This document shows, piece by piece, positions 1-64,000 of a stretch of DNA of 64,000 nucleotides. The stretch lies in NCBI GenBank assembly GCA_964591085.1, contig CAZPXH010000006.1, positions 12,873 to 76,872 of the forward strand, written 5' to 3'. The notes under the pieces were generated by a model. It was not told the DNA's origin. It searched no databases and saw only the letters and a program-made list of their open reading frames with translations. The first letter of the stretch is position 1. Every line of letters begins with the position of its first letter. The stretch comes from an uncultured Spirochaetaceae bacterium (GTDB lineage: Bacteria > Spirochaetota > Spirochaetia > DSM-27196 > CAZPXH01). Made by a program: the position numbers and the translations under genes.

Positions 1-179
1 AGGCCTGCCTTTCGTCCGCGGAAGCGCCCCCGCCCAAGCCACACGGCCAGCGGAAGGGCAATGACGGTTCCAATGATTGTTGAGATCAGTGAGAAGGCGA
101 TAGAGCGGCCAGCGATCCCGTAGAGCTCGGGATCGCCGGCAACCATGATTGCTATCGCCCGCCCGAGGGCTGTGTCCAC
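1..179 (-). CDS. ABC transporter permease, N-terminal fragment (TupB-like, tungstate/molybdate type); runs off the window
   Basis: My own minus-strand translation from GTG at 179 gives VDTALGRAIAIMVAGDPELYGIAGRSIAFSLISTIIGTVIALPLAVWLGRGRFRGRKAG. It contains a hydrophobic TM segment and stays open to position 1. It begins 9 nt after the stop of the binding-protein gene. Confidence 0.5.
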   Translation of the reverse strand, partial: MDTALGRAIAIMVAGDPELYGIAGRSIAFSLISTIIGTVIALPLAVWLGRGRFRGRKAG

Positions 180-188
180 GGCGCGCTC

Positions 189-1097
189 CTATCGTGTGGC
201 TGGCACAAAGAGCTGTGCGCCTTCCACCAGGAACCCACCAATGAGCCGCTGTCCCTCCGGTGACGTGAGGAAGGTGATCAGCGCCATAGCGCCACCGTAA
301 TTGGTGTCCGGTTGTGTCTCCGGGTCAATGGCGATGATTCCGTAGGGGTTGAGCAGACTGAGATCTCCCTCAAACACTACCTCCAGATCAATTTCACCGC
401 CGAACGCCAGATAGGTACCACGGTCAGACAGGGTGTAGCCCAGCTGCTCGTCCGCGATCCCGATGATCGCGCCCATTCCCTGGCCCACTTCCTGGTACCA
501 GGCTCCATTCGGCTCAATGCCTGCCAGAGTCCAGATTGCCCGTTCCCGAACGAAGGTCCCGGAGTTGTCACCGCGACTGATGAAGGGAGACTGTGCGCCG
601 GCAATCAGCTCAAAGGCATCGGCTGCGGTCTGCGCCTGCCGGACACCCGCGGGATCGCTTGGCGGACCAAGGACCAAAAAATCGTTGTACATCACATCCC
701 GCCGGTTGATGCCGAACCCCGCCTCAACAAACTCGTCCTCAAGGCTCCGGGCATGGACCATGACCACATCCGCATCCCCGTTGCGTCCGAGCTCCAGAGC
801 CGCGCCTGTACCAACCGCAACAACATCCACAGCAATCCCGTAGCGCTCGGTGAAGATGGGCATTAGGTAGCCCAGGAGCCCGGTATTGTCCGTGCTGGTT
901 GTGGTTGCCAGGCGGAGGGGCTGTGAGCTTGCCTCCGTAAAGGCAGGCGGCAGAGCACTCGGCTCTTCGGCTGCGCCGGCGGCAAAGAGCGCTGAGGGAA
1001 CCAGAAGTGACACCATCACTGTGCGGATAAGCAGCCGCAAGACTCGGCCACATCCGCTTCCCCCGCCGGGAAAGAAACAGAAGAGAGATGCTTGCAT
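189..1097 (-). CDS. tupA: Tungstate ABC transporter substrate-binding protein (TupA-like, PBP type 2)
   Basis: 302-aa ORF with a signal-like N-terminus (VSLLVPSALFAAGAAEE). The TTSTDNTGLLGYL...VAVGTGAALELGRNGDADVVMVHA pattern is typical of TupA-type binders. It is adjacent to a W-enzyme gene. The exact start is uncertain (1097 or the internal Met at 1016). Confidence 0.75.
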   Translation of the reverse strand: MQASLFCFFPGGGSGCGRVLRLLIRTVMVSLLVPSALFAAGAAEEPSALPPAFTEASSQPLRLATTTSTDNTGLLGYLMPIFTERYGIAVDVVAVGTGAALELGRNGDADVVMVHARSLEDEFVEAGFGINRRDVMYNDFLVLGPPSDPAGVRQAQTAADAFELIAGAQSPFISRGDNSGTFVRERAIWTLAGIEPNGAWYQEVGQGMGAIIGIADEQLGYTLSDRGTYLAFGGEIDLEVVFEGDLSLLNPYGIIAIDPETQPDTNYGGAMALITFLTSPEGQRLIGGFLVEGAQLFVPATR

Positions 1098-1185
1098 GGA
1101 ACCATGATACGTCCACTTCGACTATCCGTAAACAAACCCGGATAGGTGTACGCCTCAGATAAAACGCTTTACAGATATTGTCGCT

Positions 1186-1305
1186 CGGCATACCATGGGC
1201 CAATCCCTCTGAGCTGCCGCGCCTACCGGCTGAACCGGCCTATGGCGAGCAGCCGCTGGGTATCGCGGGAAACTGCGGTGCCTCCCGTACTTGGAAAAGA
1301 GGAGA
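1186..1305 (+). promoter_or_regulatory. Candidate molybdenum/tungsten cofactor (Moco/Tuco, moaA-motif) riboswitch in the aor leader
   Basis: CCCUCUGAGC at 1205-1213. A bulged stem pairs GCUGC (1213-1217) with GCAGC (1249-1253) and encloses the hairpin CCGG-CUGAA-CCGG (1226-1238). A GNRA hairpin CGCGG-GAAA-CUGCG lies at 1264-1277. The 3' segment GUGCCUCCCGUACUUGGAAAAGAGG (1278-1302) closely resembles my recollection of the E. coli moaA leader (GCCUCCCGUAUCUGGAAAGG). It sits upstream of a cofactor-dependent enzyme gene. Confidence 0.6.
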
Positions 1306-1338
1306 ACACTCAGCGCAGATGCGCACAGGAGGCAAAGG

Positions 1339-3144
1339 ATGTCCTTCATGGGCAAGATCCTCCGGGTGAACCTCACCACGGGGAACATTGCTACCGAACC
1401 CTTCCCGGCAGAGCTGGCGAAGGACTACGTAGGCGGACGCGGGCTTGCAACGCGGATTCTCACCAATGAGATTTCAGCGGACTGTGACCCGCTCGGACCG
1501 GACAACAAGCTGATTTTTGCAACCGGCCCGCTCACCAACACCATAGCGCCCACCGGCGGCCGCTACATGGTGGTCACCAAAGGCCCGCTCACAAACACCG
1601 TTGCGTCCAGCAACTCCGGCGGTCAGTTCGGGGCCTACCTGAAGAAGGCTGGCTGGGACCTGATCATCTTTGAGGGTGTGTCCCCCAAGCCGGTGTACCT
1701 GCGGATTGAGAACGACAAGGTGGAGCTCAAGGACGCAGAACACGTGTGGGGCAAGAGGGTGGATGAGACCACTCACGCCCTGATTGACGAGTTTGGCAAC
1801 AAGAACGCCAAGGTCAGCTGCATAGGACCTGCCGGCGAAAACCTGGTGCTCTTTGCGTCTATCATGAACGAGATCCATCGCGCCGCCGGACGGACCGGCG
1901 TTGGTGCAGTCATGGGGAGCAAGAAGCTGAAGGCAGTTGTGGCCTTTGGTGATCAGGCATCGCCTATTGCCGATGAAGCCGCCTTCAAGGCCGCCAACAA
2001 GGACAAGCGGGTCAAGCTGAAGGAAAATGGGGTCACCGGTGAAGGTCTCCCTGCTCTCGGTACCAAGGTTCTGGACAACATCATCAACTCCAGCGGCATG
2101 TATCCCACCCGGAACTTCCGCGAGGTGATGTTCAAGGGAGTGGACAAAATGAGCGGAGAGGCCCTGGTTGAGAAGGGCTATCTCAAGCGCAACACCGGTT
2201 GCTACATGTGCCCCATCCAGTGTGCACGTGACGTGGAACTGCCCAATGGACGCAAGGGTGAAGGCCCCGAGTACGAGACCGGCTGGGCCTTTGGTCCGAT
2301 GCTGGACATTGACGACCTGAACGTCATTTCAGACGCCAACTTCCTGTGCAACGAGCTTGGCATGGACACCATCTCCTGCGGCGTGACAATCGCCTGTGCC
2401 ATGGACCTCTTTGAGGATGGCCACATTCCTCCGGATGACCTGGGCAAGGCACCGCCGCTGAAGTTCGGCTCCAGTGAAGCGCTGATGTACTACATGCGTC
2501 AGATCGCCTACCGGGAAGGTTTCGGTGACAAGCTGGCAATGGGTTCAGCCCGCCTGGCAAAGGCATACGGCCACGCCGAGTATTCCATGACCGTAAAGGG
2601 TCAGGAGCTGGCTGCCTACGATCCGCGCGGTGTCCAGGGCCACTCTCTTGCCTACGCAACGGGCAACCGCGGCGCAGATCACGTCCGCTGCTACATGATC
2701 AGCGACGAGATCATCGGAATGCCGGAGAAGCTGGATCCCCAGGAGATTGACGGGAAGCCGGAGAAGGTCAAATGGCGGCAGGACTACACCGCGGTCATTG
2801 ACTCAGCGGGTCTCTGCCTGTTCACCAGCTTTGCCCTGTCCATGCAGGACTACGCTGACCTGATCAACGGGGCCACCGGCTGGAACTACAGCGCGGACGA
2901 GTACCTGAAGATTGGTGAGCGAATCTGGAACATGGAGCGCGTCTTCAACCTGGAAAGCGGAATCACCGGCAAAGACGACACCCTGCCGGTGCGTGTCATG
3001 ACCGAAGTTCCCACCGAAGGTCCGAACAAAGGCAAGCTGCCCCGGATTGCGGAGATGCTGCCAATCTACTACAAGAACCGCGGTTGGAGTGAAGATGGCG
3101 TTCCCAGCGAGACCAAGCTCACCGAGCTCGGCCTGAAGAAGTAG
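1339..3144 (+). CDS. aor: Aldehyde:ferredoxin oxidoreductase, tungstopterin-dependent (AOR family)
   Basis: The N-terminus MSFMGKILRVNLTTG is typical of AOR, and the 4Fe-4S motif CYMCPIQC is present. The SD AGGAGGC (1327-1333) precedes ATG 1339. The ORF-track start at 1291 is a TTG lying inside the leader RNA. Confidence 0.93.
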   Translation: MSFMGKILRVNLTTGNIATEPFPAELAKDYVGGRGLATRILTNEISADCDPLGPDNKLIFATGPLTNTIAPTGGRYMVVTKGPLTNTVASSNSGGQFGAYLKKAGWDLIIFEGVSPKPVYLRIENDKVELKDAEHVWGKRVDETTHALIDEFGNKNAKVSCIGPAGENLVLFASIMNEIHRAAGRTGVGAVMGSKKLKAVVAFGDQASPIADEAAFKAANKDKRVKLKENGVTGEGLPALGTKVLDNIINSSGMYPTRNFREVMFKGVDKMSGEALVEKGYLKRNTGCYMCPIQCARDVELPNGRKGEGPEYETGWAFGPMLDIDDLNVISDANFLCNELGMDTISCGVTIACAMDLFEDGHIPPDDLGKAPPLKFGSSEALMYYMRQIAYREGFGDKLAMGSARLAKAYGHAEYSMTVKGQELAAYDPRGVQGHSLAYATGNRGADHVRCYMISDEIIGMPEKLDPQEIDGKPEKVKWRQDYTAVIDSAGLCLFTSFALSMQDYADLINGATGWNYSADEYLKIGERIWNMERVFNLESGITGKDDTLPVRVMTEVPTEGPNKGKLPRIAEMLPIYYKNRGWSEDGVPSETKLTELGLKK

Positions 3145-3181
3145 GAGGCGCGCTACACTACACGGTATTCGATGCTTGCAT

Positions 3182-3217
3182 GGGACCGGGGCTCAGTGCC
3201 CCGGTCCCTTTTTTTTT
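3182..3217 (+). terminator. Rho-independent terminator after aor
   Basis: Perfect 11-bp GC-rich stem, GGGACCGGGGC (3182-3192) with GCCCCGGTCCC (3198-3208). The loop is 5 nt and a run of 9 T follows (3209-3217). Confidence 0.88.
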
Positions 3218-3238
3218 GATGTGCGTTACACTCCGCCC

Positions 3239-3541
3239 ATGAGCAGTAGCGCCACACAGACAATTGAACTGGACATTCGCTTCTTTGCCACGCTGCGGCT
3301 GAAGCTCTCGTCCCGCGGCGTTGCCTACGGGGGTCCCCCGCTGACAGTAGGCGAACTGCTGGACTGGCTGGACGAGAACGTGGACGAGCACATCAGCGGA
3401 GAGCTGGTGGAGGCGGATCGCAGTATCCGGATCGGAACGATGATGCTGGTCAACGGCTTCAACGTGTTTCACTCCGGTGGCCTGGGCACGCTGCTGGAAG
3501 GCGGACGCGTGGATCTCTGGCCGCCCGCAGCCGGAGGTTGA
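3239..3541 (+). CDS. MoaD/ThiS-family ubiquitin-like (beta-grasp) sulfur-carrier protein, C-terminal GG
   Basis: 100 aa ending ...DLWPPAAGG immediately before the stop, with MoaD-like size and pattern. Its stop overlaps the start of the E1-like gene (TGATG). Confidence 0.72.
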   Translation: MSSSATQTIELDIRFFATLRLKLSSRGVAYGGPPLTVGELLDWLDENVDEHISGELVEADRSIRIGTMMLVNGFNVFHSGGLGTLLEGGRVDLWPPAAGG

Positions 3542-4296
3542 TGATGGCCGGCCCGGGGAGGTATGCGAGGCACCGCGAACTGTTCAGCGAGGCGAGCTGG
3601 GAACGCCTGTGCTCAACTCGCTTTGAGCTGGCCGGTGTGGGCGGGCTCGGGTCCACGGTGGCTACCCTGCTCGCTCGGTTGGGCCCGGTCCACCTGGAGC
3701 TGTGGGACCCCGGCGTGCTGGATGAGCCGGACCTGAATCGCCAGCTCCTCTATCGCCCTTCAGATCTGGGCAGACCCAAGGTTGAGGCGGCAGAAGAAGC
3801 CATTGCAGCCATGAACCCGGAAGTTCGGGTGATCGTCCACAAACAGGCCATCTCCGCGGAAACGTGGCAGGCCGTCCACCAGCTTCAGGACGACACCGGA
3901 ATAGACCGCGTGCTGATTGACTGCCTGGATTCCTTTGCCGCCCGTGCGGAGCTGGACCAGATTCAGGCGCTGGACTCCGTGCCGCTGATTCATGCCGGGG
4001 TTGAGCGCTGGTACGGCCAGGTCTGCACCCTCATTCCGGGTGAACGAAGCCTCCGGGACCTTTACGGGGACCAGCTGTCCAAGCTCCCAAAGGCCGAGAA
4101 ACCCATCCTCCCGTCTGTGGTTACCACGCTGGCAAGCCTGCAGGTCACTGAGATCGTTCACTGGTGCGAGGCCGGCCATCCGCCCCACGCGGATTCCCTG
4201 CTGATCTATGACGGAACCCTCAGCACCTTTGACGAGATCAGCCTGGGAGACCCCCACGGCGGTGGCGAAGCCCGCCGGAGCCCGAGAGGATCATGA
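3541..4296 (+). CDS. ThiF/MoeB/HesA-family E1-like adenylyltransferase
   Basis: Nucleotide-binding motif GVGGLGSTVATLLARLG, followed by DEPDLNRQLLY. About 250 aa with no rhodanese domain and no obvious CxxC zinc pairs. The start could be TTG 3538, ATG 3541 or ATG 3544. Confidence 0.85.
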   Translation: MMAGPGRYARHRELFSEASWERLCSTRFELAGVGGLGSTVATLLARLGPVHLELWDPGVLDEPDLNRQLLYRPSDLGRPKVEAAEEAIAAMNPEVRVIVHKQAISAETWQAVHQLQDDTGIDRVLIDCLDSFAARAELDQIQALDSVPLIHAGVERWYGQVCTLIPGERSLRDLYGDQLSKLPKAEKPILPSVVTTLASLQVTEIVHWCEAGHPPHADSLLIYDGTLSTFDEISLGDPHGGGEARRSPRGS

Positions 4297-4547
4297 GCCG
4301 GGTTCGGGTGCGCCTGTTCGCGGGGCTTGCGGAGCAGGCGGGAATCTCAGAGACAGAGTTGACCTTGCCGGACGGCCTGGTTGCAGAGGACTTGCGGAAG
4401 CAGATAGCAGCGGCCTTTCCGGACATCGGCGGGCTACCGATACGCATTGCCGTGGACGGCGTGCTCCTGCAGGGGGACGAGCGCGGCACACAGAATCTAA
4501 ATGACGGGAGCGAAGTTGTGGTGTTTCCGCCATTCGGAGGCGGCTGA
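4293..4547 (+). CDS. moaD: Molybdopterin synthase sulfur-carrier subunit MoaD
   Basis: 84 aa, MSRVRVRLFAGLAEQAG...VVVFPPFGGG, with a terminal GG. ATGA overlap with the upstream gene. Confidence 0.85.
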   Translation: MSRVRVRLFAGLAEQAGISETELTLPDGLVAEDLRKQIAAAFPDIGGLPIRIAVDGVLLQGDERGTQNLNDGSEVVVFPPFGGG

Positions 4548-4549
4548 GC

Positions 4550-5038
4550 ATGGCGCCGGAAATCCAGATTCAGTTTGTGGACGGACCGGTACCGGATTCG
4601 CTTGTAAGCACGGCGCGCGCCGAGATCGCCGGGAGAAGCGAGATTGGCGCCCAGATGCAGTTCATCGGGCAGGTGCGCGCGGACAGATCGCCGTCTGCCG
4701 GCGCTGAATCAGTGCCGGAAGAGGCGGCCGCGGAGGCAAGCGCGGTAGTAGCAATTGAGTTCACGGCACACCTGGAGCTGGCGAGGTCCGGCCTGGAGGC
4801 CCTGTGCAAGCGGATTGCTGAGCAGACCGGACCTGATGTCCATCTCATTCGGGTGTGGCATTCGCTGGGCCGGGTATCCGTGGGTGAGGCGCCCATTGCC
4901 ATCATCGTCGGGTCCGGCCATCGCAAGGCCGGGTTCGCCTGCTGTTCGGCAATTCTGGAAGCACTGAAAGCAGAGGTCCCCATATTCGGCCGCGAGATCC
5001 GGAAAGATGGCTCTGCGGTCTGGAAGACCACGACCTAG
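4550..5038 (+). CDS. moaE: Molybdopterin synthase catalytic subunit MoaE
   Basis: 162 aa with MoaE-like segments (MQFIGQVRAD, IAIIVGSGHRKAGFACC..LKAEVPIFGREI). Starts 2 nt after the moaD stop. Confidence 0.88.
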   Translation: MAPEIQIQFVDGPVPDSLVSTARAEIAGRSEIGAQMQFIGQVRADRSPSAGAESVPEEAAAEASAVVAIEFTAHLELARSGLEALCKRIAEQTGPDVHLIRVWHSLGRVSVGEAPIAIIVGSGHRKAGFACCSAILEALKAEVPIFGREIRKDGSAVWKTTT

Positions 5039-5055
5039 GCTGCGAGACTGTAGGT

Positions 5056-6237
5056 GTGACGCAGCAGCGGCCAGACCCCTCCGAGACAACTGGCATCCCG
5101 GGGCCAGGTGAATCGCCCGGGCACATCTCCCAGGATATTCAATCTCCTGACTCGCAGGAGTCCGTGTGTGTCCTGGTGGTGGACGATGAACCCCTGGTCA
5201 GGCTGAACACCCGGGTACTTCTGCAGCAATCGGGGTACCGCGTGGAGGAAGCCCCGTCCGGGGAAGCTGCCATTGCGGCGGTAGAGTCCGGCCTGCAACC
5301 GGACTCCGTGCTGATGGACCTGGACTTTGGTTCCGAGCGAATGGATGGGGTTGCCGCCGCCGCGGCGATCCGGGAGCTTCGGGACGTTCCGGTGGTGTTC
5401 TTCAGCGCTCACACCACCAGGGACCGGATCCCCAGGGCCCGGGAAAGCAGAGCCTACGGGTATGTTCTGAAGGCACAGGGCCACGAGCACTACCTGGTAG
5501 AAACCATTGACATGGCGGTGAGGCTGCACCAGGCAGAACGGGAGCGTGCCCGCGCGGAAGAACGTCTGGTGCACCAGATCAAGCGCCTCAACCACCGGAT
5601 TCGCAATGCCCTGAGCATTGTGAGCTCACTCATTCGGATCCGTGTGCGCAGAGACGGCAACGACTCCTGCCTTGCCGATGTGCTGGGACAGCTCTCCGCG
5701 GTGGCGGTACTCCACGGCAGCATCACCTACCGGGAGGACGGCGAGCAGGTTGACCTTGGAGACTTCCTGCCGGAAGTGACGCGGCAACTCGCGGCACAGC
5801 ACCGCGGGGAGGCGCTGAGCTGCACGGCAGACCCGCTGGTTGTTGATGCGCGCAATGCAATGCCGCTGGCACTCATTGTGGTGGAGGCACTGGCCAACGC
5901 CATACACCACGGTGCAGGCGGGCGGACGGACCCTTCCCCTGGCATCACCAACGGACCTTCGATTTCTGTCTCCATCACCGGGCGGATGACGGCGGACCGA
6001 TACCGGATTACCATCAGCAACACCGGACAGGAGATCCCGCCGGCGGTGCAGCCGGATCGCGAACGCGCGCTGGGTCTGTGGTTGATGCAGTCCATGGCCG
6101 AACAGATTGGTGGCAGCTTCCAGCTGATCCGAGAGGGCGAGCCGGGCGTGGTGGTGGAAATTCCCCTTGCGGGCTCGTCCCGATTGGGGCATACAGGGCA
6201 GGGTGATGCGGGAATACCGAACGATTCTGATCATTGA
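5056..6237 (+). CDS. Response-regulator receiver fused to a HisKA_2/HWE-type histidine kinase
   Basis: REC domain (VLVVDDEPLVRLN...D in LMDLDFG). H-box HRIRNALSIVSSLIRI. HATPase N/G boxes (VVEALANAIHHG, ISNTGQEI, GLGLWLMQSM). No TM or sensor domain. GTG start. Confidence 0.8.
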   Translation: MTQQRPDPSETTGIPGPGESPGHISQDIQSPDSQESVCVLVVDDEPLVRLNTRVLLQQSGYRVEEAPSGEAAIAAVESGLQPDSVLMDLDFGSERMDGVAAAAAIRELRDVPVVFFSAHTTRDRIPRARESRAYGYVLKAQGHEHYLVETIDMAVRLHQAERERARAEERLVHQIKRLNHRIRNALSIVSSLIRIRVRRDGNDSCLADVLGQLSAVAVLHGSITYREDGEQVDLGDFLPEVTRQLAAQHRGEALSCTADPLVVDARNAMPLALIVVEALANAIHHGAGGRTDPSPGITNGPSISVSITGRMTADRYRITISNTGQEIPPAVQPDRERALGLWLMQSMAEQIGGSFQLIREGEPGVVVEIPLAGSSRLGHTGQGDAGIPNDSDH

Positions 6238-7084
6238 AGACGATGAGGCCGACGCGCAGCTTATCGCGCGGATGCTGGAACAGTCGGGCGAATGGCATGC
6301 GCCCTCCCTGATCCGCTCCCGGCTCTCCGAGGCGGAGCTGGCTGCTGACGAGGAGGAGATTGGGGTTGTCATAGCGGACCTGGCCCTGCCCGACTCCAAG
6401 GGTGTAGACACCGCAACAGCGCTGGTCCAGGCATTCCCGCGTATTCCGGTGGTAATTCTCACCGGCAGTCTGGATGAACCTGAGTTGACCGGCCGAATTC
6501 TGCGCATGGGAGTCCAGGACTACCTGGTAAAAGGCGAGTTTGATGCTCGCCTGCTTGGACGTGTGGTTCGGCACTCGGTGGAGCGCGCCAAGCTCCTGAA
6601 TGCTATCCGGGATGAGGCGGTCCGGGATCCCCTGACAGGCCTGTACAACCGACGGGGACTGGAACTCTTTGCGCACAAGGGCCTGACCCTGGCGTTTCGA
6701 GAAGGCCTGTCCGCTGCGGTGCTCTACGGCGATATCAACAACCTCAAGCGTGTGAATGACGAACTTGGACACGCCGCGGGAGACCGCCACATTCAGGCAG
6801 TGGGACGGGCACTGGAGCGGAGCTTCCGCAAGGGGGACCTGGTTTCCCGAATTGGCGGGGACGAGTTTGTGACCGTGCTCTTCATGCGGGATCCGTGGAC
6901 CCTCCAGGAGATACAGGACCGGGTGGATGAGCAGCTGGAAGTGACCGCGCGAAATCTGCCACAAGTCCCGAGCATTTCACTGGGGATGGTCCCGATTGAG
7001 GGCGGTGCGTTTGACGTGGACCGCTACCTGGAGCTGGCCGACGAACTGATGTATCGCCGGAAGGCAGAGCGCCGCGGTGAGTGA
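6206..7084 (+). CDS. Response-regulator receiver-GGDEF diguanylate cyclase
   Basis: REC (ILIIEDDEADAQL, DLALPD) followed by DPLTGLYNRRG...RIGGDEF. An RKGD I-site lies 5 residues upstream of GGDEF. Overlaps the preceding kinase gene by 32 nt. Confidence 0.88.
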   Translation: MREYRTILIIEDDEADAQLIARMLEQSGEWHAPSLIRSRLSEAELAADEEEIGVVIADLALPDSKGVDTATALVQAFPRIPVVILTGSLDEPELTGRILRMGVQDYLVKGEFDARLLGRVVRHSVERAKLLNAIRDEAVRDPLTGLYNRRGLELFAHKGLTLAFREGLSAAVLYGDINNLKRVNDELGHAAGDRHIQAVGRALERSFRKGDLVSRIGGDEFVTVLFMRDPWTLQEIQDRVDEQLEVTARNLPQVPSISLGMVPIEGGAFDVDRYLELADELMYRRKAERRGE

Positions 7085-7445
7085 AAGACCCCTGGACCCG
7101 GGGGCAAAAGGCAGATTTCTGTTTCCGCGCAAGTCCTACTTTGGCGAGCCGGAGATGGAGAACATCGTCTTTGACGCAAACCTGCAGGAGTTTGCCCAGC
7201 GCATCGGCTACATCTGTTCTCTTGAGAACGGGGGCAAGATCAGCCCGTCCGAGGCCTATGACCACATCAAGGAACTCTACAAGCGACTGCGGGACTCCAA
7301 GCGAAACCTTGGCATAGGTCGCAGTGGCGAAAAGCACGGCGCCGAGCCATTCGCCGATAGTGGCACCGGCAACGATCAGGACCGAGAAGAGGACGCCGAT
7401 CCCGGCGCAGAAGACTCAACGGAACACCCAACTGACCAGTCCTGA
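7077..7445 (+). CDS. Small protein of unknown function with an acidic C-terminal tail
   Basis: 122-aa ORF. The GTG start forms a GTGAGTGA overlap with the GGDEF gene stop. Ordered N-terminal half (FLFPRKSYFGEPEMENIVFDANLQEFAQRIGYICSLENGGKISPSEAY). Alternative start at ATG 7155. Confidence 0.5.
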   Translation: MSERPLDPGAKGRFLFPRKSYFGEPEMENIVFDANLQEFAQRIGYICSLENGGKISPSEAYDHIKELYKRLRDSKRNLGIGRSGEKHGAEPFADSGTGNDQDREEDADPGAEDSTEHPTDQS

Positions 7446-7479
7446 AGACCGCGTCTGGCGGCGGAAGACACTCTCCCGG

Positions 7480-8865
7480 ATGCTCGCCATCGGGCTGCCG
7501 ATAGCTGGGCAGGTCTTTCTGGAATCCTCCCTCAACTTCCTTGACAACTTCATGATCGGACGACTCGGAGAGGCGAGCATTGCGGGGGTGGCCCTTGGGA
7601 ACCAGGTCTTTTTTGTCCTGCTGGTTGTCCTCTTTGGCATCGGGAGCGGGGTTTCTGTTCTGGCGGCGCAGTACTGGGGCAAGGGGGATATTACCGGAAT
7701 CCGCTCAGTGCAGGGCATTGCCCTGATTGCAGCCGGAGTCCTGGGACTGACCGTTGCCGCTGTCTCAGTCTCCACACCCGCAGCAATCATCTCGATGTTC
7801 AGCCCGGATCCCGCGGTGGTGATGGTTGGCGCAGAGTACCTTGGAATCATGGCGTTCTCCTTCCCGGTCACTGCCGTCACTGTGGTGTTCAGCCACATCA
7901 CCCGCTCCTGCGGAGAGACACGGGTGCCCTTGCGCGCAACCCTCGTTGGATTTGTGGTGAACGTTGTCCTGAACGCCACGCTGATCTTCGGCCTCCTTGG
8001 CTTTCCCGCCCTCGGTGCGGCTGGCGCGGCAATTGGCACGCTGATAGCCCGATTGACGGAAGCCACCATCCTCCTGAGACAGGTGTACCGGCGGCGGCTT
8101 CCCGCAGCGGCCCGCCTGAGCGAATTCCTCCACCGACCTCCGGGACTCCGGAGTCTTACCCTGCGCACCTCGGGTCCGGTGATCCTCAACGAGGTCGGCT
8201 GGTCAGTCGGCATTACCGTGTACTCCGCGGTGTTCGCGAGGATCAGCACGGAAGCTCTGGCCGCCCGGAACATCGCCGATGTGCTGCTGCGGATGCTTCT
8301 GGTCGCCTTCATTGGTCTGGCAAACGCGGCGGCAATCATGATCGGGAACACCATTGGAAAAGGCAGGCACGCTGAGGCGCGGCGGCTCGCGTGGCTGTTC
8401 AGCCTCCTGGCGCCGGTCCTCTCGCTCATTCCCAGCGCCGCGCTTGCCATCCTTGCGCGACTTGTGCCGGCACTGTTCAGCATTTCCCCCGAGACCGCCC
8501 AACTGGTGACCCAGTTCTGCCTGGTGATTGCGCTGACCTTTCCGTTCAAAGCGCTGACACTGGTCCAGATCGTTGGCATATTCCGGGGGGGCGGAGATAC
8601 GGTGTTCGCGATGCTGGCGGACTTGGTCGGCGTCTGGGGTCTTGGGGTGCCGCTCACGGTGATCAGCGGTCTGGTCCTGGGGCTGCCAGCCTGGCTGGTA
8701 TTCTTGCTGTCGGGAAGCGAAGAGATCTTCAAAGGGGCGATTGCGCTGGTCCGCACGGCGCGAGGCCGCTGGCTACACGATCTCACCGAGGCCCACTATG
8801 GTATACATACTCCTCACGGAACCGGTGCACAGCAGCACGCTGTTGCCCCGCCACTAGACACATAA
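7480..8865 (+). CDS. MATE-family efflux transporter
   Basis: About 12 hydrophobic segments. MATE-like N-terminus (MLAIGLPIAGQVFLESSLNFLDNFMIGRLG). The start is placed at the first ATG after the upstream stop at 7445. Confidence 0.85.
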   Translation: MLAIGLPIAGQVFLESSLNFLDNFMIGRLGEASIAGVALGNQVFFVLLVVLFGIGSGVSVLAAQYWGKGDITGIRSVQGIALIAAGVLGLTVAAVSVSTPAAIISMFSPDPAVVMVGAEYLGIMAFSFPVTAVTVVFSHITRSCGETRVPLRATLVGFVVNVVLNATLIFGLLGFPALGAAGAAIGTLIARLTEATILLRQVYRRRLPAAARLSEFLHRPPGLRSLTLRTSGPVILNEVGWSVGITVYSAVFARISTEALAARNIADVLLRMLLVAFIGLANAAAIMIGNTIGKGRHAEARRLAWLFSLLAPVLSLIPSAALAILARLVPALFSISPETAQLVTQFCLVIALTFPFKALTLVQIVGIFRGGGDTVFAMLADLVGVWGLGVPLTVISGLVLGLPAWLVFLLSGSEEIFKGAIALVRTARGRWLHDLTEAHYGIHTPHGTGAQQHAVAPPLDT

Positions 8866-8880
8866 CTTGGAGGCTGGCGT

Positions 8881-9372
8881 ATGGAGAACCCCTGGGTAAG
8901 CGTCCTGGTGATCGCGGGGCTTGCGGTAGCTCTTGGCCTTGGAGGTCTGACAACGCTCGGCGTGGTTTCCCGGCGGATGCAGCCGACATTCACCCTGAGC
9001 CTCCCCTTTCCGGAGTGCAGATCCGGCCTGAACTGTGCCAGCTCCGGTGCGCCGACAGAGCAATCGGCCCATATTCCCGCGATTGCACTCGCCGAGCCAC
9101 TCGCAGATCCGGCTGCGCTGCAGCGGGCGGTGAGAAGCTGGACATCCGCCGAACCAAAGATGACGCTGTTGCAGGAGCAACTGACGGCTGACGCCTACGC
9201 TGCCCACCTGACCCAGGCAAGCCCTACTTTTGGTTTCACGGACGACGTACTGCTCATTCAGTATGGACCGGTACTTCAGGTGTACTCTGCGGCAAGAGTC
9301 GGGCAGGGAGACCTTGGGATGAATCGCGCTCGCCTGGAGCGCCTCAGAGAACGGCTGGAACCACTTCGCTGA
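8881..9372 (+). CDS. DUF1499-like membrane-anchored protein
   Basis: N-terminal TM segment (VSVLVIAGLAVALGLGGL). C-terminal pattern ...VGQGDLGMNRARLERLRERL recalls DUF1499. Confidence 0.6.
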   Translation: MENPWVSVLVIAGLAVALGLGGLTTLGVVSRRMQPTFTLSLPFPECRSGLNCASSGAPTEQSAHIPAIALAEPLADPAALQRAVRSWTSAEPKMTLLQEQLTADAYAAHLTQASPTFGFTDDVLLIQYGPVLQVYSAARVGQGDLGMNRARLERLRERLEPLR

Positions 9373-9423
9373 GACCGGTGCTTGCGGGGCCCGGCCGGCG
9401 GGTTGATACTCCTGACAGCGGGC

Positions 9424-10455
9424 ATGGAGATACTTGATTCGCTGTTCAAGGGCCTGTTTGAGGTTGCGCCCACCTACATGATCCTCACCGACGCAGACGG
9501 GTACGTCATTGAGATGAATCCGGCCATGCTCCGGGGCCTGGGCTACAGGCACGCCGAGGTCATGGGCAAACACTACCCGAGCACGTTCATCCCGCGGGAC
9601 TTCCGCAACAACGTGGAGGGGCAGTTTGAGCTCTCCAAGACCGGAGAGGACCGCCGGGTGAATGTGAATCCCATCATTGCCCGGGACGGGAGTCATCGGA
9701 TCATCGAATGGCACGGTTCTTCGGTGAAGGATCGGGAGGGCGAGGTCGAGGCCATCTGCGCAGTGGGCGTGGATATCACGGCGCGCATATCCATGGAACA
9801 CCACCTGAGGTCCGCAGTTGAGGAACGCGGAATCCTCCTGCAGGAGTTGTATCACCGCACCAAGAACAACCTGCAACAGATTGAGTCCATCATCGATATT
9901 ACCAGACGCGCAAGCAGCAGTCCGGAGGTGGGCAGAGTTCTGCACGAGCTGGCTGGCCGGATTTCCAGCATGGCGCTGGTTCACGAGCAGGTGTCCCGCT
10001 CGGAGAACCTCTCCAGGATCTCCCTGGACAGCTACCTTCGCACGCTTGTTCCCGGCATCCTCAGCAGCCGCACACGGCAGGGGACTTGCGTTGACTGGAC
10101 ACTGTCCCTGGAGCGGGATCTGCGGCTGGAAGCCGAGCAGATGCACGCAATCGGCCTGATTACCAACGAAGCCGTCACAAACTCACTCAAATACGCGTTT
10201 ATAGGGCAGGAATCTGGTAGCATCTCTATCAGGGGTAAACCCGTCGGGGATGACCGCTATCAGCTGCAAATTGGCGACACCGGCCGTGGACTCCCGCGGG
10301 CCGCAGATACTCAGCTTCGTCGGGGCTTTGGTATGACCGCCATAACGGGGCTTGCCCGCTACGAGCTGGACGGCAGCGCTGTCCTGGAATCTGAGAGTGG
10401 AGTGACGTGGGTCATCACATTCCCGCTGGAACCCGCTACGTCGCGGGGACGCTAA
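9424..10455 (+). CDS. PAS-domain sensor histidine kinase (HisKA_2 type)
   Basis: PAS-like region (ILTDADGYVIEMNPAMLRGLGY...). H-box ELYHRTKNNLQQIESII. HATPase (ITNEAVTNSLKYAF, IGDTGRGLP, GFGMTAI). Confidence 0.85.
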   Translation: MEILDSLFKGLFEVAPTYMILTDADGYVIEMNPAMLRGLGYRHAEVMGKHYPSTFIPRDFRNNVEGQFELSKTGEDRRVNVNPIIARDGSHRIIEWHGSSVKDREGEVEAICAVGVDITARISMEHHLRSAVEERGILLQELYHRTKNNLQQIESIIDITRRASSSPEVGRVLHELAGRISSMALVHEQVSRSENLSRISLDSYLRTLVPGILSSRTRQGTCVDWTLSLERDLRLEAEQMHAIGLITNEAVTNSLKYAFIGQESGSISIRGKPVGDDRYQLQIGDTGRGLPRAADTQLRRGFGMTAITGLARYELDGSAVLESESGVTWVITFPLEPATSRGR

Positions 10456-10487
10456 GCCTCGCGGGCAAGGCCAGAAAGAAGGTGCAG

Positions 10488-10865
10488 ATGGCAGAACGAG
10501 TTCTCATTGTGGAGGATCAGTTTCTGGTAGCAATCGCCCTGCAGTCAGCGCTTCAGGACGCCGGATACGATGTCCTTGACCCGGTATCAACGGGGGACGA
10601 TGCGCTTGAGCGGGTCCGCAACGGCCGCGTGGACTGGGCAATCTTGGACGTGAACATCAACGGGAGCCTGGACGGTGTGACCACTGCCCGGCGAATACGT
10701 ACCCTCCAGCCGGTCCACCTGCTCTTTGTCTCCGGATACGCGGATGCCACAATGCGGGAAGACGTACGGGACCTGAGACCGGCGGCAGTGCTAACCAAGC
10801 CTGTTGCGCCGGATGAGATTGTCGCCGTGATTGAAGGCGCCGACCGGAATCGAACCGGTGCATAA
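10488..10865 (+). CDS. Single-domain response regulator (REC only)
   Basis: MAERVLIVEDQFLVAIAL..., ILDVNING, LTKPV. The last 31 nt are antisense to tRNA-Cys. Confidence 0.85.
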   Translation: MAERVLIVEDQFLVAIALQSALQDAGYDVLDPVSTGDDALERVRNGRVDWAILDVNINGSLDGVTTARRIRTLQPVHLLFVSGYADATMREDVRDLRPAAVLTKPVAPDEIVAVIEGADRNRTGA

Positions 10866-10906
10866 AGGTTTTGCAGACCTCTCCCTTACCACTTGGGTAC
10901 GGCGCC
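10835..10906 (-). tRNA. tRNA-Cys (GCA)
   Basis: Hand-folded cloverleaf. Acceptor GGCGCCG/CGGCGCC, anticodon stem GAGGT/ACCTT, loop CTGCAAA (anticodon GCA), T-arm ACCGG-TTCGATT-CCGGT, A13-A22 mismatch, discriminator U. CCA is not encoded. Confidence 0.92.
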
Positions 10907-10925
10907 ATGTGATGCACTCCACAAG

Positions 10926-12020
10926 CTATCCATCGGACGCTGGCCTGTCCAGCACAGGTTGCAGATCGCTTCCCGTCATGTCTCCCAGCATGCGTTCGAG
11001 CTCCACAACCGGATCCCGCTCCCGATTGAGAATTCGATAGACCCCCTCACAAATAGGAAGGTGAAGGTCCCTCTCTGCCGCAATCCCGTGGACAGCCCTG
11101 GCGGCCACAACCCCCTCCGGCAGATAGGGAAGCTCCCCCAGGTGGGAGATCAGCTGATCAAGGTCCGTATAGGCCTCAATAATGAGGCGGTTCACGATGT
11201 CCCGGCCAAATCGGCGGTTGCGCCCATGCGGAGAGCGACAGGTGACATCCAGATCGCCAACGCCGGCGATGGAGGTGAAGGTCTCCGGGTGGGTGGAACC
11301 GAGCGCTGCAGCAAGGCGCTGGATCTCGTTGAGGCCGGCAGCCAGGAGCAGGCTCTCGGTGTTGTCCCCAAACAGCTGTGATGAGCCCTTGATGGCGTCC
11401 AGGACCCCAAAGGCAATGGCAATCACGTTTTTGACAGCGGCAGCCACCTGTACGCCAACGACATCCAGACTGGAGTAGACCAGGAACCAGCGGGTGGACA
11501 GCAGCTCTCGGAAGCGAATGCTGTTCCGGGGATTCGCGCTCGCGCTGATCAGACCGGTGAGTTTGCCGGAAGCAACCTCTTCCGCGTGGGTGGGTCCGCT
11601 GAGGTAGACCAGGTTGCCTTTGTAGGACCCCGGGAGGTAGCTCTCCAGGGCATCCAGAAGCAGGCGATAGCTCCTGCCCTGGCGGACAAAGCCCTTGGTG
11701 ACAACGCCGATGACGGATTCGCCCTCCAATACGTTGGGCACCGCAATGATCTGCTTGGCAAACTCAACAACGTGGAGAGAGGGCGTTGCCAGGATGATGT
11801 AGCGGCGAGCAGCAACCTCGGTGATGTCGCCGCTGGCCCGGACCGCCTTTGGGAGCTGTACTCCCGGGAGGTGGACGGGGAGGCGGTGGTCGGAGTTGAT
11901 GGCCTGAACAACCTCCGGCCGCCTAGCCCAGACCTGCACGTCATGGCCCTTCTCCGCCAGCAGCATGGCGATAGCGGTGCCCCAGGCACCGGACCCGATG
12001 ATACCGACGCGCTGGGCCAT
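10926..12020 (-). CDS. gpsA: NAD(P)H-dependent glycerol-3-phosphate dehydrogenase
   Basis: MAQRVGIIGSGAWGTAIAMLLAEKGH Rossmann motif, with GpsA-like sequence throughout. Confidence 0.92.
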   Translation of the reverse strand: MAQRVGIIGSGAWGTAIAMLLAEKGHDVQVWARRPEVVQAINSDHRLPVHLPGVQLPKAVRASGDITEVAARRYIILATPSLHVVEFAKQIIAVPNVLEGESVIGVVTKGFVRQGRSYRLLLDALESYLPGSYKGNLVYLSGPTHAEEVASGKLTGLISASANPRNSIRFRELLSTRWFLVYSSLDVVGVQVAAAVKNVIAIAFGVLDAIKGSSQLFGDNTESLLLAAGLNEIQRLAAALGSTHPETFTSIAGVGDLDVTCRSPHGRNRRFGRDIVNRLIIEAYTDLDQLISHLGELPYLPEGVVAARAVHGIAAERDLHLPICEGVYRILNRERDPVVELERMLGDMTGSDLQPVLDRPASDG

Positions 12021-12023
12021 GCC

Positions 12024-13817
12024 TCAGGATCCCTGGCGATACTCCGCCAGCTTCTCCACCTGCCGCGCAATCACCGAAAGCCCTCCGGCCCAGAAGTCCT
12101 TTGCCTCAATGTCAAAGCCAACTGAGGCCACCACGTCCTTGGCGTTGGCCCTGCCAGTGAGGGTGAGCAGGTCCCGATATCGCTCAGCAAAGCTCGGGCC
12201 TTCCGACTCATAGATGGAGTACAGCCCCAGCCCGAACAGCAGTCCAAAGGCGTAGGGGAAGTTGTAGAAGGCCAGGCCCGGGCGGTAATAGTGACTCTTT
12301 ACGGCCCACATGTAGGGGTGCCGCTCGTCCTCCCGGACAGCCGGGCCATAGGTCCGGGCCTGGGCATCCAGCATCATGGCAGACAGCTCGTCCGGGCTAA
12401 GCTCGTGGTCCGCCCTCTGCTCCATGAGCTCGGACTCAAAGTAGAAGCGGCTGAGGATGTCCACGATGACCTGCGTGGAGCCCTGCAGGCTTGCTTCCAG
12501 AACAGCCAGTCCCTCTTCCGCCGACAGCCTGCCGAGTGCCGAGTTGGTCACCAGAGTCTCACAGAAGATGGAGGCCGTCTCCGCCAGGGTCATGGGATAG
12601 TCCGTCAGAAGCTGGTCGTTTCCGCGGAGAACCCAGTTGTGGTAGGCGTGCCCCAGCTCGTGCGCAAGCGTGGAGAGGCTGTCAAAGCTGTGGTCAAAGT
12701 TGGCAAGGACCCGGATCTGCTCTGCGGCGCCAAAGCCGATGCAGTAGGCTCCGCCGACCTTCCCCTTTCGGGGCTCCGCGTCGATCCACGCAGAATCAAA
12801 TGCGGTACGCGTGGCTGTTGCCAGATCATCCGAGAAGGTGCCGAACTGCTCAAGAATGAAGTCCCGTGCATCAGGGAAACTCCACTTGCGCTCGGATCTG
12901 GAGACGGGCGCAAGGATGTCGTACCAGCACAGGGTTTCCAGACCCAGCATCTGCGCCTTCAGCCCGAGGTACTTGCGGAACGTCGGGAGGGAGTCCTCCA
13001 TCGCAGATATCATCGCCTCAAGCGCGGGACGCGTGATTCGGTTCTGCATGATGGATCGGTCCAGGGTGCGTTCCCAGCCACGGCGTGAGTTGAGCGTGTG
13101 GCTTGTGCCCTTCACGCCGTTCAGGGCGGCGGCAATTGGGATCTCCATCCGCTTCCAGGCATCCAGTTCCAGGCGGTATGCCTTCTGCCGGACCGAACGC
13201 TCGGGATCGCTGGCCAGGGACCGGAGCTGAACAACGGTCTTCTCTTCCCCGGTGTCCTGATTCCAGACGGCGGTAAGCGTGCTGGCAATTGTGGCCTGCA
13301 GCCGGGACCAGGCGTCTCCGCCGCTTCGGTCCAGATCCGCCGCCAACGCCTCTTCCGCGCTGCTCATCTGGTGCCGCTGCTCTTCCAGGGTCTCCTGGAT
13401 GAAGAAGCGATACGGCTCCAGGCGTGGTTCGGCGGCGGCCAAATCAGCAGGGCTGGTTCCGGTCTGAGCCAGTGCATTGCGAAAGTCCACCAGGATGCTG
13501 GAGAGGGGAACCTCAAGCTCCTGCACTCGATTCAGCTGCTTCAGCGGCTCGCTGTCAGTAGTTGCTACACTGTGGGAGGTGTACGCGTAGGCGCCGAGCT
13601 TGCCAGCAAGCCCATCCGCCAGGTTGAGGACCTCAATCACGGAAAGAAGCCATGCAGCGGGATTCTCGGACCGGAGTCGCTCGTCAGACACCGCAACCCT
13701 GGCAGCTTCCACGGCGGCCCTGGCAGCAGCAAGGTCCGCCTCCCACTCGGGCGAGCCCAGGGCTGGATAGACGGAGCTCAGGTCCCAGTGAGGAAGTGTC
13801 TCAGACGAAGAGCTCAT
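12024..13817 (-). CDS. pepF: M3B oligoendopeptidase F
   Basis: HELGHAYH zinc motif and about 600 aa. The start is taken at MSSSSETLPHWDL (13817), which overlaps the ndk 3' end by 17 nt. Alternative ATG at 13847. Confidence 0.88.
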   Translation of the reverse strand: MSSSSETLPHWDLSSVYPALGSPEWEADLAAARAAVEAARVAVSDERLRSENPAAWLLSVIEVLNLADGLAGKLGAYAYTSHSVATTDSEPLKQLNRVQELEVPLSSILVDFRNALAQTGTSPADLAAAEPRLEPYRFFIQETLEEQRHQMSSAEEALAADLDRSGGDAWSRLQATIASTLTAVWNQDTGEEKTVVQLRSLASDPERSVRQKAYRLELDAWKRMEIPIAAALNGVKGTSHTLNSRRGWERTLDRSIMQNRITRPALEAMISAMEDSLPTFRKYLGLKAQMLGLETLCWYDILAPVSRSERKWSFPDARDFILEQFGTFSDDLATATRTAFDSAWIDAEPRKGKVGGAYCIGFGAAEQIRVLANFDHSFDSLSTLAHELGHAYHNWVLRGNDQLLTDYPMTLAETASIFCETLVTNSALGRLSAEEGLAVLEASLQGSTQVIVDILSRFYFESELMEQRADHELSPDELSAMMLDAQARTYGPAVREDERHPYMWAVKSHYYRPGLAFYNFPYAFGLLFGLGLYSIYESEGPSFAERYRDLLTLTGRANAKDVVASVGFDIEAKDFWAGGLSVIARQVEKLAEYRQGS

Positions 13818-14253
13818 TGTAGTTGTCCTCGTAACCCATGACTTCATCTGCGTTGAAGAAACGGCTGATCTCTTCCTCCGCGGTCTCCGGGCTGTCGCTT
13901 GCGTGGATGACGTTCTTGCTGGTGGTAGCTGCGTAGTCCCCGCGAATGGTCCCCGGAAGCGCTTCTTCTACCCGCGTGGCGCCACAGAGCATCCGGACCT
14001 GGCTCACGGCGTCTTCGCCTTCCAGGACCATCGCAACCACGGGGCCGCTGGTGATGTAACCGATGAGTTCGCCGAAGAAGGGTTTGTCGCTGAGATGACC
14101 GTAATGGTTCTCTGCAAACGGTCTGCTGATTGTTATGAGCTTCAACCCGAGGATCCGGAGGCCTTTGCGCTCTACGCGGGTGATTATATCCCCCACCAGC
14201 CGGCGCTGCAGCATGCCGGGCTTCAGCATTGCGAAGGTTCGCTGTCGTGCCAT
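13801..14253 (-). CDS. ndk: Nucleoside-diphosphate kinase
   Basis: MARQRTFAMLKPG...NVIHASDS active-site His motif. 150 aa when started at ATG 14253. The longer ORF-track version is an upstream extension. Confidence 0.93.
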   Translation of the reverse strand: MARQRTFAMLKPGMLQRRLVGDIITRVERKGLRILGLKLITISRPFAENHYGHLSDKPFFGELIGYITSGPVVAMVLEGEDAVSQVRMLCGATRVEEALPGTIRGDYAATTSKNVIHASDSPETAEEEISRFFNADEVMGYEDNYNELFV

Positions 14254-14299
14254 TATCAAATTGTAGCACAGCCACCGGGCCCGTGATAGCTTCGCGGGC

Positions 14300-15787
14300 A
14301 TGCCGTCCCTTCGTTCCCCGCTTGGAGCAACGATCTTCCTTCTGACCGGCGCCAGTCTCTTTGCGCAGGGAGCCAAAGCCCCGCCAGCGGAGACGGATCT
14401 CCCTGACTTCTCGGATGCGCCGGCCACCATTACCGCCGAGTACGACGTTCAGCTTGATCTGGAGCGGGGTAGCCGCTCCCAGCGGTTCCAGCTGCTGGTG
14501 CCGGAAGATGCGTTTGCCATCCACATCGCGCTGGAAGACAGCCCGGCGGACCTGGACCTGCGCCTCCTGGACTCCCGGGGAACGGAGGTCCTGGTTGCCG
14601 AACTTCTGGATTTCAACGAGGAGATCCGCCTCAGCAGGCTGGAGGGTCCTTTCCCCAGCGGAAGGCTGAGCGTGGAGGTGTTCTATCAGCTGTCTGACCT
14701 CCCGATGGTGGACGGCCGGAGGGCCGGGAGCGTTACCGCACGGCTACGGACGCGGATAGACCGGCTGGTGAGCTCCGGCGAACTCCGTGAGGGACGCTGG
14801 ACCGCCGGGGAGCTTTCGCCGGAGTCCGGAATGTTTGCAATGTTCGCCTTCTCCCTGCCGCCGCGTGGCAGCTGGCGCGTGGATCTGGAAAGCGAACAGG
14901 CAGACGTTGATCTCTTCATCAACGCCGGGGAGCTGCCGGACAACTTTCGGGACTCCGAGTGGTCCGCGTTCTCACTCAGGTCCCGGGAATCCATCGTGCT
15001 CGGTCCGGAGAGCGAGCCGCGCGCGGGCGGCGGGAGCTACGAGGTCCTGATTATTGATCAGGTCAACAGGATCTATCCTGTTGACTACCGGATCCGGTTG
15101 GCGCGAGCCGACCAGCCGGACCCCGCCTGGATTCAGCCGCCGCCAATTCCTACTGATGAACGCGGGCTGGACCGCGCGCTTCGGAGCACTGTGGAGCTGT
15201 CAACGGATGGAATCAGCGGCGGGTCCGGTACCATAGTCTCCAGTGACGGGCTGATCCTCACCAACTACCACGTAGTCTCGGACGGTCGGGCTGAAGGTTC
15301 CGGCCCAATCACCGTTGCCGTGAGCTACGATCACCGGCGCCCTCCACTGGAGGTCTTCCGCGCGGAGCTGGTGTGGAGTGACGCGGAGGCGGACCTGGCA
15401 ATCCTGCAAATGACCGAGACCATCGGCGGGGGTCCGCTGCCGCGGAGCTTCCCCTTTACTCCTCTGGGCAATCCGGAGGACCTCCGGATCGGTGAGTCGC
15501 TGTCCATCATCGGCTATCCGTCCATTGGGAGCCGGGGGAGCCGGGTGAGCATCACCCTGGCGGAGGGCCGAGTTTCCGGCTTTGACCTTGCGGGCGGAAT
15601 CGCTTCGGTGAAGACAGACGCTGACATCCACAGCGGGAACTCCGGGGGCGGCGCCCTGGACCGAACGTGGCAGCTGGTAGCAGTTCCAACGGAAGTTGTC
15701 GGCGGGTCGGACGGACAGATCGGTTACACGGTGAGCGTTGCGGTAATTCCGCCGGAGTGGGTCCGGCGCTTTGGGCGGCAGGACTGA
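14300..15787 (+). CDS. Secreted trypsin-like serine protease (S1 family) with N-terminal beta-rich pre-domains
   Basis: Signal peptide (ATIFLLTGASLFAQGA). Triad context TNYHVV, DLAILQ, GNSGGGALD. Two N-terminal segments resemble PPC-type domains (DLDLRLLDSRG, DVDLFINAGELP). Confidence 0.8.
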   Translation: MPSLRSPLGATIFLLTGASLFAQGAKAPPAETDLPDFSDAPATITAEYDVQLDLERGSRSQRFQLLVPEDAFAIHIALEDSPADLDLRLLDSRGTEVLVAELLDFNEEIRLSRLEGPFPSGRLSVEVFYQLSDLPMVDGRRAGSVTARLRTRIDRLVSSGELREGRWTAGELSPESGMFAMFAFSLPPRGSWRVDLESEQADVDLFINAGELPDNFRDSEWSAFSLRSRESIVLGPESEPRAGGGSYEVLIIDQVNRIYPVDYRIRLARADQPDPAWIQPPPIPTDERGLDRALRSTVELSTDGISGGSGTIVSSDGLILTNYHVVSDGRAEGSGPITVAVSYDHRRPPLEVFRAELVWSDAEADLAILQMTETIGGGPLPRSFPFTPLGNPEDLRIGESLSIIGYPSIGSRGSRVSITLAEGRVSGFDLAGGIASVKTDADIHSGNSGGGALDRTWQLVAVPTEVVGGSDGQIGYTVSVAVIPPEWVRRFGRQD

Positions 15788-15790
15788 CCC

Positions 15791-16801
15791 CTAACCCCCA
15801 ACAAACGCAGCCAGTTCCCGGTCCTGCCTGCGGATGAGATCCGCGGCGGCTTCTTCCAGGCAGGCGATGGTCTGGGCACGGGCGTCGTCCATGGACGCAG
15901 AGCAGTCACCAAGCTTGGCCTGGAGCCGGGTATAACGAACGTCACGCGTCTGGGCTAGCACATGTGCGCTGACCTCGGCTTGACCTGCGGCAACCATGGA
16001 GATGAGCGGAACGCCCTTCTCTGTTGACGCCCAGTCCAGAGCACCCCATTCCTTCACCGACTCGTAGGGATAGCCTGGGGACTGACCGGTACCAACTGAC
16101 AGGACCTCATAGCGGCGAGCGGCCGGAAAGCGGCGACGGGCGTCCATCACCGCAAGAAGCGCCGGATCATTGGTTGCCAGGAATCCATCGCTGATGGCAA
16201 AGCTCGCAGCTCCGTCCACGGCCGTCACCCGTACCGGCTCAAAGAAGGTGGGAGCTGCGCTTGTGGCGCGGGCAACGTCCCGGAACAGATAGTCCCCCGG
16301 AGCCCTTAGTTCGGTGTCACGGGCACTTTTCCCACCACAGAACAGCACGGGCCGCATTCGCTCCAGGTCAAAGCCGGTGACCAGTACACCGGTTCTCGCT
16401 CCACTGATCTTCAGGTCACCGAAGTTTTCCCGCAGCACAAACTCAAGGGCCTTGGCGTCATACTTCTCGGTGAAGGCCTGGGCAACAGTCTGGAACTGGC
16501 GAAAGCGCCACTGCGGGAAAATTTGCTTCCCCCGATTGCGATACATGGCAACGAGGTCCGGCACGTCTACCTCGGTGGGGATATCCGGATCCAGGCTTGC
16601 GCGCGGGCGGGCCAGAGCCAGGGCAATCAATCCACCGGTGGAGGTCCCGGCAATGAGGTCAAAGTAGCGAGCAAGGACGCCGCTGTGGCCGGCCCGACGG
16701 AGGTGGGTCTGCAGACGCTGCAGAACCAGGCTGGGAATGATCCCGCGTATGCCACCACCGTCTATGGAGAGGATACGAACTGTTCGTCCGAATCGGAGCA
16801 C
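15791..16801 (-). CDS. Patatin-like phospholipase
   Basis: Oxyanion-hole motif DGGGIRG, nucleophile elbow AGTSTGG (GxSxG), catalytic Asp in SDGFL. Confidence 0.88.
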   Translation of the reverse strand: MLRFGRTVRILSIDGGGIRGIIPSLVLQRLQTHLRRAGHSGVLARYFDLIAGTSTGGLIALALARPRASLDPDIPTEVDVPDLVAMYRNRGKQIFPQWRFRQFQTVAQAFTEKYDAKALEFVLRENFGDLKISGARTGVLVTGFDLERMRPVLFCGGKSARDTELRAPGDYLFRDVARATSAAPTFFEPVRVTAVDGAASFAISDGFLATNDPALLAVMDARRRFPAARRYEVLSVGTGQSPGYPYESVKEWGALDWASTEKGVPLISMVAAGQAEVSAHVLAQTRDVRYTRLQAKLGDCSASMDDARAQTIACLEEAAADLIRRQDRELAAFVGG

Positions 16802-16815
16802 CGGTGGCGAGCGGA

Positions 16816-17259
16816 TCAGGCTCCGCTTTTCAGCTGAAGCAGCGCGTCATTGGTCTCCCGGAAGCGCTTCACCACCACTGGCAGGATGTCCAGGGCAACC
16901 TCCGGATGGCTCTTGAGGAAGGCGTTGAAGTCCCAGGAAACCAGCACCAGGCATTCGGTGTCTGACTCGGCAATCACGCTTGCCGAGCGGGTAGCTCCGT
17001 CCAGGACCGACATTTCCCCAATGACGTCACCGGGTCCGTGCGTGGCAATGACAACCACCGCCCCGTCTTCCGTGTGCTTCTCAACCCGGACCTTGCCGGA
17101 CACAATGACAAACAACCCTTCACCGGGATTCCCCTGGCGCACGATTGTGTCACCAGCGCTGAAGCTCCGATCCCGGCACTGTCGTGCGAGATTGGCGAGA
17201 TATCGCTCCTTGACCCCCCCGAACAGCGGTACCGTGGCGAGGATTTCCTGTGCGTTCAC
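16816..17259 (-). CDS. Stand-alone cyclic-nucleotide-binding (CNB/cNMP) domain protein
   Basis: 147 aa. FSAGDTIVRQGNPGEGLFVIVSGKV... with the phosphate-binding cassette GEMSVLDGATRSASV. No HTH or other domain. Confidence 0.88.
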   Translation of the reverse strand: MNAQEILATVPLFGGVKERYLANLARQCRDRSFSAGDTIVRQGNPGEGLFVIVSGKVRVEKHTEDGAVVVIATHGPGDVIGEMSVLDGATRSASVIAESDTECLVLVSWDFNAFLKSHPEVALDILPVVVKRFRETNDALLQLKSGA

Positions 17260-17285
17260 TCAACGTTCTCCGATCAGCTCAAAGG

Positions 17286-20200
17286 CTATGCGCCGCTGGC
17301 ATTCGCTGTCAACGAAGCGATACGCCCCCGAACTCGGGCAAACACCGGAAGCACCTGAAACTGCCGGCGTGCTTCATCTCCGGGGAGTGCCATCTCCTCG
17401 GCTGCTAAGAGTTCAGCGGCGATTCGTGCGTGCTCCGGGACGGACTCAGCCATCCGAGCGTGGTACAGCAGCAGGTCCCGCCGGGGTAGCAGCACGTTCA
17501 TTCCCACCAGGGTGTCCGCTTCCTCCCGGAAGAATCTGGCATCACCGGCGTTCCCCTGCTCAAGCGCAAGCTCGGACAGGATCACAAGCAGACTCATTAG
17601 CGGGTAATGAGCCGTGTGCCGCAGGCCGAGGGGAAGTGCTTCCATGGCGAGTTGTCCGGCCTTCTCATGATCACCAACCAGGTAGCGCGCCCAGGCCATG
17701 GTACGCAGCGTGTCCAGCGCGCCGAAATCGTTGCCTACCTGGTGCCGATAGAACTCGGCCTGCTGCCAGAGCTCTCCCGCCCTGCGCTCCTGCCCGAGTA
17801 TCCGGCTGGCAGCAGCGGCCATTGCAAAACCCGGAGCCAGGATCTCAGCGCGGACGGGCTCTGCGTGTGTCAGGCGTGTGGCAGACTCAACGGTGAGCGA
17901 GAAGTCGCAGCCCCAGAATGCCGCCATCACCCGGCGGAACTCCACGGCAACGGCGGGGCGTTCGGTGTTGGGATTGCTGTTGCGCGGGAGCACGGAGTCC
18001 GCCTGCTTGATGCAGTCTGCGTACTGCGCACGGGCAAAGCTGATGCTGCAGCGGGTCTCAGTCCGCTCCAACTCAGCTGAGCCCGCGGCAAGGTGTTCCA
18101 TCCGCCGGACAATGCTGTCCGATTCTTCCGTGCGGCCCCGCAGGCACTCGCTGGTTGCCATCAGGCCAAGGAGATTGAGCTCCAGCTGCAGCTCGGTCTG
18201 GATGGCGCGGTAGTAGTGCAGGGCCTTGCGTCCGGTCACCAGGGTCTTCTTGAACGCATAGCTCTGCAGGTTGAAGCCGGTCATCAGGTGATAGGCGCGC
18301 GCGAGGAACGCAGGACTCCGGTGCTCCACTGCAATTGCCAGGAGTCTGCGCAGCACGTCGTCCGCCGGCTCGGTCCGTCCGGCGTTGAACAGAAGCGCGG
18401 CCTTGGTAAACAGCAACTGAAAGCGCAGCTGGACGTCGCTGATGCGCTCCTCCTCCAGGAGTTCATCAATGATTGCGGGGAACTCCGGGTTGACCGTAGC
18501 GGTCCGGGATGCAACGAGCACCTCGGCAGCAGCACGAAAATCCTCCGCGCGGAGCAGGTGCCGGATCAGGCGCATGGTGTTGGGCCGCGCCTGCTGCCGC
18601 ATGCGGTCCGCCACGATCCGGTGGAGAATTCGCTTGTTGTAGTTCAGCAGCGTGCTGTAGACGGCCTGCTTGAACAGATCGTGGCGGAAGGCGTAGACCA
18701 CGCCCCGGCGCTCCAGGATTCCGCTGCCAACAAAGTCACCGAGCGCATCATCCACCAGGTCAGTCGGGCTGCCGGTCTGCTCCTGCATGAAGATGGCATC
18801 CTCTCGGGTGAAGTTGCGGAAGAACACGGCAAGCTTAGTCATCAGCTCTCGCCGAGGGATGGAGAGATGCTCCAGCCGGGCGAGGACGATGTTCTGGATG
18901 CTGCCGGGCATGTCCTCGTCCGCATCTGCCTCCTGCAGATAGGCGAGGTACTCCCGGATGAATAGCGGATTCCCCTGGGCAGCGCGGAGCACCCGCGGAA
19001 CCAGCTCCGGCCGGTCCTCACCGGTCCAGAGGCGTTCCACCAGGGCTCGGGATTCATCCTCAGACAACGGGCCGAGTGTTCGGACTTCCAGGTCGGGAAA
19101 GACCCCGTGAAGACCCGCCTCATCGCTCCGGTCCGCCAGCAGGAAGAACGGCCGGGCGCTGGTGTTGTCAAAGTAGAAGCGGAAGAAGGCCCGGCTCGGC
19201 TGCTCCAGCAGGTGGGCATTGTCCAGAAAGACAATCGGGCTGTACGGAGACTCGGGGCTGGGTGCAACCAGCTGCTCAAACAGGCGGTACAGGACAACCA
19301 CGTCTTCGGTGGTGGCATCGCTCCTGTCTCCGGAGACAATGCTTGCAAATCGCGCAGCGTTCTCCCGGTCAACACCGAGCGCCTCCGCGGCGCGCCTTGC
19401 GGAATCGGAGTCAATCCGGCGTTCCAGCCCCATCGCATCCAGCAACAGGTCAATGACCAGGGCGTAGGGCCTGGTTCGGTAGCGTCGCGCTACCCCGTGG
19501 AGGACCGGCGCGTTGAAGTCGGGAAATCGGCGAATCCGGGACAGCACCTGCCTGACCGTTGCGGTCTTCCCGATTCCGGGCTCGCCTCGCAGCACAAATC
19601 CGCGTGGCTCGGCGGGGTCGTGACGGAGGTACTCCCTGACAATCTCCGCCACCAGCGTCTCGCGCCCGACGAAGGGACCGGACTCGTGCTCAGCATCGGG
19701 AACCGTGTCCTCCACCGGGTAGGCAACCACGGGTTCGTCCACTCCCTTGAGTTCCAGGGTCAGCTCGTCGCCAAAGCGGAACGCAGGCCCAACCCGGTTG
19801 CGGGTTGCGCGGGTGACCAGGATTGCTCCCGGAGACGCGGCGGACTGCACGCGGTTTGCCACGGTCATCGCGTGGCCGGTAACCACGTTGTAGGTACCTC
19901 GCTTGCCGGTAGCAATCAGGCCGGTGTGCACGGCAGTGCGGAACAACAGCTCCTGACGGTCCGGCGAAACGGGAACCTCGTGGCCGAGCAGCTCCGAAAC
20001 CCGGGTCTCAGAAACCCAGCGGTGAAACTCAAGCGCCGATGTCACCGCGTGCTGCGCATCTTCTTCCTGGACTTCCGGAACGCCGAACACCGACACCATC
20101 GCGTCCCCGATGTACTTTTCCACCGTTCCGCCATTACGGGCGACAATGTCGGTGTAGGTGCCAAACACCCGGGACATGAGGCGGTCAGTGTCCTCCGGGT

Positions 20201-20303
20201 CCAGCTGCTCGGATAGCTCGGAGAACCCGACGAGGTCTGAGACAACGATGCTGACGGTCCTGCGCTCGCCGGCCCTGAGGTTGCCGGATGCCCCGTCGGA
20301 CAC
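17286..20303 (-). CDS. Class III adenylate/guanylate cyclase domain fused to a STAND/AAA_16 NTPase and a helical (TPR-like) C-terminal region
   Basis: Cyclase core VSIVVSDLVGFS...GGTVEKYIGDAMVSVFG...TYNVVTGHAMTVANRVQS. Walker A GEPGIGKT and Walker B-like IVFLDNAH. About 550 aa of helical repeats follow. No C-terminal HTH seen. Confidence 0.88.
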   Translation of the reverse strand: MSDGASGNLRAGERRTVSIVVSDLVGFSELSEQLDPEDTDRLMSRVFGTYTDIVARNGGTVEKYIGDAMVSVFGVPEVQEEDAQHAVTSALEFHRWVSETRVSELLGHEVPVSPDRQELLFRTAVHTGLIATGKRGTYNVVTGHAMTVANRVQSAASPGAILVTRATRNRVGPAFRFGDELTLELKGVDEPVVAYPVEDTVPDAEHESGPFVGRETLVAEIVREYLRHDPAEPRGFVLRGEPGIGKTATVRQVLSRIRRFPDFNAPVLHGVARRYRTRPYALVIDLLLDAMGLERRIDSDSARRAAEALGVDRENAARFASIVSGDRSDATTEDVVVLYRLFEQLVAPSPESPYSPIVFLDNAHLLEQPSRAFFRFYFDNTSARPFFLLADRSDEAGLHGVFPDLEVRTLGPLSEDESRALVERLWTGEDRPELVPRVLRAAQGNPLFIREYLAYLQEADADEDMPGSIQNIVLARLEHLSIPRRELMTKLAVFFRNFTREDAIFMQEQTGSPTDLVDDALGDFVGSGILERRGVVYAFRHDLFKQAVYSTLLNYNKRILHRIVADRMRQQARPNTMRLIRHLLRAEDFRAAAEVLVASRTATVNPEFPAIIDELLEEERISDVQLRFQLLFTKAALLFNAGRTEPADDVLRRLLAIAVEHRSPAFLARAYHLMTGFNLQSYAFKKTLVTGRKALHYYRAIQTELQLELNLLGLMATSECLRGRTEESDSIVRRMEHLAAGSAELERTETRCSISFARAQYADCIKQADSVLPRNSNPNTERPAVAVEFRRVMAAFWGCDFSLTVESATRLTHAEPVRAEILAPGFAMAAAASRILGQERRAGELWQQAEFYRHQVGNDFGALDTLRTMAWARYLVGDHEKAGQLAMEALPLGLRHTAHYPLMSLLVILSELALEQGNAGDARFFREEADTLVGMNVLLPRRDLLLYHARMAESVPEHARIAAELLAAEEMALPGDEARRQFQVLPVFARVRGRIASLTANASGA

Positions 20304-20306
20304 CTG

Positions 20307-20897
20307 TTATCCTTTCGAGATCAGCGATTCCAGCTGGGGACGCAGTTGCTCCAGGACCCCGCCGTACTGCTGCTCAATCTGGCCCATGTAGTGATTCAGC
20401 GCCTGCGCGAACTCCGGATCACTGGACGGATCCAGGCGCACGCGCTGGCCGGTCTGGGCGTAGACCTGCTCCTCCCGCTGGCGGATCCGTGGCTCAAACT
20501 GCTCCCGGAGCTGCTCAACCAGGCGCTGACGTTCCTTGAGCCATCCATCGTAGAGCTGCTGCAGCTGCTCAAACACTATCCGTGCAGTTTCGGCGTCGCC
20601 GGTGACCGTGCCAAACACGCGCTGCAGATCCGGCAGTCTGCCGGCGGCCAGGCGATCCACCGGGAGTGCTATGTTTCGCATGAAGGCCTCTGCCAGGCCG
20701 TCTCGGACCGCGGCTCGATCTCCAGCTGGAACCTTCTGAAGTTCCTGCTTGAGGTCAAGGGACGGGTCTTCCATGCCGCGGGACAGGAGTCGCATCCCCT
20801 GCTCTGACAGCTCCCGCCGCCGCAAGCCTTCCCGGTCAACTTCCACGTCCCTGGTCTTTTCCAGCGCAAGCTCAAGCGCGCTCTTGATCAGTGCCAT
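20307..20897 (-). CDS. Hypothetical helical protein
   Basis: 196-aa ORF, charged and helical (MALIKSALELALEKTRD...). Coding-like composition. Its stop is 3 nt from the cyclase start. Confidence 0.55.
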   Translation of the reverse strand: MALIKSALELALEKTRDVEVDREGLRRRELSEQGMRLLSRGMEDPSLDLKQELQKVPAGDRAAVRDGLAEAFMRNIALPVDRLAAGRLPDLQRVFGTVTGDAETARIVFEQLQQLYDGWLKERQRLVEQLREQFEPRIRQREEQVYAQTGQRVRLDPSSDPEFAQALNHYMGQIEQQYGGVLEQLRPQLESLISKG

Positions 20898-20930
20898 ATT
20901 CTCCCTCTGCCTGTTGGTGCAATCTCTACT

Positions 20931-21533
20931 TCAGTCACAGACCAATACCTGATCCACCGGCCAATCGTCATCAGTGAGCGGCAGTTCGTCCAGCACCTGG
21001 AAACGGTAGACCGGAGCAATGCTGCGCCCGCGCCCGGCAACACTGCAAAGAAAGCGGTCGTAGTAGCCGCCGCCGCGCCCCAGTCTGCCACCGCCCGGCG
21101 TCACGGCAACGGAGGGCACAATGATGAGCACTGGGCCGGATCCATCCCACGCTGCGGCATCCGACCGCGGGGCGGGAATTCCGACGCGGTCCCTGCTCAA
21201 CCCCGTGGCGTCCTGCGGACAACGCCGAAACTCCATCCCCATTTCAGTGACTGCGGGCAGAAACACGGGGATTCCCCATTGATGTGCCTCGTCCAGGAAG
21301 AGTTCCGGGTTCACCTCTCCGTCGGTAGATGCATAGGCCAGTACCGCCCGGTACTCGTGCCCAAGGAGATCCGGTGCTGCCGCTGCAAGGCTTGCCGCAG
21401 CGCGGGCGCGGATTGACGGGTGAAGGCGTCGGCGCTGGCTCCGAAGGGCCTGTCGGATGCTTGCGGCGTTGTCCCTTGTGTCTTGCCTGGTGCCTCCCAT
21501 GGAGTCCTCCCGTGAGTCACTGCGTCCGCTCAT
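20931..21533 (-). CDS. 5-formyltetrahydrofolate cyclo-ligase family protein
   Basis: GRGGGYYDRFL motif and IRQALRSQRRRL N-terminal pattern. 4-nt overlap with the upstream VWA gene. Confidence 0.78.
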   Translation of the reverse strand: MSGRSDSREDSMGGTRQDTRDNAASIRQALRSQRRRLHPSIRARAAASLAAAAPDLLGHEYRAVLAYASTDGEVNPELFLDEAHQWGIPVFLPAVTEMGMEFRRCPQDATGLSRDRVGIPAPRSDAAAWDGSGPVLIIVPSVAVTPGGGRLGRGGGYYDRFLCSVAGRGRSIAPVYRFQVLDELPLTDDDWPVDQVLVCD

Positions 21534-24500
21534 TGAATGGCCATTCCCAGATCATGGATAAGCCGTGGCAGCAGGTCCGGCAGCTGGGCCGCGGAACGGC
21601 ACCGAATTGCGCTGCTTGCTTCCTTCCGGAAGCTCTCAAAGTAGGACTCCGCCGCAGGGTCCACGTTGATGTAGATCAAACGGATTCCGGCCATCCGGCA
21701 TTCCCGCATTGCCATCAGGGTATCCTCCACGGCGGGTGTGCCATCGTAGTTCGGCGCGTTGGGCATACCGTCGGAGATCAGAAGGAAGTACTGGACTTCG
21801 GCCGGTTTCTGGCTGAGGCGGTCGGTGACCCATCGAATGAAGTCTCCGTCCCGGTTGGCGTTATCCGCCACAAGGGCGCTGATGCTCTTTGCGGTCTGCG
21901 GCAGGTAGATGTTGGTGGAGGTAATGCTGTTGAACCCGTAGATCTGAACCGGAACTCCCAGATACCCGAAGGCGTCTGCAAACAGCATGGCGAAGTGCTT
22001 TTCCATGTCCAGCACGCTAACGGGACCGTCCTGCTCCGGGATGAGCGCCGACGTGCTTCCGGACACGTCCAGCCCGATAACCAGGCGGGCGTCCTTTCGT
22101 TCTTCTCCGGGGTGGAGCAGAACATCCTGGGATCTGTCTCCCTGGAAGTCCGCAAGAACCTCAAGCAGGACGTCCATGTCCCACTCGTCGCCAATGCTTG
22201 AACGATCAAGCTCAGATTCATCCCGGTACAAAAGGTTGTGGATAAGGCCACGCAAGCGCTGGGAGACTCCGGCGTAGACTTGGTGGCGCGAGAGGAAATC
22301 CGGGTCCACGGCGTTTATGGCAAACTCGCGGACCTCACTGATCTTCAGTCGGCGCCGTGTCGCGGGATCCCAGGAGTGAACGTTCACCACACCCGGTTCC
22401 TTCGCTGACTGACCACCGGGGTCCGGTGCGGGTTCGGAATGACTCTGCTCCGCTTCCACGCTGGCAAGGACGCTGTCCAGTTCCGGGCTGCGGGTGCGCA
22501 TCTCGGAGAGCTGTTTCTGCCGGTGTCCGGAGTGATAGTCGGCGGCGGTATGGTTCATGTCGTCCCGGATGTTTGCGGCATCCTCGCCTGACTCGGACCT
22601 GGACGAGAGAAGCTCGGTCTCCGATGTCTGGAATCGCTCCGGAAAGGCGTTGGCCTCCCGGTAGAGGTCAGCAAGGTCTTGTTCCGAGCGGACGGTCCTG
22701 CCACAGCGGGCCTCCGGTCGGCCGACGGTCCCACCGTTGGGTATCCGAGGAAGCCTGGGCATTTCAGAACTCCGGGATCCCGGTCGGTCGCTGGCAGTCC
22801 GCTCCTGGGGCGAGAGGGAGGCAAGGTCAGGCAGTCTCCCGCCGGATCCGCCCGCGAGGGGCAGGAGGAGGTGGTAGAGATCAGTGGCGATTCCCATGGC
22901 TGCAGCGGGATTTTTGGTTGGCATCATCCGAATTCGCTGCAGCGAGCGCGCCAGTGCATCCCCGAGGTGCATGACCTGGTCAGAGCGCTGCAGCGGGATG
23001 TCCATGAAGGTGGAGACTGCCTGGGTCCAGGGTGCGTCCGAGCGCATGCGCTGACCACCGGTGTATAGCTGGTCCCAAATCCAACCCACGCTGGCATCAA
23101 TGAGGTTGGATGCCTGGCTCTCGTCCAGGAACCACTGGTGCGCAGCTTCCATCAGCGCAGCAATTTGTCCGTGCACCTGCTGCTCCTCTAGCCAGCGCTC
23201 AATCCGCACGTCTTCCACCACGTTGTAGAGGAAGTGGTACAGCCCGGGAGCCCGCGAAGCGGAGATCAGTGGCCAGAAGTTGACCGTGAAACTCCCGGCC
23301 AGCAGATGTCCGGCCTCATGGAGTGCCAGGAACACGTACATCGTGAGGTTTCGGTTGCCTTCCAGTACCTCCGGATCGTCCCGGAAGAATGAGATGCTGG
23401 ACGGCAGATAGATCGCCGTTCCTTCCGTCTTTGCCCAGTCCGAGGAGTACACCGGAACGGTCCCAACAAGCGGGAGAAGGGCCTCCATGACATAGGGCCG
23501 CGCATCCCGGAAGTGAATGGCCCACGGAGCACGGGCATCAGCCTCTTCACCGATTCGGCTTCGGTTGCGTTCCCATGTCCGCTGCAGGTGCTCGGCGTAG
23601 GCCTCGAGGTCGGCGGGGTCCAGTACTGACAACGCAGCAAACACCTCATCCACAATCGCCGCGGACTCCGCGATAGTCCGCAGAACTGCAAGGTGGTACT
23701 CCCCTCCAGCAAAGCGGCTGGTCCACCGCCCCCAGAGCCGGTCCCAGATCCAGGTCGTGGCTCTGGAAATGGCCACACTATCGTCCTGCACAAGTCTTCC
23801 AGACCTGTCGCGAACGATCGGGCCGACACGGATGCCGCCGCCGTCCATCTCCGCAAGCTGGTCAACCTTTCGCTTCAGCGCGGAGTGCCCGGAGCGACTG
23901 TTCGTCTCTCCCGCGCGCTGGAACAGCACAATCAGGTCCCTGTAGATTGCGGTCTGGAGGTACTCCCGCATCGCCTGGCTCTGGTCATGAATGAGCAGGT
24001 CCCGGCGGAAACGAGCGAGACGGGAAAGCCGGGATATCGGCAGGGCCGGATCCGTGAGAATGGTAAGGATGCTGGAGCGGACCTGATTGCCCGCAAAAGC
24101 CCTCGGCACGTCCCCGGTCTTGCAGGCAACACCTTCCTCCGCGATCAGGGCGAACAAGCCCTCGTCATCCGCCATTCGGGAAAGCGCCCTGCGCGTGCGT
24201 GGTTGCAGGAAGAAATCAATGACCGCCGGCAGGTGTGCCGGGGACACCGAGAGTGCGGTTGCAGCGAGAGACCGGGACTGTTCATCCGGCTGTGAGGCCC
24301 AGACTTCACAGAAGGTGTTGAGCGTGTCCGGTGTGAAGTTCAGGTCACGCAGCACCAGGTCTATTGCGCCGGCAAGCACTCGGCTGAGGCTGGTCAACGC
24401 CTGCCGCCAGGCCGGGCTCGAAAGCATCCGCAAAACCTGCCGAACCCGCGGACGGGAGGCCTCTCCTCGTACGGCTGCAATCGCAGCCTCAAGGAGGAGG

Positions 24501-25120
24501 GTCCGCAAGGTGCTTGAGGTCTCCACCACCGGAGGCAAGCCCGGCTCTTCAGAGAGCAGGTCAATGAACCGCCGGACCTCGTAGATCTCTGCAGTCCGGC
24601 AGGCGTCAGCAATGAACTGGACCGTTGCCGCACGGGTACGCTTTGCCCTCGCGGGGAGCCGCTGCAACAGCTGCCGGAAGGCCGGAAGTCCGACGACCCG
24701 CACAAACTGCTCGGCCGCCTGCGTACTTTGGACCGCAAGACCCATGGCAATGCGATCCGAGTCTCGAGCGGCCTGCTCATCCCCGAAGCGGCCGCGCCCG
24801 AGCTCCAGCACCGCGCGGTAGGCCGCACTGCCGGAAAAGCGTACGAGCCAGTCCCGGAGGGGGTCCTGCTCCGGCAGCGAGAGCAGAACCAACAGCAGGC
24901 GGCCGAGATGCTCGACGCCCAGCCCGCTCCGCCGCAGGCAACGATGCGCGTGGTCTCGCAACGCAGGGTGCCGGAGGAGAGATCTCAGTCGGTCGGCGCG
25001 TTGCGGCTCATCCGGCGTGGCCACCTTCCCCGCCAGCTGCTCTGCCTGCAGACGGTCTACCTGCAGCTCAGCCTGCAGGATCTCAGCGCACGCGGAAATC
25101 GGCCCGGAGCGGTCAGGCAC
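21530..25120 (-). CDS. Very large VWA-domain protein (NorD/CbbO-like core with a long N-terminal helical extension)
   Basis: C-terminal VWA with MIDAS DVSGS (nt 22055-22069) and ...LLISDGMPN. Central LALHEAGH (HEAGH at nt 23306-23320) plus VVEDVRIERW, resembling the NorD/CbbO core. About 550 N-terminal residues of Leu/Arg/Ala-rich helical repeats. Confidence 0.8.
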   Translation of the reverse strand: MPDRSGPISACAEILQAELQVDRLQAEQLAGKVATPDEPQRADRLRSLLRHPALRDHAHRCLRRSGLGVEHLGRLLLVLLSLPEQDPLRDWLVRFSGSAAYRAVLELGRGRFGDEQAARDSDRIAMGLAVQSTQAAEQFVRVVGLPAFRQLLQRLPARAKRTRAATVQFIADACRTAEIYEVRRFIDLLSEEPGLPPVVETSSTLRTLLLEAAIAAVRGEASRPRVRQVLRMLSSPAWRQALTSLSRVLAGAIDLVLRDLNFTPDTLNTFCEVWASQPDEQSRSLAATALSVSPAHLPAVIDFFLQPRTRRALSRMADDEGLFALIAEEGVACKTGDVPRAFAGNQVRSSILTILTDPALPISRLSRLARFRRDLLIHDQSQAMREYLQTAIYRDLIVLFQRAGETNSRSGHSALKRKVDQLAEMDGGGIRVGPIVRDRSGRLVQDDSVAISRATTWIWDRLWGRWTSRFAGGEYHLAVLRTIAESAAIVDEVFAALSVLDPADLEAYAEHLQRTWERNRSRIGEEADARAPWAIHFRDARPYVMEALLPLVGTVPVYSSDWAKTEGTAIYLPSSISFFRDDPEVLEGNRNLTMYVFLALHEAGHLLAGSFTVNFWPLISASRAPGLYHFLYNVVEDVRIERWLEEQQVHGQIAALMEAAHQWFLDESQASNLIDASVGWIWDQLYTGGQRMRSDAPWTQAVSTFMDIPLQRSDQVMHLGDALARSLQRIRMMPTKNPAAAMGIATDLYHLLLPLAGGSGGRLPDLASLSPQERTASDRPGSRSSEMPRLPRIPNGGTVGRPEARCGRTVRSEQDLADLYREANAFPERFQTSETELLSSRSESGEDAANIRDDMNHTAADYHSGHRQKQLSEMRTRSPELDSVLASVEAEQSHSEPAPDPGGQSAKEPGVVNVHSWDPATRRRLKISEVREFAINAVDPDFLSRHQVYAGVSQRLRGLIHNLLYRDESELDRSSIGDEWDMDVLLEVLADFQGDRSQDVLLHPGEERKDARLVIGLDVSGSTSALIPEQDGPVSVLDMEKHFAMLFADAFGYLGVPVQIYGFNSITSTNIYLPQTAKSISALVADNANRDGDFIRWVTDRLSQKPAEVQYFLLISDGMPNAPNYDGTPAVEDTLMAMRECRMAGIRLIYINVDPAAESYFESFRKEASSAIRCRSAAQLPDLLPRLIHDLGMAIQ

Positions 25121-26318
25121 GCTTGGGTACCGAGAAGTCCGTGTTCAGGCGGGTTGCTCCGGTGAACAGCCCCAGAGCCCGCGCGAGAGTTGAGACCAGC
25201 GCCAGGCTGGTCATACTTGTCATCTTCCGGTCCCGGTAGTGGCCGTAGCAGGTCTGGTCAACAACCAGGCGGGTGGCTATGGACTGTGCCAGGGCGCCCA
25301 CCATGCCATGCTCCCGGAGATAGTCGTGCACCACAAGGGCTGCTGAGACGATCCGAACCCCCGAGCGGTGGACGCTGAGCAGCTGGGCATCCTCCTGCCT
25401 GTGCAGTTCCGAGAGGCCAAGCTCCTGGATCAGTGGTGAGGTGCCGTTCTCAGAGAGTTCCTCCACAATTGTGACCAGGCGGGAGAGCTGCTGTCCAAGC
25501 TCGGCGGTGGAGAGGACTCGAGCTGTGGCCATCTCCTGCAGTCTCGCGCCCCGGTTCTCTGGATCGTGGACGCGATAGACCCAGGCCGGAGCGTGGGAAT
25601 CCGCTGGCGTGTTGGCAAGGCTGTCATACCACCGGGTACCGGCACCATCACGGCGGAGGTCAAGGAATCTCCCGTCATCGGCGATGGCCCGCGTTCCCAG
25701 GCTCAGAGCGGCATCCCGCGGGGAAGGGAGCTCTTCGTTTCGCAGGCGGGCGGATCGCTGCTGACTCACAAAGCCCAGGAAGCGAGCGTCCCAGGCGCGG
25801 AAGTTCAGGTGGACAAATCGGTCAGCAACCGATTCCTCCAGGTCCCGGGAGGTGATTGACCGGGACGGATTATAGGAAATCGTTGTCCAGAACCCCTCGG
25901 TGGCCTGGACGATTACCCCGTCAATTCGGTCTATGCTGCGTCGGTCGTCAATGGCGGAGTTCAGCCGCTTCTGCACATCCTCTTTCAGCAGGTTGAACTC
26001 GTCCGCGTAGAAGATTCCTCCGGCTTCCATTGCCTGAACCAGGGGCCCATTGCGATACACCGTGACAGTTGCTTCGCCGTCCCGCTCCAGCGCGGGATAG
26101 CTGATGATCTGGCTCTCCCCGGTACGCGCCGAGCACGTCTTTGCAAACAGGGGTGCGGCCAGAATCCTTGCCACCTGTCGCACACACTCTGTCTTGCCGG
26201 TACCGGGCGGCCCACTAAGGGCGGCGTGCAGCCCGTACTGGCGGCAGATCAGGAGAAGCTGGAGCTCGTCCAGGCCTTCCGGGTACAGCTGATTGGCAAT
26301 GTAGCTGATCCGCTTCAT
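25113..26318 (-). CDS. MoxR/CbbQ/NorQ-like AAA+ ATPase (AAA_5) with a C-terminal extension
   Basis: Walker A GPPGTGKT and Walker B IFYADEFN. About 200 extra C-terminal residues. 8-nt overlap with the VWA gene. Confidence 0.85.
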   Translation of the reverse strand: MKRISYIANQLYPEGLDELQLLLICRQYGLHAALSGPPGTGKTECVRQVARILAAPLFAKTCSARTGESQIISYPALERDGEATVTVYRNGPLVQAMEAGGIFYADEFNLLKEDVQKRLNSAIDDRRSIDRIDGVIVQATEGFWTTISYNPSRSITSRDLEESVADRFVHLNFRAWDARFLGFVSQQRSARLRNEELPSPRDAALSLGTRAIADDGRFLDLRRDGAGTRWYDSLANTPADSHAPAWVYRVHDPENRGARLQEMATARVLSTAELGQQLSRLVTIVEELSENGTSPLIQELGLSELHRQEDAQLLSVHRSGVRIVSAALVVHDYLREHGMVGALAQSIATRLVVDQTCYGHYRDRKMTSMTSLALVSTLARALGLFTGATRLNTDFSVPKRA

Positions 26319-26899
26319 GCGCCGGCCCCAGGGTTCAGTTCCGGGTGCCCGCGGAAATAGCGCTGCAGAAACGCAAGCCCGGCAAGCATGATGGAGGACT
26401 CGTCAAACTCGGGAGTTCCGCTGAGCAGATCGGCGAGGGGAAGCCACAGGGGATCCGCTGCTTCATTCGGGTCCAGAGACTGCGGCCCTCTATCCAGTGG
26501 CTGTGTTGACAGGAAGGTGTAGACCCGGTTGGTCATGAGCGCCGGGTTGGGACTGGTCTGCCCAATCTGATGCAGCGCGCCGCAGGTCCAGCCGGTCTCC
26601 TCCCGCAGTTCCCGGCGCGCAGCACTTTCCCCATCCTCGGCAGGGTCAACGACACCCCCGGGGAACTCCAGGCTGTGGGCTTTGGAGCCGTGACGCCATT
26701 GCCGAACCAGGAGCACCTGCGCTCCCCGGAGCAGAATCACGTGCGCCCAGTCCGGCGCCTCCAGCACAAAGAAGGAAGCGGATCTGCCCGCAGGATGCGT
26801 TCGCTGCTGCTCCATTACGGAGAAAACCGGTGCGCGGAAGCGGAGGTGTGATGCTGTGGTAGTCCACGGGCGATCCATGGCAGCTGCATGGTACGTCAT
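26315..26899 (-). CDS. NUDIX hydrolase
   Basis: Nudix box [23 protein letters not shown]. 4-nt overlap with the AAA+ gene. Confidence 0.85.
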
Positions 26900-26967
26900 C
26901 CGGAGTCCGTGAGACGACCCACCACCGAATTGCCGACGGGTACCGTGGGCGGCTATGCTTCGGCCTC

Positions 26968-27900
26968 ATGCTTGAGCAGCTTCACGAGATTACCGACGCC
27001 ATCGTGGAGTCGTACCGCCAGATCGGCGGAATCAACAACCTGGACGGTCCGAATCTCCCCTCCCGCCGCGGAATTGAACTGATCATCGCGGATCTTGAGT
27101 CACTCATCTTTCCCGGTTACCGGGTTGGGGACGCGCTGGAGCCGGAGGACATCAAGTACACCATCGCGGAGCGTATTACGCGCCTTTCACGCAACCTCGC
27201 GAACGAACTGCAGCGGAGCCTCTGCTTCCGACGGCGGAGCGAGGGCTCACCCCTGTGTGCGGGCCACGGGATTGGCGGGCGGACAAGCCGGTGCCGCAGC
27301 GAGGGAGAAGAACTGGCCGTGGAGATTCTGCGGCTTCTCCCGGCCATCAGGGAGCGAGTGCAGCTGGATGTGGAAGCTGCCTTCCAGGGTGACCCAGCGG
27401 CAAGAAGCCGGGAGGAAATCATCCTCGCCTATCCAGGGGTGGAGGCAATCATCATCCACCGCATCGCCCACGAGCTGTGGGTCCGCAATGTTCCTCTGAT
27501 CCCGCGAATGATGAGCGAGTACATCCACGGAAAAACCGGAATTGACATCCATCCCGCCGCGCAGATCGGTGACTACTTCTTTATTGACCACGCCACAGGG
27601 GTGGTCATCGGCGAAACAACGGTGATCGGTAACCGGGTGAAGATCTATCAGGGTGTCACGCTTGGCGCGCTGAGCGTGCGCAAGGAGGAAGGTCACCGGA
27701 AGCGACACCCCACCATTGAGGATGATGTAACGATCTATGCACACGCAACGATCCTTGGTGGGGACACGGTGGTTGGCCGCGGTTCAATCGTGGGGGGAAA
27801 CGTTTGGCTGACACGCTCTGTGTCGGCCGGCAGCAAGATTTACCACCGGGCGGAAATTGATCACAAAGCAGCAGATGAGCTGGAACGGCCGGGAGTCTGA
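26968..27900 (+). CDS. cysE: Serine O-acetyltransferase (long form)
   Basis: Left-handed beta-helix hexapeptide region [43 protein letters not shown]-like N-terminal helical domain. Confidence 0.85.
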
Positions 27901-27910
27901 ACGTGCGGCG

Positions 27911-28687
27911 TCAGGAGCGCCTGGGCCGGACCTGGGAGATGTAGGCGCCGCCGAAGTCCGGAATGACCGACAGCCAGTCCAGGAACTTTCCCGCCTCGTG
28001 GAGGTTCACGTACGGCCCGACGCGGAGGCGGTAGTAAAGCGTGTCCTCAACAGTCCGGGTGGATACCCGGCTGCCAAAGCTGAGGTCCTCCAGACGTGCC
28101 TGCGCGGTCTCAATCCGGTCGCGGTTGGGTGTGCTGAACAGCTGTATCCAGTACTCCACCTCGGACCGAGTGACTTCGATGCTGGTCGCTGCTGGCTGGG
28201 CCCCGGCTCCACTGGCGCTGGGAGCACTGGGAGTGCTCGTCTGTGGGCGTCGGGTGCTGGCCGGGCGCGATGCGATGGATCCGCTGCTGTCGGCCCGCGC
28301 CGCTCCCGTTCCCGCCGGAGTCTCCTGTGCCGTGCTGGCCCCGGGACCGGTGGTGTCCGGACCCGCCTGCGTCCCGGCCGTGGGAATCACCGTGGGACCG
28401 TCCGGTCCGGGCACGACAACCTCGTCCGCGAAGCGGATGGCAATCTCGCTTATCCCGTCCGTGCCGGTGGCCTCTTCGCCGGTGTCAGCCGTATCGGTAT
28501 CGTCTGGTATACCGGTCTCGCCGGGCCGCAGTGTCATTGAGCCGGCGAACGTGAAAGGATCATCGTCGGCTTCTGCGGCCATGGGCGCATCCCGCTCGGG
28601 GTAGAAGACCCAGATTGCCACCGCAAGCAGTGCCGCCACAAACAGGGTTGCCGAGATGATGATGATCAGGCTGCGATTCTGTTCCAT
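27911..28687 (-). CDS. SPOR-domain membrane protein
   Basis: N-terminal TM segment (LIIIISATLFVAALLAVAIWVF). Low-complexity Ala/Thr/Pro/Gly linker. C-terminal SPOR-like YWIQLFSTPNRDRIETAQARL...YYRLRVGPY. Confidence 0.72.
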   Translation of the reverse strand: MEQNRSLIIIISATLFVAALLAVAIWVFYPERDAPMAAEADDDPFTFAGSMTLRPGETGIPDDTDTADTGEEATGTDGISEIAIRFADEVVVPGPDGPTVIPTAGTQAGPDTTGPGASTAQETPAGTGAARADSSGSIASRPASTRRPQTSTPSAPSASGAGAQPAATSIEVTRSEVEYWIQLFSTPNRDRIETAQARLEDLSFGSRVSTRTVEDTLYYRLRVGPYVNLHEAGKFLDWLSVIPDFGGAYISQVRPRRS

Positions 28688-28692
28688 CGCCG

Positions 28693-29280
28693 CTACTTGC
28701 CCTCCCCGGCGCGCAGACGCACCAGCACGCGGTCCAGACGGCGGGCCAAAGCACGCCGACTGATGCCGTTGTATACCTTTCGAATATCGGCGGTGCTTTG
28801 GCGCAGGTGAAGCCGCAGATCCTGCTGGCTGCGCAAGCGCTGGAGGGCAGCGCGGATGCCACGGCGGTCCCGCCGGATTGCGCGCATGAGCCGCAGGAGC
28901 AGGGGGCTGTGGAGCCAGATCACGTGGTCACATGCCTTATCCAGGTTCATGCGGAACAGAAGCGCGGCATCAATCACTGAATCCGGCGCTGACCTCGCCA
29001 GACGAACAGCCCGGGCGCTCATCTGCGGGTGAACAATGGCCTGTAGTTTCCGGAGCTCGGCAGGGTCAGCAAAGACGCGGGCACCCAGCGCGCGTCGGTC
29101 CACCTGTCCATCCGGGCCAAGTACCTCGGGGCCGAATGCCTCCACAATATCCGAGGCGCGCGAGGCAAGTGCCTCGTGACCCAGCCGGTCAACGTCTATC
29201 CGGAAGAAGCCGCGGGAGGCCAGGTGGTCTGAGGCAGTGGACTTGCCGGCAGCAAAGGGACCAACCAGCCCCAAAATCAA
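28693..29280 (-). CDS. coaE: Dephospho-CoA kinase
   Basis: P-loop GLVGPFAAGKST, about 195 aa. 4-nt overlap with polA, the usual polA-coaE linkage. Confidence 0.85.
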   Translation of the reverse strand: MILGLVGPFAAGKSTASDHLASRGFFRIDVDRLGHEALASRASDIVEAFGPEVLGPDGQVDRRALGARVFADPAELRKLQAIVHPQMSARAVRLARSAPDSVIDAALLFRMNLDKACDHVIWLHSPLLLRLMRAIRRDRRGIRAALQRLRSQQDLRLHLRQSTADIRKVYNGISRRALARRLDRVLVRLRAGEGK

Positions 29281-32087
29281 TGCATGGCTCCCCAGCTCTG
29301 GCCGTCCTCAACGCTCACCCGCAAGGGGAGCGAGAGCTCGATCGCCTCCGGCATTACGCGCTGCAGAAGATCGCGGACCCCGTCTGCTTCATCTTCCGGG
29401 CACTCAAGAATGAGCTCATCGTGAACCTGAAGGAGCATGCGTGCCTGCATCCCGCTGTGCTCCAGCTCCCGGGCAACGGATATCATCGCCCGCTTGACGA
29501 TGTCTGCTGCACTGCCCTGGATTGGCGTGTTGACCGCAATTCGCTCAGCACCCTGCTTCTCGTTCCGGTTTCCGCTATTGATCCCCGGTATCCGGCGTTC
29601 CCGCCCCAGGATGGTGCGGACCACGCCACGTTCCTCTGCTTCCTCAACGGTGCGCTGAATGAAGGATCGGATTCCGCTGTAGGTCTGGAAGTAGCGGTCA
29701 ATAAATCCCTGGGCATCACCCCGTGGGATCCCAAGCTCATTGGACAGCCGGAAAGAGCTCATGCCGTACATCACTCCGAAGTTGATGGTCTTGGCAATTC
29801 GCCGTTGATCCGCGCTGACCCCTTCCGGCGCTACCCCGAAGATTAGGGCCCCGGTCTCCCGGTGGACGTCCTTGCCCTCCCGGAAAGCAGACAGCAAGCC
29901 GGGGTCACCGCTGAGGTGTGCCAGGACCACCAGCTCAATCTGAGAATAGTCGGCCGAAACAAAGCGCCAACCCGGTTGCGGAACAAAGGCTTCCCGGATC
30001 CGGCGCCCTTCCTCATCCCGAATAGGGATGTTCTGCAGGTTTGGGTCTGTACTGGACAGACGACCAGTTGCGGTCCCGGTCAGGTTGAAATGCGTGTGCA
30101 GTCGGCCCGTGTCGGGGTTGATAAGGCGCGGGAGTGCCTCCACGTAAGTGCTACGGAGCTTGGAGAGCGTTCGGTGCCGCAGGACCAGCTCCGGCACGGG
30201 ATCCTCCCGCGCCAGCTGTTCCAGCACGCTTGTATCCGTTGAATAGCCGGTCTTGGTCTTCTTCACCGGCTTCAGCTCGCGCTCGTCAAAGAGAACTGTC
30301 TGTAGCTGCTTTGTGGAGGCGATGTTGAATTCATGACCCACCAGTTGGTAGATTTTCTGCTCCAGTCGGGTCAGCTCACCGGCAAGCTCGCCGTCATAAG
30401 CATTGAGCTGGTCCGCGTCCAGCCGAATCCCGCGGAGCTCCATCTGCGCCAGGATCGGAATCAGGGGCATCTCCGTTTCCAGAAACAGGGAGTCAAAGCC
30501 ACGGCGGTGGAGCTCCGGCTCAAAGACCTTCCACAGCCGCAGAGTGATATCCGCATCTTCTGCGGCGTAGTCGAGCGCCCGGTCCAGGGGCACGCTGCTG
30601 AACACGCCGGGCTTCCTCCCGGGGAAAAGGTCCGCATAGTGGATTGTCCGGTAGCCGAGATACTGCTCCGCGAGAATATCCATGTTGTAGCGGTTGGCTG
30701 TGGTATCCAGCAGCCACGCAGCCACCATGGTGTCCGCAATCCGGGACGGGGCCCCACTGCCAAAGCGGGACAGAACCTTGTAGTCGTACTTGAAATTCTG
30801 TCCCACAACCAGCACGTCTGCGGCGAAGAGCCTGCCCAGCGCGTCCCGAGCTGCATCCGCTGAAATGCCGGCACCATCCGGACCAACGAGTACCGCGTAG
30901 CAGGCATCACCAATGTCCAGCGCCAGGGAGATACCAACCGGCTCCGCGTGGAGGCTGTTGATGTCCGTGGTCTCCAGGTCGAGGGCGCAGACCCCGGCTT
31001 CAATGGCTCGGTTGATCCAGGCATTCAAGTCTTGCGCGCTTTGCAGAAGCTTGTAGCTCCCCCGGGCGTCCCGGCTGAGCTCCGGCGGCACAACCAGGCC
31101 AGAATCATGACGAGCGGACGCGGGATCTGACAGCGCACCGGAAGGATCCAGGCCCTGATCAAGCCTCTGGTCCCGCGGGCGCGCCGGCGCGGCGGCTGCA
31201 CCGTCTTCCGGCACCTCAGCATCATCCCCGGCAAAGTCGCGCGCAACCCGCTCCATCCCTTCACGCAGAAAGAGCGGAGCGGCGGCAGCTCCGTCCATTT
31301 CAGCGATACTGAAGTCCTCAATACTCGATTCAATCGGCACGTCGGAAGCGAGTTCCACCAGCGTCCGGCTGAGGAAGGCCCGATCCCGCCCCTCCTCCAG
31401 CTTGCGTCGCCAGCTGTCGCTCTTGATATGTTCCAGCCGTTCGTAGATGACCTGAAGGGTCTCGTACTCCTGCAGGAGCTTTGCGGCGGTCTTCGCACCA
31501 ACGCCTGCTACACCGGGAACGTTGTCCGAGCTATCACCCACCAGGGCCAGGTAGTCCCCGATCTGCTCGGGCCCGACGCCCCAGGCCTCACGTACCGCTT
31601 CCGGGCCAAGATCGTGGAACTCACCCTTGTCCTGCTTCAGCACGTGAATGTCGTCAGTGACAAGCTGAAGGAGATCCTTGTCTGCGCTGATGACCCGTGC
31701 CGGACGCCCTTTCTCACGGCAGCGCCGCACAAGGGTGGCGATCACATCATCCGCCTCGTACCCATTCACACGGAGCACAGGAATCCGGAGCGCAGCCAGA
31801 ATCTCCTCCACCACCGGGATCTGCGCCTTCAGATCGTCCGGAGACTTCTCCCGGGTTGCCTTGTATTCGGCGTAGGCCTGGTGGCGGAATGTCGGGGTCC
31901 GCGAGTCCATTGCCACTACCAGGTACTCCGGCTGCTCCAGGCGCAACAACATGTGAAGGCTACGGAAGAAGCCAAAGACGGCAGAGCTGTTCTGACCGGC
32001 TGGATTGGTGAGCGGTCGATTGATAAAGGCAAAATAGGACTTGTAGATGAGGCCGTAGCCGTCCAGCAGGTAGAGAACCGGGTTCAC
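29277..32087 (-). CDS. polA: DNA polymerase I
   Basis: 5'-nuclease N-terminus (LLDGYGLIYKSYFAF), 3'-5' exo region, and pol motifs (DYSQIELVVLAH, RRIAKTINFGVMYG, QVHDELILE). Confidence 0.95.
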   Translation of the reverse strand: MNPVLYLLDGYGLIYKSYFAFINRPLTNPAGQNSSAVFGFFRSLHMLLRLEQPEYLVVAMDSRTPTFRHQAYAEYKATREKSPDDLKAQIPVVEEILAALRIPVLRVNGYEADDVIATLVRRCREKGRPARVISADKDLLQLVTDDIHVLKQDKGEFHDLGPEAVREAWGVGPEQIGDYLALVGDSSDNVPGVAGVGAKTAAKLLQEYETLQVIYERLEHIKSDSWRRKLEEGRDRAFLSRTLVELASDVPIESSIEDFSIAEMDGAAAAPLFLREGMERVARDFAGDDAEVPEDGAAAAPARPRDQRLDQGLDPSGALSDPASARHDSGLVVPPELSRDARGSYKLLQSAQDLNAWINRAIEAGVCALDLETTDINSLHAEPVGISLALDIGDACYAVLVGPDGAGISADAARDALGRLFAADVLVVGQNFKYDYKVLSRFGSGAPSRIADTMVAAWLLDTTANRYNMDILAEQYLGYRTIHYADLFPGRKPGVFSSVPLDRALDYAAEDADITLRLWKVFEPELHRRGFDSLFLETEMPLIPILAQMELRGIRLDADQLNAYDGELAGELTRLEQKIYQLVGHEFNIASTKQLQTVLFDERELKPVKKTKTGYSTDTSVLEQLAREDPVPELVLRHRTLSKLRSTYVEALPRLINPDTGRLHTHFNLTGTATGRLSSTDPNLQNIPIRDEEGRRIREAFVPQPGWRFVSADYSQIELVVLAHLSGDPGLLSAFREGKDVHRETGALIFGVAPEGVSADQRRIAKTINFGVMYGMSSFRLSNELGIPRGDAQGFIDRYFQTYSGIRSFIQRTVEEAEERGVVRTILGRERRIPGINSGNRNEKQGAERIAVNTPIQGSAADIVKRAMISVARELEHSGMQARMLLQVHDELILECPEDEADGVRDLLQRVMPEAIELSLPLRVSVEDGQSWGAMH

Positions 32088-32110
32088 AATGGGCGGAAGT
32101 ATACGCCCGC

Positions 32111-32638
32111 TCAGGCCTGCAGATCGATGAAGGATGGGTGTTCGGGCCCGCGGGATCTCCGGACGGCCGGATCCCTCTGCCTAAGGCGTGTCAGCTGCTC
32201 CCGGACCTCAGGCATGCGTTGCCGGATAGCCTCCAGGGTCGCGCTGTTTTCCGCCATGGCAGCCCTGCGAAGTTCTTCCACCCTCCACAGAGCATGGAGC
32301 ACGCCAGCAAATGCAGGCCGGGGTCCGGCACCATCGGATCCGGCGGGCCTGCTGTTCGGCCAGCTCAGGCCAAGCTGATCCAGAAGGGGATGGATGCAAC
32401 GAGCCAAATCCGTCATTCGGCGGGTAGTCACGGCCTCGGCCTGCATAAGCCGTTGCAGAGACTCCAGGTTCCCGGATGCTGCAGCGGCTCGCTGAGATTG
32501 CATGAGGTCTGGATAGCGGTTCAGTTCAGTCTGGAGGCTTTCGATGTAGGAGCACAGGCGCTCCCGGACGGCTTGGAGATCTGGGGCTCCGGCGAGCCCT
32601 CTGCGCTGGGATGTCGGCAACGTAGGATCTGCCGTCAC
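32111..32638 (-). CDS. Hypothetical helical protein downstream of fliS (possible flagellar chaperone-like protein)
   Basis: 175-aa ORF, 4 nt after the fliS stop. Helical with no recognisable motif. The functional guess rests on position only. Confidence 0.45.
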   Translation of the reverse strand: MTADPTLPTSQRRGLAGAPDLQAVRERLCSYIESLQTELNRYPDLMQSQRAAAASGNLESLQRLMQAEAVTTRRMTDLARCIHPLLDQLGLSWPNSRPAGSDGAGPRPAFAGVLHALWRVEELRRAAMAENSATLEAIRQRMPEVREQLTRLRQRDPAVRRSRGPEHPSFIDLQA

Positions 32639-32642
32639 GGGA

Positions 32643-33068
32643 TCAGCCGGCGATGTTGATTCCCGGCCGCTGCATTGGTGCTTCTTCCGCCTGGAGATGC
32701 GATATCTGCGCCCAACTCTCCCGGAGCTCGCCGAGCATCCGCTGGACCTGCTCCATTCGCCCTGCGTCCTTCTTTAGATTCGCCTGGAAAAGCTGCTGGT
32801 TGAAGTAGAGGTAAAGCCGGAACAGATTCTCCGCAACCTCGCCTCCGCGGTCCATATCCAGAGCAACGGTGAGCTCGGTGATGATATCCTGGGCTTTCTG
32901 CACGGCTGCGTTCACTTTGTCCAGCTGCTTGCTGCCTTCCCGGACGAGCGTTACCGCGGTCCCAATCTGCGCAGCGGCTTCATCGTACAGCATCAGAATC
33001 AGCTTGCCCTGGCTCGCTGTCCGGATTCCGGTTTCGCGGTACGCGCGAGCCTGACGGTCATAGGACAT
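32643..33068 (-). CDS. fliS: Flagellar export chaperone FliS
   Basis: MSYDRQARAYRETGIRTASQGKLILMLYDEAA..., typical FliS N-terminus and size (141 aa). Confidence 0.88.
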   Translation of the reverse strand: MSYDRQARAYRETGIRTASQGKLILMLYDEAAAQIGTAVTLVREGSKQLDKVNAAVQKAQDIITELTVALDMDRGGEVAENLFRLYLYFNQQLFQANLKKDAGRMEQVQRMLGELRESWAQISHLQAEEAPMQRPGINIAG

Positions 33069-33145
33069 GCACCAACCCCCCTGTCTCTCGTTTTACTATC
33101 GGTGCCCGGCGTGCCGGAGTGAACCCGTTGTGGATGAGCTGAGTG

Positions 33146-35479
33146 TCAATTGCCAACGGAAACAGACTCCCGTGCGCGTTCCACCAGCGTGGAGACCGGC
33201 ACAATCGAATAGCCGCGCTCCAGCAGCGCGTTGATCAGCACGTCCAACGAGTCAAACAGATAATCGTCCCGCGCGGGAAGCCCGTCCTCGTCTACAGCAC
33301 CGCCAGCGGTCATCGCGATGATTGAACCCGGCTGCTTCAGCTCCAGAGTCCGCTCCAGCAGCTCTGCGCTCGGGAGATACAGTCCGCCGGAAGCCGCACT
33401 ACCGCGCTGCGGCACCCAGTCCAGGGCGTCCACGTCGCGGCCAACGGTCAGGTAGTTCATGGTGGCGGCGGCCTGCACCACATCGCTTCTGGTGAAGTAG
33501 AAGGGAGCGTGCCACAACAGGGCAAGCTCCCGGCCGGTAATCTGGAAGTAGTCGTCCTCGTTCCGGGCCAGTCCCTCCCGAATGAAGTCCGGCCCCACCT
33601 CAAACTCTGCGCCGGCCAGATTGAAGTAGGTGTAGAACAGGTTCCCTACCTCGTGTCCGCTCTCGGCTATCTCCCGGACCGCTCCGGGATGCTGCCGGAT
33701 GGCGTCACCGTTCACAAAGAAGGTGGCTGTGACGCCGTACTCTTCAAGCGTGTCCAGAATGGTAGTCAACCCATCCACGGATGCAGTGACGTCAAACACC
33801 AGGGACACTTCCCGCCGCCGTACTCGGGACCCGTTGGTGAAGTTAGTAAGGCTGACACGTGCATCCCGCTCCGGGAAAGGCTCAAACTCGCGCTCTGGAA
33901 GCTCAACCAGCGGAGCCGTGCCGAACCCGCCGCGAGACTGACGCAGCATCACCACGTTTCGGTAGCTACCGGTAACCTGGGGCTCCAGGTACACACGGAA
34001 GCGGTCCCCGGCCACCGCAGGTTCGGCCAGCTCGGGAGCTTCCGCCAGCGTGGCAAGCCCGGCGTCCGTCAGCCCAAGCCAGCGCCCATTAACCAGCATC
34101 GCAGCACCTTCGCCGGCGACCGGCCTCCCAAAGGCATCCGCCTGGGACGCGGCAATCAGATCCCGGTCCGCGGTCTGCAGATTCACTTCCTCGGTGTACT
34201 GCCGGCCGGCAATGGCAATTCGCGTTGATCCCCGCCATACCACGTGCAGGGGGTCCGGATGGCTGATGCTGTCCAGCTGCTGCCAGGTCCGGTAGTCCCG
34301 GATCACGACTCGATCGTTCATAAGGACTGCGGCCCGAGCCTCGTCCGGACTGAGGACCACATTGCGCACGTTCTGGTCACTGGTCTGCTCAAAGCCGAAC
34401 TCGCCGTTCTGTTCTACAAGTCGGTAAACCCGGCTCTCGGGGGTTCCGCCTGCGCGGCCACTGGTCAGAACGGTGATCACGTTTCCGCGGGACCACAGTA
34501 CTCGCCCAATATTGGCGCTGCGGGGGAGGAAGAGATATGGCAACTCGATGATGTCCCCGGTACCGGTGAAGTCGTCCGTCTGCAGCACGTAGAGGAAGAG
34601 GTTCCGGCCGCCCTTGCTGAACAGAATCCGGTCTCCCGCCGGTGCTATCCAGAAGCGGTCAAAGTTCGGGTCAAACTGGAAGGGAACCCGACCCGCAATC
34701 TGGCCGGTGCCCAGCAGTTCCCGGTAGAAGGCGCGGGTGAAGAACTCCACGCTGAGGATTGCAAAGACGGAGTTTCCGCGGAGGTAGTACAGCGTGTCCC
34801 CGCGACCCCAGCGGACGCTGGCAATCCGGCCTGGACCGATGTTGCGCAGGCGCTCCCCAACGACCCTCCCGGTGTCAAACTGCTCAATAGCAAAGTAGTA
34901 CAGTTCCCCCTGCCGGCTGTAGACAAAGAACCGGGAACTCGGCGCCCAGCGGGCTGGTACGTCTTTCAGGCTGAGCTCAACCCCGTTGCTAACCACCTGC
35001 TCGGCGTTTGCCTGCACATCCAGCATCACCAGCTCTCCGTAGGCCGACGAGGTCGGACGCAGGTAGAGCAGGAAGCGCCCGTCCGGCGATGATTGCAGGG
35101 GCGCAATCTTGCCAACAGGAATCTCTGCGCCCGCAGCAAAGCTGGGAAAGCCTGGAACGGCCTCCAGGATTCCGGAGCGGGAACCGGTCCGGAACACGCC
35201 AAATCTATTTTGGATCTGGATCTCCCCGGTCTGGGGGAGCACGCTGAGGTACTCGGGATAGAAAGTCAGGGGCTCAACGCCTCGGTCTGAGACGTCAGAA
35301 CGCAACACGGCCTGGTAGGAACCGAATCCAGGGGCCTGGACCTCCGCCGTGAAGAGCAACGTGTCCGCCGGAGAGAGATCCAGATCACCAAAGCTGACCT
35401 GTGCCAATAGCGGGGCGGCACAGACCCCGAGGCATAGCAAAACCGTGAGTGCGCGTTTCACACCACCCCCTTTTGTCAA
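33146..35479 (-). CDS. Secreted polysaccharide deacetylase-family protein with an N-terminal beta-propeller-like region
   Basis: Signal peptide (LTVLLCLGVCAAPLLAQ). C-terminal NodB-like segment (SLVFDVTASVDGL...ATFFVNGDAIRQHPGAVREIAESGHEVGN). The N-terminal approximately 500 aa are beta-rich. Confidence 0.72.
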   Translation of the reverse strand: MTKGGGVKRALTVLLCLGVCAAPLLAQVSFGDLDLSPADTLLFTAEVQAPGFGSYQAVLRSDVSDRGVEPLTFYPEYLSVLPQTGEIQIQNRFGVFRTGSRSGILEAVPGFPSFAAGAEIPVGKIAPLQSSPDGRFLLYLRPTSSAYGELVMLDVQANAEQVVSNGVELSLKDVPARWAPSSRFFVYSRQGELYYFAIEQFDTGRVVGERLRNIGPGRIASVRWGRGDTLYYLRGNSVFAILSVEFFTRAFYRELLGTGQIAGRVPFQFDPNFDRFWIAPAGDRILFSKGGRNLFLYVLQTDDFTGTGDIIELPYLFLPRSANIGRVLWSRGNVITVLTSGRAGGTPESRVYRLVEQNGEFGFEQTSDQNVRNVVLSPDEARAAVLMNDRVVIRDYRTWQQLDSISHPDPLHVVWRGSTRIAIAGRQYTEEVNLQTADRDLIAASQADAFGRPVAGEGAAMLVNGRWLGLTDAGLATLAEAPELAEPAVAGDRFRVYLEPQVTGSYRNVVMLRQSRGGFGTAPLVELPEREFEPFPERDARVSLTNFTNGSRVRRREVSLVFDVTASVDGLTTILDTLEEYGVTATFFVNGDAIRQHPGAVREIAESGHEVGNLFYTYFNLAGAEFEVGPDFIREGLARNEDDYFQITGRELALLWHAPFYFTRSDVVQAAATMNYLTVGRDVDALDWVPQRGSAASGGLYLPSAELLERTLELKQPGSIIAMTAGGAVDEDGLPARDDYLFDSLDVLINALLERGYSIVPVSTLVERARESVSVGN

Positions 35480-35511
35480 GTTTCGGCCGCCTCTGCCGGT
35501 GGGTGAAGCCG

Positions 35512-36813
35512 TCAGAGCAATTCTGCCGCGAGTTCCGCCAGTTCACTCCGTTCGGACTTCTCAAGCGTAACGTGCCCGAACAAGCGGTGCCCCTTGAATG
35601 TCTCCACCAGGTAGGAAAGCCCGTTGCTGCTTGCATCCAGGTAGGGGCTGTCAATCTGGTAAGGGTCCCCGGTGAGCACTACTTTGGAGCCCTCCCCTGC
35701 GCGGGAAACAATAGTCTTGATCTCGTGCGGGGAGAGGTTCTGGGCCTCGTCAATGATGATGAACTGGTCCGGCAGGCTCCGCCCGCGGATGTAGGACAAG
35801 GCCTCCAGCTCAATGGTGTTGCTGGTGATCAACTGCTCCAGATTCTTGAGGTTGGGCCGCTTGTAGACGCTCAGGATGAACTCCAGGTTGTCAAAGAGCG
35901 GCTGCATCCAGTGGGAAAGCTTCTCGTTCTTTGCGCCGGGAAGATAGCCGATGTCCTTTCCCAGCGGGATGACGGGCCGGCTCACAAGCACTCGGTTGTA
36001 GTACCGGTCTTCCAGGGTCATTCGCAGCCCAGCTGCAATGGCCAGGAGGGTCTTCCCCGTGCCGGCCTTGCCCACCAGCGTGACAAGCTGCACATCCGGG
36101 TCCAGCAGCAGGTCAAAGGCCATGCGCTGCTGCTGGTTGAGCGCACGGACCCCGGCCACCGCCGGCATCTTGTAGTCAACCAGCTCAAGGCAGCCCTGAG
36201 TGGCGTTGTAGCGCGCTATGGTGCTTTCGTTGCTGCGCTTCTCACTCAGGACCAGGAAATGGTTGGGATGCAGCTGCTCGGTCCACAGCAGCATTCCGGT
36301 CTCCTCCAGCGTGCGGAGGCTCTCATAGCTGGTGTTCAGCTCGGAGTAGCCCGCATACAGCTTCTCTATGTTGACCTTCTGCTTCTCGTAGTCAACGGCC
36401 TTGATTCCCAGCGCCTGGGCCTTAACACGGGCGTTGATGTCCTTGCTCACAAAAAAAACCTGGCGCCCCTCCTGTTGCAGGCCGTAGGCGGTCATGATGA
36501 TTTTGTTGTCCGCCTTGTCCATTGCCATTCCCATGGGGACCTCCGGAAGTGGCCCCAGAGCCACGCGCAGGGTGCTTCCGTTGTCCATCTTCACGCCCTG
36601 GCTGATGTCGCCGTTGCGAGAAATCTCGTCCATGATCCGGATTGCGTGCCTGGCGTTCCGTCCACGCTCGTCGCTGTAAGTCTTCAGGCGATCGAGTTCT
36701 TCCAGGACCCATAGCGGAATAACAATTTCATTGTCCCGGAAGCTCATGAGGGCGTCCGGCCGGTGAATGAACACGTTGGTGTCAATGACAAAGGACTTGA
36801 TCGGGCGGGCCAT
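35512..36813 (-). CDS. PIN-domain / PhoH-like ATPase (YlaK type)
   Basis: PIN N-terminus (FVIDTNVFIH), Walker A GKAGTGKT, Walker B FIIIDEAQN. The start is placed at MARPIKSF (36813). Confidence 0.9.
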   Translation of the reverse strand: MARPIKSFVIDTNVFIHRPDALMSFRDNEIVIPLWVLEELDRLKTYSDERGRNARHAIRIMDEISRNGDISQGVKMDNGSTLRVALGPLPEVPMGMAMDKADNKIIMTAYGLQQEGRQVFFVSKDINARVKAQALGIKAVDYEKQKVNIEKLYAGYSELNTSYESLRTLEETGMLLWTEQLHPNHFLVLSEKRSNESTIARYNATQGCLELVDYKMPAVAGVRALNQQQRMAFDLLLDPDVQLVTLVGKAGTGKTLLAIAAGLRMTLEDRYYNRVLVSRPVIPLGKDIGYLPGAKNEKLSHWMQPLFDNLEFILSVYKRPNLKNLEQLITSNTIELEALSYIRGRSLPDQFIIIDEAQNLSPHEIKTIVSRAGEGSKVVLTGDPYQIDSPYLDASSNGLSYLVETFKGHRLFGHVTLEKSERSELAELAAELL

Positions 36814-36914
36814 TCGGCCATTAGTATAGCGGCTTGGAGCGATCACGGCAGGCTCATTGATGCCGGGAGCGCTGACTTGCCCGCGGGCACTGAATCCGCT
36901 ACGTTCCCTCGGAT

Positions 36915-38597
36915 ATGCTTGGCGGCGGAGCACTCATCGTGCAGAGCGACGGCTCCATCCTGCTGGATGTCCATCATCCTCAGGCTGAGCCAGCACGGGA
37001 TGCGATTTCCGCGTTTACCGAGCTTGAAAAATCCCCGGAGCACGTCCACACCTACCGGATCTCCCGGCTTTCGCTGTGGAACGCGGCGTCTGCGGGCCTG
37101 AGAGCGGAAGACTGCGCTGCAGCGCTCTCGGACCACAGCCGCTACGATGTCCCGGCAACAGTAGTCCGTTCGGTTCGCGAACTCATCGGACGCTTCGGCC
37201 GCCTGCGCCTGGAGGCTACGGATGATGATCGCATCCTCCGGCTGCAGTCCGACAGCGCAGATCTCGCACGAGAACTCGGTGAGACCGCGCGCCTGAAGAA
37301 GCTCCTGATCCCGGATGGGGATGAATCCCAGCAGAACCTCAGCTTTCTTGTTGCCTTGGAAAATCGTGGGACACTGAAGCAGGAGCTTATCCGGGTTGGG
37401 TGGCCGGTTGAGGACCGAGTCCCGCTGTTACCCGGAGACCCCCTTCCGCTTGAGTTGCGCACCCAGACCCGATCCGGGAAGAGCTTTGGTCTCCGGGACT
37501 ATCAGTCTGCCGCCGCTGCGGCCTTTGTGGCCGGACAGAAGCCAGGGACGGGGTACGGCACCGTTGTCATGCCAAGCGGCGCGGGCAAAACCGTGGTGGG
37601 CATGGGAGTGATGGCGAAGCTACAGACCAACACCCTTATCATCACTACCAACACCACCGCTGTGGAGCAGTGGCAACGAGAGCTCCTGGACAAGACCTCG
37701 CTGGAAAAGGAACAGGTTGGAACCTACACCGGAGACAAAAAGGATATCAGACCTGTCACGGTAGCCACCTACCAGATTCTTGTGTGGCGACCGACAACGG
37801 ACGCCCCCTTCCCCCATTTTGACCTGTTCCGCGCACGGGCCTGGGGCTTGATCATCTACGATGAGGTTCACTTGATTCCTGCCCCCGTATTCCGGGTTAC
37901 CGCAGAGATTCAGGCGGTCCGGCGGCTTGGACTGACCGCAACCCTGGTGCGGGAGGACGGCCGTGAGGCGGACGTATTCAGTCTTGTTGGCCCGCGGCGC
38001 TTTGACGTGCCGTGGAAAGAATTGGAGGCCGCCGGATGGATCGCTACCGCGGTCTGCCGGGAGGTTCGGATCACCCTTCCGGGGCATGAGCAACGGCGCT
38101 ACGCTGCCGGTGATCGCCGGGTGCGGTATCGGATTGCAAGCGAGAACCCGCGCAAGCTGCAGGTGCTTTCGGAGCTCATTGATCACCATCAGGATGAACT
38201 CATCCTGGTCATCGGGCAGTATCTTTCGCAGCTCAACGAGGTGGCAGAGCAGTTCAACATGCCAATAATCACCGGCCGCACGCCCAACGCTGAGCGCCAG
38301 CGCTTGTATGACCAGTTCCGCGCCGGCGAGATCCGGCGCCTTGTTGTGTCAAAGGTGGCAAACTTCGCCATAGACCTCCCGGACGCGAGCGTGGCGGTCC
38401 AGCTGAGTGGCAGTTTCGGCAGCCGGCAGGAAGAGGCGCAGCGCCTTGGTCGTATTCTCCGGCCAAAGGAACGTACTGCCTGGTTCTACACCCTGGTCAG
38501 CCGCTACACGGTTGAGGAGGAGTTCAGCCAGAACCGTCAGAAGTTCCTCACGGAGCAGGGTTATCGCTACGAGCTGGAGGTCCGCGGAGACGAATGA
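36915..38597 (+). CDS. XPB/ERCC3/Ssl2-type SF2 DNA helicase
   Basis: N-terminal damage-recognition-like domain (ALIVQSDGSILLD...HTYRISRLSLWNA). Motif I SGAGKT, motif II DEVH, and the XPB-specific RED motif in TATLVREDG. Confidence 0.88.
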   Translation: MLGGGALIVQSDGSILLDVHHPQAEPARDAISAFTELEKSPEHVHTYRISRLSLWNAASAGLRAEDCAAALSDHSRYDVPATVVRSVRELIGRFGRLRLEATDDDRILRLQSDSADLARELGETARLKKLLIPDGDESQQNLSFLVALENRGTLKQELIRVGWPVEDRVPLLPGDPLPLELRTQTRSGKSFGLRDYQSAAAAAFVAGQKPGTGYGTVVMPSGAGKTVVGMGVMAKLQTNTLIITTNTTAVEQWQRELLDKTSLEKEQVGTYTGDKKDIRPVTVATYQILVWRPTTDAPFPHFDLFRARAWGLIIYDEVHLIPAPVFRVTAEIQAVRRLGLTATLVREDGREADVFSLVGPRRFDVPWKELEAAGWIATAVCREVRITLPGHEQRRYAAGDRRVRYRIASENPRKLQVLSELIDHHQDELILVIGQYLSQLNEVAEQFNMPIITGRTPNAERQRLYDQFRAGEIRRLVVSKVANFAIDLPDASVAVQLSGSFGSRQEEAQRLGRILRPKERTAWFYTLVSRYTVEEEFSQNRQKFLTEQGYRYELEVRGDE

Positions 38598-40582
38598 GCG
38601 CTTCCCGCCCGGAGCTGCTGACCCAGAGCCTGCTTGCACTCCCGGATCCGCTGTTCTTTGAGCTGCTGCGGAACTGGCTCGGTCCCATCAGCACCCCGTA
38701 CCGAAAACAGGACCTCCTGCAGAGCCTCCGCGCCCGCCTCACCGAGCCTGAGCGCAAAGCCAGAATCATGCAGCTGCTCGACCCCGCAGACCTGGAGCTC
38801 CTGTGGGCGCTCGACGCCGCGGGTTCGGCCGGTCTGGACGCTCTGAGCCGCGTTGTGATGCCGGAAAACCCTGCCGCGGTCCATCGGTGGCTGGTGAACC
38901 TCCAGGACCGGCTGCTGGTGTATCGCTCAGATCGTGATGGCCGGTATCGAATCAATCCCTGGTTTGCCGATGAGGTTGAGGCCAAGGTCCGGCAGGAGCC
39001 CTGTGAGGCCCCGCGGTCCAAGCCATGGGAGGTTCTGGCAAACCGGCTAGGCACGCTGGTAATTGCGCTTGCATCGCTGGCACGGGAGGACGGGCGCGTC
39101 CGCCGCCGGGACGGAGAACTCCGGCAGGCATTTGCCGATCAGATCACCGCGCGACTTGGAGCCGCGCAGGCTGATACGGCGCCCATGATTCTGCGGGCGA
39201 TGGAGAATACCGGTCTGCTCCGCCCGGATGCCACGGCGGCGGGCCAGGGAAGCCTGCGCCTGTCCGAGCGGGCGCTTACGGAACTGGTGGAACTGGACGC
39301 TGTGGCACTGCTGGGGGTGCTTCTGGCAGCGGCAGCGGACCGCGGCGGCCTTGCCGGCAGGGCCACCGCCTGGGAACAGGTGCTCCGCGTTCTCGCATGC
39401 CAGCCGGTATCCCGGGAGACCGCGGTGCGCCTTGGGCAGCTTTCCTTTGTAATTCACGGGAGCGATCAGTCCTTTGCCCTGGACGATGCTATCACCGCAG
39501 GAATCCTGCTCGAGCATTCGGACGACACCATTGGTCCGGCATCAGTCAAAATGGCAGATCAGTCTGCGATGGTGGACTCCAGCCTGCAGCTGGTTCTGGG
39601 ACCCGACCTGGACCGGCGGTCTGTTCTCAACCTGTCCCGGCACACCAGGCTGGTACGGCTGGAGTCCAGCTCCACCTGGGAGATCACCCGCGACTCGGTG
39701 TATCGCTGGCTTGAGAGCGGAGCGGAGACCGCAGACATTCTAAACCTGGTCTCTGCGCTTGTTCCCGCGGTGCCTGCCGTCCTGGAAACCAGCCTGCGGG
39801 ACTGGTCAGAGGCATTTGCTGGCGCGCGATGGTACCGGGGCATTGTTCTGACCATCGCGGAGGGCAGACGGGCTCTACTGGTGCACGACCGTGACTTCCA
39901 GGCACTTTCCGCACGGGAGCTGGCACCGGGCGTCTACCTGGTGGACGAGGAGCGATGGGACCTGCTCACAGCCTTTGCCGAGCGCAACGGACTCCCTGCT
40001 CCGCCACCCCCTCCGGGAAGCAGTGCAGACGAGCCCGAGCATCGTGGACTGGCCCTGGGGGTGAGACCCCAGGTGCACCGCGTTGGTCTCCCTCCCTCTT
40101 CGCGGCCGCTGCCGCCGCCTCCACCGTCAGACGGGGACCCAGACCTGAAGCAAGGCCCTGACGGAGGGGTGGGCACCGTGGGGGCCACGCTCGCTTCCCT
40201 TGAGGGAAAAATCCCGGATGCTGCGCTGAGCGAGGCGCGAGTACGCATTGAACGCAAGCTGATTGTGGATTCCGAGCAGCTGGGTTGGATTGAGGCCATC
40301 ACCGAAGGGCTTGAGGCGCGCGGTCTGGACTACAGCGCCAAGATCCGGGTCATTGAGACTGCTTTGAGGGATTCAGGATCCGTGCTGGAAGTTACCCGGT
40401 CGGTGTCGGGCTCTCGCTCGGTGGATCTTCTTGAGCCGTCCGAGCTGCAGCGGGAAGGCCAGTCCATGCTCCTGATCGGGCGCAAGGCCAGTGCGCCAGA
40501 GCAAAGGATGCGGATTGACGTCAGCAAGATCAGCCGGGTCCGGAGACTTCGGGCTTCCCTGACCGGGGGACCCCTCCGGTAA
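38594..40582 (+). CDS. Helicase-associated protein of unknown function (XPB partner)
   Basis: 662-aa ORF, translationally coupled to XPB by an ATGA overlap. Helical N-terminal half and a Pro/Gly-rich linker (PPPPPGSSADEPEH...PPPPPSDGDPD). No catalytic motif recognised. Confidence 0.65.
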   Translation: MSASRPELLTQSLLALPDPLFFELLRNWLGPISTPYRKQDLLQSLRARLTEPERKARIMQLLDPADLELLWALDAAGSAGLDALSRVVMPENPAAVHRWLVNLQDRLLVYRSDRDGRYRINPWFADEVEAKVRQEPCEAPRSKPWEVLANRLGTLVIALASLAREDGRVRRRDGELRQAFADQITARLGAAQADTAPMILRAMENTGLLRPDATAAGQGSLRLSERALTELVELDAVALLGVLLAAAADRGGLAGRATAWEQVLRVLACQPVSRETAVRLGQLSFVIHGSDQSFALDDAITAGILLEHSDDTIGPASVKMADQSAMVDSSLQLVLGPDLDRRSVLNLSRHTRLVRLESSSTWEITRDSVYRWLESGAETADILNLVSALVPAVPAVLETSLRDWSEAFAGARWYRGIVLTIAEGRRALLVHDRDFQALSARELAPGVYLVDEERWDLLTAFAERNGLPAPPPPPGSSADEPEHRGLALGVRPQVHRVGLPPSSRPLPPPPPSDGDPDLKQGPDGGVGTVGATLASLEGKIPDAALSEARVRIERKLIVDSEQLGWIEAITEGLEARGLDYSAKIRVIETALRDSGSVLEVTRSVSGSRSVDLLEPSELQREGQSMLLIGRKASAPEQRMRIDVSKISRVRRLRASLTGGPLR

Positions 40583-42098
40583 CCCGGCAGAAAAGCTCCG
40601 CCTGCAGTTCCGCCTGAGCGGCAAACATCTCGCCTCCATCCAGAATCTGGGCACCGGCGGTTCGAGCACGCCGGAGCAGCTCAGTGTCCCGGTAGTTCAG
40701 GTCGTAGACCCACTGACCCTGCCGGAACAACAGCTGTGGTGCTGGATCACCGGGCACGGACGGCAGTCCGACGGGCGTTGCCTGCACCACCAGATCCACC
40801 GGACCTGTGAGGTCAATATCCGCCGGATCTGCAGTTGGCGCCGCATCCGCGTGCAGGCGCGCCCGGAGATCCGCCGCCAGTTCCTCCGCACGGTGGAAGC
40901 TTCGGTTCCAGATATGCATGCGCGCGCCCGCAGCGGCCAACGCCACCGCCACACCGCGCGCGGCTCCACCGGCGCCCAGGATGAGCGCGGACCGGCCCTT
41001 CAGCGTGAGTCCGCGTCCGCGCAGCGGCGCAAGGAACCCGGCAATGTCGGTATTGTGCGCCACTACTCGCCGCCCAACCCGTATCAGGGTGTTGGCCGCA
41101 CCGGCCAGACGGGCGCTATCGGTGGCGCAATCTGCAAGGCGCAGCGCCGCCTCCTTGAACGGGACCGTAACCGATAGCCCCGCCAGGCCGCCTTCCCGCA
41201 TCCAGGGTAACAGGGTCTCAAGCGTTTCCGGTTGGAGGCGCGTGTAGGAGGCGGAAAGTCCGGCTGCCGCGAGCCTGCGGTTGTGCCATTCGGGGGAGAG
41301 ACTGTGGTCAACGGGGTTTCCAGCCACCGCAAACCAGGGATCTCCCGGCCGCTGGCCATGGATGCGGAGCCCCTCAAGAAGCTCGGACAGGGAGGGGACA
41401 CCGGGCGCTGGCTGCGGCCCTTCGTCATCGTGGGCGTAGGTCCAGGCGTTTCCCAGGACGCCGGCCAGGTCACGCGTCATCCGTCCCCTGATTCCCATCC
41501 CAATCACCACGTGCCGACCCGTAGGCAGGCGTGCTCTGAAGTCAAGGAGTTGGCCCAGCTCCGCATCACCGTTCACCATGGCCGCAAGCTTGATCTGATC
41601 ACCTGCGGGATCATCTGTGAAATCACTCGCGCGCTCCGCCAGCGCCTGAAGCGGCTGAGTATCCGGGAGACCGGTGAAGCTGTGCAGGCTCCACAGCACC
41701 ACAACACCGTGCTCGCGTGCTTGCGCGGCAAGCTCGACAGTACCGGGGAGCGGGAGGCCGGACTCCGGGTCACACTCCAGGTCAACGTAGATGGGCACTG
41801 CGCGGGCAGTTCGCGCTCCTACCGTGGCCTCAACCACTCGGCCGAGGAGGCGGAGCCGCTGTGCTTCTGTCCCGTGAAAGCGGCCGCCGTCCTCCGGCCT
41901 CCGCGCGGTCAGGATCACACCACCCCGCGGCAAGGGGAGCGTGGAAAGCCATTCCCAGAAACTCCAGACGCTGGCGGTTTCCGGAAGCGAGTCCAGGCGA
42001 AGCTCAACCAGATCATCTTGCGTGAGCCTCGCGCGTTCCAGGCGCACCTCGGCCTGCTGGTGATCTGCGAGGTGAAGAATCAGGGCGATGCGGGTCAC
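40530..42098 (-). CDS. Bifunctional type I 3-dehydroquinate dehydratase / shikimate 5-dehydrogenase fusion
   Basis: N-terminal AroD-like (SLHSF His context, Schiff-base Lys in DQIKLAAM, VIGMGIRGRMTR). C-terminal AroE-like (NPVDHSLSPEWHN, GAGGAARGVA Rossmann). Confidence 0.85.
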   Translation of the reverse strand: MTRIALILHLADHQQAEVRLERARLTQDDLVELRLDSLPETASVWSFWEWLSTLPLPRGGVILTARRPEDGGRFHGTEAQRLRLLGRVVEATVGARTARAVPIYVDLECDPESGLPLPGTVELAAQAREHGVVVLWSLHSFTGLPDTQPLQALAERASDFTDDPAGDQIKLAAMVNGDAELGQLLDFRARLPTGRHVVIGMGIRGRMTRDLAGVLGNAWTYAHDDEGPQPAPGVPSLSELLEGLRIHGQRPGDPWFAVAGNPVDHSLSPEWHNRRLAAAGLSASYTRLQPETLETLLPWMREGGLAGLSVTVPFKEAALRLADCATDSARLAGAANTLIRVGRRVVAHNTDIAGFLAPLRGRGLTLKGRSALILGAGGAARGVAVALAAAGARMHIWNRSFHRAEELAADLRARLHADAAPTADPADIDLTGPVDLVVQATPVGLPSVPGDPAPQLLFRQGQWVYDLNYRDTELLRRARTAGAQILDGGEMFAAQAELQAELFCRVTGGVPRSGKPEVSGPG

Positions 42099-43639
42099 GA
42101 TCCCCTTGCCGGAAGCTGGATATCCTCCGCCAGCAGCTTGCCGAGCTCCGCAGCGGGAACCGGCCTGCTGAGGTGGTATCCCTGCAACTCACCTATGCCC
42201 AGGTCCAGCAATGTACGAACCTGCTCAGCGCTCTCCACGCCCTCGGCCAGACTGCTGATCCCGCCGCCCAGGTTCTGACAGATAGCCACTATCCCCCGAA
42301 CAATTCCCCGGTCCCTGTCAGCATCCGGCTGATGCACGTGCTGGACCAGGCTGCGGTCAATCTTGAGCTGGTCAATGGGGAAGCGCTGCAAGTAAGCGAG
42401 TGAACTGTAGCCGGTTCCAAAGTCATCAATGGAGATTCGGAAACCGCGATCACGAATCTGCTGCATGGTGGCCAGGGATGCGTCAGGATCGCTCATCGCC
42501 GCGGTCTCTGTCACCTCCAGCTTCATTCGTTCCGGCGAGAGTCCGGCCGCGCGGACCAGATCGTTCACGCGCTCGGGAAGATCCTCCTGGGCAAACTGAA
42601 CCGCAGACACGTTGACGCTGAGCTGCCGGAGCTTGCGGCCGGTCGGCCCGTTCTCGGCTTCCCAGCCCACCATAGCGCGTGAGGCGGAGTAGAGGGTCCA
42701 CACGCCAAGCTGCTGTATGAGGCCCATCTCCTCGGCAACCGGAATGAACACCGCCGGGCTGATTGTGGTTCCGTCCCTCCGAGACCAGCGGATCAGGGAT
42801 TCCGCCCCGATGATCCGGCGCTGCGCATCAACAATGGGCTGAAAGACCAAGGAGAACCCGCGGAATCCCGCCTGTATGTCCGCGCGCAGCTCTCGCTCAA
42901 TTTCCCGCCTTCGGTCCGCACGGTCCCGAAACTCCGGGCGGAAGAACATGTAGTGCTTCTGCCTGCTGTTGGCTTCGGACAGCGCCAATTCAGCGAATCG
43001 AATGATCTGCAGGGGATCCGCGGAGTCATGCGGCGCGGTGACCGCCCCAATGGTGCAGCCAAAGCGGATCTCCGCGGCCTGCTCGGGAAACGGCAAACCA
43101 ATCTGTCTGATGATTGCGCCCACTAGCTCTGTCAGCCAGCTCCGGGATCTGGGCTGCTTCACCGCAACCACGAAGTCCTCGGCAAGGTCCCCCTGAAAAA
43201 GCGCAGCCTGCGAGGGCTGCAGAAACCGGACACCGTGCTGCTCCTGCAGCTCCGGGCTCATGTCGTACTCTTCGCTGGCAAGCAGCACTTCGTCGCCAGG
43301 GAAGATCTCGCCTTCCCGCGATAGCAGGATTCGTTGGCCAATCTCGTGGAGAAAGAACTCACGGCCACGCTGGAAGGAGAGCGCGGCGTCTGTGCTCCGG
43401 AAGGTTACCTGCAGCCGCACCAGGAGAATCGCAAGGTCTGAGTTCCCGGCAACGGCCAGCGCCCGCGCAAGCTGTTTGTCCAGGATTCGGCGCACCGGAA
43501 GTCCGGTCTCCAGATTTCGGGATCGCAGGCGCTCAAAGAGCCGCCGCTCTTCCTCCAGCGTCTGCTGCAGACGAGCAACCTGCAACCGGAGATCCTTTAC
43601 CTCTTCATTGGGCTGCGTTGAGTTCAGTGAGTCCGCCAC
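42095..43639 (-). CDS. EAL-domain c-di-GMP phosphodiesterase with a coiled-coil N-terminus and a degenerate GGDEF-like middle
   Basis: EAL-domain motifs QPIVD, ESLIRW (ESL in place of EAL), EVTETA, DDFGTGYSSL, KIDRS. No intact GGDEF motif in the middle region. Confidence 0.85.
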   Translation of the reverse strand: MADSLNSTQPNEEVKDLRLQVARLQQTLEEERRLFERLRSRNLETGLPVRRILDKQLARALAVAGNSDLAILLVRLQVTFRSTDAALSFQRGREFFLHEIGQRILLSREGEIFPGDEVLLASEEYDMSPELQEQHGVRFLQPSQAALFQGDLAEDFVVAVKQPRSRSWLTELVGAIIRQIGLPFPEQAAEIRFGCTIGAVTAPHDSADPLQIIRFAELALSEANSRQKHYMFFRPEFRDRADRRREIERELRADIQAGFRGFSLVFQPIVDAQRRIIGAESLIRWSRRDGTTISPAVFIPVAEEMGLIQQLGVWTLYSASRAMVGWEAENGPTGRKLRQLSVNVSAVQFAQEDLPERVNDLVRAAGLSPERMKLEVTETAAMSDPDASLATMQQIRDRGFRISIDDFGTGYSSLAYLQRFPIDQLKIDRSLVQHVHQPDADRDRGIVRGIVAICQNLGGGISSLAEGVESAEQVRTLLDLGIGELQGYHLSRPVPAAELGKLLAEDIQLPARGS

Positions 43640-43678
43640 CGGGACCGGCAGCCTAGCATATCCGGGCTGGCTGGAAAC

Positions 43679-44245
43679 TCAGATCCCATCCCTCCGCCAG
43701 GGTCTCCCAATTGCCCGGGACAGCGCTTGGGATGTCTGTTCGAGCTCCGCAACGGAATTGCTTTCGTCCACGGTGACCATCCTGTCACCCAGCTCAAGCA
43801 CCAGACGACCAAAACTGTTCTTGCGATTCATGTAGCTGGAAAGCCTGCTGTTGACGGGTGTGCTTGCGGGAATCTGGGAGTCACTGAAAAACCGTGGATT
43901 CTGAATGACAACCGCGGTCAAACTGCGGAGCGGATCCACTTCGGACCGCACCCGGAGTCCGGCAATTCGCATTTCCCTGCGCAACTCCCCTGCACTGCTA
44001 TCAAAGCGCACCTCCTCTCTAAGGAGAGCAACCACCGCGGATGCCGTGGTCATACTCACCAACAGAATCAGGCCGAACGCCCGTCCGGAAAAACTCACGC
44101 CGGGGCTGTTCAGTGCAACCGCAAATCCGGTAATAAGGGTTGCGGCAATCACCCCGTAGATGATCCGCCGAATCGGATTGGTCAGCAGCGCAACTTGTCC
44201 TTCGGCGTAGATCCGCAGGACAAGCCGCGCGCGAACACCAAACAT
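43679..44245 (-). CDS. Hypothetical membrane protein (two TM segments plus a soluble domain)
   Basis: 188-aa ORF with hydrophobic segments IIYGVIAATLITGFAVAL and FGLILLVSMTTASAVVALL. Its start abuts the ABC ATPase stop. Confidence 0.55.
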   Translation of the reverse strand: MFGVRARLVLRIYAEGQVALLTNPIRRIIYGVIAATLITGFAVALNSPGVSFSGRAFGLILLVSMTTASAVVALLREEVRFDSSAGELRREMRIAGLRVRSEVDPLRSLTAVVIQNPRFFSDSQIPASTPVNSRLSSYMNRKNSFGRLVLELGDRMVTVDESNSVAELEQTSQALSRAIGRPWRRDGI

Positions 44246-45387
44246 CAGCCGTTCGGCGGGTTGTGGCAGGCAATCACGTGATTGTCCTGCTCCTTCTCCA
44301 GTACCGGCACCAGCTGGGTGCAGATCTCGGTGCGATAGTTGCAGCGGGGATTAAAAGTGCAACCCGGCGGCGGGTTCACCGGAGAAGGGACATCGCCTTC
44401 CAGGATGATCTGTTCCCGCTGAGCGTCCGGATCGGCAACCGGGATGGAAGACAGAAGGCTGATGGTGTAGGGATGCCGTGGATTGCGGTAGAGCTGCGCT
44501 GCGCTTGCGAGCTCCACCACCTTTCCCAGGTACATGACCGCAACGCGGTCCGACACGTACTCAACAACGCTGAGGTCGTGTGCAATGAAGATGAAGGTCA
44601 GGTCAAAGTCATCCTGCAGGCTGAGCAGCAGGTTGACGATCTGAGCCTGAATGGAAACATCCAGAGCGGACACCGGTTCATCGCAGACAATGAGACTCGG
44701 ATTCAGCGCCAGCGCGCGCGCAATACCAATCCGCTGCCGCTGGCCACCGGAAAACTCGTGCGGATACCGGTTGGCAGCCGCCTTCGGAAGTCCAACCTTG
44801 TCCAGCAGCTCCATCACCCAGCGGTCCAGGTCCGGTCCACGGTGCGTGCCGAACTCGGCGGGCCCCTCCGCGATAATCTCCTTGACCACCATGGTGGGAT
44901 TCAGTGACGCCCAGGGGTCCTGGAAGACCATCTGCAACTCGCGCCGCGCTTTCTTCAGCGTCTCCGGCCTCATGGACAGAACATCCGTGTCAGACGCCAG
45001 CTTGCGGGCTTCAGTCCGGAGCTTTTCCACCTTGTTTGTGAGCTCCCGTACCGCCTGTCTGCCGTCACGGCCGCGGGCCTTGGCGTCTTCCAGCTCAACC
45101 TCAACGGTGGCTCGGCGGGCATCCAGCTCGGTCACCTGGGACACAACCTCGTCCCGCGGATTGAGCCAGATTCGTCCGGAATCCGGCTCGTACAGGCGGA
45201 GGAGGCAGCGTCCAACGGTAGTCTTGCCACATCCGGACTCACCCACCAATCCAAGGGTCTCACCCTTCCGGAGCTCCAGGTTCACGCCATCAACGGCCTT
45301 GAGGGTGAGACTCTTGTTGGAGAAGGGTCCGGCCTTCACGGGGAAGGTCTTCTTCAGATTTTGAACCTTGAGGAGAGTGTCGTTCAC
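44245..45387 (-). CDS. Oligopeptide/dipeptide-type ABC transporter ATP-binding protein (OppF/DppF-like) with an inserted coiled-coil
   Basis: Walker A GESGCGKTT, signature FSGGQRQR, Walker B LIVCDEPVSALD. C-terminal oligopeptide-ABC extension (PPGCTFNPRC). Confidence 0.88.
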   Translation of the reverse strand: MNDTLLKVQNLKKTFPVKAGPFSNKSLTLKAVDGVNLELRKGETLGLVGESGCGKTTVGRCLLRLYEPDSGRIWLNPRDEVVSQVTELDARRATVEVELEDAKARGRDGRQAVRELTNKVEKLRTEARKLASDTDVLSMRPETLKKARRELQMVFQDPWASLNPTMVVKEIIAEGPAEFGTHRGPDLDRWVMELLDKVGLPKAAANRYPHEFSGGQRQRIGIARALALNPSLIVCDEPVSALDVSIQAQIVNLLLSLQDDFDLTFIFIAHDLSVVEYVSDRVAVMYLGKVVELASAAQLYRNPRHPYTISLLSSIPVADPDAQREQIILEGDVPSPVNPPPGCTFNPRCNYRTEICTQLVPVLEKEQDNHVIACHNPPNG

Positions 45388-46472
45388 GCCTCTGCCCCCA
45401 TGCTGCCAGCTTCCTGCGTGCGGCTGCGGCGTGACATCTTCTGCAGATTCTTCACCTCCTGCCAGGCGGGCGTCTCCCTGACCTCATCACTGTAGAGAAA
45501 GCAGCGAACCTTGCGGTCATTCTCCACCTCAACCAATGCGGGTTCTGCCTCCCAGCACTTCTTCATCACTTTTGGGCAACGGGGCGCAAACCGGCAGCCA
45601 TTGGGGAAGTTCCGCGCATCCGGCGGTGCGCCAGGAATTGCCGTCAGCAGGTGTCGGGAGCCGTCAGCATTGGTTTTGCTGGTTCCAAGTACCGGCACTG
45701 ATCCGAGCAGGCCCTGAGTGTAGGGGTGCAGTGGCTTGGCAAAGATGTCCCTGACCGGAGCAGCTTCAACGGCAACCCCTGCGTACATGACAAGCACCCG
45801 CTCCGTGAAGCTCGCGATAACCGCAAGGTCGTGGGTGATGAACATGATGGAAGTATCAACCTTGTTCTTGAGGTCACCCATGAGCCGGAGGATCTGCGCC
45901 TGTATCGTGACGTCCAGCGCGGTTGTCGGCTCGTCCGCAATCATCACAGAGGGCTCGCACGCCATTGCAATGGCAATCATTACCCGCTGCCGCAGTCCAC
46001 CGGAAAGCTGGAAGGGATACTCGTGGATCCGCTCTTTCGGCTCCGAGATTCCCACGAGATCCAGGAGGCGAACGCTTTCGTCCAGTGCCTCTTTCTCGCT
46101 CATGTCCCGGTGAAGCAGCAAAGCCTCCGAGATCTGGTAGCCAACGGTGAAGACGGGGTTCAGAGAAGTCATCGGTTCCTGGAAGATCATGCTGATCCGG
46201 TTTCCCCGGACCTTGCGCATCTCCGTTTCGCTGACCGTCAGCAGGTCCCTGCCTTCCAGCATTATCTCGCCGGACTCAATTTTGCCGGGCGGATCGGGGA
46301 CCAGGCGCATTATTGACATGCTGGTCTGGCTCTTGCCGGAACCGGACTCACCAACAATTCCGAGGGTTTCCCCACGGCGGAGGGTGAAGTCCAGGCCGTC
46401 AACGGCGCGCACGGTGTAGCCGTGCATGTGGAAGTAGGTGCGGAGGTCTTTCACCTCCAGAAGCTTGTCCAT
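45384..46472 (-). CDS. Oligopeptide/dipeptide-type ABC transporter ATP-binding protein (OppD/DppD-like)
   Basis: Walker [10 protein letters not shown], signature LSGGLRQR, Walker [13 protein letters not shown]-terminal [10 protein letters not shown] motif. Confidence 0.9.
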
Positions 46473-46499
46473 GCGATTCTGTTTCCTGTTCTCCTGGAT

Positions 46500-47954
46500 C
46501 TAGTGCTTGCTCTTGGGGTCTACGCTGTCCCGAATTCCGTCACCAAACAGGTTCCAGGCCATGATGGCCAGGAAGATCAGGAAGCCCGGAATCAGGATCC
46601 AGGGGAACTGCTGCATTACCCGGTTATTGCGAGCGGCAGACAGCATCAGCCCCCAGCTTGCCTGTGGTTCGGTGATGCCCAGGCCAAGGAGGCTGAGCGC
46701 GGACTCACCCAGGATGAAGCCCGGGATGGAAAGCGTGACTTGTACAATGGTGAAAGAAAAGGTGTTGGGGAGGATGTGCCTCCGGATGATGCGCAACCAG
46801 GAAAGACCCATGGTCCGCGCTGACATCACGTAGTCCTCGGTCTTGATTGAAAGCACCAGGCCCCTGATGACTCGGGACAGCGCTGCCCAACCAAGGAAGG
46901 ACAGAATCATGACAATGAACAGGTAAACCTGAACGGAGGTGAGACCCGCCGGCAACGCAGCTCTCAATGCAAACAACAGGTAGATGGAGGGAATGGACAG
47001 CAAAACCTCTGCTATCCGCATCAGTACGGTGTCTACCGCCCCCCCAAAGTACCCGCTGATTCCTCCGATCAGCAGACCAATCAGGAACGAGATGAAGGTA
47101 CCAATGAGACCGACCGAGAGCGAGATCCGAGCTCCATGCATCAAGCGGGACAGCTGATCCCGCCCCAGTGAGTCGGTTCCCCAGCGAAAGTACCCACCGG
47201 TGGGACTGGTCCACAGATGCCTCCGGGCCTGGAACAGCCCCAGGAAGCGATACGGTGTGCCTTCCGCAAACAGACCCATGAAGTTTTTGTTGCCCTTGGC
47301 CAGGATGAGCTCAAGGGGCTGCTCTTCTCCGGCAACGATAGTGGTACCCACCTGAAAGCGATAGCGGGCATCTGGATCCGGATCACGCTCCAGCCGAGCC
47401 AGCTCATCTTGCAAGCGGTCCAGCACCGGGCTGTCCTCGCTGAGACGGTAGTGGGCGCGCACATCCTCCCGGATTACCGCGGCACGGCCGGCTTCTTCCC
47501 GCGCGGTGCTGATGGAACGCAACTCATTGCGAACGATTGTCGGCTCAATGGATACGGCCCGGATGGCGCGCGGCGGAATGACGCCGTAGCTCTTATCCGA
47601 CAGGTTCACCAGGCGCTGTTCCAGCGTGTACGGGCGGAAGCCCCGAGAGCCGTCCGGATTCTCATAGAACCAGTAGGTCCGGGTGGGCGGATGGAAGCTC
47701 TTGGCCTTGTCCGTCCAGGTCATGTCGAAGGGCGCGAGAAAGTCTGCAAACACCGCGATGAAGTACAACAGGATGAGGATGACAAAGCCAACCTTGCCCA
47801 GGGTGTGTTTGCGGAAACGCCGCAGGTAGATGGACCAGATGCTTTCGTTCTTATCTCCTACGGCTTCCCGCACTGCCAGGAGCTCCTGACTGGTCACTCC
47901 GGGATCGTCAGTCGGCTGGGTGGCCGGGCTCTGTGTCTTTGTTCTATCTGCCAT
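46500..47954 (-). CDS. ABC transporter permease (OppC/DppC-like) with a long extracytoplasmic insertion
   Basis: GTDSLGRDQLSRL motif and a type-1 ABC TM domain. About 190 aa lie between TM1 and that motif. Confidence 0.85.
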   Translation of the reverse strand: MADRTKTQSPATQPTDDPGVTSQELLAVREAVGDKNESIWSIYLRRFRKHTLGKVGFVILILLYFIAVFADFLAPFDMTWTDKAKSFHPPTRTYWFYENPDGSRGFRPYTLEQRLVNLSDKSYGVIPPRAIRAVSIEPTIVRNELRSISTAREEAGRAAVIREDVRAHYRLSEDSPVLDRLQDELARLERDPDPDARYRFQVGTTIVAGEEQPLELILAKGNKNFMGLFAEGTPYRFLGLFQARRHLWTSPTGGYFRWGTDSLGRDQLSRLMHGARISLSVGLIGTFISFLIGLLIGGISGYFGGAVDTVLMRIAEVLLSIPSIYLLFALRAALPAGLTSVQVYLFIVMILSFLGWAALSRVIRGLVLSIKTEDYVMSARTMGLSWLRIIRRHILPNTFSFTIVQVTLSIPGFILGESALSLLGLGITEPQASWGLMLSAARNNRVMQQFPWILIPGFLIFLAIMAWNLFGDGIRDSVDPKSKH

Positions 47955-49093
47955 CAGGAAATCCTCACTCTTGGGTCTACCAGTGCCAGGAGAATGTCAG
48001 CAATAAGATTACCAATAACCAGCAGGATCACGCCGTACACCAGGGAGCCGACGACCAGGTAGGTGTCTTGCTGCAGGACTGCCTGCAGGATCAGCCGGCC
48101 GAGGCCCGGCCAGGAAAGCACGGTTTCGGTCAGCGCTGCACCAGCCATGATGTTGCCGATTTGAAATCCGAGGATGGTGATCATGGGATTGATAGCGTTC
48201 CGCAGTGCGTGGCGATACACCACAACGCGCTCGACCTGCCCTTTTGCCCGCGCCGTCACTATGTACTGCTGATTCATGATCTCAAGCATGTTTGCGCGCA
48301 TCACACGGGTAAGGCCCGCCATTGCGCTGGTACCCAAAACAAAGACCGGAAGGATCATGTGCCATGCAACATTCGCCGCGCGTGCAAAGAAGCCAAGATT
48401 CTCAACGCCCAGGCTTCTCATTCCTCCAAGGGGCAGCGGGATGTTGAACTCCAGGATGAAGAAGAGCATCAGGAATGCCAGGAAGAAGTTGGGTATAGCC
48501 AGGCCCACGAAGGCCAGGGCGGAGATGGTCTGATCCTGCCATTTGTACTGATTGGTCGCCGCCCATATTCCGGCCGGTATGCTGAACCCCCAGGCCAGCA
48601 CCAAGGTTGTCAGAGCAAGGAGGACGGTATTCAGTGCTCTCGTGGTCACCAGGAAGGTGACGGGAGCCTTGAAGGTAATGGATATCCCAAAGTCACCCTG
48701 AATTGCGTTCCAGACATAGAGGATGAACTGCACCGACCAGTGTCGGTCCAGCCCAAACTGCACCCGCAGCCTGTCAACGTCTCCCGGCTCATTGGTGGGG
48801 TCCAGCTCAAACTGCGTGAGGATGTCTCCCGGGGCCAGCTGCACCAGCGCAAAGCCCAGGGCAATCACCATGAACAGCGTCGGGATCAATTGCAGCATTC
48901 GCCGCAAAATAAAGCTCAACAGAGCCGGACTGAACCACGCCAGCCGGAATACCCAGCTGACAAGCTCTGTCAACAGAAGCGCGCCAAACCAGCTGCTCCC
49001 GGTCAGCAACAGCACTATGTACAGAACCAGGTCCAGGATGAAGCTGAACTTCCAGTCCACGCTGCGCAGTTTTCCCAACACAAAAGCGAACAT
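47954..49093 (-). CDS. ABC transporter permease (OppB/DppB-like)
   Basis: FILRRMLQLIPTLFMVIALGFALVQLAPGD is a typical OppB N-terminus. Multiple TM segments. RBS GGAAGGA upstream. Confidence 0.88.
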   Translation of the reverse strand: MFAFVLGKLRSVDWKFSFILDLVLYIVLLLTGSSWFGALLLTELVSWVFRLAWFSPALLSFILRRMLQLIPTLFMVIALGFALVQLAPGDILTQFELDPTNEPGDVDRLRVQFGLDRHWSVQFILYVWNAIQGDFGISITFKAPVTFLVTTRALNTVLLALTTLVLAWGFSIPAGIWAATNQYKWQDQTISALAFVGLAIPNFFLAFLMLFFILEFNIPLPLGGMRSLGVENLGFFARAANVAWHMILPVFVLGTSAMAGLTRVMRANMLEIMNQQYIVTARAKGQVERVVVYRHALRNAINPMITILGFQIGNIMAGAALTETVLSWPGLGRLILQAVLQQDTYLVVGSLVYGVILLVIGNLIADILLALVDPRVRIS

Positions 49094-49239
49094 TCACAGA
49101 TCCTTCCAGAGTCTCTATTCGCGGTCCACCGGACCACGGGTCACCCTATTGGGGGATGACAGGCAGCCTCGCGGCTGCCGAGCGCCTGTCCCGGTCGGCA
49201 GAAGTCCCCGGCCGGCAGAGCCTTCTGTCGTACGGGATA

Positions 49240-49275
49240 AGCAAAGAATGGCCTGGCGGACGAATCCACCAGGCC
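49240..49275 (-). terminator. Stem-loop / partial terminator just after the binding-protein gene
   Basis: On the minus strand, GGCCTGGTGGA-TTCG-TCCGCCAGGCC (11 bp with 1 mismatch), followed by ATTCTTTGCTTAT. It begins 25 nt after the stop. Confidence 0.45.
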
Positions 49276-49300
49276 ACTGAAGTCAACGACTTGAAATGTC

Positions 49301-51193
49301 TCAGTCGTCGATGAAGAAGAACTCAATCGCGCCCTTGAACCCATAGGCATCAAAGGGATGAACGATGATGTTCCCGATGTTGGCCTTATAGGCGGAAATG
49401 CTGGCCGGGTTGAAGGTGTAAACCCACGGCACCTCGCGGATCCAGATTTCCTGCATCTCATCATAGTACGGCACTGCCGCTTCCTCGGTGGGGCTGGTGA
49501 CCGCAAGGTCATACAGCTCATCCACGCGGGCCTCCCATGCACGGCGGGGGCTTTCCTGGAGCGGCTCAATCATGTGCAGGTTACCGTCGGACGGATACAC
49601 GTTGGATCCAAAGACAGGACCAATGTTTCCGGTAAGACCGATGAGGATCAGCTCCCAGTCATAGCTGGAGACCAGCTGGTTGACCAGAACGTTGAAGTCA
49701 ATCGGGTTTGGAATGATCTCAAGACCAACGTTTGCGGCTTCCTGGGCAAAGAGCTCAACAATCCGCTCTCGAACACGGTTACCCGCGTTGGTGGAGAGGG
49801 TCAGAGAGATCTTGTTACCATCCGGATCCTCGCGGAATCCGTCTCCGTCACGGTCAATGTAGTCGATGCTGTCAAGCAGATTGGCGGCACGATCGGGGTC
49901 GTATGGGTACGCAATGTCCTCGGCGGTCTCCAGAAAGAAGGGGCTCTGAACCGGGATGAAGCTGTACTGGGGGAATCCGTAGCCAAAGGCAATGTTGTTG
50001 ATGATTGTCTGGCGATCAACGAGGTGTGCCATGGCAACGCGGAAGGTGTCGTTGCTGTTCCAGGTCAGTGCAGGGGGCTCAAGTCCGGTATCATCTTCAC
50101 CCTCAATGGGGTTCTGGTTGAACGTGATGAACTGCGTTCCACCGGCCGGACCAACGTTCCACAGGGTCAGACCAACTCCGTCGGCCTGCTCCAGAACAGT
50201 GCTCACGTCCTCACCGCGGATACCAAGGCCATCAATCTGACCGGCAAGCAGGTTCTGCAACTGGGTGTCCTGGTCCGGAATAATCCGGTAGACGATTTCG
50301 TCCAGATAGGGCAGCTGCGTGCCAGAGGCATCGGTGCGGTAGTAGTTGGGGTTGCGGGCCATTCGCACAAGCTCACCGGGTACGTACTCGGCGATGGTGA
50401 AGGGACCTGCGCCAACGATGGTGGTTACGTCTGCATCAACACCGAATGCACTGTTGGCAGCGGCGTAGTTGACGCTGGGATCCTTGATCTCAACGACGTT
50501 GCCTTCCTCATCGTACTCGTACTCATAGTCCAACCCGACAGAAGGAGTCCATCCAATGATGGACGCCCACACGTGCAACGGCTCGGGGGTAATCCCGGTC
50601 AAACCCAGCACGTCAATGTAGGTGGTAGGCAGCGTAGCGCGGTAGGTCAGCTCGTCCACAACTTCAAAGACCACGGGCTCATCGCGGCCGGTGTCCGGGT
50701 TCTCCAGGAAGAGCGAATTTCGGACGCTCTGATCCACGTCCTCACGGAGGTACAGGTGGTTCATGGTGAACACCAGGTCCTCAGCGGTGACGGGCTCACC
50801 ATCGCTCCACAGCAGACCTTGGCGCAGGGTACCTGTGACGGTCCGGCCGTCCGCGCTGATCTCCCAGGTAGCGAGGCGTGGCTCGTATTCCAGGTCCAGC
50901 TGGCTCCGTGCCCAAGTGCTTTCCTGGGTCAGGTCCGTGATGTCCGTGGTGGACGTCTCGGCTGCAATGACGGAGTTTAGAGAGTTGGGGTCACTCAGGC
51001 TGGCAAGCACCAGGGTGCCGCCGCGCTGACCGATTTCCCATGCCGAGTAGTCAATGTTTTCGATTCCATCGAAACTGATGCCGGCAAGTTCGTCCTCAAC
51101 ATCAACTACTTCTTCGCCACCACCGCCAGCAAAGGCGGTTCCGACACTCAGAAGCAGGATGAGAAGGATAGGGATGAGATGAAGCTTTTTCAT
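49301..51193 (-). CDS. ABC transporter substrate-binding protein, family 5 (peptide/oligosaccharide type)
   Basis: Signal peptide (LIPILLILLLSVGTAFAGGGGE), 630 aa with SBP_bac_5-like sequence. Strong RBS AAGGAGG. Confidence 0.88.
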   Translation of the reverse strand: MKKLHLIPILLILLLSVGTAFAGGGGEEVVDVEDELAGISFDGIENIDYSAWEIGQRGGTLVLASLSDPNSLNSVIAAETSTTDITDLTQESTWARSQLDLEYEPRLATWEISADGRTVTGTLRQGLLWSDGEPVTAEDLVFTMNHLYLREDVDQSVRNSLFLENPDTGRDEPVVFEVVDELTYRATLPTTYIDVLGLTGITPEPLHVWASIIGWTPSVGLDYEYEYDEEGNVVEIKDPSVNYAAANSAFGVDADVTTIVGAGPFTIAEYVPGELVRMARNPNYYRTDASGTQLPYLDEIVYRIIPDQDTQLQNLLAGQIDGLGIRGEDVSTVLEQADGVGLTLWNVGPAGGTQFITFNQNPIEGEDDTGLEPPALTWNSNDTFRVAMAHLVDRQTIINNIAFGYGFPQYSFIPVQSPFFLETAEDIAYPYDPDRAANLLDSIDYIDRDGDGFREDPDGNKISLTLSTNAGNRVRERIVELFAQEAANVGLEIIPNPIDFNVLVNQLVSSYDWELILIGLTGNIGPVFGSNVYPSDGNLHMIEPLQESPRRAWEARVDELYDLAVTSPTEEAAVPYYDEMQEIWIREVPWVYTFNPASISAYKANIGNIIVHPFDAYGFKGAIEFFFIDD

Positions 51194-51250
51194 CTACATG
51201 GCCTCCTTACAGAGTAGTTCGAAGAACACTACCGAACTCCGAATGATTAT

Positions 51251-51290
51251 GCAACAAAGAAGCGCCCGGGATTGATACATCGCGGGCGCT
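51251..51290 (-). terminator. Bidirectional-looking intrinsic terminator between the hydrogenase operon and the ABC transporter operon
   Basis: Perfect 8-bp stem, AGCGCCCG (51261-51268) with CGGGCGCT (51283-51290). It is flanked by TTTT on the plus strand and TCTTTGTTG on the minus strand. Confidence 0.6.
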
Positions 51291-51398
51291 TTTTCATTAA
51301 AGATGCTACCAATTCGTAGGGATTGCTCTCTTGTGACACCGAAACGTTGGGAATCGTCCCGGTGCGGCAGGGCACCCCTGAGGCCTCAGGCCCGGGAC

Positions 51399-53144
51399 CT
51401 ACTTCACGTAGCTCGGGCGCGGCGTGTAGTGGGTATGCAGATACTCGTGGCTCTTGGCCGAGAGCGGCTTCTCCAGGAACTGCTCGTAGAGCTCCTTGAT
51501 CATCGGGTTCTCGTGCGAGAGCCGGAGTTCCCGATCCTTATCATCTGTATAGAGCCCGTTGATCCGCTGCTGCCGCACTTCGTCCGTTGCACCATAGGGC
51601 TGGCCGCCGCCACCAATGCAACCGCCCCGGCATGCCATCACTTCAATGAAGTGATAGGGCATCTCCTCTCCGGCAGCCGCGGCACGCTTGACCTCATCCA
51701 GCACGGAGCGAACGTTGGCCATCTGGTGGGCCACCGCAACGCGGACCTCGGTCCCCTTGATGTCAATGGCGGCGGACTTCACGCCCTCCAGCCCGCGCAC
51801 TGCCTCAAAGTCAACAGACGCAAGGTTCTCGCCGGTGACAAAGTTGTAGGCGGTGCGGAGCGCGGCCTCCATCACTCCACCGGTTGCGCCAAAGATGGTT
51901 CCGGCACCGGAGTAGATTCCCAGCCAGGGGTCTGCCTCCTCGTCCGGGAGGCTGAGGAAATCAATACCCGCGCTCTTGATCATTCGCGCAAGCTCCCTGG
52001 TGGTGACAACCACATCGATGTCCTGCACACCGCTGGATCTCATCTCGCTTGAGCGGGTGATCTCATACTTCTTGCTGGTACAGGGCATGACCGAGGCGTG
52101 GAAGATGTCCTCCGCCTTCAGTCCGCGCTTCTGGGCAAAGTAGGTGCGGATCATCGCACCCATCATCATTTGCGGGCTCTTTGCGGTGGAGAAGTACGGA
52201 ATCAGCTCCGAGTAGAACTTCTCCATGTAGTCCACCCAGCTCGGGCAGCAGGTGGTGATCAGCGGCATGGCGCCTTCACCGGTGGTGAAGCGATGCACAA
52301 ACTCGCTGGCCTCTTCCATGATGGTGAGGTCCGCGGAGAAGTTTGTGTCAAACACCACGTCAAAGCCAAGGCGCCGCAGCGCTGCGTAGATCTTGCCGGT
52401 GGTCAGTGTCCCGGGGGCAAGTCCAAAAGCCTCGCCGAGGGCCACCCGCACTGCGGGCGCAACCTGGACAACCTTCACCTTGTTGGGGTCCCGGAGGCCG
52501 TTCCAGACCTTGCCGGTCTCGTCTTTCTCGTAGATGGCACCAACGGGGCAGTGCGCGGAGCACTGGCCGCACTTGATGCAGGGGCTGTCATTCAGTGCGA
52601 TGTCACCGGCAACCGCCATCCGCACTTCGTCTCCGCGTCCAATGAACTCAAGGGCCCAGACGTCCTGCATCTGCTGGCACACGTTCACACAGCGCCCGCA
52701 CTTCACGCACTTCTCCGGCTCAAGCACGATTGATGGCGTGGAATCGTCAATGGGAATTTCCGGAACGTTCATTTCAAACGGGATCTCCCGGATTCCGAAT
52801 TCGGCGGCCAGCCGCTGGAGCTCGCAGGTCCCGTTGCGCAGGCAGTGCAGGCAGCTGTTTGGGTGCGTGGAGAGGATCATCTCTATGATGGTCTTGCGGA
52901 TCTGCACGATCTCCGGATCGTGGGTACGGATGGACATGCCCTCAATGATTTCCGTCGCGCAGGCCCGCATCATCTTGGGTGAACCGTCCAGCTTCACCAC
53001 GCAGATCCCGCAGGCGGCCCAGGGCGGCAGATCCGGGTGGTAGCAAAGCGCAGGGATCTTGACTCCCGCCTGTCTTGCGGCTTTCAGGATTGAGGTGCCT
53101 TCCGTTACTTGAAGGTCAATCCCGTTTATTGTGCAGTTGATCAT
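51399..53144 (-). CDS. hydA: [FeFe]-hydrogenase catalytic subunit, group A3-like (HydA)
   Basis: N-terminal 2Fe-2S and 4Fe-4S Cys clusters. H-cluster motifs TTCCPSW, MPCTSKKYE, EVMACRGGCIGGGGQP. Confidence 0.93.
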   Translation of the reverse strand: MINCTINGIDLQVTEGTSILKAARQAGVKIPALCYHPDLPPWAACGICVVKLDGSPKMMRACATEIIEGMSIRTHDPEIVQIRKTIIEMILSTHPNSCLHCLRNGTCELQRLAAEFGIREIPFEMNVPEIPIDDSTPSIVLEPEKCVKCGRCVNVCQQMQDVWALEFIGRGDEVRMAVAGDIALNDSPCIKCGQCSAHCPVGAIYEKDETGKVWNGLRDPNKVKVVQVAPAVRVALGEAFGLAPGTLTTGKIYAALRRLGFDVVFDTNFSADLTIMEEASEFVHRFTTGEGAMPLITTCCPSWVDYMEKFYSELIPYFSTAKSPQMMMGAMIRTYFAQKRGLKAEDIFHASVMPCTSKKYEITRSSEMRSSGVQDIDVVVTTRELARMIKSAGIDFLSLPDEEADPWLGIYSGAGTIFGATGGVMEAALRTAYNFVTGENLASVDFEAVRGLEGVKSAAIDIKGTEVRVAVAHQMANVRSVLDEVKRAAAAGEEMPYHFIEVMACRGGCIGGGGQPYGATDEVRQQRINGLYTDDKDRELRLSHENPMIKELYEQFLEKPLSAKSHEYLHTHYTPRPSYVK

Positions 53145-53156
53145 TCCCGTATCTCC

Positions 53157-54944
53157 CTAGCGCCGCTCAATGGCGCTGAACTTGCAGCTTTCGTAGCAGA
53201 TCCCGCACTTGATGCAGGCTTCCTGGTCAATGACGTGCAGGCCACGTTTCTCTCCGCTGATGCAGCTCACCGGGCACTTGCGGGCGCAAACGGTGCAGCC
53301 GGTGCAGGCGTCTTCCAGAATCCAGTAGCTCACCAGGTCCTTGCACACTCCGGCCGGGCACTGGTTTGCCTCAATGTGAGAGAGGTACTCGTCCCGGAAG
53401 TGCGTGAGAGTGGAAAGCACCGGGTTTGGCGAGGTCTGGCCGAGACCGCAGAGGCTTCCGCGCTGCATGGCTAACCCAATCGCCTGAATCCTGTCGATGT
53501 CTTCCATGGTGGCCTTGCCGGAGGAAATCTTGCAGAGGAGGTTGTACAGTTTGCGCCCTCCAACACGGCACGGGGCGCACTTGCCGCAGCTCTCCTCAAC
53601 GGTGAAACCAAGGTAGAAGCGGGCGACGTCTACAATGCAGTCGTCCTCGTCCATGACGATCATGCCGCCCGAGCCCATGATGCTCCCCAGTTCCTTCAGG
53701 TGCTCAAAGTCGATTGGAGTATCTAAGTATTCGGCGGTGATCACACCACCGCTCGGACCGCCAGTCTGCACGGCCTTGAACTTCTTGCCGCCGGGAACGC
53801 CGCCACCAATGTTGTACACGATGTCCCTGAGGGGAGTTCCCATTGGCACTTCAACCAGACCGGAGTTTGCGATCTTGCCGGTGAGGGCGAAAACCTTGGT
53901 GCCCTTGCTGGTCTCTGTTCCGATCTTCCCGAACCAGTCACCGCCGCGGGTGATGATCACCGGGATGTTTGCCCAGGTCTCCACGTTGTTGATAACGGTC
54001 GGCTTGCCCCACAGCCCCTTCACCGCCGGGAAGGGCGGGCGAGGACGGGGCATGCCCCGCTCGCCTTCTATACTTGCCAGAAGTGCGGTTTCCTCACCGC
54101 AGACAAATGCTCCGGCGCCGAGCCGAATCTCAATCTCAAAACTGAAGTCGCTACCAAGGATGTTCTTACCCAACAGGCCGTATTCAGTCGCCTGCTCTAT
54201 GGCAATGCGCAGGCGCTCAATGGCCAGCGGATACTCGGCACGGATGTAGATGAAGCCGCGCTCCGCTCCCACGGTCCGGCCGGCAATGGACATGGACTCC
54301 AGAACCGAGTGCGGATCACCTTCCAGGACACTCCGGTCCATGTAGGCTCCGGGATCGCCCTCGTCCGCGTTGCAGACGACGTATTTCACATCACCTTCTA
54401 CGACGCGGGTGAAGTCCCATTTCCGCCACGTTGGGAAGCCTGCGCCGCCCCGCCCGCGCAGCCCGCTCTTTTTGAGCTCGTCAATGACATCTTCCGGGCT
54501 CATTTCAAAGAGGACTCTCTCCAACGCCGCATACCCGTCCCGCGCGATGTACTCGTCTATGCTCTCAGGGTTGATTGCACCGCAGTTGCGGAGCACGATC
54601 CGGAACTGCTTCTGATAGAAGCTGAAGTCATCAACACCAACGTTTTCCTGGCTGTCCGCTTCACGATACTGGAGCCGGTCTACCCTTCGCCCCTTGAGGA
54701 ACTGTTCGGACACGATCTCGGCGGCGTCTTCCGGTTTGACCTCAACGTAGAAGCTCTCGTCCGGAAGCACCTTTACAATGGGGCCCTTCTCGCAGAACCC
54801 GAAACAGCCGGTCTTCACCACCTGCACGGTGTTTTGAAGCCCGTGCTTCTCCGTCTCTGTCAACAGATTCCGGTAGATGGAATCGGATTTGCTGCTTTCA
54901 CACGCGGTTCCGGCACAGACCAGGCAGTACTGCTGAAACGCCAT
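53157..54944 (-). CDS. hydB: NuoF-like flavoprotein subunit of NAD(P)H-dependent hydrogenase (HydB)
   Basis: GRGGAGFPTWRKW FMN/NADH site, an N-terminal thioredoxin-like 2Fe-2S region (CAGTAC..., TGCFGFCEKGP), and C-terminal 2x[4Fe-4S] motifs. Confidence 0.92.
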   Translation of the reverse strand: MAFQQYCLVCAGTACESSKSDSIYRNLLTETEKHGLQNTVQVVKTGCFGFCEKGPIVKVLPDESFYVEVKPEDAAEIVSEQFLKGRRVDRLQYREADSQENVGVDDFSFYQKQFRIVLRNCGAINPESIDEYIARDGYAALERVLFEMSPEDVIDELKKSGLRGRGGAGFPTWRKWDFTRVVEGDVKYVVCNADEGDPGAYMDRSVLEGDPHSVLESMSIAGRTVGAERGFIYIRAEYPLAIERLRIAIEQATEYGLLGKNILGSDFSFEIEIRLGAGAFVCGEETALLASIEGERGMPRPRPPFPAVKGLWGKPTVINNVETWANIPVIITRGGDWFGKIGTETSKGTKVFALTGKIANSGLVEVPMGTPLRDIVYNIGGGVPGGKKFKAVQTGGPSGGVITAEYLDTPIDFEHLKELGSIMGSGGMIVMDEDDCIVDVARFYLGFTVEESCGKCAPCRVGGRKLYNLLCKISSGKATMEDIDRIQAIGLAMQRGSLCGLGQTSPNPVLSTLTHFRDEYLSHIEANQCPAGVCKDLVSYWILEDACTGCTVCARKCPVSCISGEKRGLHVIDQEACIKCGICYESCKFSAIERR

Positions 54945-54947
54945 ACC

Positions 54948-55361
54948 TTACTCCTTTGCCCCGGCCTGACCGGGTTCCACGATGTCTATTGCCGGGCGGT
55001 CAAAGACGTGCTCGTTGACCAGCCGCCTTTGAATGATGTGTTCCTCAATTATGCGGACCGCCACCTTGGAATCCACACGCCCGTAGATGGTACGGGGCAT
55101 CCCTTCCATCTTCACCTCCACCGTCGGCTCGGCGTGATCCAGCCCGAAGCCACCGGACTGCCGGAGGGCAACGTGTGTCATGCCGCGCTGCTCGAGCTCG
55201 GACAGAAACGCCGCGAGGGTCTGCTTTGCCCCAGCAGCAATCCCGCTGGTCCCCATGCCAACAACAATCTGAACCGTCTTGTTGTCCGTATCCCGCATCT
55301 CCAGCGCCTGACGGCGCTCGTCTCGTAGCTTCCGCAAATCATCAAGGGTGAGTTTGGCCAC
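54948..55361 (-). CDS. Thioredoxin-like [2Fe-2S] ferredoxin-fold protein lacking all Cys ligands
   Basis: 137 aa. VVGMGTSGIAAGA and RQSGGFGLDHAEP align by eye to the usual VCMGTCGIAAGA / QTGCIGLCE.EP motifs. The protein contains no cysteine at all. Confidence 0.7.
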   Translation of the reverse strand: MAKLTLDDLRKLRDERRQALEMRDTDNKTVQIVVGMGTSGIAAGAKQTLAAFLSELEQRGMTHVALRQSGGFGLDHAEPTVEVKMEGMPRTIYGRVDSKVAVRIIEEHIIQRRLVNEHVFDRPAIDIVEPGQAGAKE

Positions 55362-55899
55362 AGCTATCCTCCAGTTGCTCCAGGTACATCTGTGCGTACC
55401 GGGTGTTGATCGGGTCAGAAAGGTCTCCGAGCGCAGCGCTGAGCTCCGCCCGGCTGGTTGTGTAGTTCTGTGTGCCGCAGGTGCGGCGTATTGTGAGGTT
55501 CTGCTCCGCAGTCCCGTCCGTCAGCATTGCGGAGAGAAAGGCTATGGGCAGATCACCGACGGGAGGGAGGTCCGGGTGTGAGGCCGGAAGGCTCACGCTC
55601 ACTGTGGTGCCCGCTCCGGGCTCACTGTCCAGGGCAAAGCTTCCGCCGCATGACTCTGCGAGCTGCTGCAGAAACGGCAGACCCAGGCCTACGCGCCGCC
55701 CGGGGTGCTTCTCCGGATCGGTGTAGAAGGGATCCAGCGCACGCTCGCGGGTCTGCAGATCCATGCCCTTTCCGTTGTCAGAGATGCGAACAGCGAGGCT
55801 CTCCGCATCCTCCGTCACGTGGACCGACACTTCGCTTGCACCGGACTGCAGCGCGTTCTGGAGAATGTCCAGGAGATAGTCAGCCATGCTTGCGTGCAC
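55342..55899 (-). CDS. Stand-alone GHKL (HATPase_c) ATP-binding protein
   Basis: N-box LLDILQNALQSGA, G1 SDNGKGM, G2 GLGLPFLQQLAESCGG. No H-box or dimerisation domain. Confidence 0.75.
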   Translation of the reverse strand: MHASMADYLLDILQNALQSGASEVSVHVTEDAESLAVRISDNGKGMDLQTRERALDPFYTDPEKHPGRRVGLGLPFLQQLAESCGGSFALDSEPGAGTTVSVSLPASHPDLPPVGDLPIAFLSAMLTDGTAEQNLTIRRTCGTQNYTTSRAELSAALGDLSDPINTRYAQMYLEQLEDSCGQTHP

Positions 55900-55914
55900 T
55901 CCGGGAGCCGAACG

Positions 55915-56457
55915 TCAGCTCTTGGTGCTTTCAGTGCTCAGCTTGAGCCACTCCGCCACAATCGCGTCCAGGTCGGCGGGCTTCTTCTTGCCGTAGACCT
56001 CGCCATTCACCGTGACAACCGGCGCAAGCCCGCAGCATCCAACGCAGCGCACCGCTTCCAGGTTGAACAACATGTCCTCGCCGGTCTCGTTCACTTCGAT
56101 GTCCAGCAGATTGCTGAACTCATCAATGAGATCCTGCGCGCCCTTCAGGTAACAGGCGGTACCCATGCAGACCTGTATCCGGTTCTTGCCGGGCTGCTTG
56201 GTCTTGAAGAAGTGGTAGAAGGTGATGACTCCGTAGATCTTTGCCAGTGGAACCTGCAGGTAGCGTGCGAGTGCAAGCGCAATCTCGCGGGAGATATAGC
56301 CGTACTCCTCCTGCGTGCGATGCAGGATCATGATGAGGTTGCCTTCGCGGTCCCTCCATTCGTCAATGAAGGAGCGAAGGTCCGTGGACAGCTCTACCGT
56401 TGCAATCTCCAATGCTCGTTCTGCCACTATCTGCCCCCGTGTCTCAGGTAATATCAA
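55915..56457 (-). CDS. hydC: NuoE-like [2Fe-2S] subunit of the hydrogenase (HydC)
   Basis: CMGTACYLKG and RCVGCCGLAP cluster motifs, 180 aa. Confidence 0.9.
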   Translation of the reverse strand: MILPETRGQIVAERALEIATVELSTDLRSFIDEWRDREGNLIMILHRTQEEYGYISREIALALARYLQVPLAKIYGVITFYHFFKTKQPGKNRIQVCMGTACYLKGAQDLIDEFSNLLDIEVNETGEDMLFNLEAVRCVGCCGLAPVVTVNGEVYGKKKPADLDAIVAEWLKLSTESTKS

Positions 56458-56498
56458 CTACGCAGAACGATATGCCCAAAGTGGATCAGATGCAACTG

Positions 56499-56516
56499 TT
56501 GTCGCTTGATTAACAG
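56499..56516. promoter_or_regulatory. Candidate Rex operator in the hydC-rex divergent region
   Basis: TTGTCGC-TTGA-TTAACAG compared with the Rex consensus TTGTTAA-N4-TTAACAA. The right half matches 6/7 and the left half 4/7. It lies in an AT-richer intergenic region. Confidence 0.35.
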
Positions 56517-56550
56517 CATCGCAGGGTTTATTATCATGTTGGTCACAACA

Positions 56551-57228
56551 ATGAATACGGAACACGTACTTGGACGACATATTATGCTTCGCCTTGTGCG
56601 GTACCTGCGGGTTCTGCGGAAGCTGAAATCGCTCGGACTGGTCCGGGTCTTCAGCAACAACCTCGGGGACGCAATCGGTGTAAGTGCTGCAGTTGTCCGC
56701 AAGGACTTCTCCATTGTGGGAATTCCCGGAAACAAGCGAGGCGGCTATAACGTGGATGAGCTCATGACCTCCCTGACTTCCCTCCTGGGTGAGACCCGGG
56801 ACCGGATTGCGGTGGTTGTTGGCTGTGGCAGGGTTGGCAGCGCTCTGCTTGAGTACCGGGACTTTGGCAAGGACGGGATTGAGATAGCTGCCGGCTTTGA
56901 CGTTGCTCCGGAGCGGATTGGAGAGCACGAGGGCACGGCCCCGATCTACCCGGCAGACCAGCTCCGGCGCCGCGTGGCGGAACTCAAAGCGGAGGTTGCC
57001 ATTCTTACGGTTCCGGAAGAGGCAGCACAGCCGATGTTTGAGCAGTGCATCCTGGCTGGAATCCGGGGTGTTCTGAACTTCACCACGGTGGAGCTGAAGT
57101 GCGAAACGCTCCCCGGGGTCCGCGCCTGCCCGGATGACTGTATGGTTTCCAACGTCAACATCGGTCTGGAGATTGAGACCCTCTTCTACCTCATGAACCT
57201 GGACAGACTGGGGATGGACGTCGCGTGA
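56551..57228 (+). CDS. rex: Redox-sensing transcriptional repressor Rex
   Basis: LRLVRYLRVLRKLKSLGLVRVFSNNLGDAIGVSAAVVRKDFS winged-helix region and a GCGRVGSAL Rossmann motif. The start is chosen at MNTEHV by comparison with typical Rex N-termini. The ORF track starts at 56506. Confidence 0.87.
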   Translation: MNTEHVLGRHIMLRLVRYLRVLRKLKSLGLVRVFSNNLGDAIGVSAAVVRKDFSIVGIPGNKRGGYNVDELMTSLTSLLGETRDRIAVVVGCGRVGSALLEYRDFGKDGIEIAAGFDVAPERIGEHEGTAPIYPADQLRRRVAELKAEVAILTVPEEAAQPMFEQCILAGIRGVLNFTTVELKCETLPGVRACPDDCMVSNVNIGLEIETLFYLMNLDRLGMDVA

Positions 57229-57572
57229 CGGTGGAAGAGATTGCCGCCGTCCTGGAAGCGGATCTCCTGGTTCCGCCACCGGCGGGCTCTGAGCCTGACA
57301 TCACCGAGTTTGTGGCCAGCGACCTGATGAGCGAGGTGCTGGTTGTGGACCACGAGCACTTCGCCCTGCTGACCGCTCTTCCTTCCGACCAGGTGATCCG
57401 CACCGCGGATGTGGTTGGGGCACCAATGATCATCTTTGTAAACGGGAAACAGCCCCCGGAATCCACAACCCGTCTTGCCGCCGATGAAGGCGTAACCGTT
57501 CTGCGAACCGCGGCGCCAACATTTGAGGCCTGCGCCAGATTGGCAGCCGGCATGGATTCCACCGCGCCGTGA
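57225..57572 (+). CDS. DRTGG-domain protein
   Basis: 115 aa. The ASDLMSEVLV...LLTAL.SDQVIRTADVVGAPMIIFVNGK pattern is typical of hydrogenase-associated DRTGG proteins. GTGA overlap with rex. Confidence 0.7.
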   Translation: MTVEEIAAVLEADLLVPPPAGSEPDITEFVASDLMSEVLVVDHEHFALLTALPSDQVIRTADVVGAPMIIFVNGKQPPESTTRLAADEGVTVLRTAAPTFEACARLAAGMDSTAP

Positions 57573-58507
57573 CAATCCCGATCAGCGCGGACACCTCCTC
57601 TTCAGTCATTCTGGAGTTGCTGTACGAGCTGAAAGTCCGGGACGCAATGAGCACAGAGCTTGTGACGGCCACCGGCGGCGAGAGCCTGGGTGCGCTCCAG
57701 CGCCTGATGAAGGCGCACATGATCACCGGAATCCCCATCGTCCATGACCAGCGCCTGATCGGGATCATCTCTGTTGATGACATCATGGAGGGCCTGTCCG
57801 GTGGCTACATCGGGGACAGGGCGGAAGCGTGGATGACGAGGAACGTCATTGTCCTGGAAGAAGACATGCCGCTGGCATTCGCCATCTCTTCCATGGAGAA
57901 GTATCGCTTTGGGCGCTTTCCCGTCCTCAGCAAGGACCGGCGCCTGGTGGGAATCATTACCAGCCGTGACATCCTGGTGCGCCTGCTTGTGGCAATCAAC
58001 CGCCGGGTGGAGCAGCTGGAAAAGGAACAGGGCGCAATCGCAGGGACCGGCCATGCCGAGTCCCCAGAGAATGACAGCGGGCTGCGGTTTCGGACCCGGC
58101 GCTTTGACTTTGAAAACGCCGGCAAGCCCACCTCTACTATCAAAAAGGCCCTGCGGGACCGGGGTGTTCCGCCAAAAATCCTGCGCCGGGTTGCCATTGC
58201 CTGCTATGAGCTGGAGATGAATCAGGTCTGTCACAGCCTCGGCGGAAGCCTTGCGGCGAGCGTGGCGGACGATTGCTTCACCCTGGTTGCGGCGGACGAA
58301 GGCCCTGGAATCCCGGACCTGGACGCCGCGCTGACAGAGGGTTTCAGCACCGCCGGAGACTGGATCCGTTCCCTGGGTTTCGGGGCCGGGATGGGGCTGC
58401 CAAACACCCGCCGCGTAGCGGACCGCTTCCAGATCAGCTCGGACAACAGCGGTACTCGCGTTGAGATACAGATCAGCCTGAACCCGGAGGTGCACTGTGA
58501 CGATTGA
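57569..58507 (+). CDS. CBS-pair protein fused to a GHKL/anti-sigma-type Ser kinase-like ATPase
   Basis: Two CBS motifs (VRDAMSTELVTA..., AWMTRNVIVLEE...). C-terminal ADEGPGIPD...GFGAGMGLPN GHKL boxes. GTGA overlap upstream. Confidence 0.8.
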   Translation: MTIPISADTSSSVILELLYELKVRDAMSTELVTATGGESLGALQRLMKAHMITGIPIVHDQRLIGIISVDDIMEGLSGGYIGDRAEAWMTRNVIVLEEDMPLAFAISSMEKYRFGRFPVLSKDRRLVGIITSRDILVRLLVAINRRVEQLEKEQGAIAGTGHAESPENDSGLRFRTRRFDFENAGKPTSTIKKALRDRGVPPKILRRVAIACYELEMNQVCHSLGGSLAASVADDCFTLVAADEGPGIPDLDAALTEGFSTAGDWIRSLGFGAGMGLPNTRRVADRFQISSDNSGTRVEIQISLNPEVHCDD

Positions 58508-58835
58508 GGCCTTGTTATCCCGTCTGGATCTGGAAAAACTCGTAGCCGCGGATCCCGAGCGCGAGATCCTGGCTGGCTACACGAGTGACCTGATGTCTGA
58601 CGTTATGGCCAACGCTGCGGAAGGATCCGTCCTGATCACCATACAGGCGCACAAGAATAGCGTTGCCGTGGCGGCACTCGCAGGAATAGCCGCCATCATC
58701 GTATGCTCGGCGCGTCCGGTGCCGGATGACATGATCCAGGCATCCGAGTCCGAGGGCATCGGCCTGTACCGGAGCACCCAGAACCAGTTCACCGTCAGCG
58801 GCCGGGTGTTTGCGCTCCTTGGCGGGGCAGCATAA
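58497..58835 (+). CDS. DRTGG-domain protein (second copy)
   Basis: 112 aa, YTSDLMSDVMANAAEGSVLITIQAHKNSVAVAALAGIAAIIVCSAR. Paralogous to the 57225 gene. Confidence 0.7.
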   Translation: MTIEALLSRLDLEKLVAADPEREILAGYTSDLMSDVMANAAEGSVLITIQAHKNSVAVAALAGIAAIIVCSARPVPDDMIQASESEGIGLYRSTQNQFTVSGRVFALLGGAA

Positions 58836-58845
58836 GGCAGAGCAC

Positions 58846-59619
58846 GTGAGGGTCCGCGCAGATCTCCACCTGCACAGCTGCCTCAGCCCCTGCGGAGACC
58901 TGGATAACTCCCCGTCCGCCATTGTCCGGATTGCGCAGGAACGCGGGGCAGACCTCGTGGCACTGACGGACCACAACAGCGCACGGAACTGCCCGGCCTT
59001 TGGCGCCGCCGCCAGGCGGGCAGGAATTGCGGCAGTCTTTGGGCTGGAAGCTACAAGCCGGGAGGAGGTGGATCTGCTGTGCCTGTTTGGTACGGTGAAT
59101 GCCGCCATGGGCTTTGGTCAGCTCATGGAAGACAGCCTCCCGGATCTGGCCAACGATCCCGAGCGCTTTGGAGAACAGCTGGTGGTGGACCAGGATGAAA
59201 GCATCCTGGCGGAACTGGAAGTCCACCTGCTGTCCGCGTCCAGCCTGTCCCTGGATGAGATTGTGGATGCCTGCCACGCACGGGGCGGCCTGGCCATTGC
59301 CGCACACATTGACCGCGCGCACCACGGCGTCATCGCTCAACTGGGCTTTGTACCGGACATCGGGCTGGACGCAGTGGAGCGAGTGAAGAGCCCGCAGGTA
59401 TTGGGCGCGGTGACCTCACCGGCGGCAGGCGGTCCCGATTCCGCTGTGGTGGCAAACTCGGACGCACACTTCCCCCAGGACATCTGCCGTAGGTGGACCG
59501 CCTACGATATGCCGCAACCGGATTTCGCCGGGCTGGCGGAAGCGCTCTCCCGGCTGCGCGCTGGTGACGCCAATGCCGCCCGTCCCTGCTTTGGAGACGG
59601 GTCTTGCGCCGCACCCTGA
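58846..59619 (+). CDS. PHP-domain metal-dependent phosphoesterase
   Basis: VRADLHLHSCLSPCGD...ALTDHNS PHP motifs. GTG 58846 is chosen as the start because it lies after the upstream stop. The ORF track starts at 58810. Confidence 0.78.
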   Translation: MRVRADLHLHSCLSPCGDLDNSPSAIVRIAQERGADLVALTDHNSARNCPAFGAAARRAGIAAVFGLEATSREEVDLLCLFGTVNAAMGFGQLMEDSLPDLANDPERFGEQLVVDQDESILAELEVHLLSASSLSLDEIVDACHARGGLAIAAHIDRAHHGVIAQLGFVPDIGLDAVERVKSPQVLGAVTSPAAGGPDSAVVANSDAHFPQDICRRWTAYDMPQPDFAGLAEALSRLRAGDANAARPCFGDGSCAAP

Positions 59620-59683
59620 GCGCGGACGGGGAACACTGGATGCCGATGGATCGCCCCAAGCCGTCCGACTGCTGAGGCGAGGC

Positions 59684-62206
59684 TCAGCCGAAGTCCAGCT
59701 CGCCGGGAACGCTCAGGATGTCTCTTGGCTTGCTTCCGTTGGCGGGACCAACAATTCCCTTGTGTTCCATTGTCTCAATCAGACGCGCGGCGCGGTTGTA
59801 TCCAACCTTCAGGCGGCGCTGCAGATAGGACGCGCTGGCCTTGCGTGCCTGCACCACAACTTCCACGGCGCGGTTGAAGAGGGGATCATCCTCATCAACG
59901 GGTGCAAACACGTCATCGTCCTCGTCAAAGAAAATTTCCTCATCGATGTAGTCCGGTGGACCGATCCGTTTCACGCGTTCCACTACTCGCTCAACTTCCT
60001 CCTCGCTGAGGAAGGCACCCTGCAGACGAATCGGGAAGGGATCCCAGCTGGAGACAAACAGCATGTCGCCACGGCCGAGCAGCTTCTCAGCCCCAATGCT
60101 GTCAATGATGATTCTGCTGTCCACCTTGCTCGCCACCATGAAGGCAATCCGGGACGGGATGTTGGCTTTGATGAGGCCGGTAATGACATCGGTGCTCGGC
60201 CGCTGGGTTGCCAGCACCAGGTGGATGCCAACGGCCCGGCTCATGGCGGCCAGGCGTGCAAGCGTTGCTTCCAGCTCCTTGCCGGTGGTGGCCATGAGGT
60301 CTGCAAACTCATCCACCACAACCACAATGTAGGGCAGCTTCTCCACAGCCAGCCTCCGCTCCCGGATCCGGTGGTTGTATGCACCGATGTCACGGACTCC
60401 AAGGCTGTCCAGGAGGGCGTAGCGACGCTCCATCTCCGCAATGCAGTACTGGAGGGCCTGGAACGCACGTTTGGGTTCGGTGATCACCGGCGCGAGCAGG
60501 TGCGGAATGTCGTTGTACAGCTTGAGCTCCACAATCTTGGGATCGATGAGAAGGAGCTTCACTTCCGAGGGGTGATGGCGATACAGCACGCTGCAGATCA
60601 GCGCGTTCACGCACACGCTCTTTCCGCTGCCGGTAGCACCGGCGATGAGCAGGTGGGGCGTGCGCGCGAGGTCAAAGATGATGGCATCCCCGGGAATATC
60701 CCGCCCGAGGATGACCGGGAGACGGTAGTTGCCATCGGTAAAGGAGGCCTCATTGATCAGCTCGCTGAATGCGACAATCGCCCGGTTTCGGTTGGGAATC
60801 TCTATGCCCACGGCGTGCTTGCCGGGAATCGGCGCAACAATGCGGACGCTTGCCGCAGCAAGGCGCAGTGCAATGTTGTCAGCGAGGTTGGTGATGTTTC
60901 GGAGTTTCACGCCAGGCGCGGGCAGGATCTCGAACATGGTGATGACCGGACCACGGCGGATACCGGTGACCTCTGCGGAGATGCGGAACTCTTCCAGTGT
61001 TTCCTGCAGCACCTGAGCGGCTGCGCGAGTCTCATCGTCAACCACCCAGTAGGGCGTGTCCCCGTGGTCCTGCAGAACACCCTGCACCGCAATCTGGAGT
61101 GCCCCAGGTTCGTCGGTACCGGCTTCGTCACTGGTGTCGTAAGAGTCGCCAATGTTGTCAGAGTCTTCCGGCTCATAACCACTTGAAGGCTCAGAGCCGC
61201 TTGACGGACCGTAGTCGTCGTCAGACTCCATGGAATCACCGCCGGGTCCCACCGAGCGCCAGGGGCGGGAATCCGAACTGAAGTCATCAACTGCCTCGGA
61301 GAACGCGCCGTTCCGGTACTCAATTGCCGTCGCCTCCGGGATGTCGGAGACAAAATCGGCAACCTCTGGAGCGGGAAGCACCGCGGCGCCACCAGGACCG
61401 GTCAGGCTGAGCGCTGAAGCGGAGCCCTGCCTGTGCTGCTCCAAGCCGACACTCCCGACGCCCGCCGTGTTCCAACTATCCCTGTCTTCCGCAGCTTCGC
61501 GATTGGCACGCCCCCGGGCAGAGAGCGCTTCCAGCTCATCCAGAGCCTCGGCTGCGCCACTGGTGTTCCATTTGGACGCGGAGTCCGAGATTGGCCCCTG
61601 AGCCCCGGGAGCCCCCAGGCCCGCCTGGGTCCCGTGTGTTTCGGGGGCCGGCAGGGCAAGCACACGGGCACCCCCGGAAGAGCGCGGTCCCGCTACCAAG
61701 CTTTGCGGAGAAACACCGTGCTCCTCCCCTCTGGAAGCCGCACGGCGATGGTACCACCGCACGGCGTCACCCCCGCCGGCGGGCCACAGAAGAACCACCG
61801 CGGCCCAGACGGCCGCAAAAGCAATCAGGACCGCGACGGCGCCGGGCTGGCCGAGGAAATCCACGAGCGGCGCAAGGCCGGCTTTCGGGTATGAAGGATC
61901 CAGCAGGCGGGCCACACCCGCCGCTCCGAGCAGCGCGGGAGTCAAGGCGGTAGCCCGGCGTAGGAGCACCAGGCTTACCGAGACCCTCCACGCCACCACG
62001 GAGGCAAGGAGGAAGTACAGCGGAATGGCGAATGCCAAAATGTGGAAGCGCGAAAGGAGCGCGGCCCCGGGGCTCTGAAGCAGCACAATGACAAAGGCGT
62101 CCGCATCAGTTGTCACGGCAAGGAGAAGGGAAAGCAAAAGCATGCCCGCCAGCAGGGCAAAGATGGACGCAAGAAGCACTGACCGCAACACGGGGGGCCC
62201 CTCCAT
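59684..62206 (-). CDS. ftsK: DNA translocase FtsK
   Basis: N-terminal TM segments, an acidic linker, Walker A GATGSGKS and Walker B VVVVDEFADL. C-terminal gamma winged helix (ASASYLQRRLKVGYNRAARLIE). The start is placed at MEGPPVL, after the uppP stop. Confidence 0.92.
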   Translation of the reverse strand: MEGPPVLRSVLLASIFALLAGMLLLSLLLAVTTDADAFVIVLLQSPGAALLSRFHILAFAIPLYFLLASVVAWRVSVSLVLLRRATALTPALLGAAGVARLLDPSYPKAGLAPLVDFLGQPGAVAVLIAFAAVWAAVVLLWPAGGGDAVRWYHRRAASRGEEHGVSPQSLVAGPRSSGGARVLALPAPETHGTQAGLGAPGAQGPISDSASKWNTSGAAEALDELEALSARGRANREAAEDRDSWNTAGVGSVGLEQHRQGSASALSLTGPGGAAVLPAPEVADFVSDIPEATAIEYRNGAFSEAVDDFSSDSRPWRSVGPGGDSMESDDDYGPSSGSEPSSGYEPEDSDNIGDSYDTSDEAGTDEPGALQIAVQGVLQDHGDTPYWVVDDETRAAAQVLQETLEEFRISAEVTGIRRGPVITMFEILPAPGVKLRNITNLADNIALRLAAASVRIVAPIPGKHAVGIEIPNRNRAIVAFSELINEASFTDGNYRLPVILGRDIPGDAIIFDLARTPHLLIAGATGSGKSVCVNALICSVLYRHHPSEVKLLLIDPKIVELKLYNDIPHLLAPVITEPKRAFQALQYCIAEMERRYALLDSLGVRDIGAYNHRIRERRLAVEKLPYIVVVVDEFADLMATTGKELEATLARLAAMSRAVGIHLVLATQRPSTDVITGLIKANIPSRIAFMVASKVDSRIIIDSIGAEKLLGRGDMLFVSSWDPFPIRLQGAFLSEEEVERVVERVKRIGPPDYIDEEIFFDEDDDVFAPVDEDDPLFNRAVEVVVQARKASASYLQRRLKVGYNRAARLIETMEHKGIVGPANGSKPRDILSVPGELDFG

Positions 62207-62259
62207 ACCGGCAGTATCGGCGCGCAGGGGCGTGGTCCCAACCGCTCGCCGGAGGCGAA

Positions 62260-63054
62260 TCAGAAGATGATGCCGGCGATGATCCCCAGCGGGATGAGGT
62301 AGGCGGCAAACCAAAAGAGGCGGTCACTCTTCAGTAGCGCCATCACCGCACGCAGCGCCAGCCAGCCGGTAAGCATTGCCGCCACCACGCCCCCGGCAAT
62401 TGCCCAGGCTGTGGTCTGGGCGGCTAACTCACCGGCATCGCCAAGGGTCAGCAAAAGCGCACCAAGAATCGCAGGAATGGACAGGATGAAGGCGTACTCC
62501 CCGGCGAGCTCTCGCTGCATTCCCCCCAGCCGGGACGCGCTGATGGTTATTCCGCTGCGGGAAATGCCGGGCGCTACCCCGAGACCCTGGCCTACTCCGG
62601 CCAGAACAGTGACTCGCCAGTCCAGCTGGGAATAGTCCTGCCGTCCTCCGGCCCTGCGCGAGACCAGCAGAAGGCCAGCCGTGATGATGAACATGACGGC
62701 TACGCTGTTCGGCTCGCGGAGCCATGAGGCTTCATTGATGGCCAGCCCTACAGCGGCGGTCAATGCGCTCGCCACAATTACCGAGATTGCCAGCCGGAAG
62801 TTGGTCCGGTCACTCTCGTCGGCGCGCCCGCGCAGCAAACGCCAGAGGGACACCAGGACAGCGAGGATCCGATGACGAAACACCGCAACCACAACAACAA
62901 GGGTTGCCACGTGGAGGAGCACGTCAAAGAGCACCGGGATTTCCGCCAGGTCCAGGACTTCGCGAAGGATCACAAGGTGTCCGGAGCTGGACACCGGAAG
63001 AAACTCGGTGAAGCCCTGCAGGGCCCCGAGCAGCACCGCCTGAAGCATACTCAT
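62260..63054 (-). CDS. uppP: Undecaprenyl-diphosphate phosphatase
   Basis: LGALQGFTEFLPVSSSGHL and PGISRSGITI, the canonical BacA/UppP motifs. Confidence 0.92.
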   Translation of the reverse strand: MSMLQAVLLGALQGFTEFLPVSSSGHLVILREVLDLAEIPVLFDVLLHVATLVVVVAVFRHRILAVLVSLWRLLRGRADESDRTNFRLAISVIVASALTAAVGLAINEASWLREPNSVAVMFIITAGLLLVSRRAGGRQDYSQLDWRVTVLAGVGQGLGVAPGISRSGITISASRLGGMQRELAGEYAFILSIPAILGALLLTLGDAGELAAQTTAWAIAGGVVAAMLTGWLALRAVMALLKSDRLFWFAAYLIPLGIIAGIIF

Positions 63055-64000
63055 TCGTCATCCTCCGGTGTGGGCAGATCGGGAAAGAAATAGCGCAGAA
63101 CTGCTGCGGGTTCACGGCCTGCGGAGACGCCGTAGAAGACAGCGCTCTCCACAACCTTCTGCACGTGAATTCGCGTTTCCGTGATCTCGTAGGCCAGCAC
63201 CCGGGACAGCGACGGCAGAGCCGCGAGTTCGGCTTCCCATCTCCGTAGCCGATTCCCGCCCCCGTTGTAGGCAGCCACTGCAGCCGCGGGATTGGGCAGC
63301 CGCTCAAGCTGCCGGGCCAGATAGGAGAGACCGATGAGCGCGTTCTGCGCCGGATCCGTGAGGTCATCGGCAATCACGCCCAGGCGCGCGGCCTCATCCT
63401 CGGCGGTGGCGGGGATGAGCTGGGTCAGTCCGACGGCGCCGGCAACCGAGACAATATCCGGGCTGAAGAAGCTCTCCTCGCGAACCTTGGCAAAGGCCAG
63501 CTCAGTGGGGATGCCCACCTGGTCTGCGGCATCGGTGATGGCATCCTCAAAGGCCCTGGGATAAAGCAAGCCCGCAAGGGTTTCGCGGTCAGCGTCCGTC
63601 AGCTCCCGGCGGAATCGCGCACTCTCCGCCAGACGCAGGGATTCAAAGATCAGTCCCGCTTCCCCCATCAACGCGGAGTCTGCCGTAAGTGACTCCGGCG
63701 TCAGGAAGCGACGGATCGGCCAGGCAAGTCGATAGCGGAGTTCCAGGTCAGCGCCAGCCGCGGCATCCATTACCGCACGGGCAACTGTGCTGTCCCTGGT
63801 GGAGACAAGCGGCCGGTGAAGACCGCTGGCAACGGGATCGTAGGGAACTCCGTCTATTGCAGCGGACAGCATGTGGTACCAGGGCCGCGCGTCTTCCGGG
63901 ACAGGCAGGGAAACGGGCTCTCCGCTCAGCCGCAGGTGGAGGTTTGCCGCCGCCGCAGAATCCGGATCCGGAGACGCCAGGGCTACATCCCGGAGCAGGC
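63051..64000 (-). CDS. Soluble lytic murein transglycosylase (Slt-like), C-terminal part; open to the window end
   Basis: SLT catalytic region (KVREESFFSPDIVSVAGAVGLTQLIPATA, AYNGGGNRL). I translated codons upstream of Met-63872 by hand and found no stop up to 64000, so the gene probably continues beyond the window. Confidence 0.8.
   Translation of the reverse strand, partial: LLRDVALASPDPDSAAAANLHLRLSGEPVSLPVPEDARPWYHMLSAAIDGVPYDPVASGLHRPLVSTRDSTVARAVMDAAAGADLELRYRLAWPIRRFLTPESLTADSALMGEAGLIFESLRLAESARFRRELTDADRETLAGLLYPRAFEDAITDAADQVGIPTELAFAKVREESFFSPDIVSVAGAVGLTQLIPATAEDEAARLGVIADDLTDPAQNALIGLSYLARQLERLPNPAAAVAAYNGGGNRLRRWEAELAALPSLSRVLAYEITETRIHVQKVVESAVFYGVSAGREPAAVLRYFFPDLPTPEDDE

Follow-up and report, generated by a model that had tools for sequence, protein, structure and literature searches.

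Three consecutive minus-strand genes in a 64,000-nucleotide stretch of DNA from an uncultured Spirochaetaceae bacterium (hereafter the window) encode a nucleotide cyclase fused to a STAND-type NTPase, a protein made up of a lone cyclic-nucleotide-binding (CNB) domain, and a patatin phospholipase. An earlier note on this DNA had proposed that they form a second-messenger system in which the CNB protein reads the cyclase signal and gates the lipase. The question that the locus raises is whether the three genes work together, and whether they serve anti-phage defence or the physiology of the cell. The features considered, including a neighbouring gene and the parts of the cyclase-STAND protein, are the following:

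15791..16801, minus strand: patatin-like phospholipase gene, 336 aa (ORF list and Pfam Patatin)
16816..17259, minus strand: stand-alone CNB gene, 147 aa (ORF list and Pfam cNMP_binding)
17286..20303, minus strand: cyclase-STAND gene, 1005 aa (ORF list and Pfam Guanylate_cyc and AAA_16)
17289..18506, minus strand: C-terminal all-helical repeat (TPR/MalT-like), putative sensor, aa ~600-1005 (AF2)
19140..19676, minus strand: STAND NTPase core, aa 210-388 (Pfam AAA_16)
19704..20264, minus strand: cyclase catalytic domain, aa 14-200 (HMMER and 34-member family alignment)
20307..20897, minus strand: DUF6657 gene, 196 aa (Pfam PF20362)

Domains and catalytic residues of the encoded proteins

The three open reading frames are intact and were found where the earlier note had placed them, with gaps of 26 nt (cyclase/CNB) and 14 nt (CNB/patatin), and every motif that it had quoted is present in the translations. 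The Pfam search returned all four of the domains that it had assigned, i.e., Guanylate_cyc (aa 14-191, 56 bits against a cut-off of 21.9) and AAA_16 (aa 210-388, 48 bits against 32.6) in the 1005-aa protein, cNMP_binding (aa 31-118, 91 bits) in the 147-aa protein, and Patatin (aa 11-217, 64 bits) in the 336-aa protein. Tight spacing does not set the three genes apart: the eight genes that run in one direction from 26899 to 15791 overlap or lie at most 33 nt from each other, and the MTHFS and NUDIX genes of the same operon are spaced equally tightly.

The cyclase domain, which gave TM-scores of 0.85-0.92 against CyaC, Cya2 and RhGC (Foldseek; normalised by target length), carries the metal-binding Asp23 and Asp67, Lys63 and Arg151. 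Two active-site substitutions that had been deduced by hand stood up to a proper alignment: Thr147 occupies the transition-state Asn position and Arg151 the Arg position in HMMER alignments to CyaC (1wc0) and Cya2 (2w01), and Asn139 was confirmed in an alignment of 34 family members. In that alignment D23, EKYIGDA (62-68) and R151 are invariant (34/34), position 139 is Asp in 22, Glu in 8, Asn in 2, Arg in 1 and Lys in 1, and position 147 is Ser in 15, Ala in 9, Asn in 6, Thr in 3 and His in 1, i.e., the transition-state Asn position is variable across the family. The Asn139 of the window protein, which replaces the Asp/Glu of the family, is a recent change. Since the adenylyl-type pair of Lys63 and Asp/Glu is kept in 30 of the 34 members, cAMP is the likely product. 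Hence, the earlier view that the product is not predictable was too cautious for this Lys/Asp adenylyl-type family, but it was fair for the window protein itself (Lys/Asn), which carries both Thr147 and Asn139 and whose activity and product are predictions only.

In the STAND core, Walker A (GEPGIGKT) corresponds to aa 240-247 and Walker B lies around Asp361; among 45 orthologues G243 and G245 are invariant, and K246 and D361 nearly so. The AlphaFold2 model of the 1005-aa protein (pLDDT 86.6) consists of helical repeats from ~aa 600 to the C-terminal end, and its best Foldseek match is the STAND-TPR protein 6mfv (E 1.6e-13). Precomputed matches to PF17874 (TPR_MalT) are found on several orthologues. 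As had been noted, the C-terminal HTH is absent: no Pfam HTH model matched the 1005-aa protein, and the model is helical repeat to its end. About 110 full-length orthologues were collected, and where the source is named it is nearly always a member of Spirochaetota.

The phosphate-binding cassette of the bare CNB protein (aa 81-93, nt 16981-17019) is intact, as had been claimed, and its residues G81, E82, R91 and A93 are invariant in the family, together with a C-terminal helix motif, RFRET. Identity within this family is 52-66% across Spirochaetota, and the named proteins that match the CNB protein best, CRP and the CNB domain of mycobacterial Pat, are receptors of cAMP. The patatin has all the catalytic motifs ascribed to it, with DGGGIRG at aa 14-20, the nucleophile Ser54 in GTSTG and the catalytic Asp205 in DGF, and the catalytic residues are invariant in sets of 27 and 44 relatives. 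It matched the PADLOC CBASS phospholipase effector model over its full length (1.9e-62), and with 166.6 bits it fell under the cut-off of 200 of NCBIfam CBASS_lipase. Its AF2 model (pLDDT 89.3) gave a TM of 0.80 to plant patatin and of 0.77-0.78 to CapV structures; by sequence and by fold, plant patatin is at least as close as CapV. The protein belongs to the structural group of patatin, CapV and CapE, in which several proteins are switched by nucleotides.

Conservation of the gene order and its genomic setting

A scan with the CNB alignment yielded 80 species-level loci, and the upstream neighbour could be determined in 73. In 35 of these 73, almost all from Spirochaetota, the CNB gene is immediately preceded by a cyclase-STAND gene on the same strand, often with a gap of just 3 nt, and the pairing is kept even where the flanking genes differ. 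Furthermore, one orthologous cyclase-STAND protein (P0315, 36% identical over its length) ends in a CNB domain of its own; identity of this domain to the 147-aa family is just 26%, so the fusion arose independently and is no merge made by the assembly. This adjacency and this independent fusion together give good support to a functional link of the cyclase with the stand-alone CNB protein.

The proposed order of three genes held for cyclase and CNB, but not for the patatin: of 30 species-level cyclase-CNB loci that could be determined, 3 have it right after the CNB gene. It is missing from the other 27, so the CNB protein must have another role or partner. Overall, the full order was found at seven loci in two clades (the window, L001/L002, L009 from Spirochaeta africana, L021, L026, L027 and L179). 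The cyclase and CNB genes look like the constant pair, or conserved core, and the patatin gene like an occasional third. Where it is present, it lies 2-19 nt behind the CNB gene in both of these separate clades, and its slot within the syntenic block is identical in the two. A CNB or cyclase gene was found beside none of 80 metagenomic patatin relatives (0/80). Close patatin relatives elsewhere are solitary, or stand beside DUF6657 where both cyclase and CNB genes are lacking; such is the case at L177/L178, where the patatin is directly downstream of DUF6657 and, in an NJ tree of patatins, falls together with that of L021, which is CNB-linked.

The DUF6657 gene ends 3 nt upstream of the cyclase gene in the window. 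Of the 35 cyclase-linked species-level loci, 15 have it as the next gene upstream of the cyclase, as do L001, L009 and L179, and the two are fused in P0344/L181, which makes DUF6657 a probable fourth partner. The DUF6657 protein is charged and, by inference from its sequence, helical. Close relatives of the CNB protein (49-57% identical) are encoded directly downstream of MscS-family channel genes in 21 species-level loci. These MscS-linked genes form a single derived clade, which indicates one context switch and not repeated recruitment, and the RFRET motif is equally conserved in this clade, which has no patatin.

The flanking genes are housekeeping genes. The syntenic block MTHFS-DUF6657-cyclase-CNB-(patatin)-protease-NDK-PepF-GpsA is kept in relatives with GpsA and NDK ~60% identical, and in those same comparisons identity was 53-66% for CNB, 31-38% for the cyclase and 37-43% for the patatin. 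As judged from these identities, the locus diverges at ordinary housekeeping rates, with CNB as conserved as NDK, and it is fixed at one chromosomal site and vertically inherited over a large part of Spirochaetota. Given that the order is conserved even among the plainly unrelated NDK, PepF and GpsA, adjacency alone is weak evidence of coupling. No defence or mobile genes were found among the neighbours, searches for orthologues on plasmids and for viral copies or relatives came back empty, and no CD-NTase, Avs or complete Pycsar model matched at the locus (PADLOC models included); the PycC match of the cyclase was partial (40 bits over aa 13-90).

A proposed lineage-specific signalling operon and the alternatives to it

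We consider the locus to be an old and lineage-specific operon, fixed in the chromosome of free-living Spirochaetota, that signals through a cNMP (most likely cAMP), and not a mobile defence module, with a probability of about one half. In short, it most likely serves the physiology of the cell: a STAND switch would control cAMP synthesis, a receptor of its own would read the signal, and some lineages would add a lipase as output. The 1005-aa protein would be a STAND switch: a ligand would bind the C-terminal helical-repeat sensor, nucleotide exchange at the AAA_16 NTPase would lead to oligomerisation, and the N-terminal class III cyclase domains would then meet as active dimers. The cyclic nucleotide would be read by the dedicated CNB protein, the product of the next gene downstream. 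A minority of lineages, that of the window among them, encode the compact patatin/CapV-type phospholipase right after it; this lipase, gated by the nucleotide-bound CNB protein, would be the likely membrane-directed output and would remodel membrane lipids. DUF6657 is probably part of the same complex.

The place of the lipase is where this scheme meets its competitors. Cyclase-STAND, CNB and probably DUF6657 could form a self-contained unit, in which the CNB protein has the cyclase as its target, through product feedback or as a regulatory subunit of it, or else serves some distant target, and the patatin is an ordinary housekeeping lipase that just shares the operon. We regard this as a real but lesser possibility. 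The P0315 fusion, which puts the CNB domain on the cyclase itself, the 27 of 30 pairs that lack the patatin, the solitary or DUF6657-linked patatin relatives, the tightly spaced but unrelated MTHFS and NUDIX genes and the RFRET motif of the patatin-free MscS-linked clade all fit with it. However, the patatin, where present in the two clades, is always directly after CNB, CNB-patatin fusions are known elsewhere, e.g., NTE/PNPLA6/7 (PMC9025805, PMC5704489), and the patatin belongs to a group with nucleotide-switched members. It is improbable, in our view, that the cyclase product activates the patatin directly, as cGAMP does CapV, with CNB as a parallel receptor and not as an intermediary. CapV-type patatins bind nucleotide directly, at protomer interfaces and with no separate sensor domain (PMC12480259), so a receptor acting in trans is not required, and the match to the CBASS effector models and the TM to CapV agree with this. 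Yet the CBASS_lipase score is under the cut-off, the protein is no closer to CapV than to plant patatin, which nucleotides do not gate, the ligands of CapV and CapE are cyclic dinucleotides and not cNMPs, and most patatin relatives have no cyclase nearby.

The earlier note had also drawn a parallel with CBASS and Pycsar. As an anti-phage system, the STAND protein would sense a phage protein, the cyclase would make an alarm nucleotide, and CNB would free a membrane-destroying lipase. The succession of effector, STAND NTPase and repeat sensor is that of antiviral STAND proteins (with a generic fold match to Avs3, E 1.3e-9), domains match Pycsar and CBASS component models, and a 2026 preprint predicts an immune clade of STAND-NTPase-fused cNMP cyclases (10.64898/2026.08.12.744502). 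Nevertheless, the defence framing does not agree with the genomic evidence given above, i.e., the missing CD-NTase, defence neighbours and plasmid or viral copies, and the vertical housekeeping block, a pattern opposite to the fast-evolving, patchy one that defines immune cyclases (10.64898/2026.08.12.744502). Moreover, the supposed killer effector is missing in ~90% of lineages. We therefore hold a defence role to be unlikely.

Relation to known systems

The proteins closest in architecture to the 1005-aa protein are those of the mycobacterial Rv0386/Rv1358/Rv2488c type and their rhizobial homologues, which share the N-terminal class III cyclase, the AAA_16 NTPase and the helical repeats; Rv0386 likewise departs from the canonical Lys/Asp pair and uses Gln/Asn. 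Rhizobial megaplasmid homologues are ~28% identical over 56-65% of the protein. Unlike the mycobacterial type, the window protein has no C-terminal LuxR-type HTH, its family has a dedicated CNB gene downstream, and its orthologues form a family of their own, set sharply apart and apparently confined to Spirochaetota (E-values of 1e-220 to 1e-89, then a drop to 1e-43 at 55% coverage). The MscS-linked CNB loci look like split versions of bCNG channels, which are MscS-like with a fused C-terminal CNB (PMC13591265), an arrangement that the window does not have.

With Pycsar and its cGMP-producing branch Pucsar the locus has in common the logic of a mononucleotide cyclase and a CNB-containing receptor; the window CNB scores 4.9e-19 against the CNB portion of the PycTIR models, and the cyclase gives a partial match to PycC. 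In those systems the CNB is fused to the effector, whereas in the window it is bare, with no TIR or TM effector, a cyclase of the purine (Lys/Asp) type is joined to a STAND NTPase, and the locus is vertical and housekeeping-like instead of defence-island-like. CBASS with CapV/CapE shares the single-domain patatin fold, the full-length phospholipase model match and a TM of ~0.77 to CapV. It differs in its CD-NTase, in its signal, a cyclic oligonucleotide where the candidate in the window is a cNMP, and in that the window patatin is under the NCBIfam equivalog cut-off and equally close to plant patatin. Finally, NTE/PNPLA6, PNPLA7 and their bacterial homologues combine the same CNB and patatin domains in one functional unit (PMC9025805, PMC5704489), and the CNB domains of NTE are reported not to be essential for activity (PMC9319352); in the window, in contrast, CNB and patatin are separate genes, and the patatin is of the short patatin/CapV type.

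The three genes and the predicted activities of their products

The ORF calls placed the three genes exactly where the earlier note had located them, with 26 and 14 nt between them, and every motif quoted there for the three proteins was present in the translations.

Trio genes and the gene directly upstream (window positions)
20307-20897, minus strand: DUF6657 gene, 196 aa, 3 nt upstream of the cyclase gene
17286-20303, minus strand: cyclase-STAND gene (STAND, an NTPase switch class), 1005 aa; Pfam Guanylate_cyc at aa 14-191, AAA_16 at aa 210-388
16816-17259, minus strand: CNB (cyclic-nucleotide-binding domain) gene, 147 aa; Pfam, one cNMP_binding domain
15791-16801, minus strand: patatin gene, 336 aa; Pfam Patatin

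The trio lies in a run of eight genes on the same strand, none more than 33 nt from the next (NUDIX, AAA_5 ATPase, a 1196-aa protein, MTHFS, DUF6657, cyclase, CNB and patatin), and since the whole run is equally compact, close spacing does not set the trio apart. A promoter/terminator scan of positions 13500-27500 gave counts at or below the shuffled expectation. In the same run, the AAA_5 (MoxR/dynein-type) ATPase (401 aa) and the 1196-aa protein overlap by 8 nt (21530-26318, minus strand); the latter had no match in Pfam, NCBIfam or PADLOC, a 1187-aa counterpart occupies the same position in the related locus L001, and the more distant relatives that were checked showed no such pair. On the other side of the trio, the NDK ORF (13801-14430, minus strand, 209 aa) matched nucleoside-diphosphate kinase over aa 61-198 only, which probably puts its true start near 14250; as called mechanically, it overlaps the start of a convergent trypsin/HtrA-like protease ORF (14300-15787, plus strand), the first ~300 aa of which had no family match. 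A tRNA-Cys (GCA) gene (10835-10906, minus strand) lies directly downstream of gpsA. In addition, a Moco (molybdenum/tungsten cofactor) riboswitch (1195-1317, plus strand; 66.7 bits, gathering score 36) runs past the start of an ORF called mechanically at 1291-3144 (plus strand), and an aldehyde ferredoxin oxidoreductase is encoded in the same window (Pfam).

The domains of the three proteins are intact. The cyclase-STAND protein matched Guanylate_cyc (PF00211), a class III nucleotidyl cyclase profile, with 56 bits (cut-off 21.9) and AAA_16 with 48 bits (cut-off 32.6). In its AlphaFold2 model (pLDDT 86.6, pTM 0.72) the cyclase domain is followed by an NTPase core, into which helical and winged-helix-like segments are inserted, and then by helical repeats from about aa 600. 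Foldseek aligned the cyclase domain with CyaC, Cya2 and RhGC at TM 0.85-0.92 (normalised by target length), and the top match of the cyclase-STAND model was the archaeal STAND-TPR protein 6mfv (E 1.6e-13). As the earlier note had held, the protein has no C-terminal HTH: Pfam returned no HTH match, and the modelled repeats run to the C-terminus. Several orthologues carried TPR_MalT matches. In the STAND NTPase core, G243, G245, K246 and D361 are conserved.

The cyclase active-site residues were placed by HMMER alignment to CyaC (1wc0) and Cya2 (2w01), and their conservation was scored in 34 family members extracted from related loci. The metal sites are Asp23 and Asp67, the purine-specifying lysine is Lys63 and the transition-state arginine is Arg151; D23, the stretch E62-K-Y-I-G-D-A68 and R151 are invariant in 34/34. 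Both substitutions suspected by hand alignment were confirmed. The canonical Asp is replaced by Asn139, at a position held by Asp (22) or Glu (8) in 30/34 members, with Asn in two (the window cyclase and its 83%-identical relative), Arg in one (Spirochaeta africana) and Lys in one other. The transition-state Asn position is occupied by Thr147, and in the family by Ser (15), Ala (9), Asn (6), Thr (3) or His (1). Judged from these residues, the family is predicted to be of the adenylyl (Lys/Asp) type, with a cAMP-type product, and to have largely given up the canonical transition-state Asn, and Asn139 of the window cyclase would be a recent change. About 110 full-length orthologues were found (E 1e-220 to 1e-89), nearly all of the source-named ones from Spirochaetota, and the next-best proteins followed at 1e-43 and 55% coverage. 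Cyclase-STAND is thus a sharply bounded orthologous family, apparently confined to Spirochaetota.

The reading of the second gene as a CNB domain only, with an intact phosphate-binding cassette, was borne out by Pfam (91 bits to PF00027) and by alignment, in which G81, E82, R91 and A93 are invariant among 28 homologues, so that cNMP binding is predicted; the C-terminal helix motif R132-F-R-E-T136 is also invariant among homologues. Across Spirochaetota, Spirochaeta africana and Salinispira pacifica among them, homologues of ~147 aa share 52-66% identity. Unlike CRP/FNR transcription factors, the 147-aa protein lacks a C-terminal DNA-binding HTH (Pfam). 'Crp/Fnr family transcriptional regulator' is nevertheless the source name of P0133, P0136, P0141, P0165 and other CNB-only homologues, and because these have no HTH, the name is probably a systematic over-annotation.

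The third gene encodes, as proposed, a patatin with all catalytic motifs (PF01734): DGGGIRG (aa 14-20), the nucleophile Ser54 and Asp205-Gly206 are invariant in relatives, and lipase activity is predicted. Its best solved sequence relative was the plant patatin Pat17 (115 bits, full length), with the CapV entries at 66-85 bits; the AlphaFold2 model (pLDDT 89.3) fitted three solved folds equally well, with TM 0.80 for plant patatin, 0.77-0.78 for CapV and 0.72 for CapE. A compact enzyme with a single domain, the protein belongs to the patatin/CapV/CapE group and has no sensor domain.

Neighbourhoods of the CNB and patatin genes

A genome scan with the CNB alignment yielded 80 loci from species-representative genomes, with 6-10 kb visible on either side of each anchor gene; the upstream neighbour could be determined in 73.

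Genes directly upstream of the CNB gene on the same strand
Cyclase-STAND: 35/73 loci
MscS-family channel: 21 loci (L035, L039, L041, L044, L046, L050, L055, L057, L060, L062, L067-L069, L072, L074-L078, L081, L084)
RecN-like protein: 5 loci (Deltaproteobacterial CNB genes, 38-44% identical)
P-II: 2 loci

The cyclase-CNB link is conserved, and the pair is very probably a functional unit. Of the cyclase-CNB-patatin order sought across genomes, this pair was kept, whereas the third gene was mostly absent: the gene after CNB in cyclase-linked loci was usually NDK or the convergent trypsin-like protease, and was a patatin in 3 of the 30 with enough downstream sequence (L021, L026 and L027). The MscS-linked CNB relatives (49-57% identical to the window protein) form one derived clade inside the cyclase-linked radiation in a neighbour-joining tree of CNB proteins, which indicates that the cyclase link is ancestral and the MscS link a single later switch. 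Repeated recruitment of the CNB protein by different effectors was rejected on this ground. An MscS gene with a downstream CNB gene resembles a split version of bCNG channels. As a separate recurring pairing, a 159-aa CNB-only protein directly follows a RecN-like SMC_N protein in Deltaproteobacterial MAGs (L088-L092).

Two cyclase-STAND fusions were found, each a single case. P0315 (1157 aa, L180 6001-9474) is an orthologous cyclase-STAND protein (36% identity over 947 aa) that carries a CNB domain at its C-terminus, and its gene is followed by UDG and PriA; the cyclase of L182 lies in the same cyclase-UDG-PriA setting and lacks a CNB domain. The contig of L180 has fragmented genes, but an assembly artefact was ruled out, since the fused CNB domain shares only 26% identity with the 147-aa family; the fusion therefore arose independently, and not by a merge of neighbouring genes. 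In P0344 (1211 aa, L181), DUF6657 is fused to the N-terminus of cyclase-STAND, and the usual CNB-protease-NDK-PepF-GpsA order follows. Together, these fusions point to a complex of DUF6657, cyclase-STAND and the CNB protein. DUF6657, a charged protein that is probably helical judging from its sequence, is a frequent neighbour of the cyclase and probably belongs to the operon; a literature search on it found nothing.

The closest relative of the patatin is 87% identical, and its locus shares all three genes and their flanks with the window; all other matches are ≤44% identical.

Trio loci in distant relatives
L179: DUF6657-cyclase-CNB-patatin-protease-NDK-PepF-GpsA; patatin 43-44% identical
L009 (Spirochaeta africana): MTHFS-DUF6657-cyclase-CNB-patatin, colinear with the window; cyclase 36%, CNB protein 63%, patatin 37% identical

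Seven trio loci were found in all, including L021, L026 and L027, with CNB-to-patatin gaps of 2-19 nt. They fall into two clusters of the cyclase tree, and since the patatin's place in the block is the same in both, an ancestral trio with repeated patatin loss is the simplest history. The link does not appear to be obligate, because the similarly distant patatins P0003, P0020 and P0016 are solitary, because L177/L178 carry MscS-DUF6657-patatin with no cyclase or CNB gene (their patatin groups with the CNB-linked one of L021 in the patatin tree), and because a CNB or cyclase gene adjoined the patatin in 0/80 metagenomic relatives. CNB-type genes 2-3 kb from a patatin were set aside as coincidental in L099, where LepA lies between, and in L132, where the gene is a true Crp regulator. 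In L006 (a Spirochaetes MAG), 8 kb downstream of the solitary patatin P0020 (8001-9035), a 1014-aa Guanylate_cyc and AAA_16 gene starts (16949-17035 within the examined sequence); P0268, when looked up, proved to lie in a separate locus, cyclase-UDG-PriA without a CNB gene.

Signalling readings of the operon

The best-supported reading is that the trio is part of a chromosomally fixed cAMP-type signalling operon, apparently confined to Spirochaetota, whose core would pair a class III cyclase under STAND control with a CNB receptor dedicated to it, with the patatin lipase as a plausible output in a minority of lineages. For the full pathway, in which the cyclase would be activated by oligomerisation and its cNMP bound by the CNB receptor, which in turn would control the lipase, we estimate a probability of about 0.5. 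It is a good deal less probable that the CNB protein regulates the cyclase itself and that the patatin is unrelated, a reading to be set beside the P0315 fusion and the solitary patatins on one side and the shared patatin slot on the other. CapV is itself a receptor for cGAMP, with binding at the protomer interfaces and activation by filament formation (PMC12480259), so that direct activation of the patatin by a nucleotide stays a candidate, if an improbable one for this enzyme. As a tentative extension of the signalling operon, the stand-alone CNB protein might be a trans-acting cAMP adaptor from the STAND-gated adenylate cyclase to neighbouring membrane effectors, a CapV/patatin-type lipase or an MscS channel by lineage; the single switch to MscS gives limited support to such a modular adaptor.

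Were the adaptor reading true, a CBASS-effector-type lipase would be run via a separate receptor in normal membrane or osmotic physiology, and the system could be related, as a housekeeping or a domesticated version, to membrane-attack systems triggered by nucleotides. If the CNB protein controls the lipase, a mononucleotide would be seen to switch a CapV-like patatin by way of a distinct receptor, which would bear on the relation between defence effectors and housekeeping enzymes. STAND-fused cyclases are abundant in bacteria, and this family, with one orthologue per locus, a dedicated adjoining receptor gene, supporting fusions and named carriers (Spirochaeta africana and Salinispira pacifica), offers a clean case for what they sense and where the signal goes. 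The 147-aa 'Crp/Fnr transcriptional regulators' without a DNA-binding domain are a point for annotation. A literature search found no description of a cyclase-CNB-patatin operon.

Comparison with defence systems and other cyclases

We consider a defence system unlikely. The PADLOC models of CBASS phospholipase effectors matched the patatin over its full length (1.9e-62). The other PADLOC matches of the trio were also at the domain level, to PycC in part (40 bits, aa 13-90) and to the CNB part of PycTIR. Against defence stand vertical inheritance, housekeeping flanks and the lack of plasmid or viral copies. Identities to L179, L181, L073 and L026 were 59-60% for GpsA, 59-65% for NDK, 44-50% for PepF, 53-59% for the CNB protein (up to 66% in other relatives compared), 31-38% for the cyclase and 36-45% for DUF6657; the patatin is 43% identical to distant relatives and 37% to that of S. 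africana. By these values the block is vertically inherited, and the trio evolves no faster than its housekeeping neighbours. No credible defence-model matches were found in the genes flanking the trio, and the remaining window genes are of housekeeping type (DNA polymerase I, FtsK, aldehyde ferredoxin oxidoreductase, Fe-hydrogenase, ABC transporters, GGDEF/EAL proteins and FliS; Pfam). PADLOC matches on the other 38 window ORFs (including RTasPolA, SspH, E1-E2 and mad3/mad8) were rejected as defence genes, as they have counterparts among the housekeeping Pfam domains of these ORFs (DNA polymerase A, FtsK, ThiF, response regulators and HATPase), to which they are probably due. A plasmid search returned rhizobial proteins only (~28% identity), and no contig in a viral contig search encodes a relative. 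The defence-island setting considered in the earlier note thus gave way to a fixed housekeeping block, and a defence role by analogy with CBASS and Pycsar was not supported.

In contrast to CBASS, the trio has no CD-NTase gene (no match in the trio or its flanks, and none suggested by the 25 Pfam families in the rest of the window), and the patatin, at 166.6 bits to NCBIfam CBASS_lipase (cut-off 200), falls short of the curated CapV equivalog score. In Pycsar and Pucsar effectors the CNB domain is fused to a TIR or TM killing domain, whereas the window CNB protein carries no effector domain, and the block is fixed and syntenic, and not patchy, mobile or in defence islands as these and other defence systems are. 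The cyclase-STAND protein had no PADLOC match to the Avs family models at E≤0.01, and Avs3 was matched only as a generic STAND fold (Foldseek). Mycobacterial cyclase-ATPase-HTH proteins of the Rv0386 type end in a LuxR-type HTH, which the window protein lacks. Finally, immune cNMP cyclases, one clade of them fused to NACHT or AP-ATPase STAND modules, have been predicted from long branches and conflict-type neighbourhoods (2026 preprint, 10.64898/2026.08.12.744502), and the window cyclase family shows the opposite pattern.
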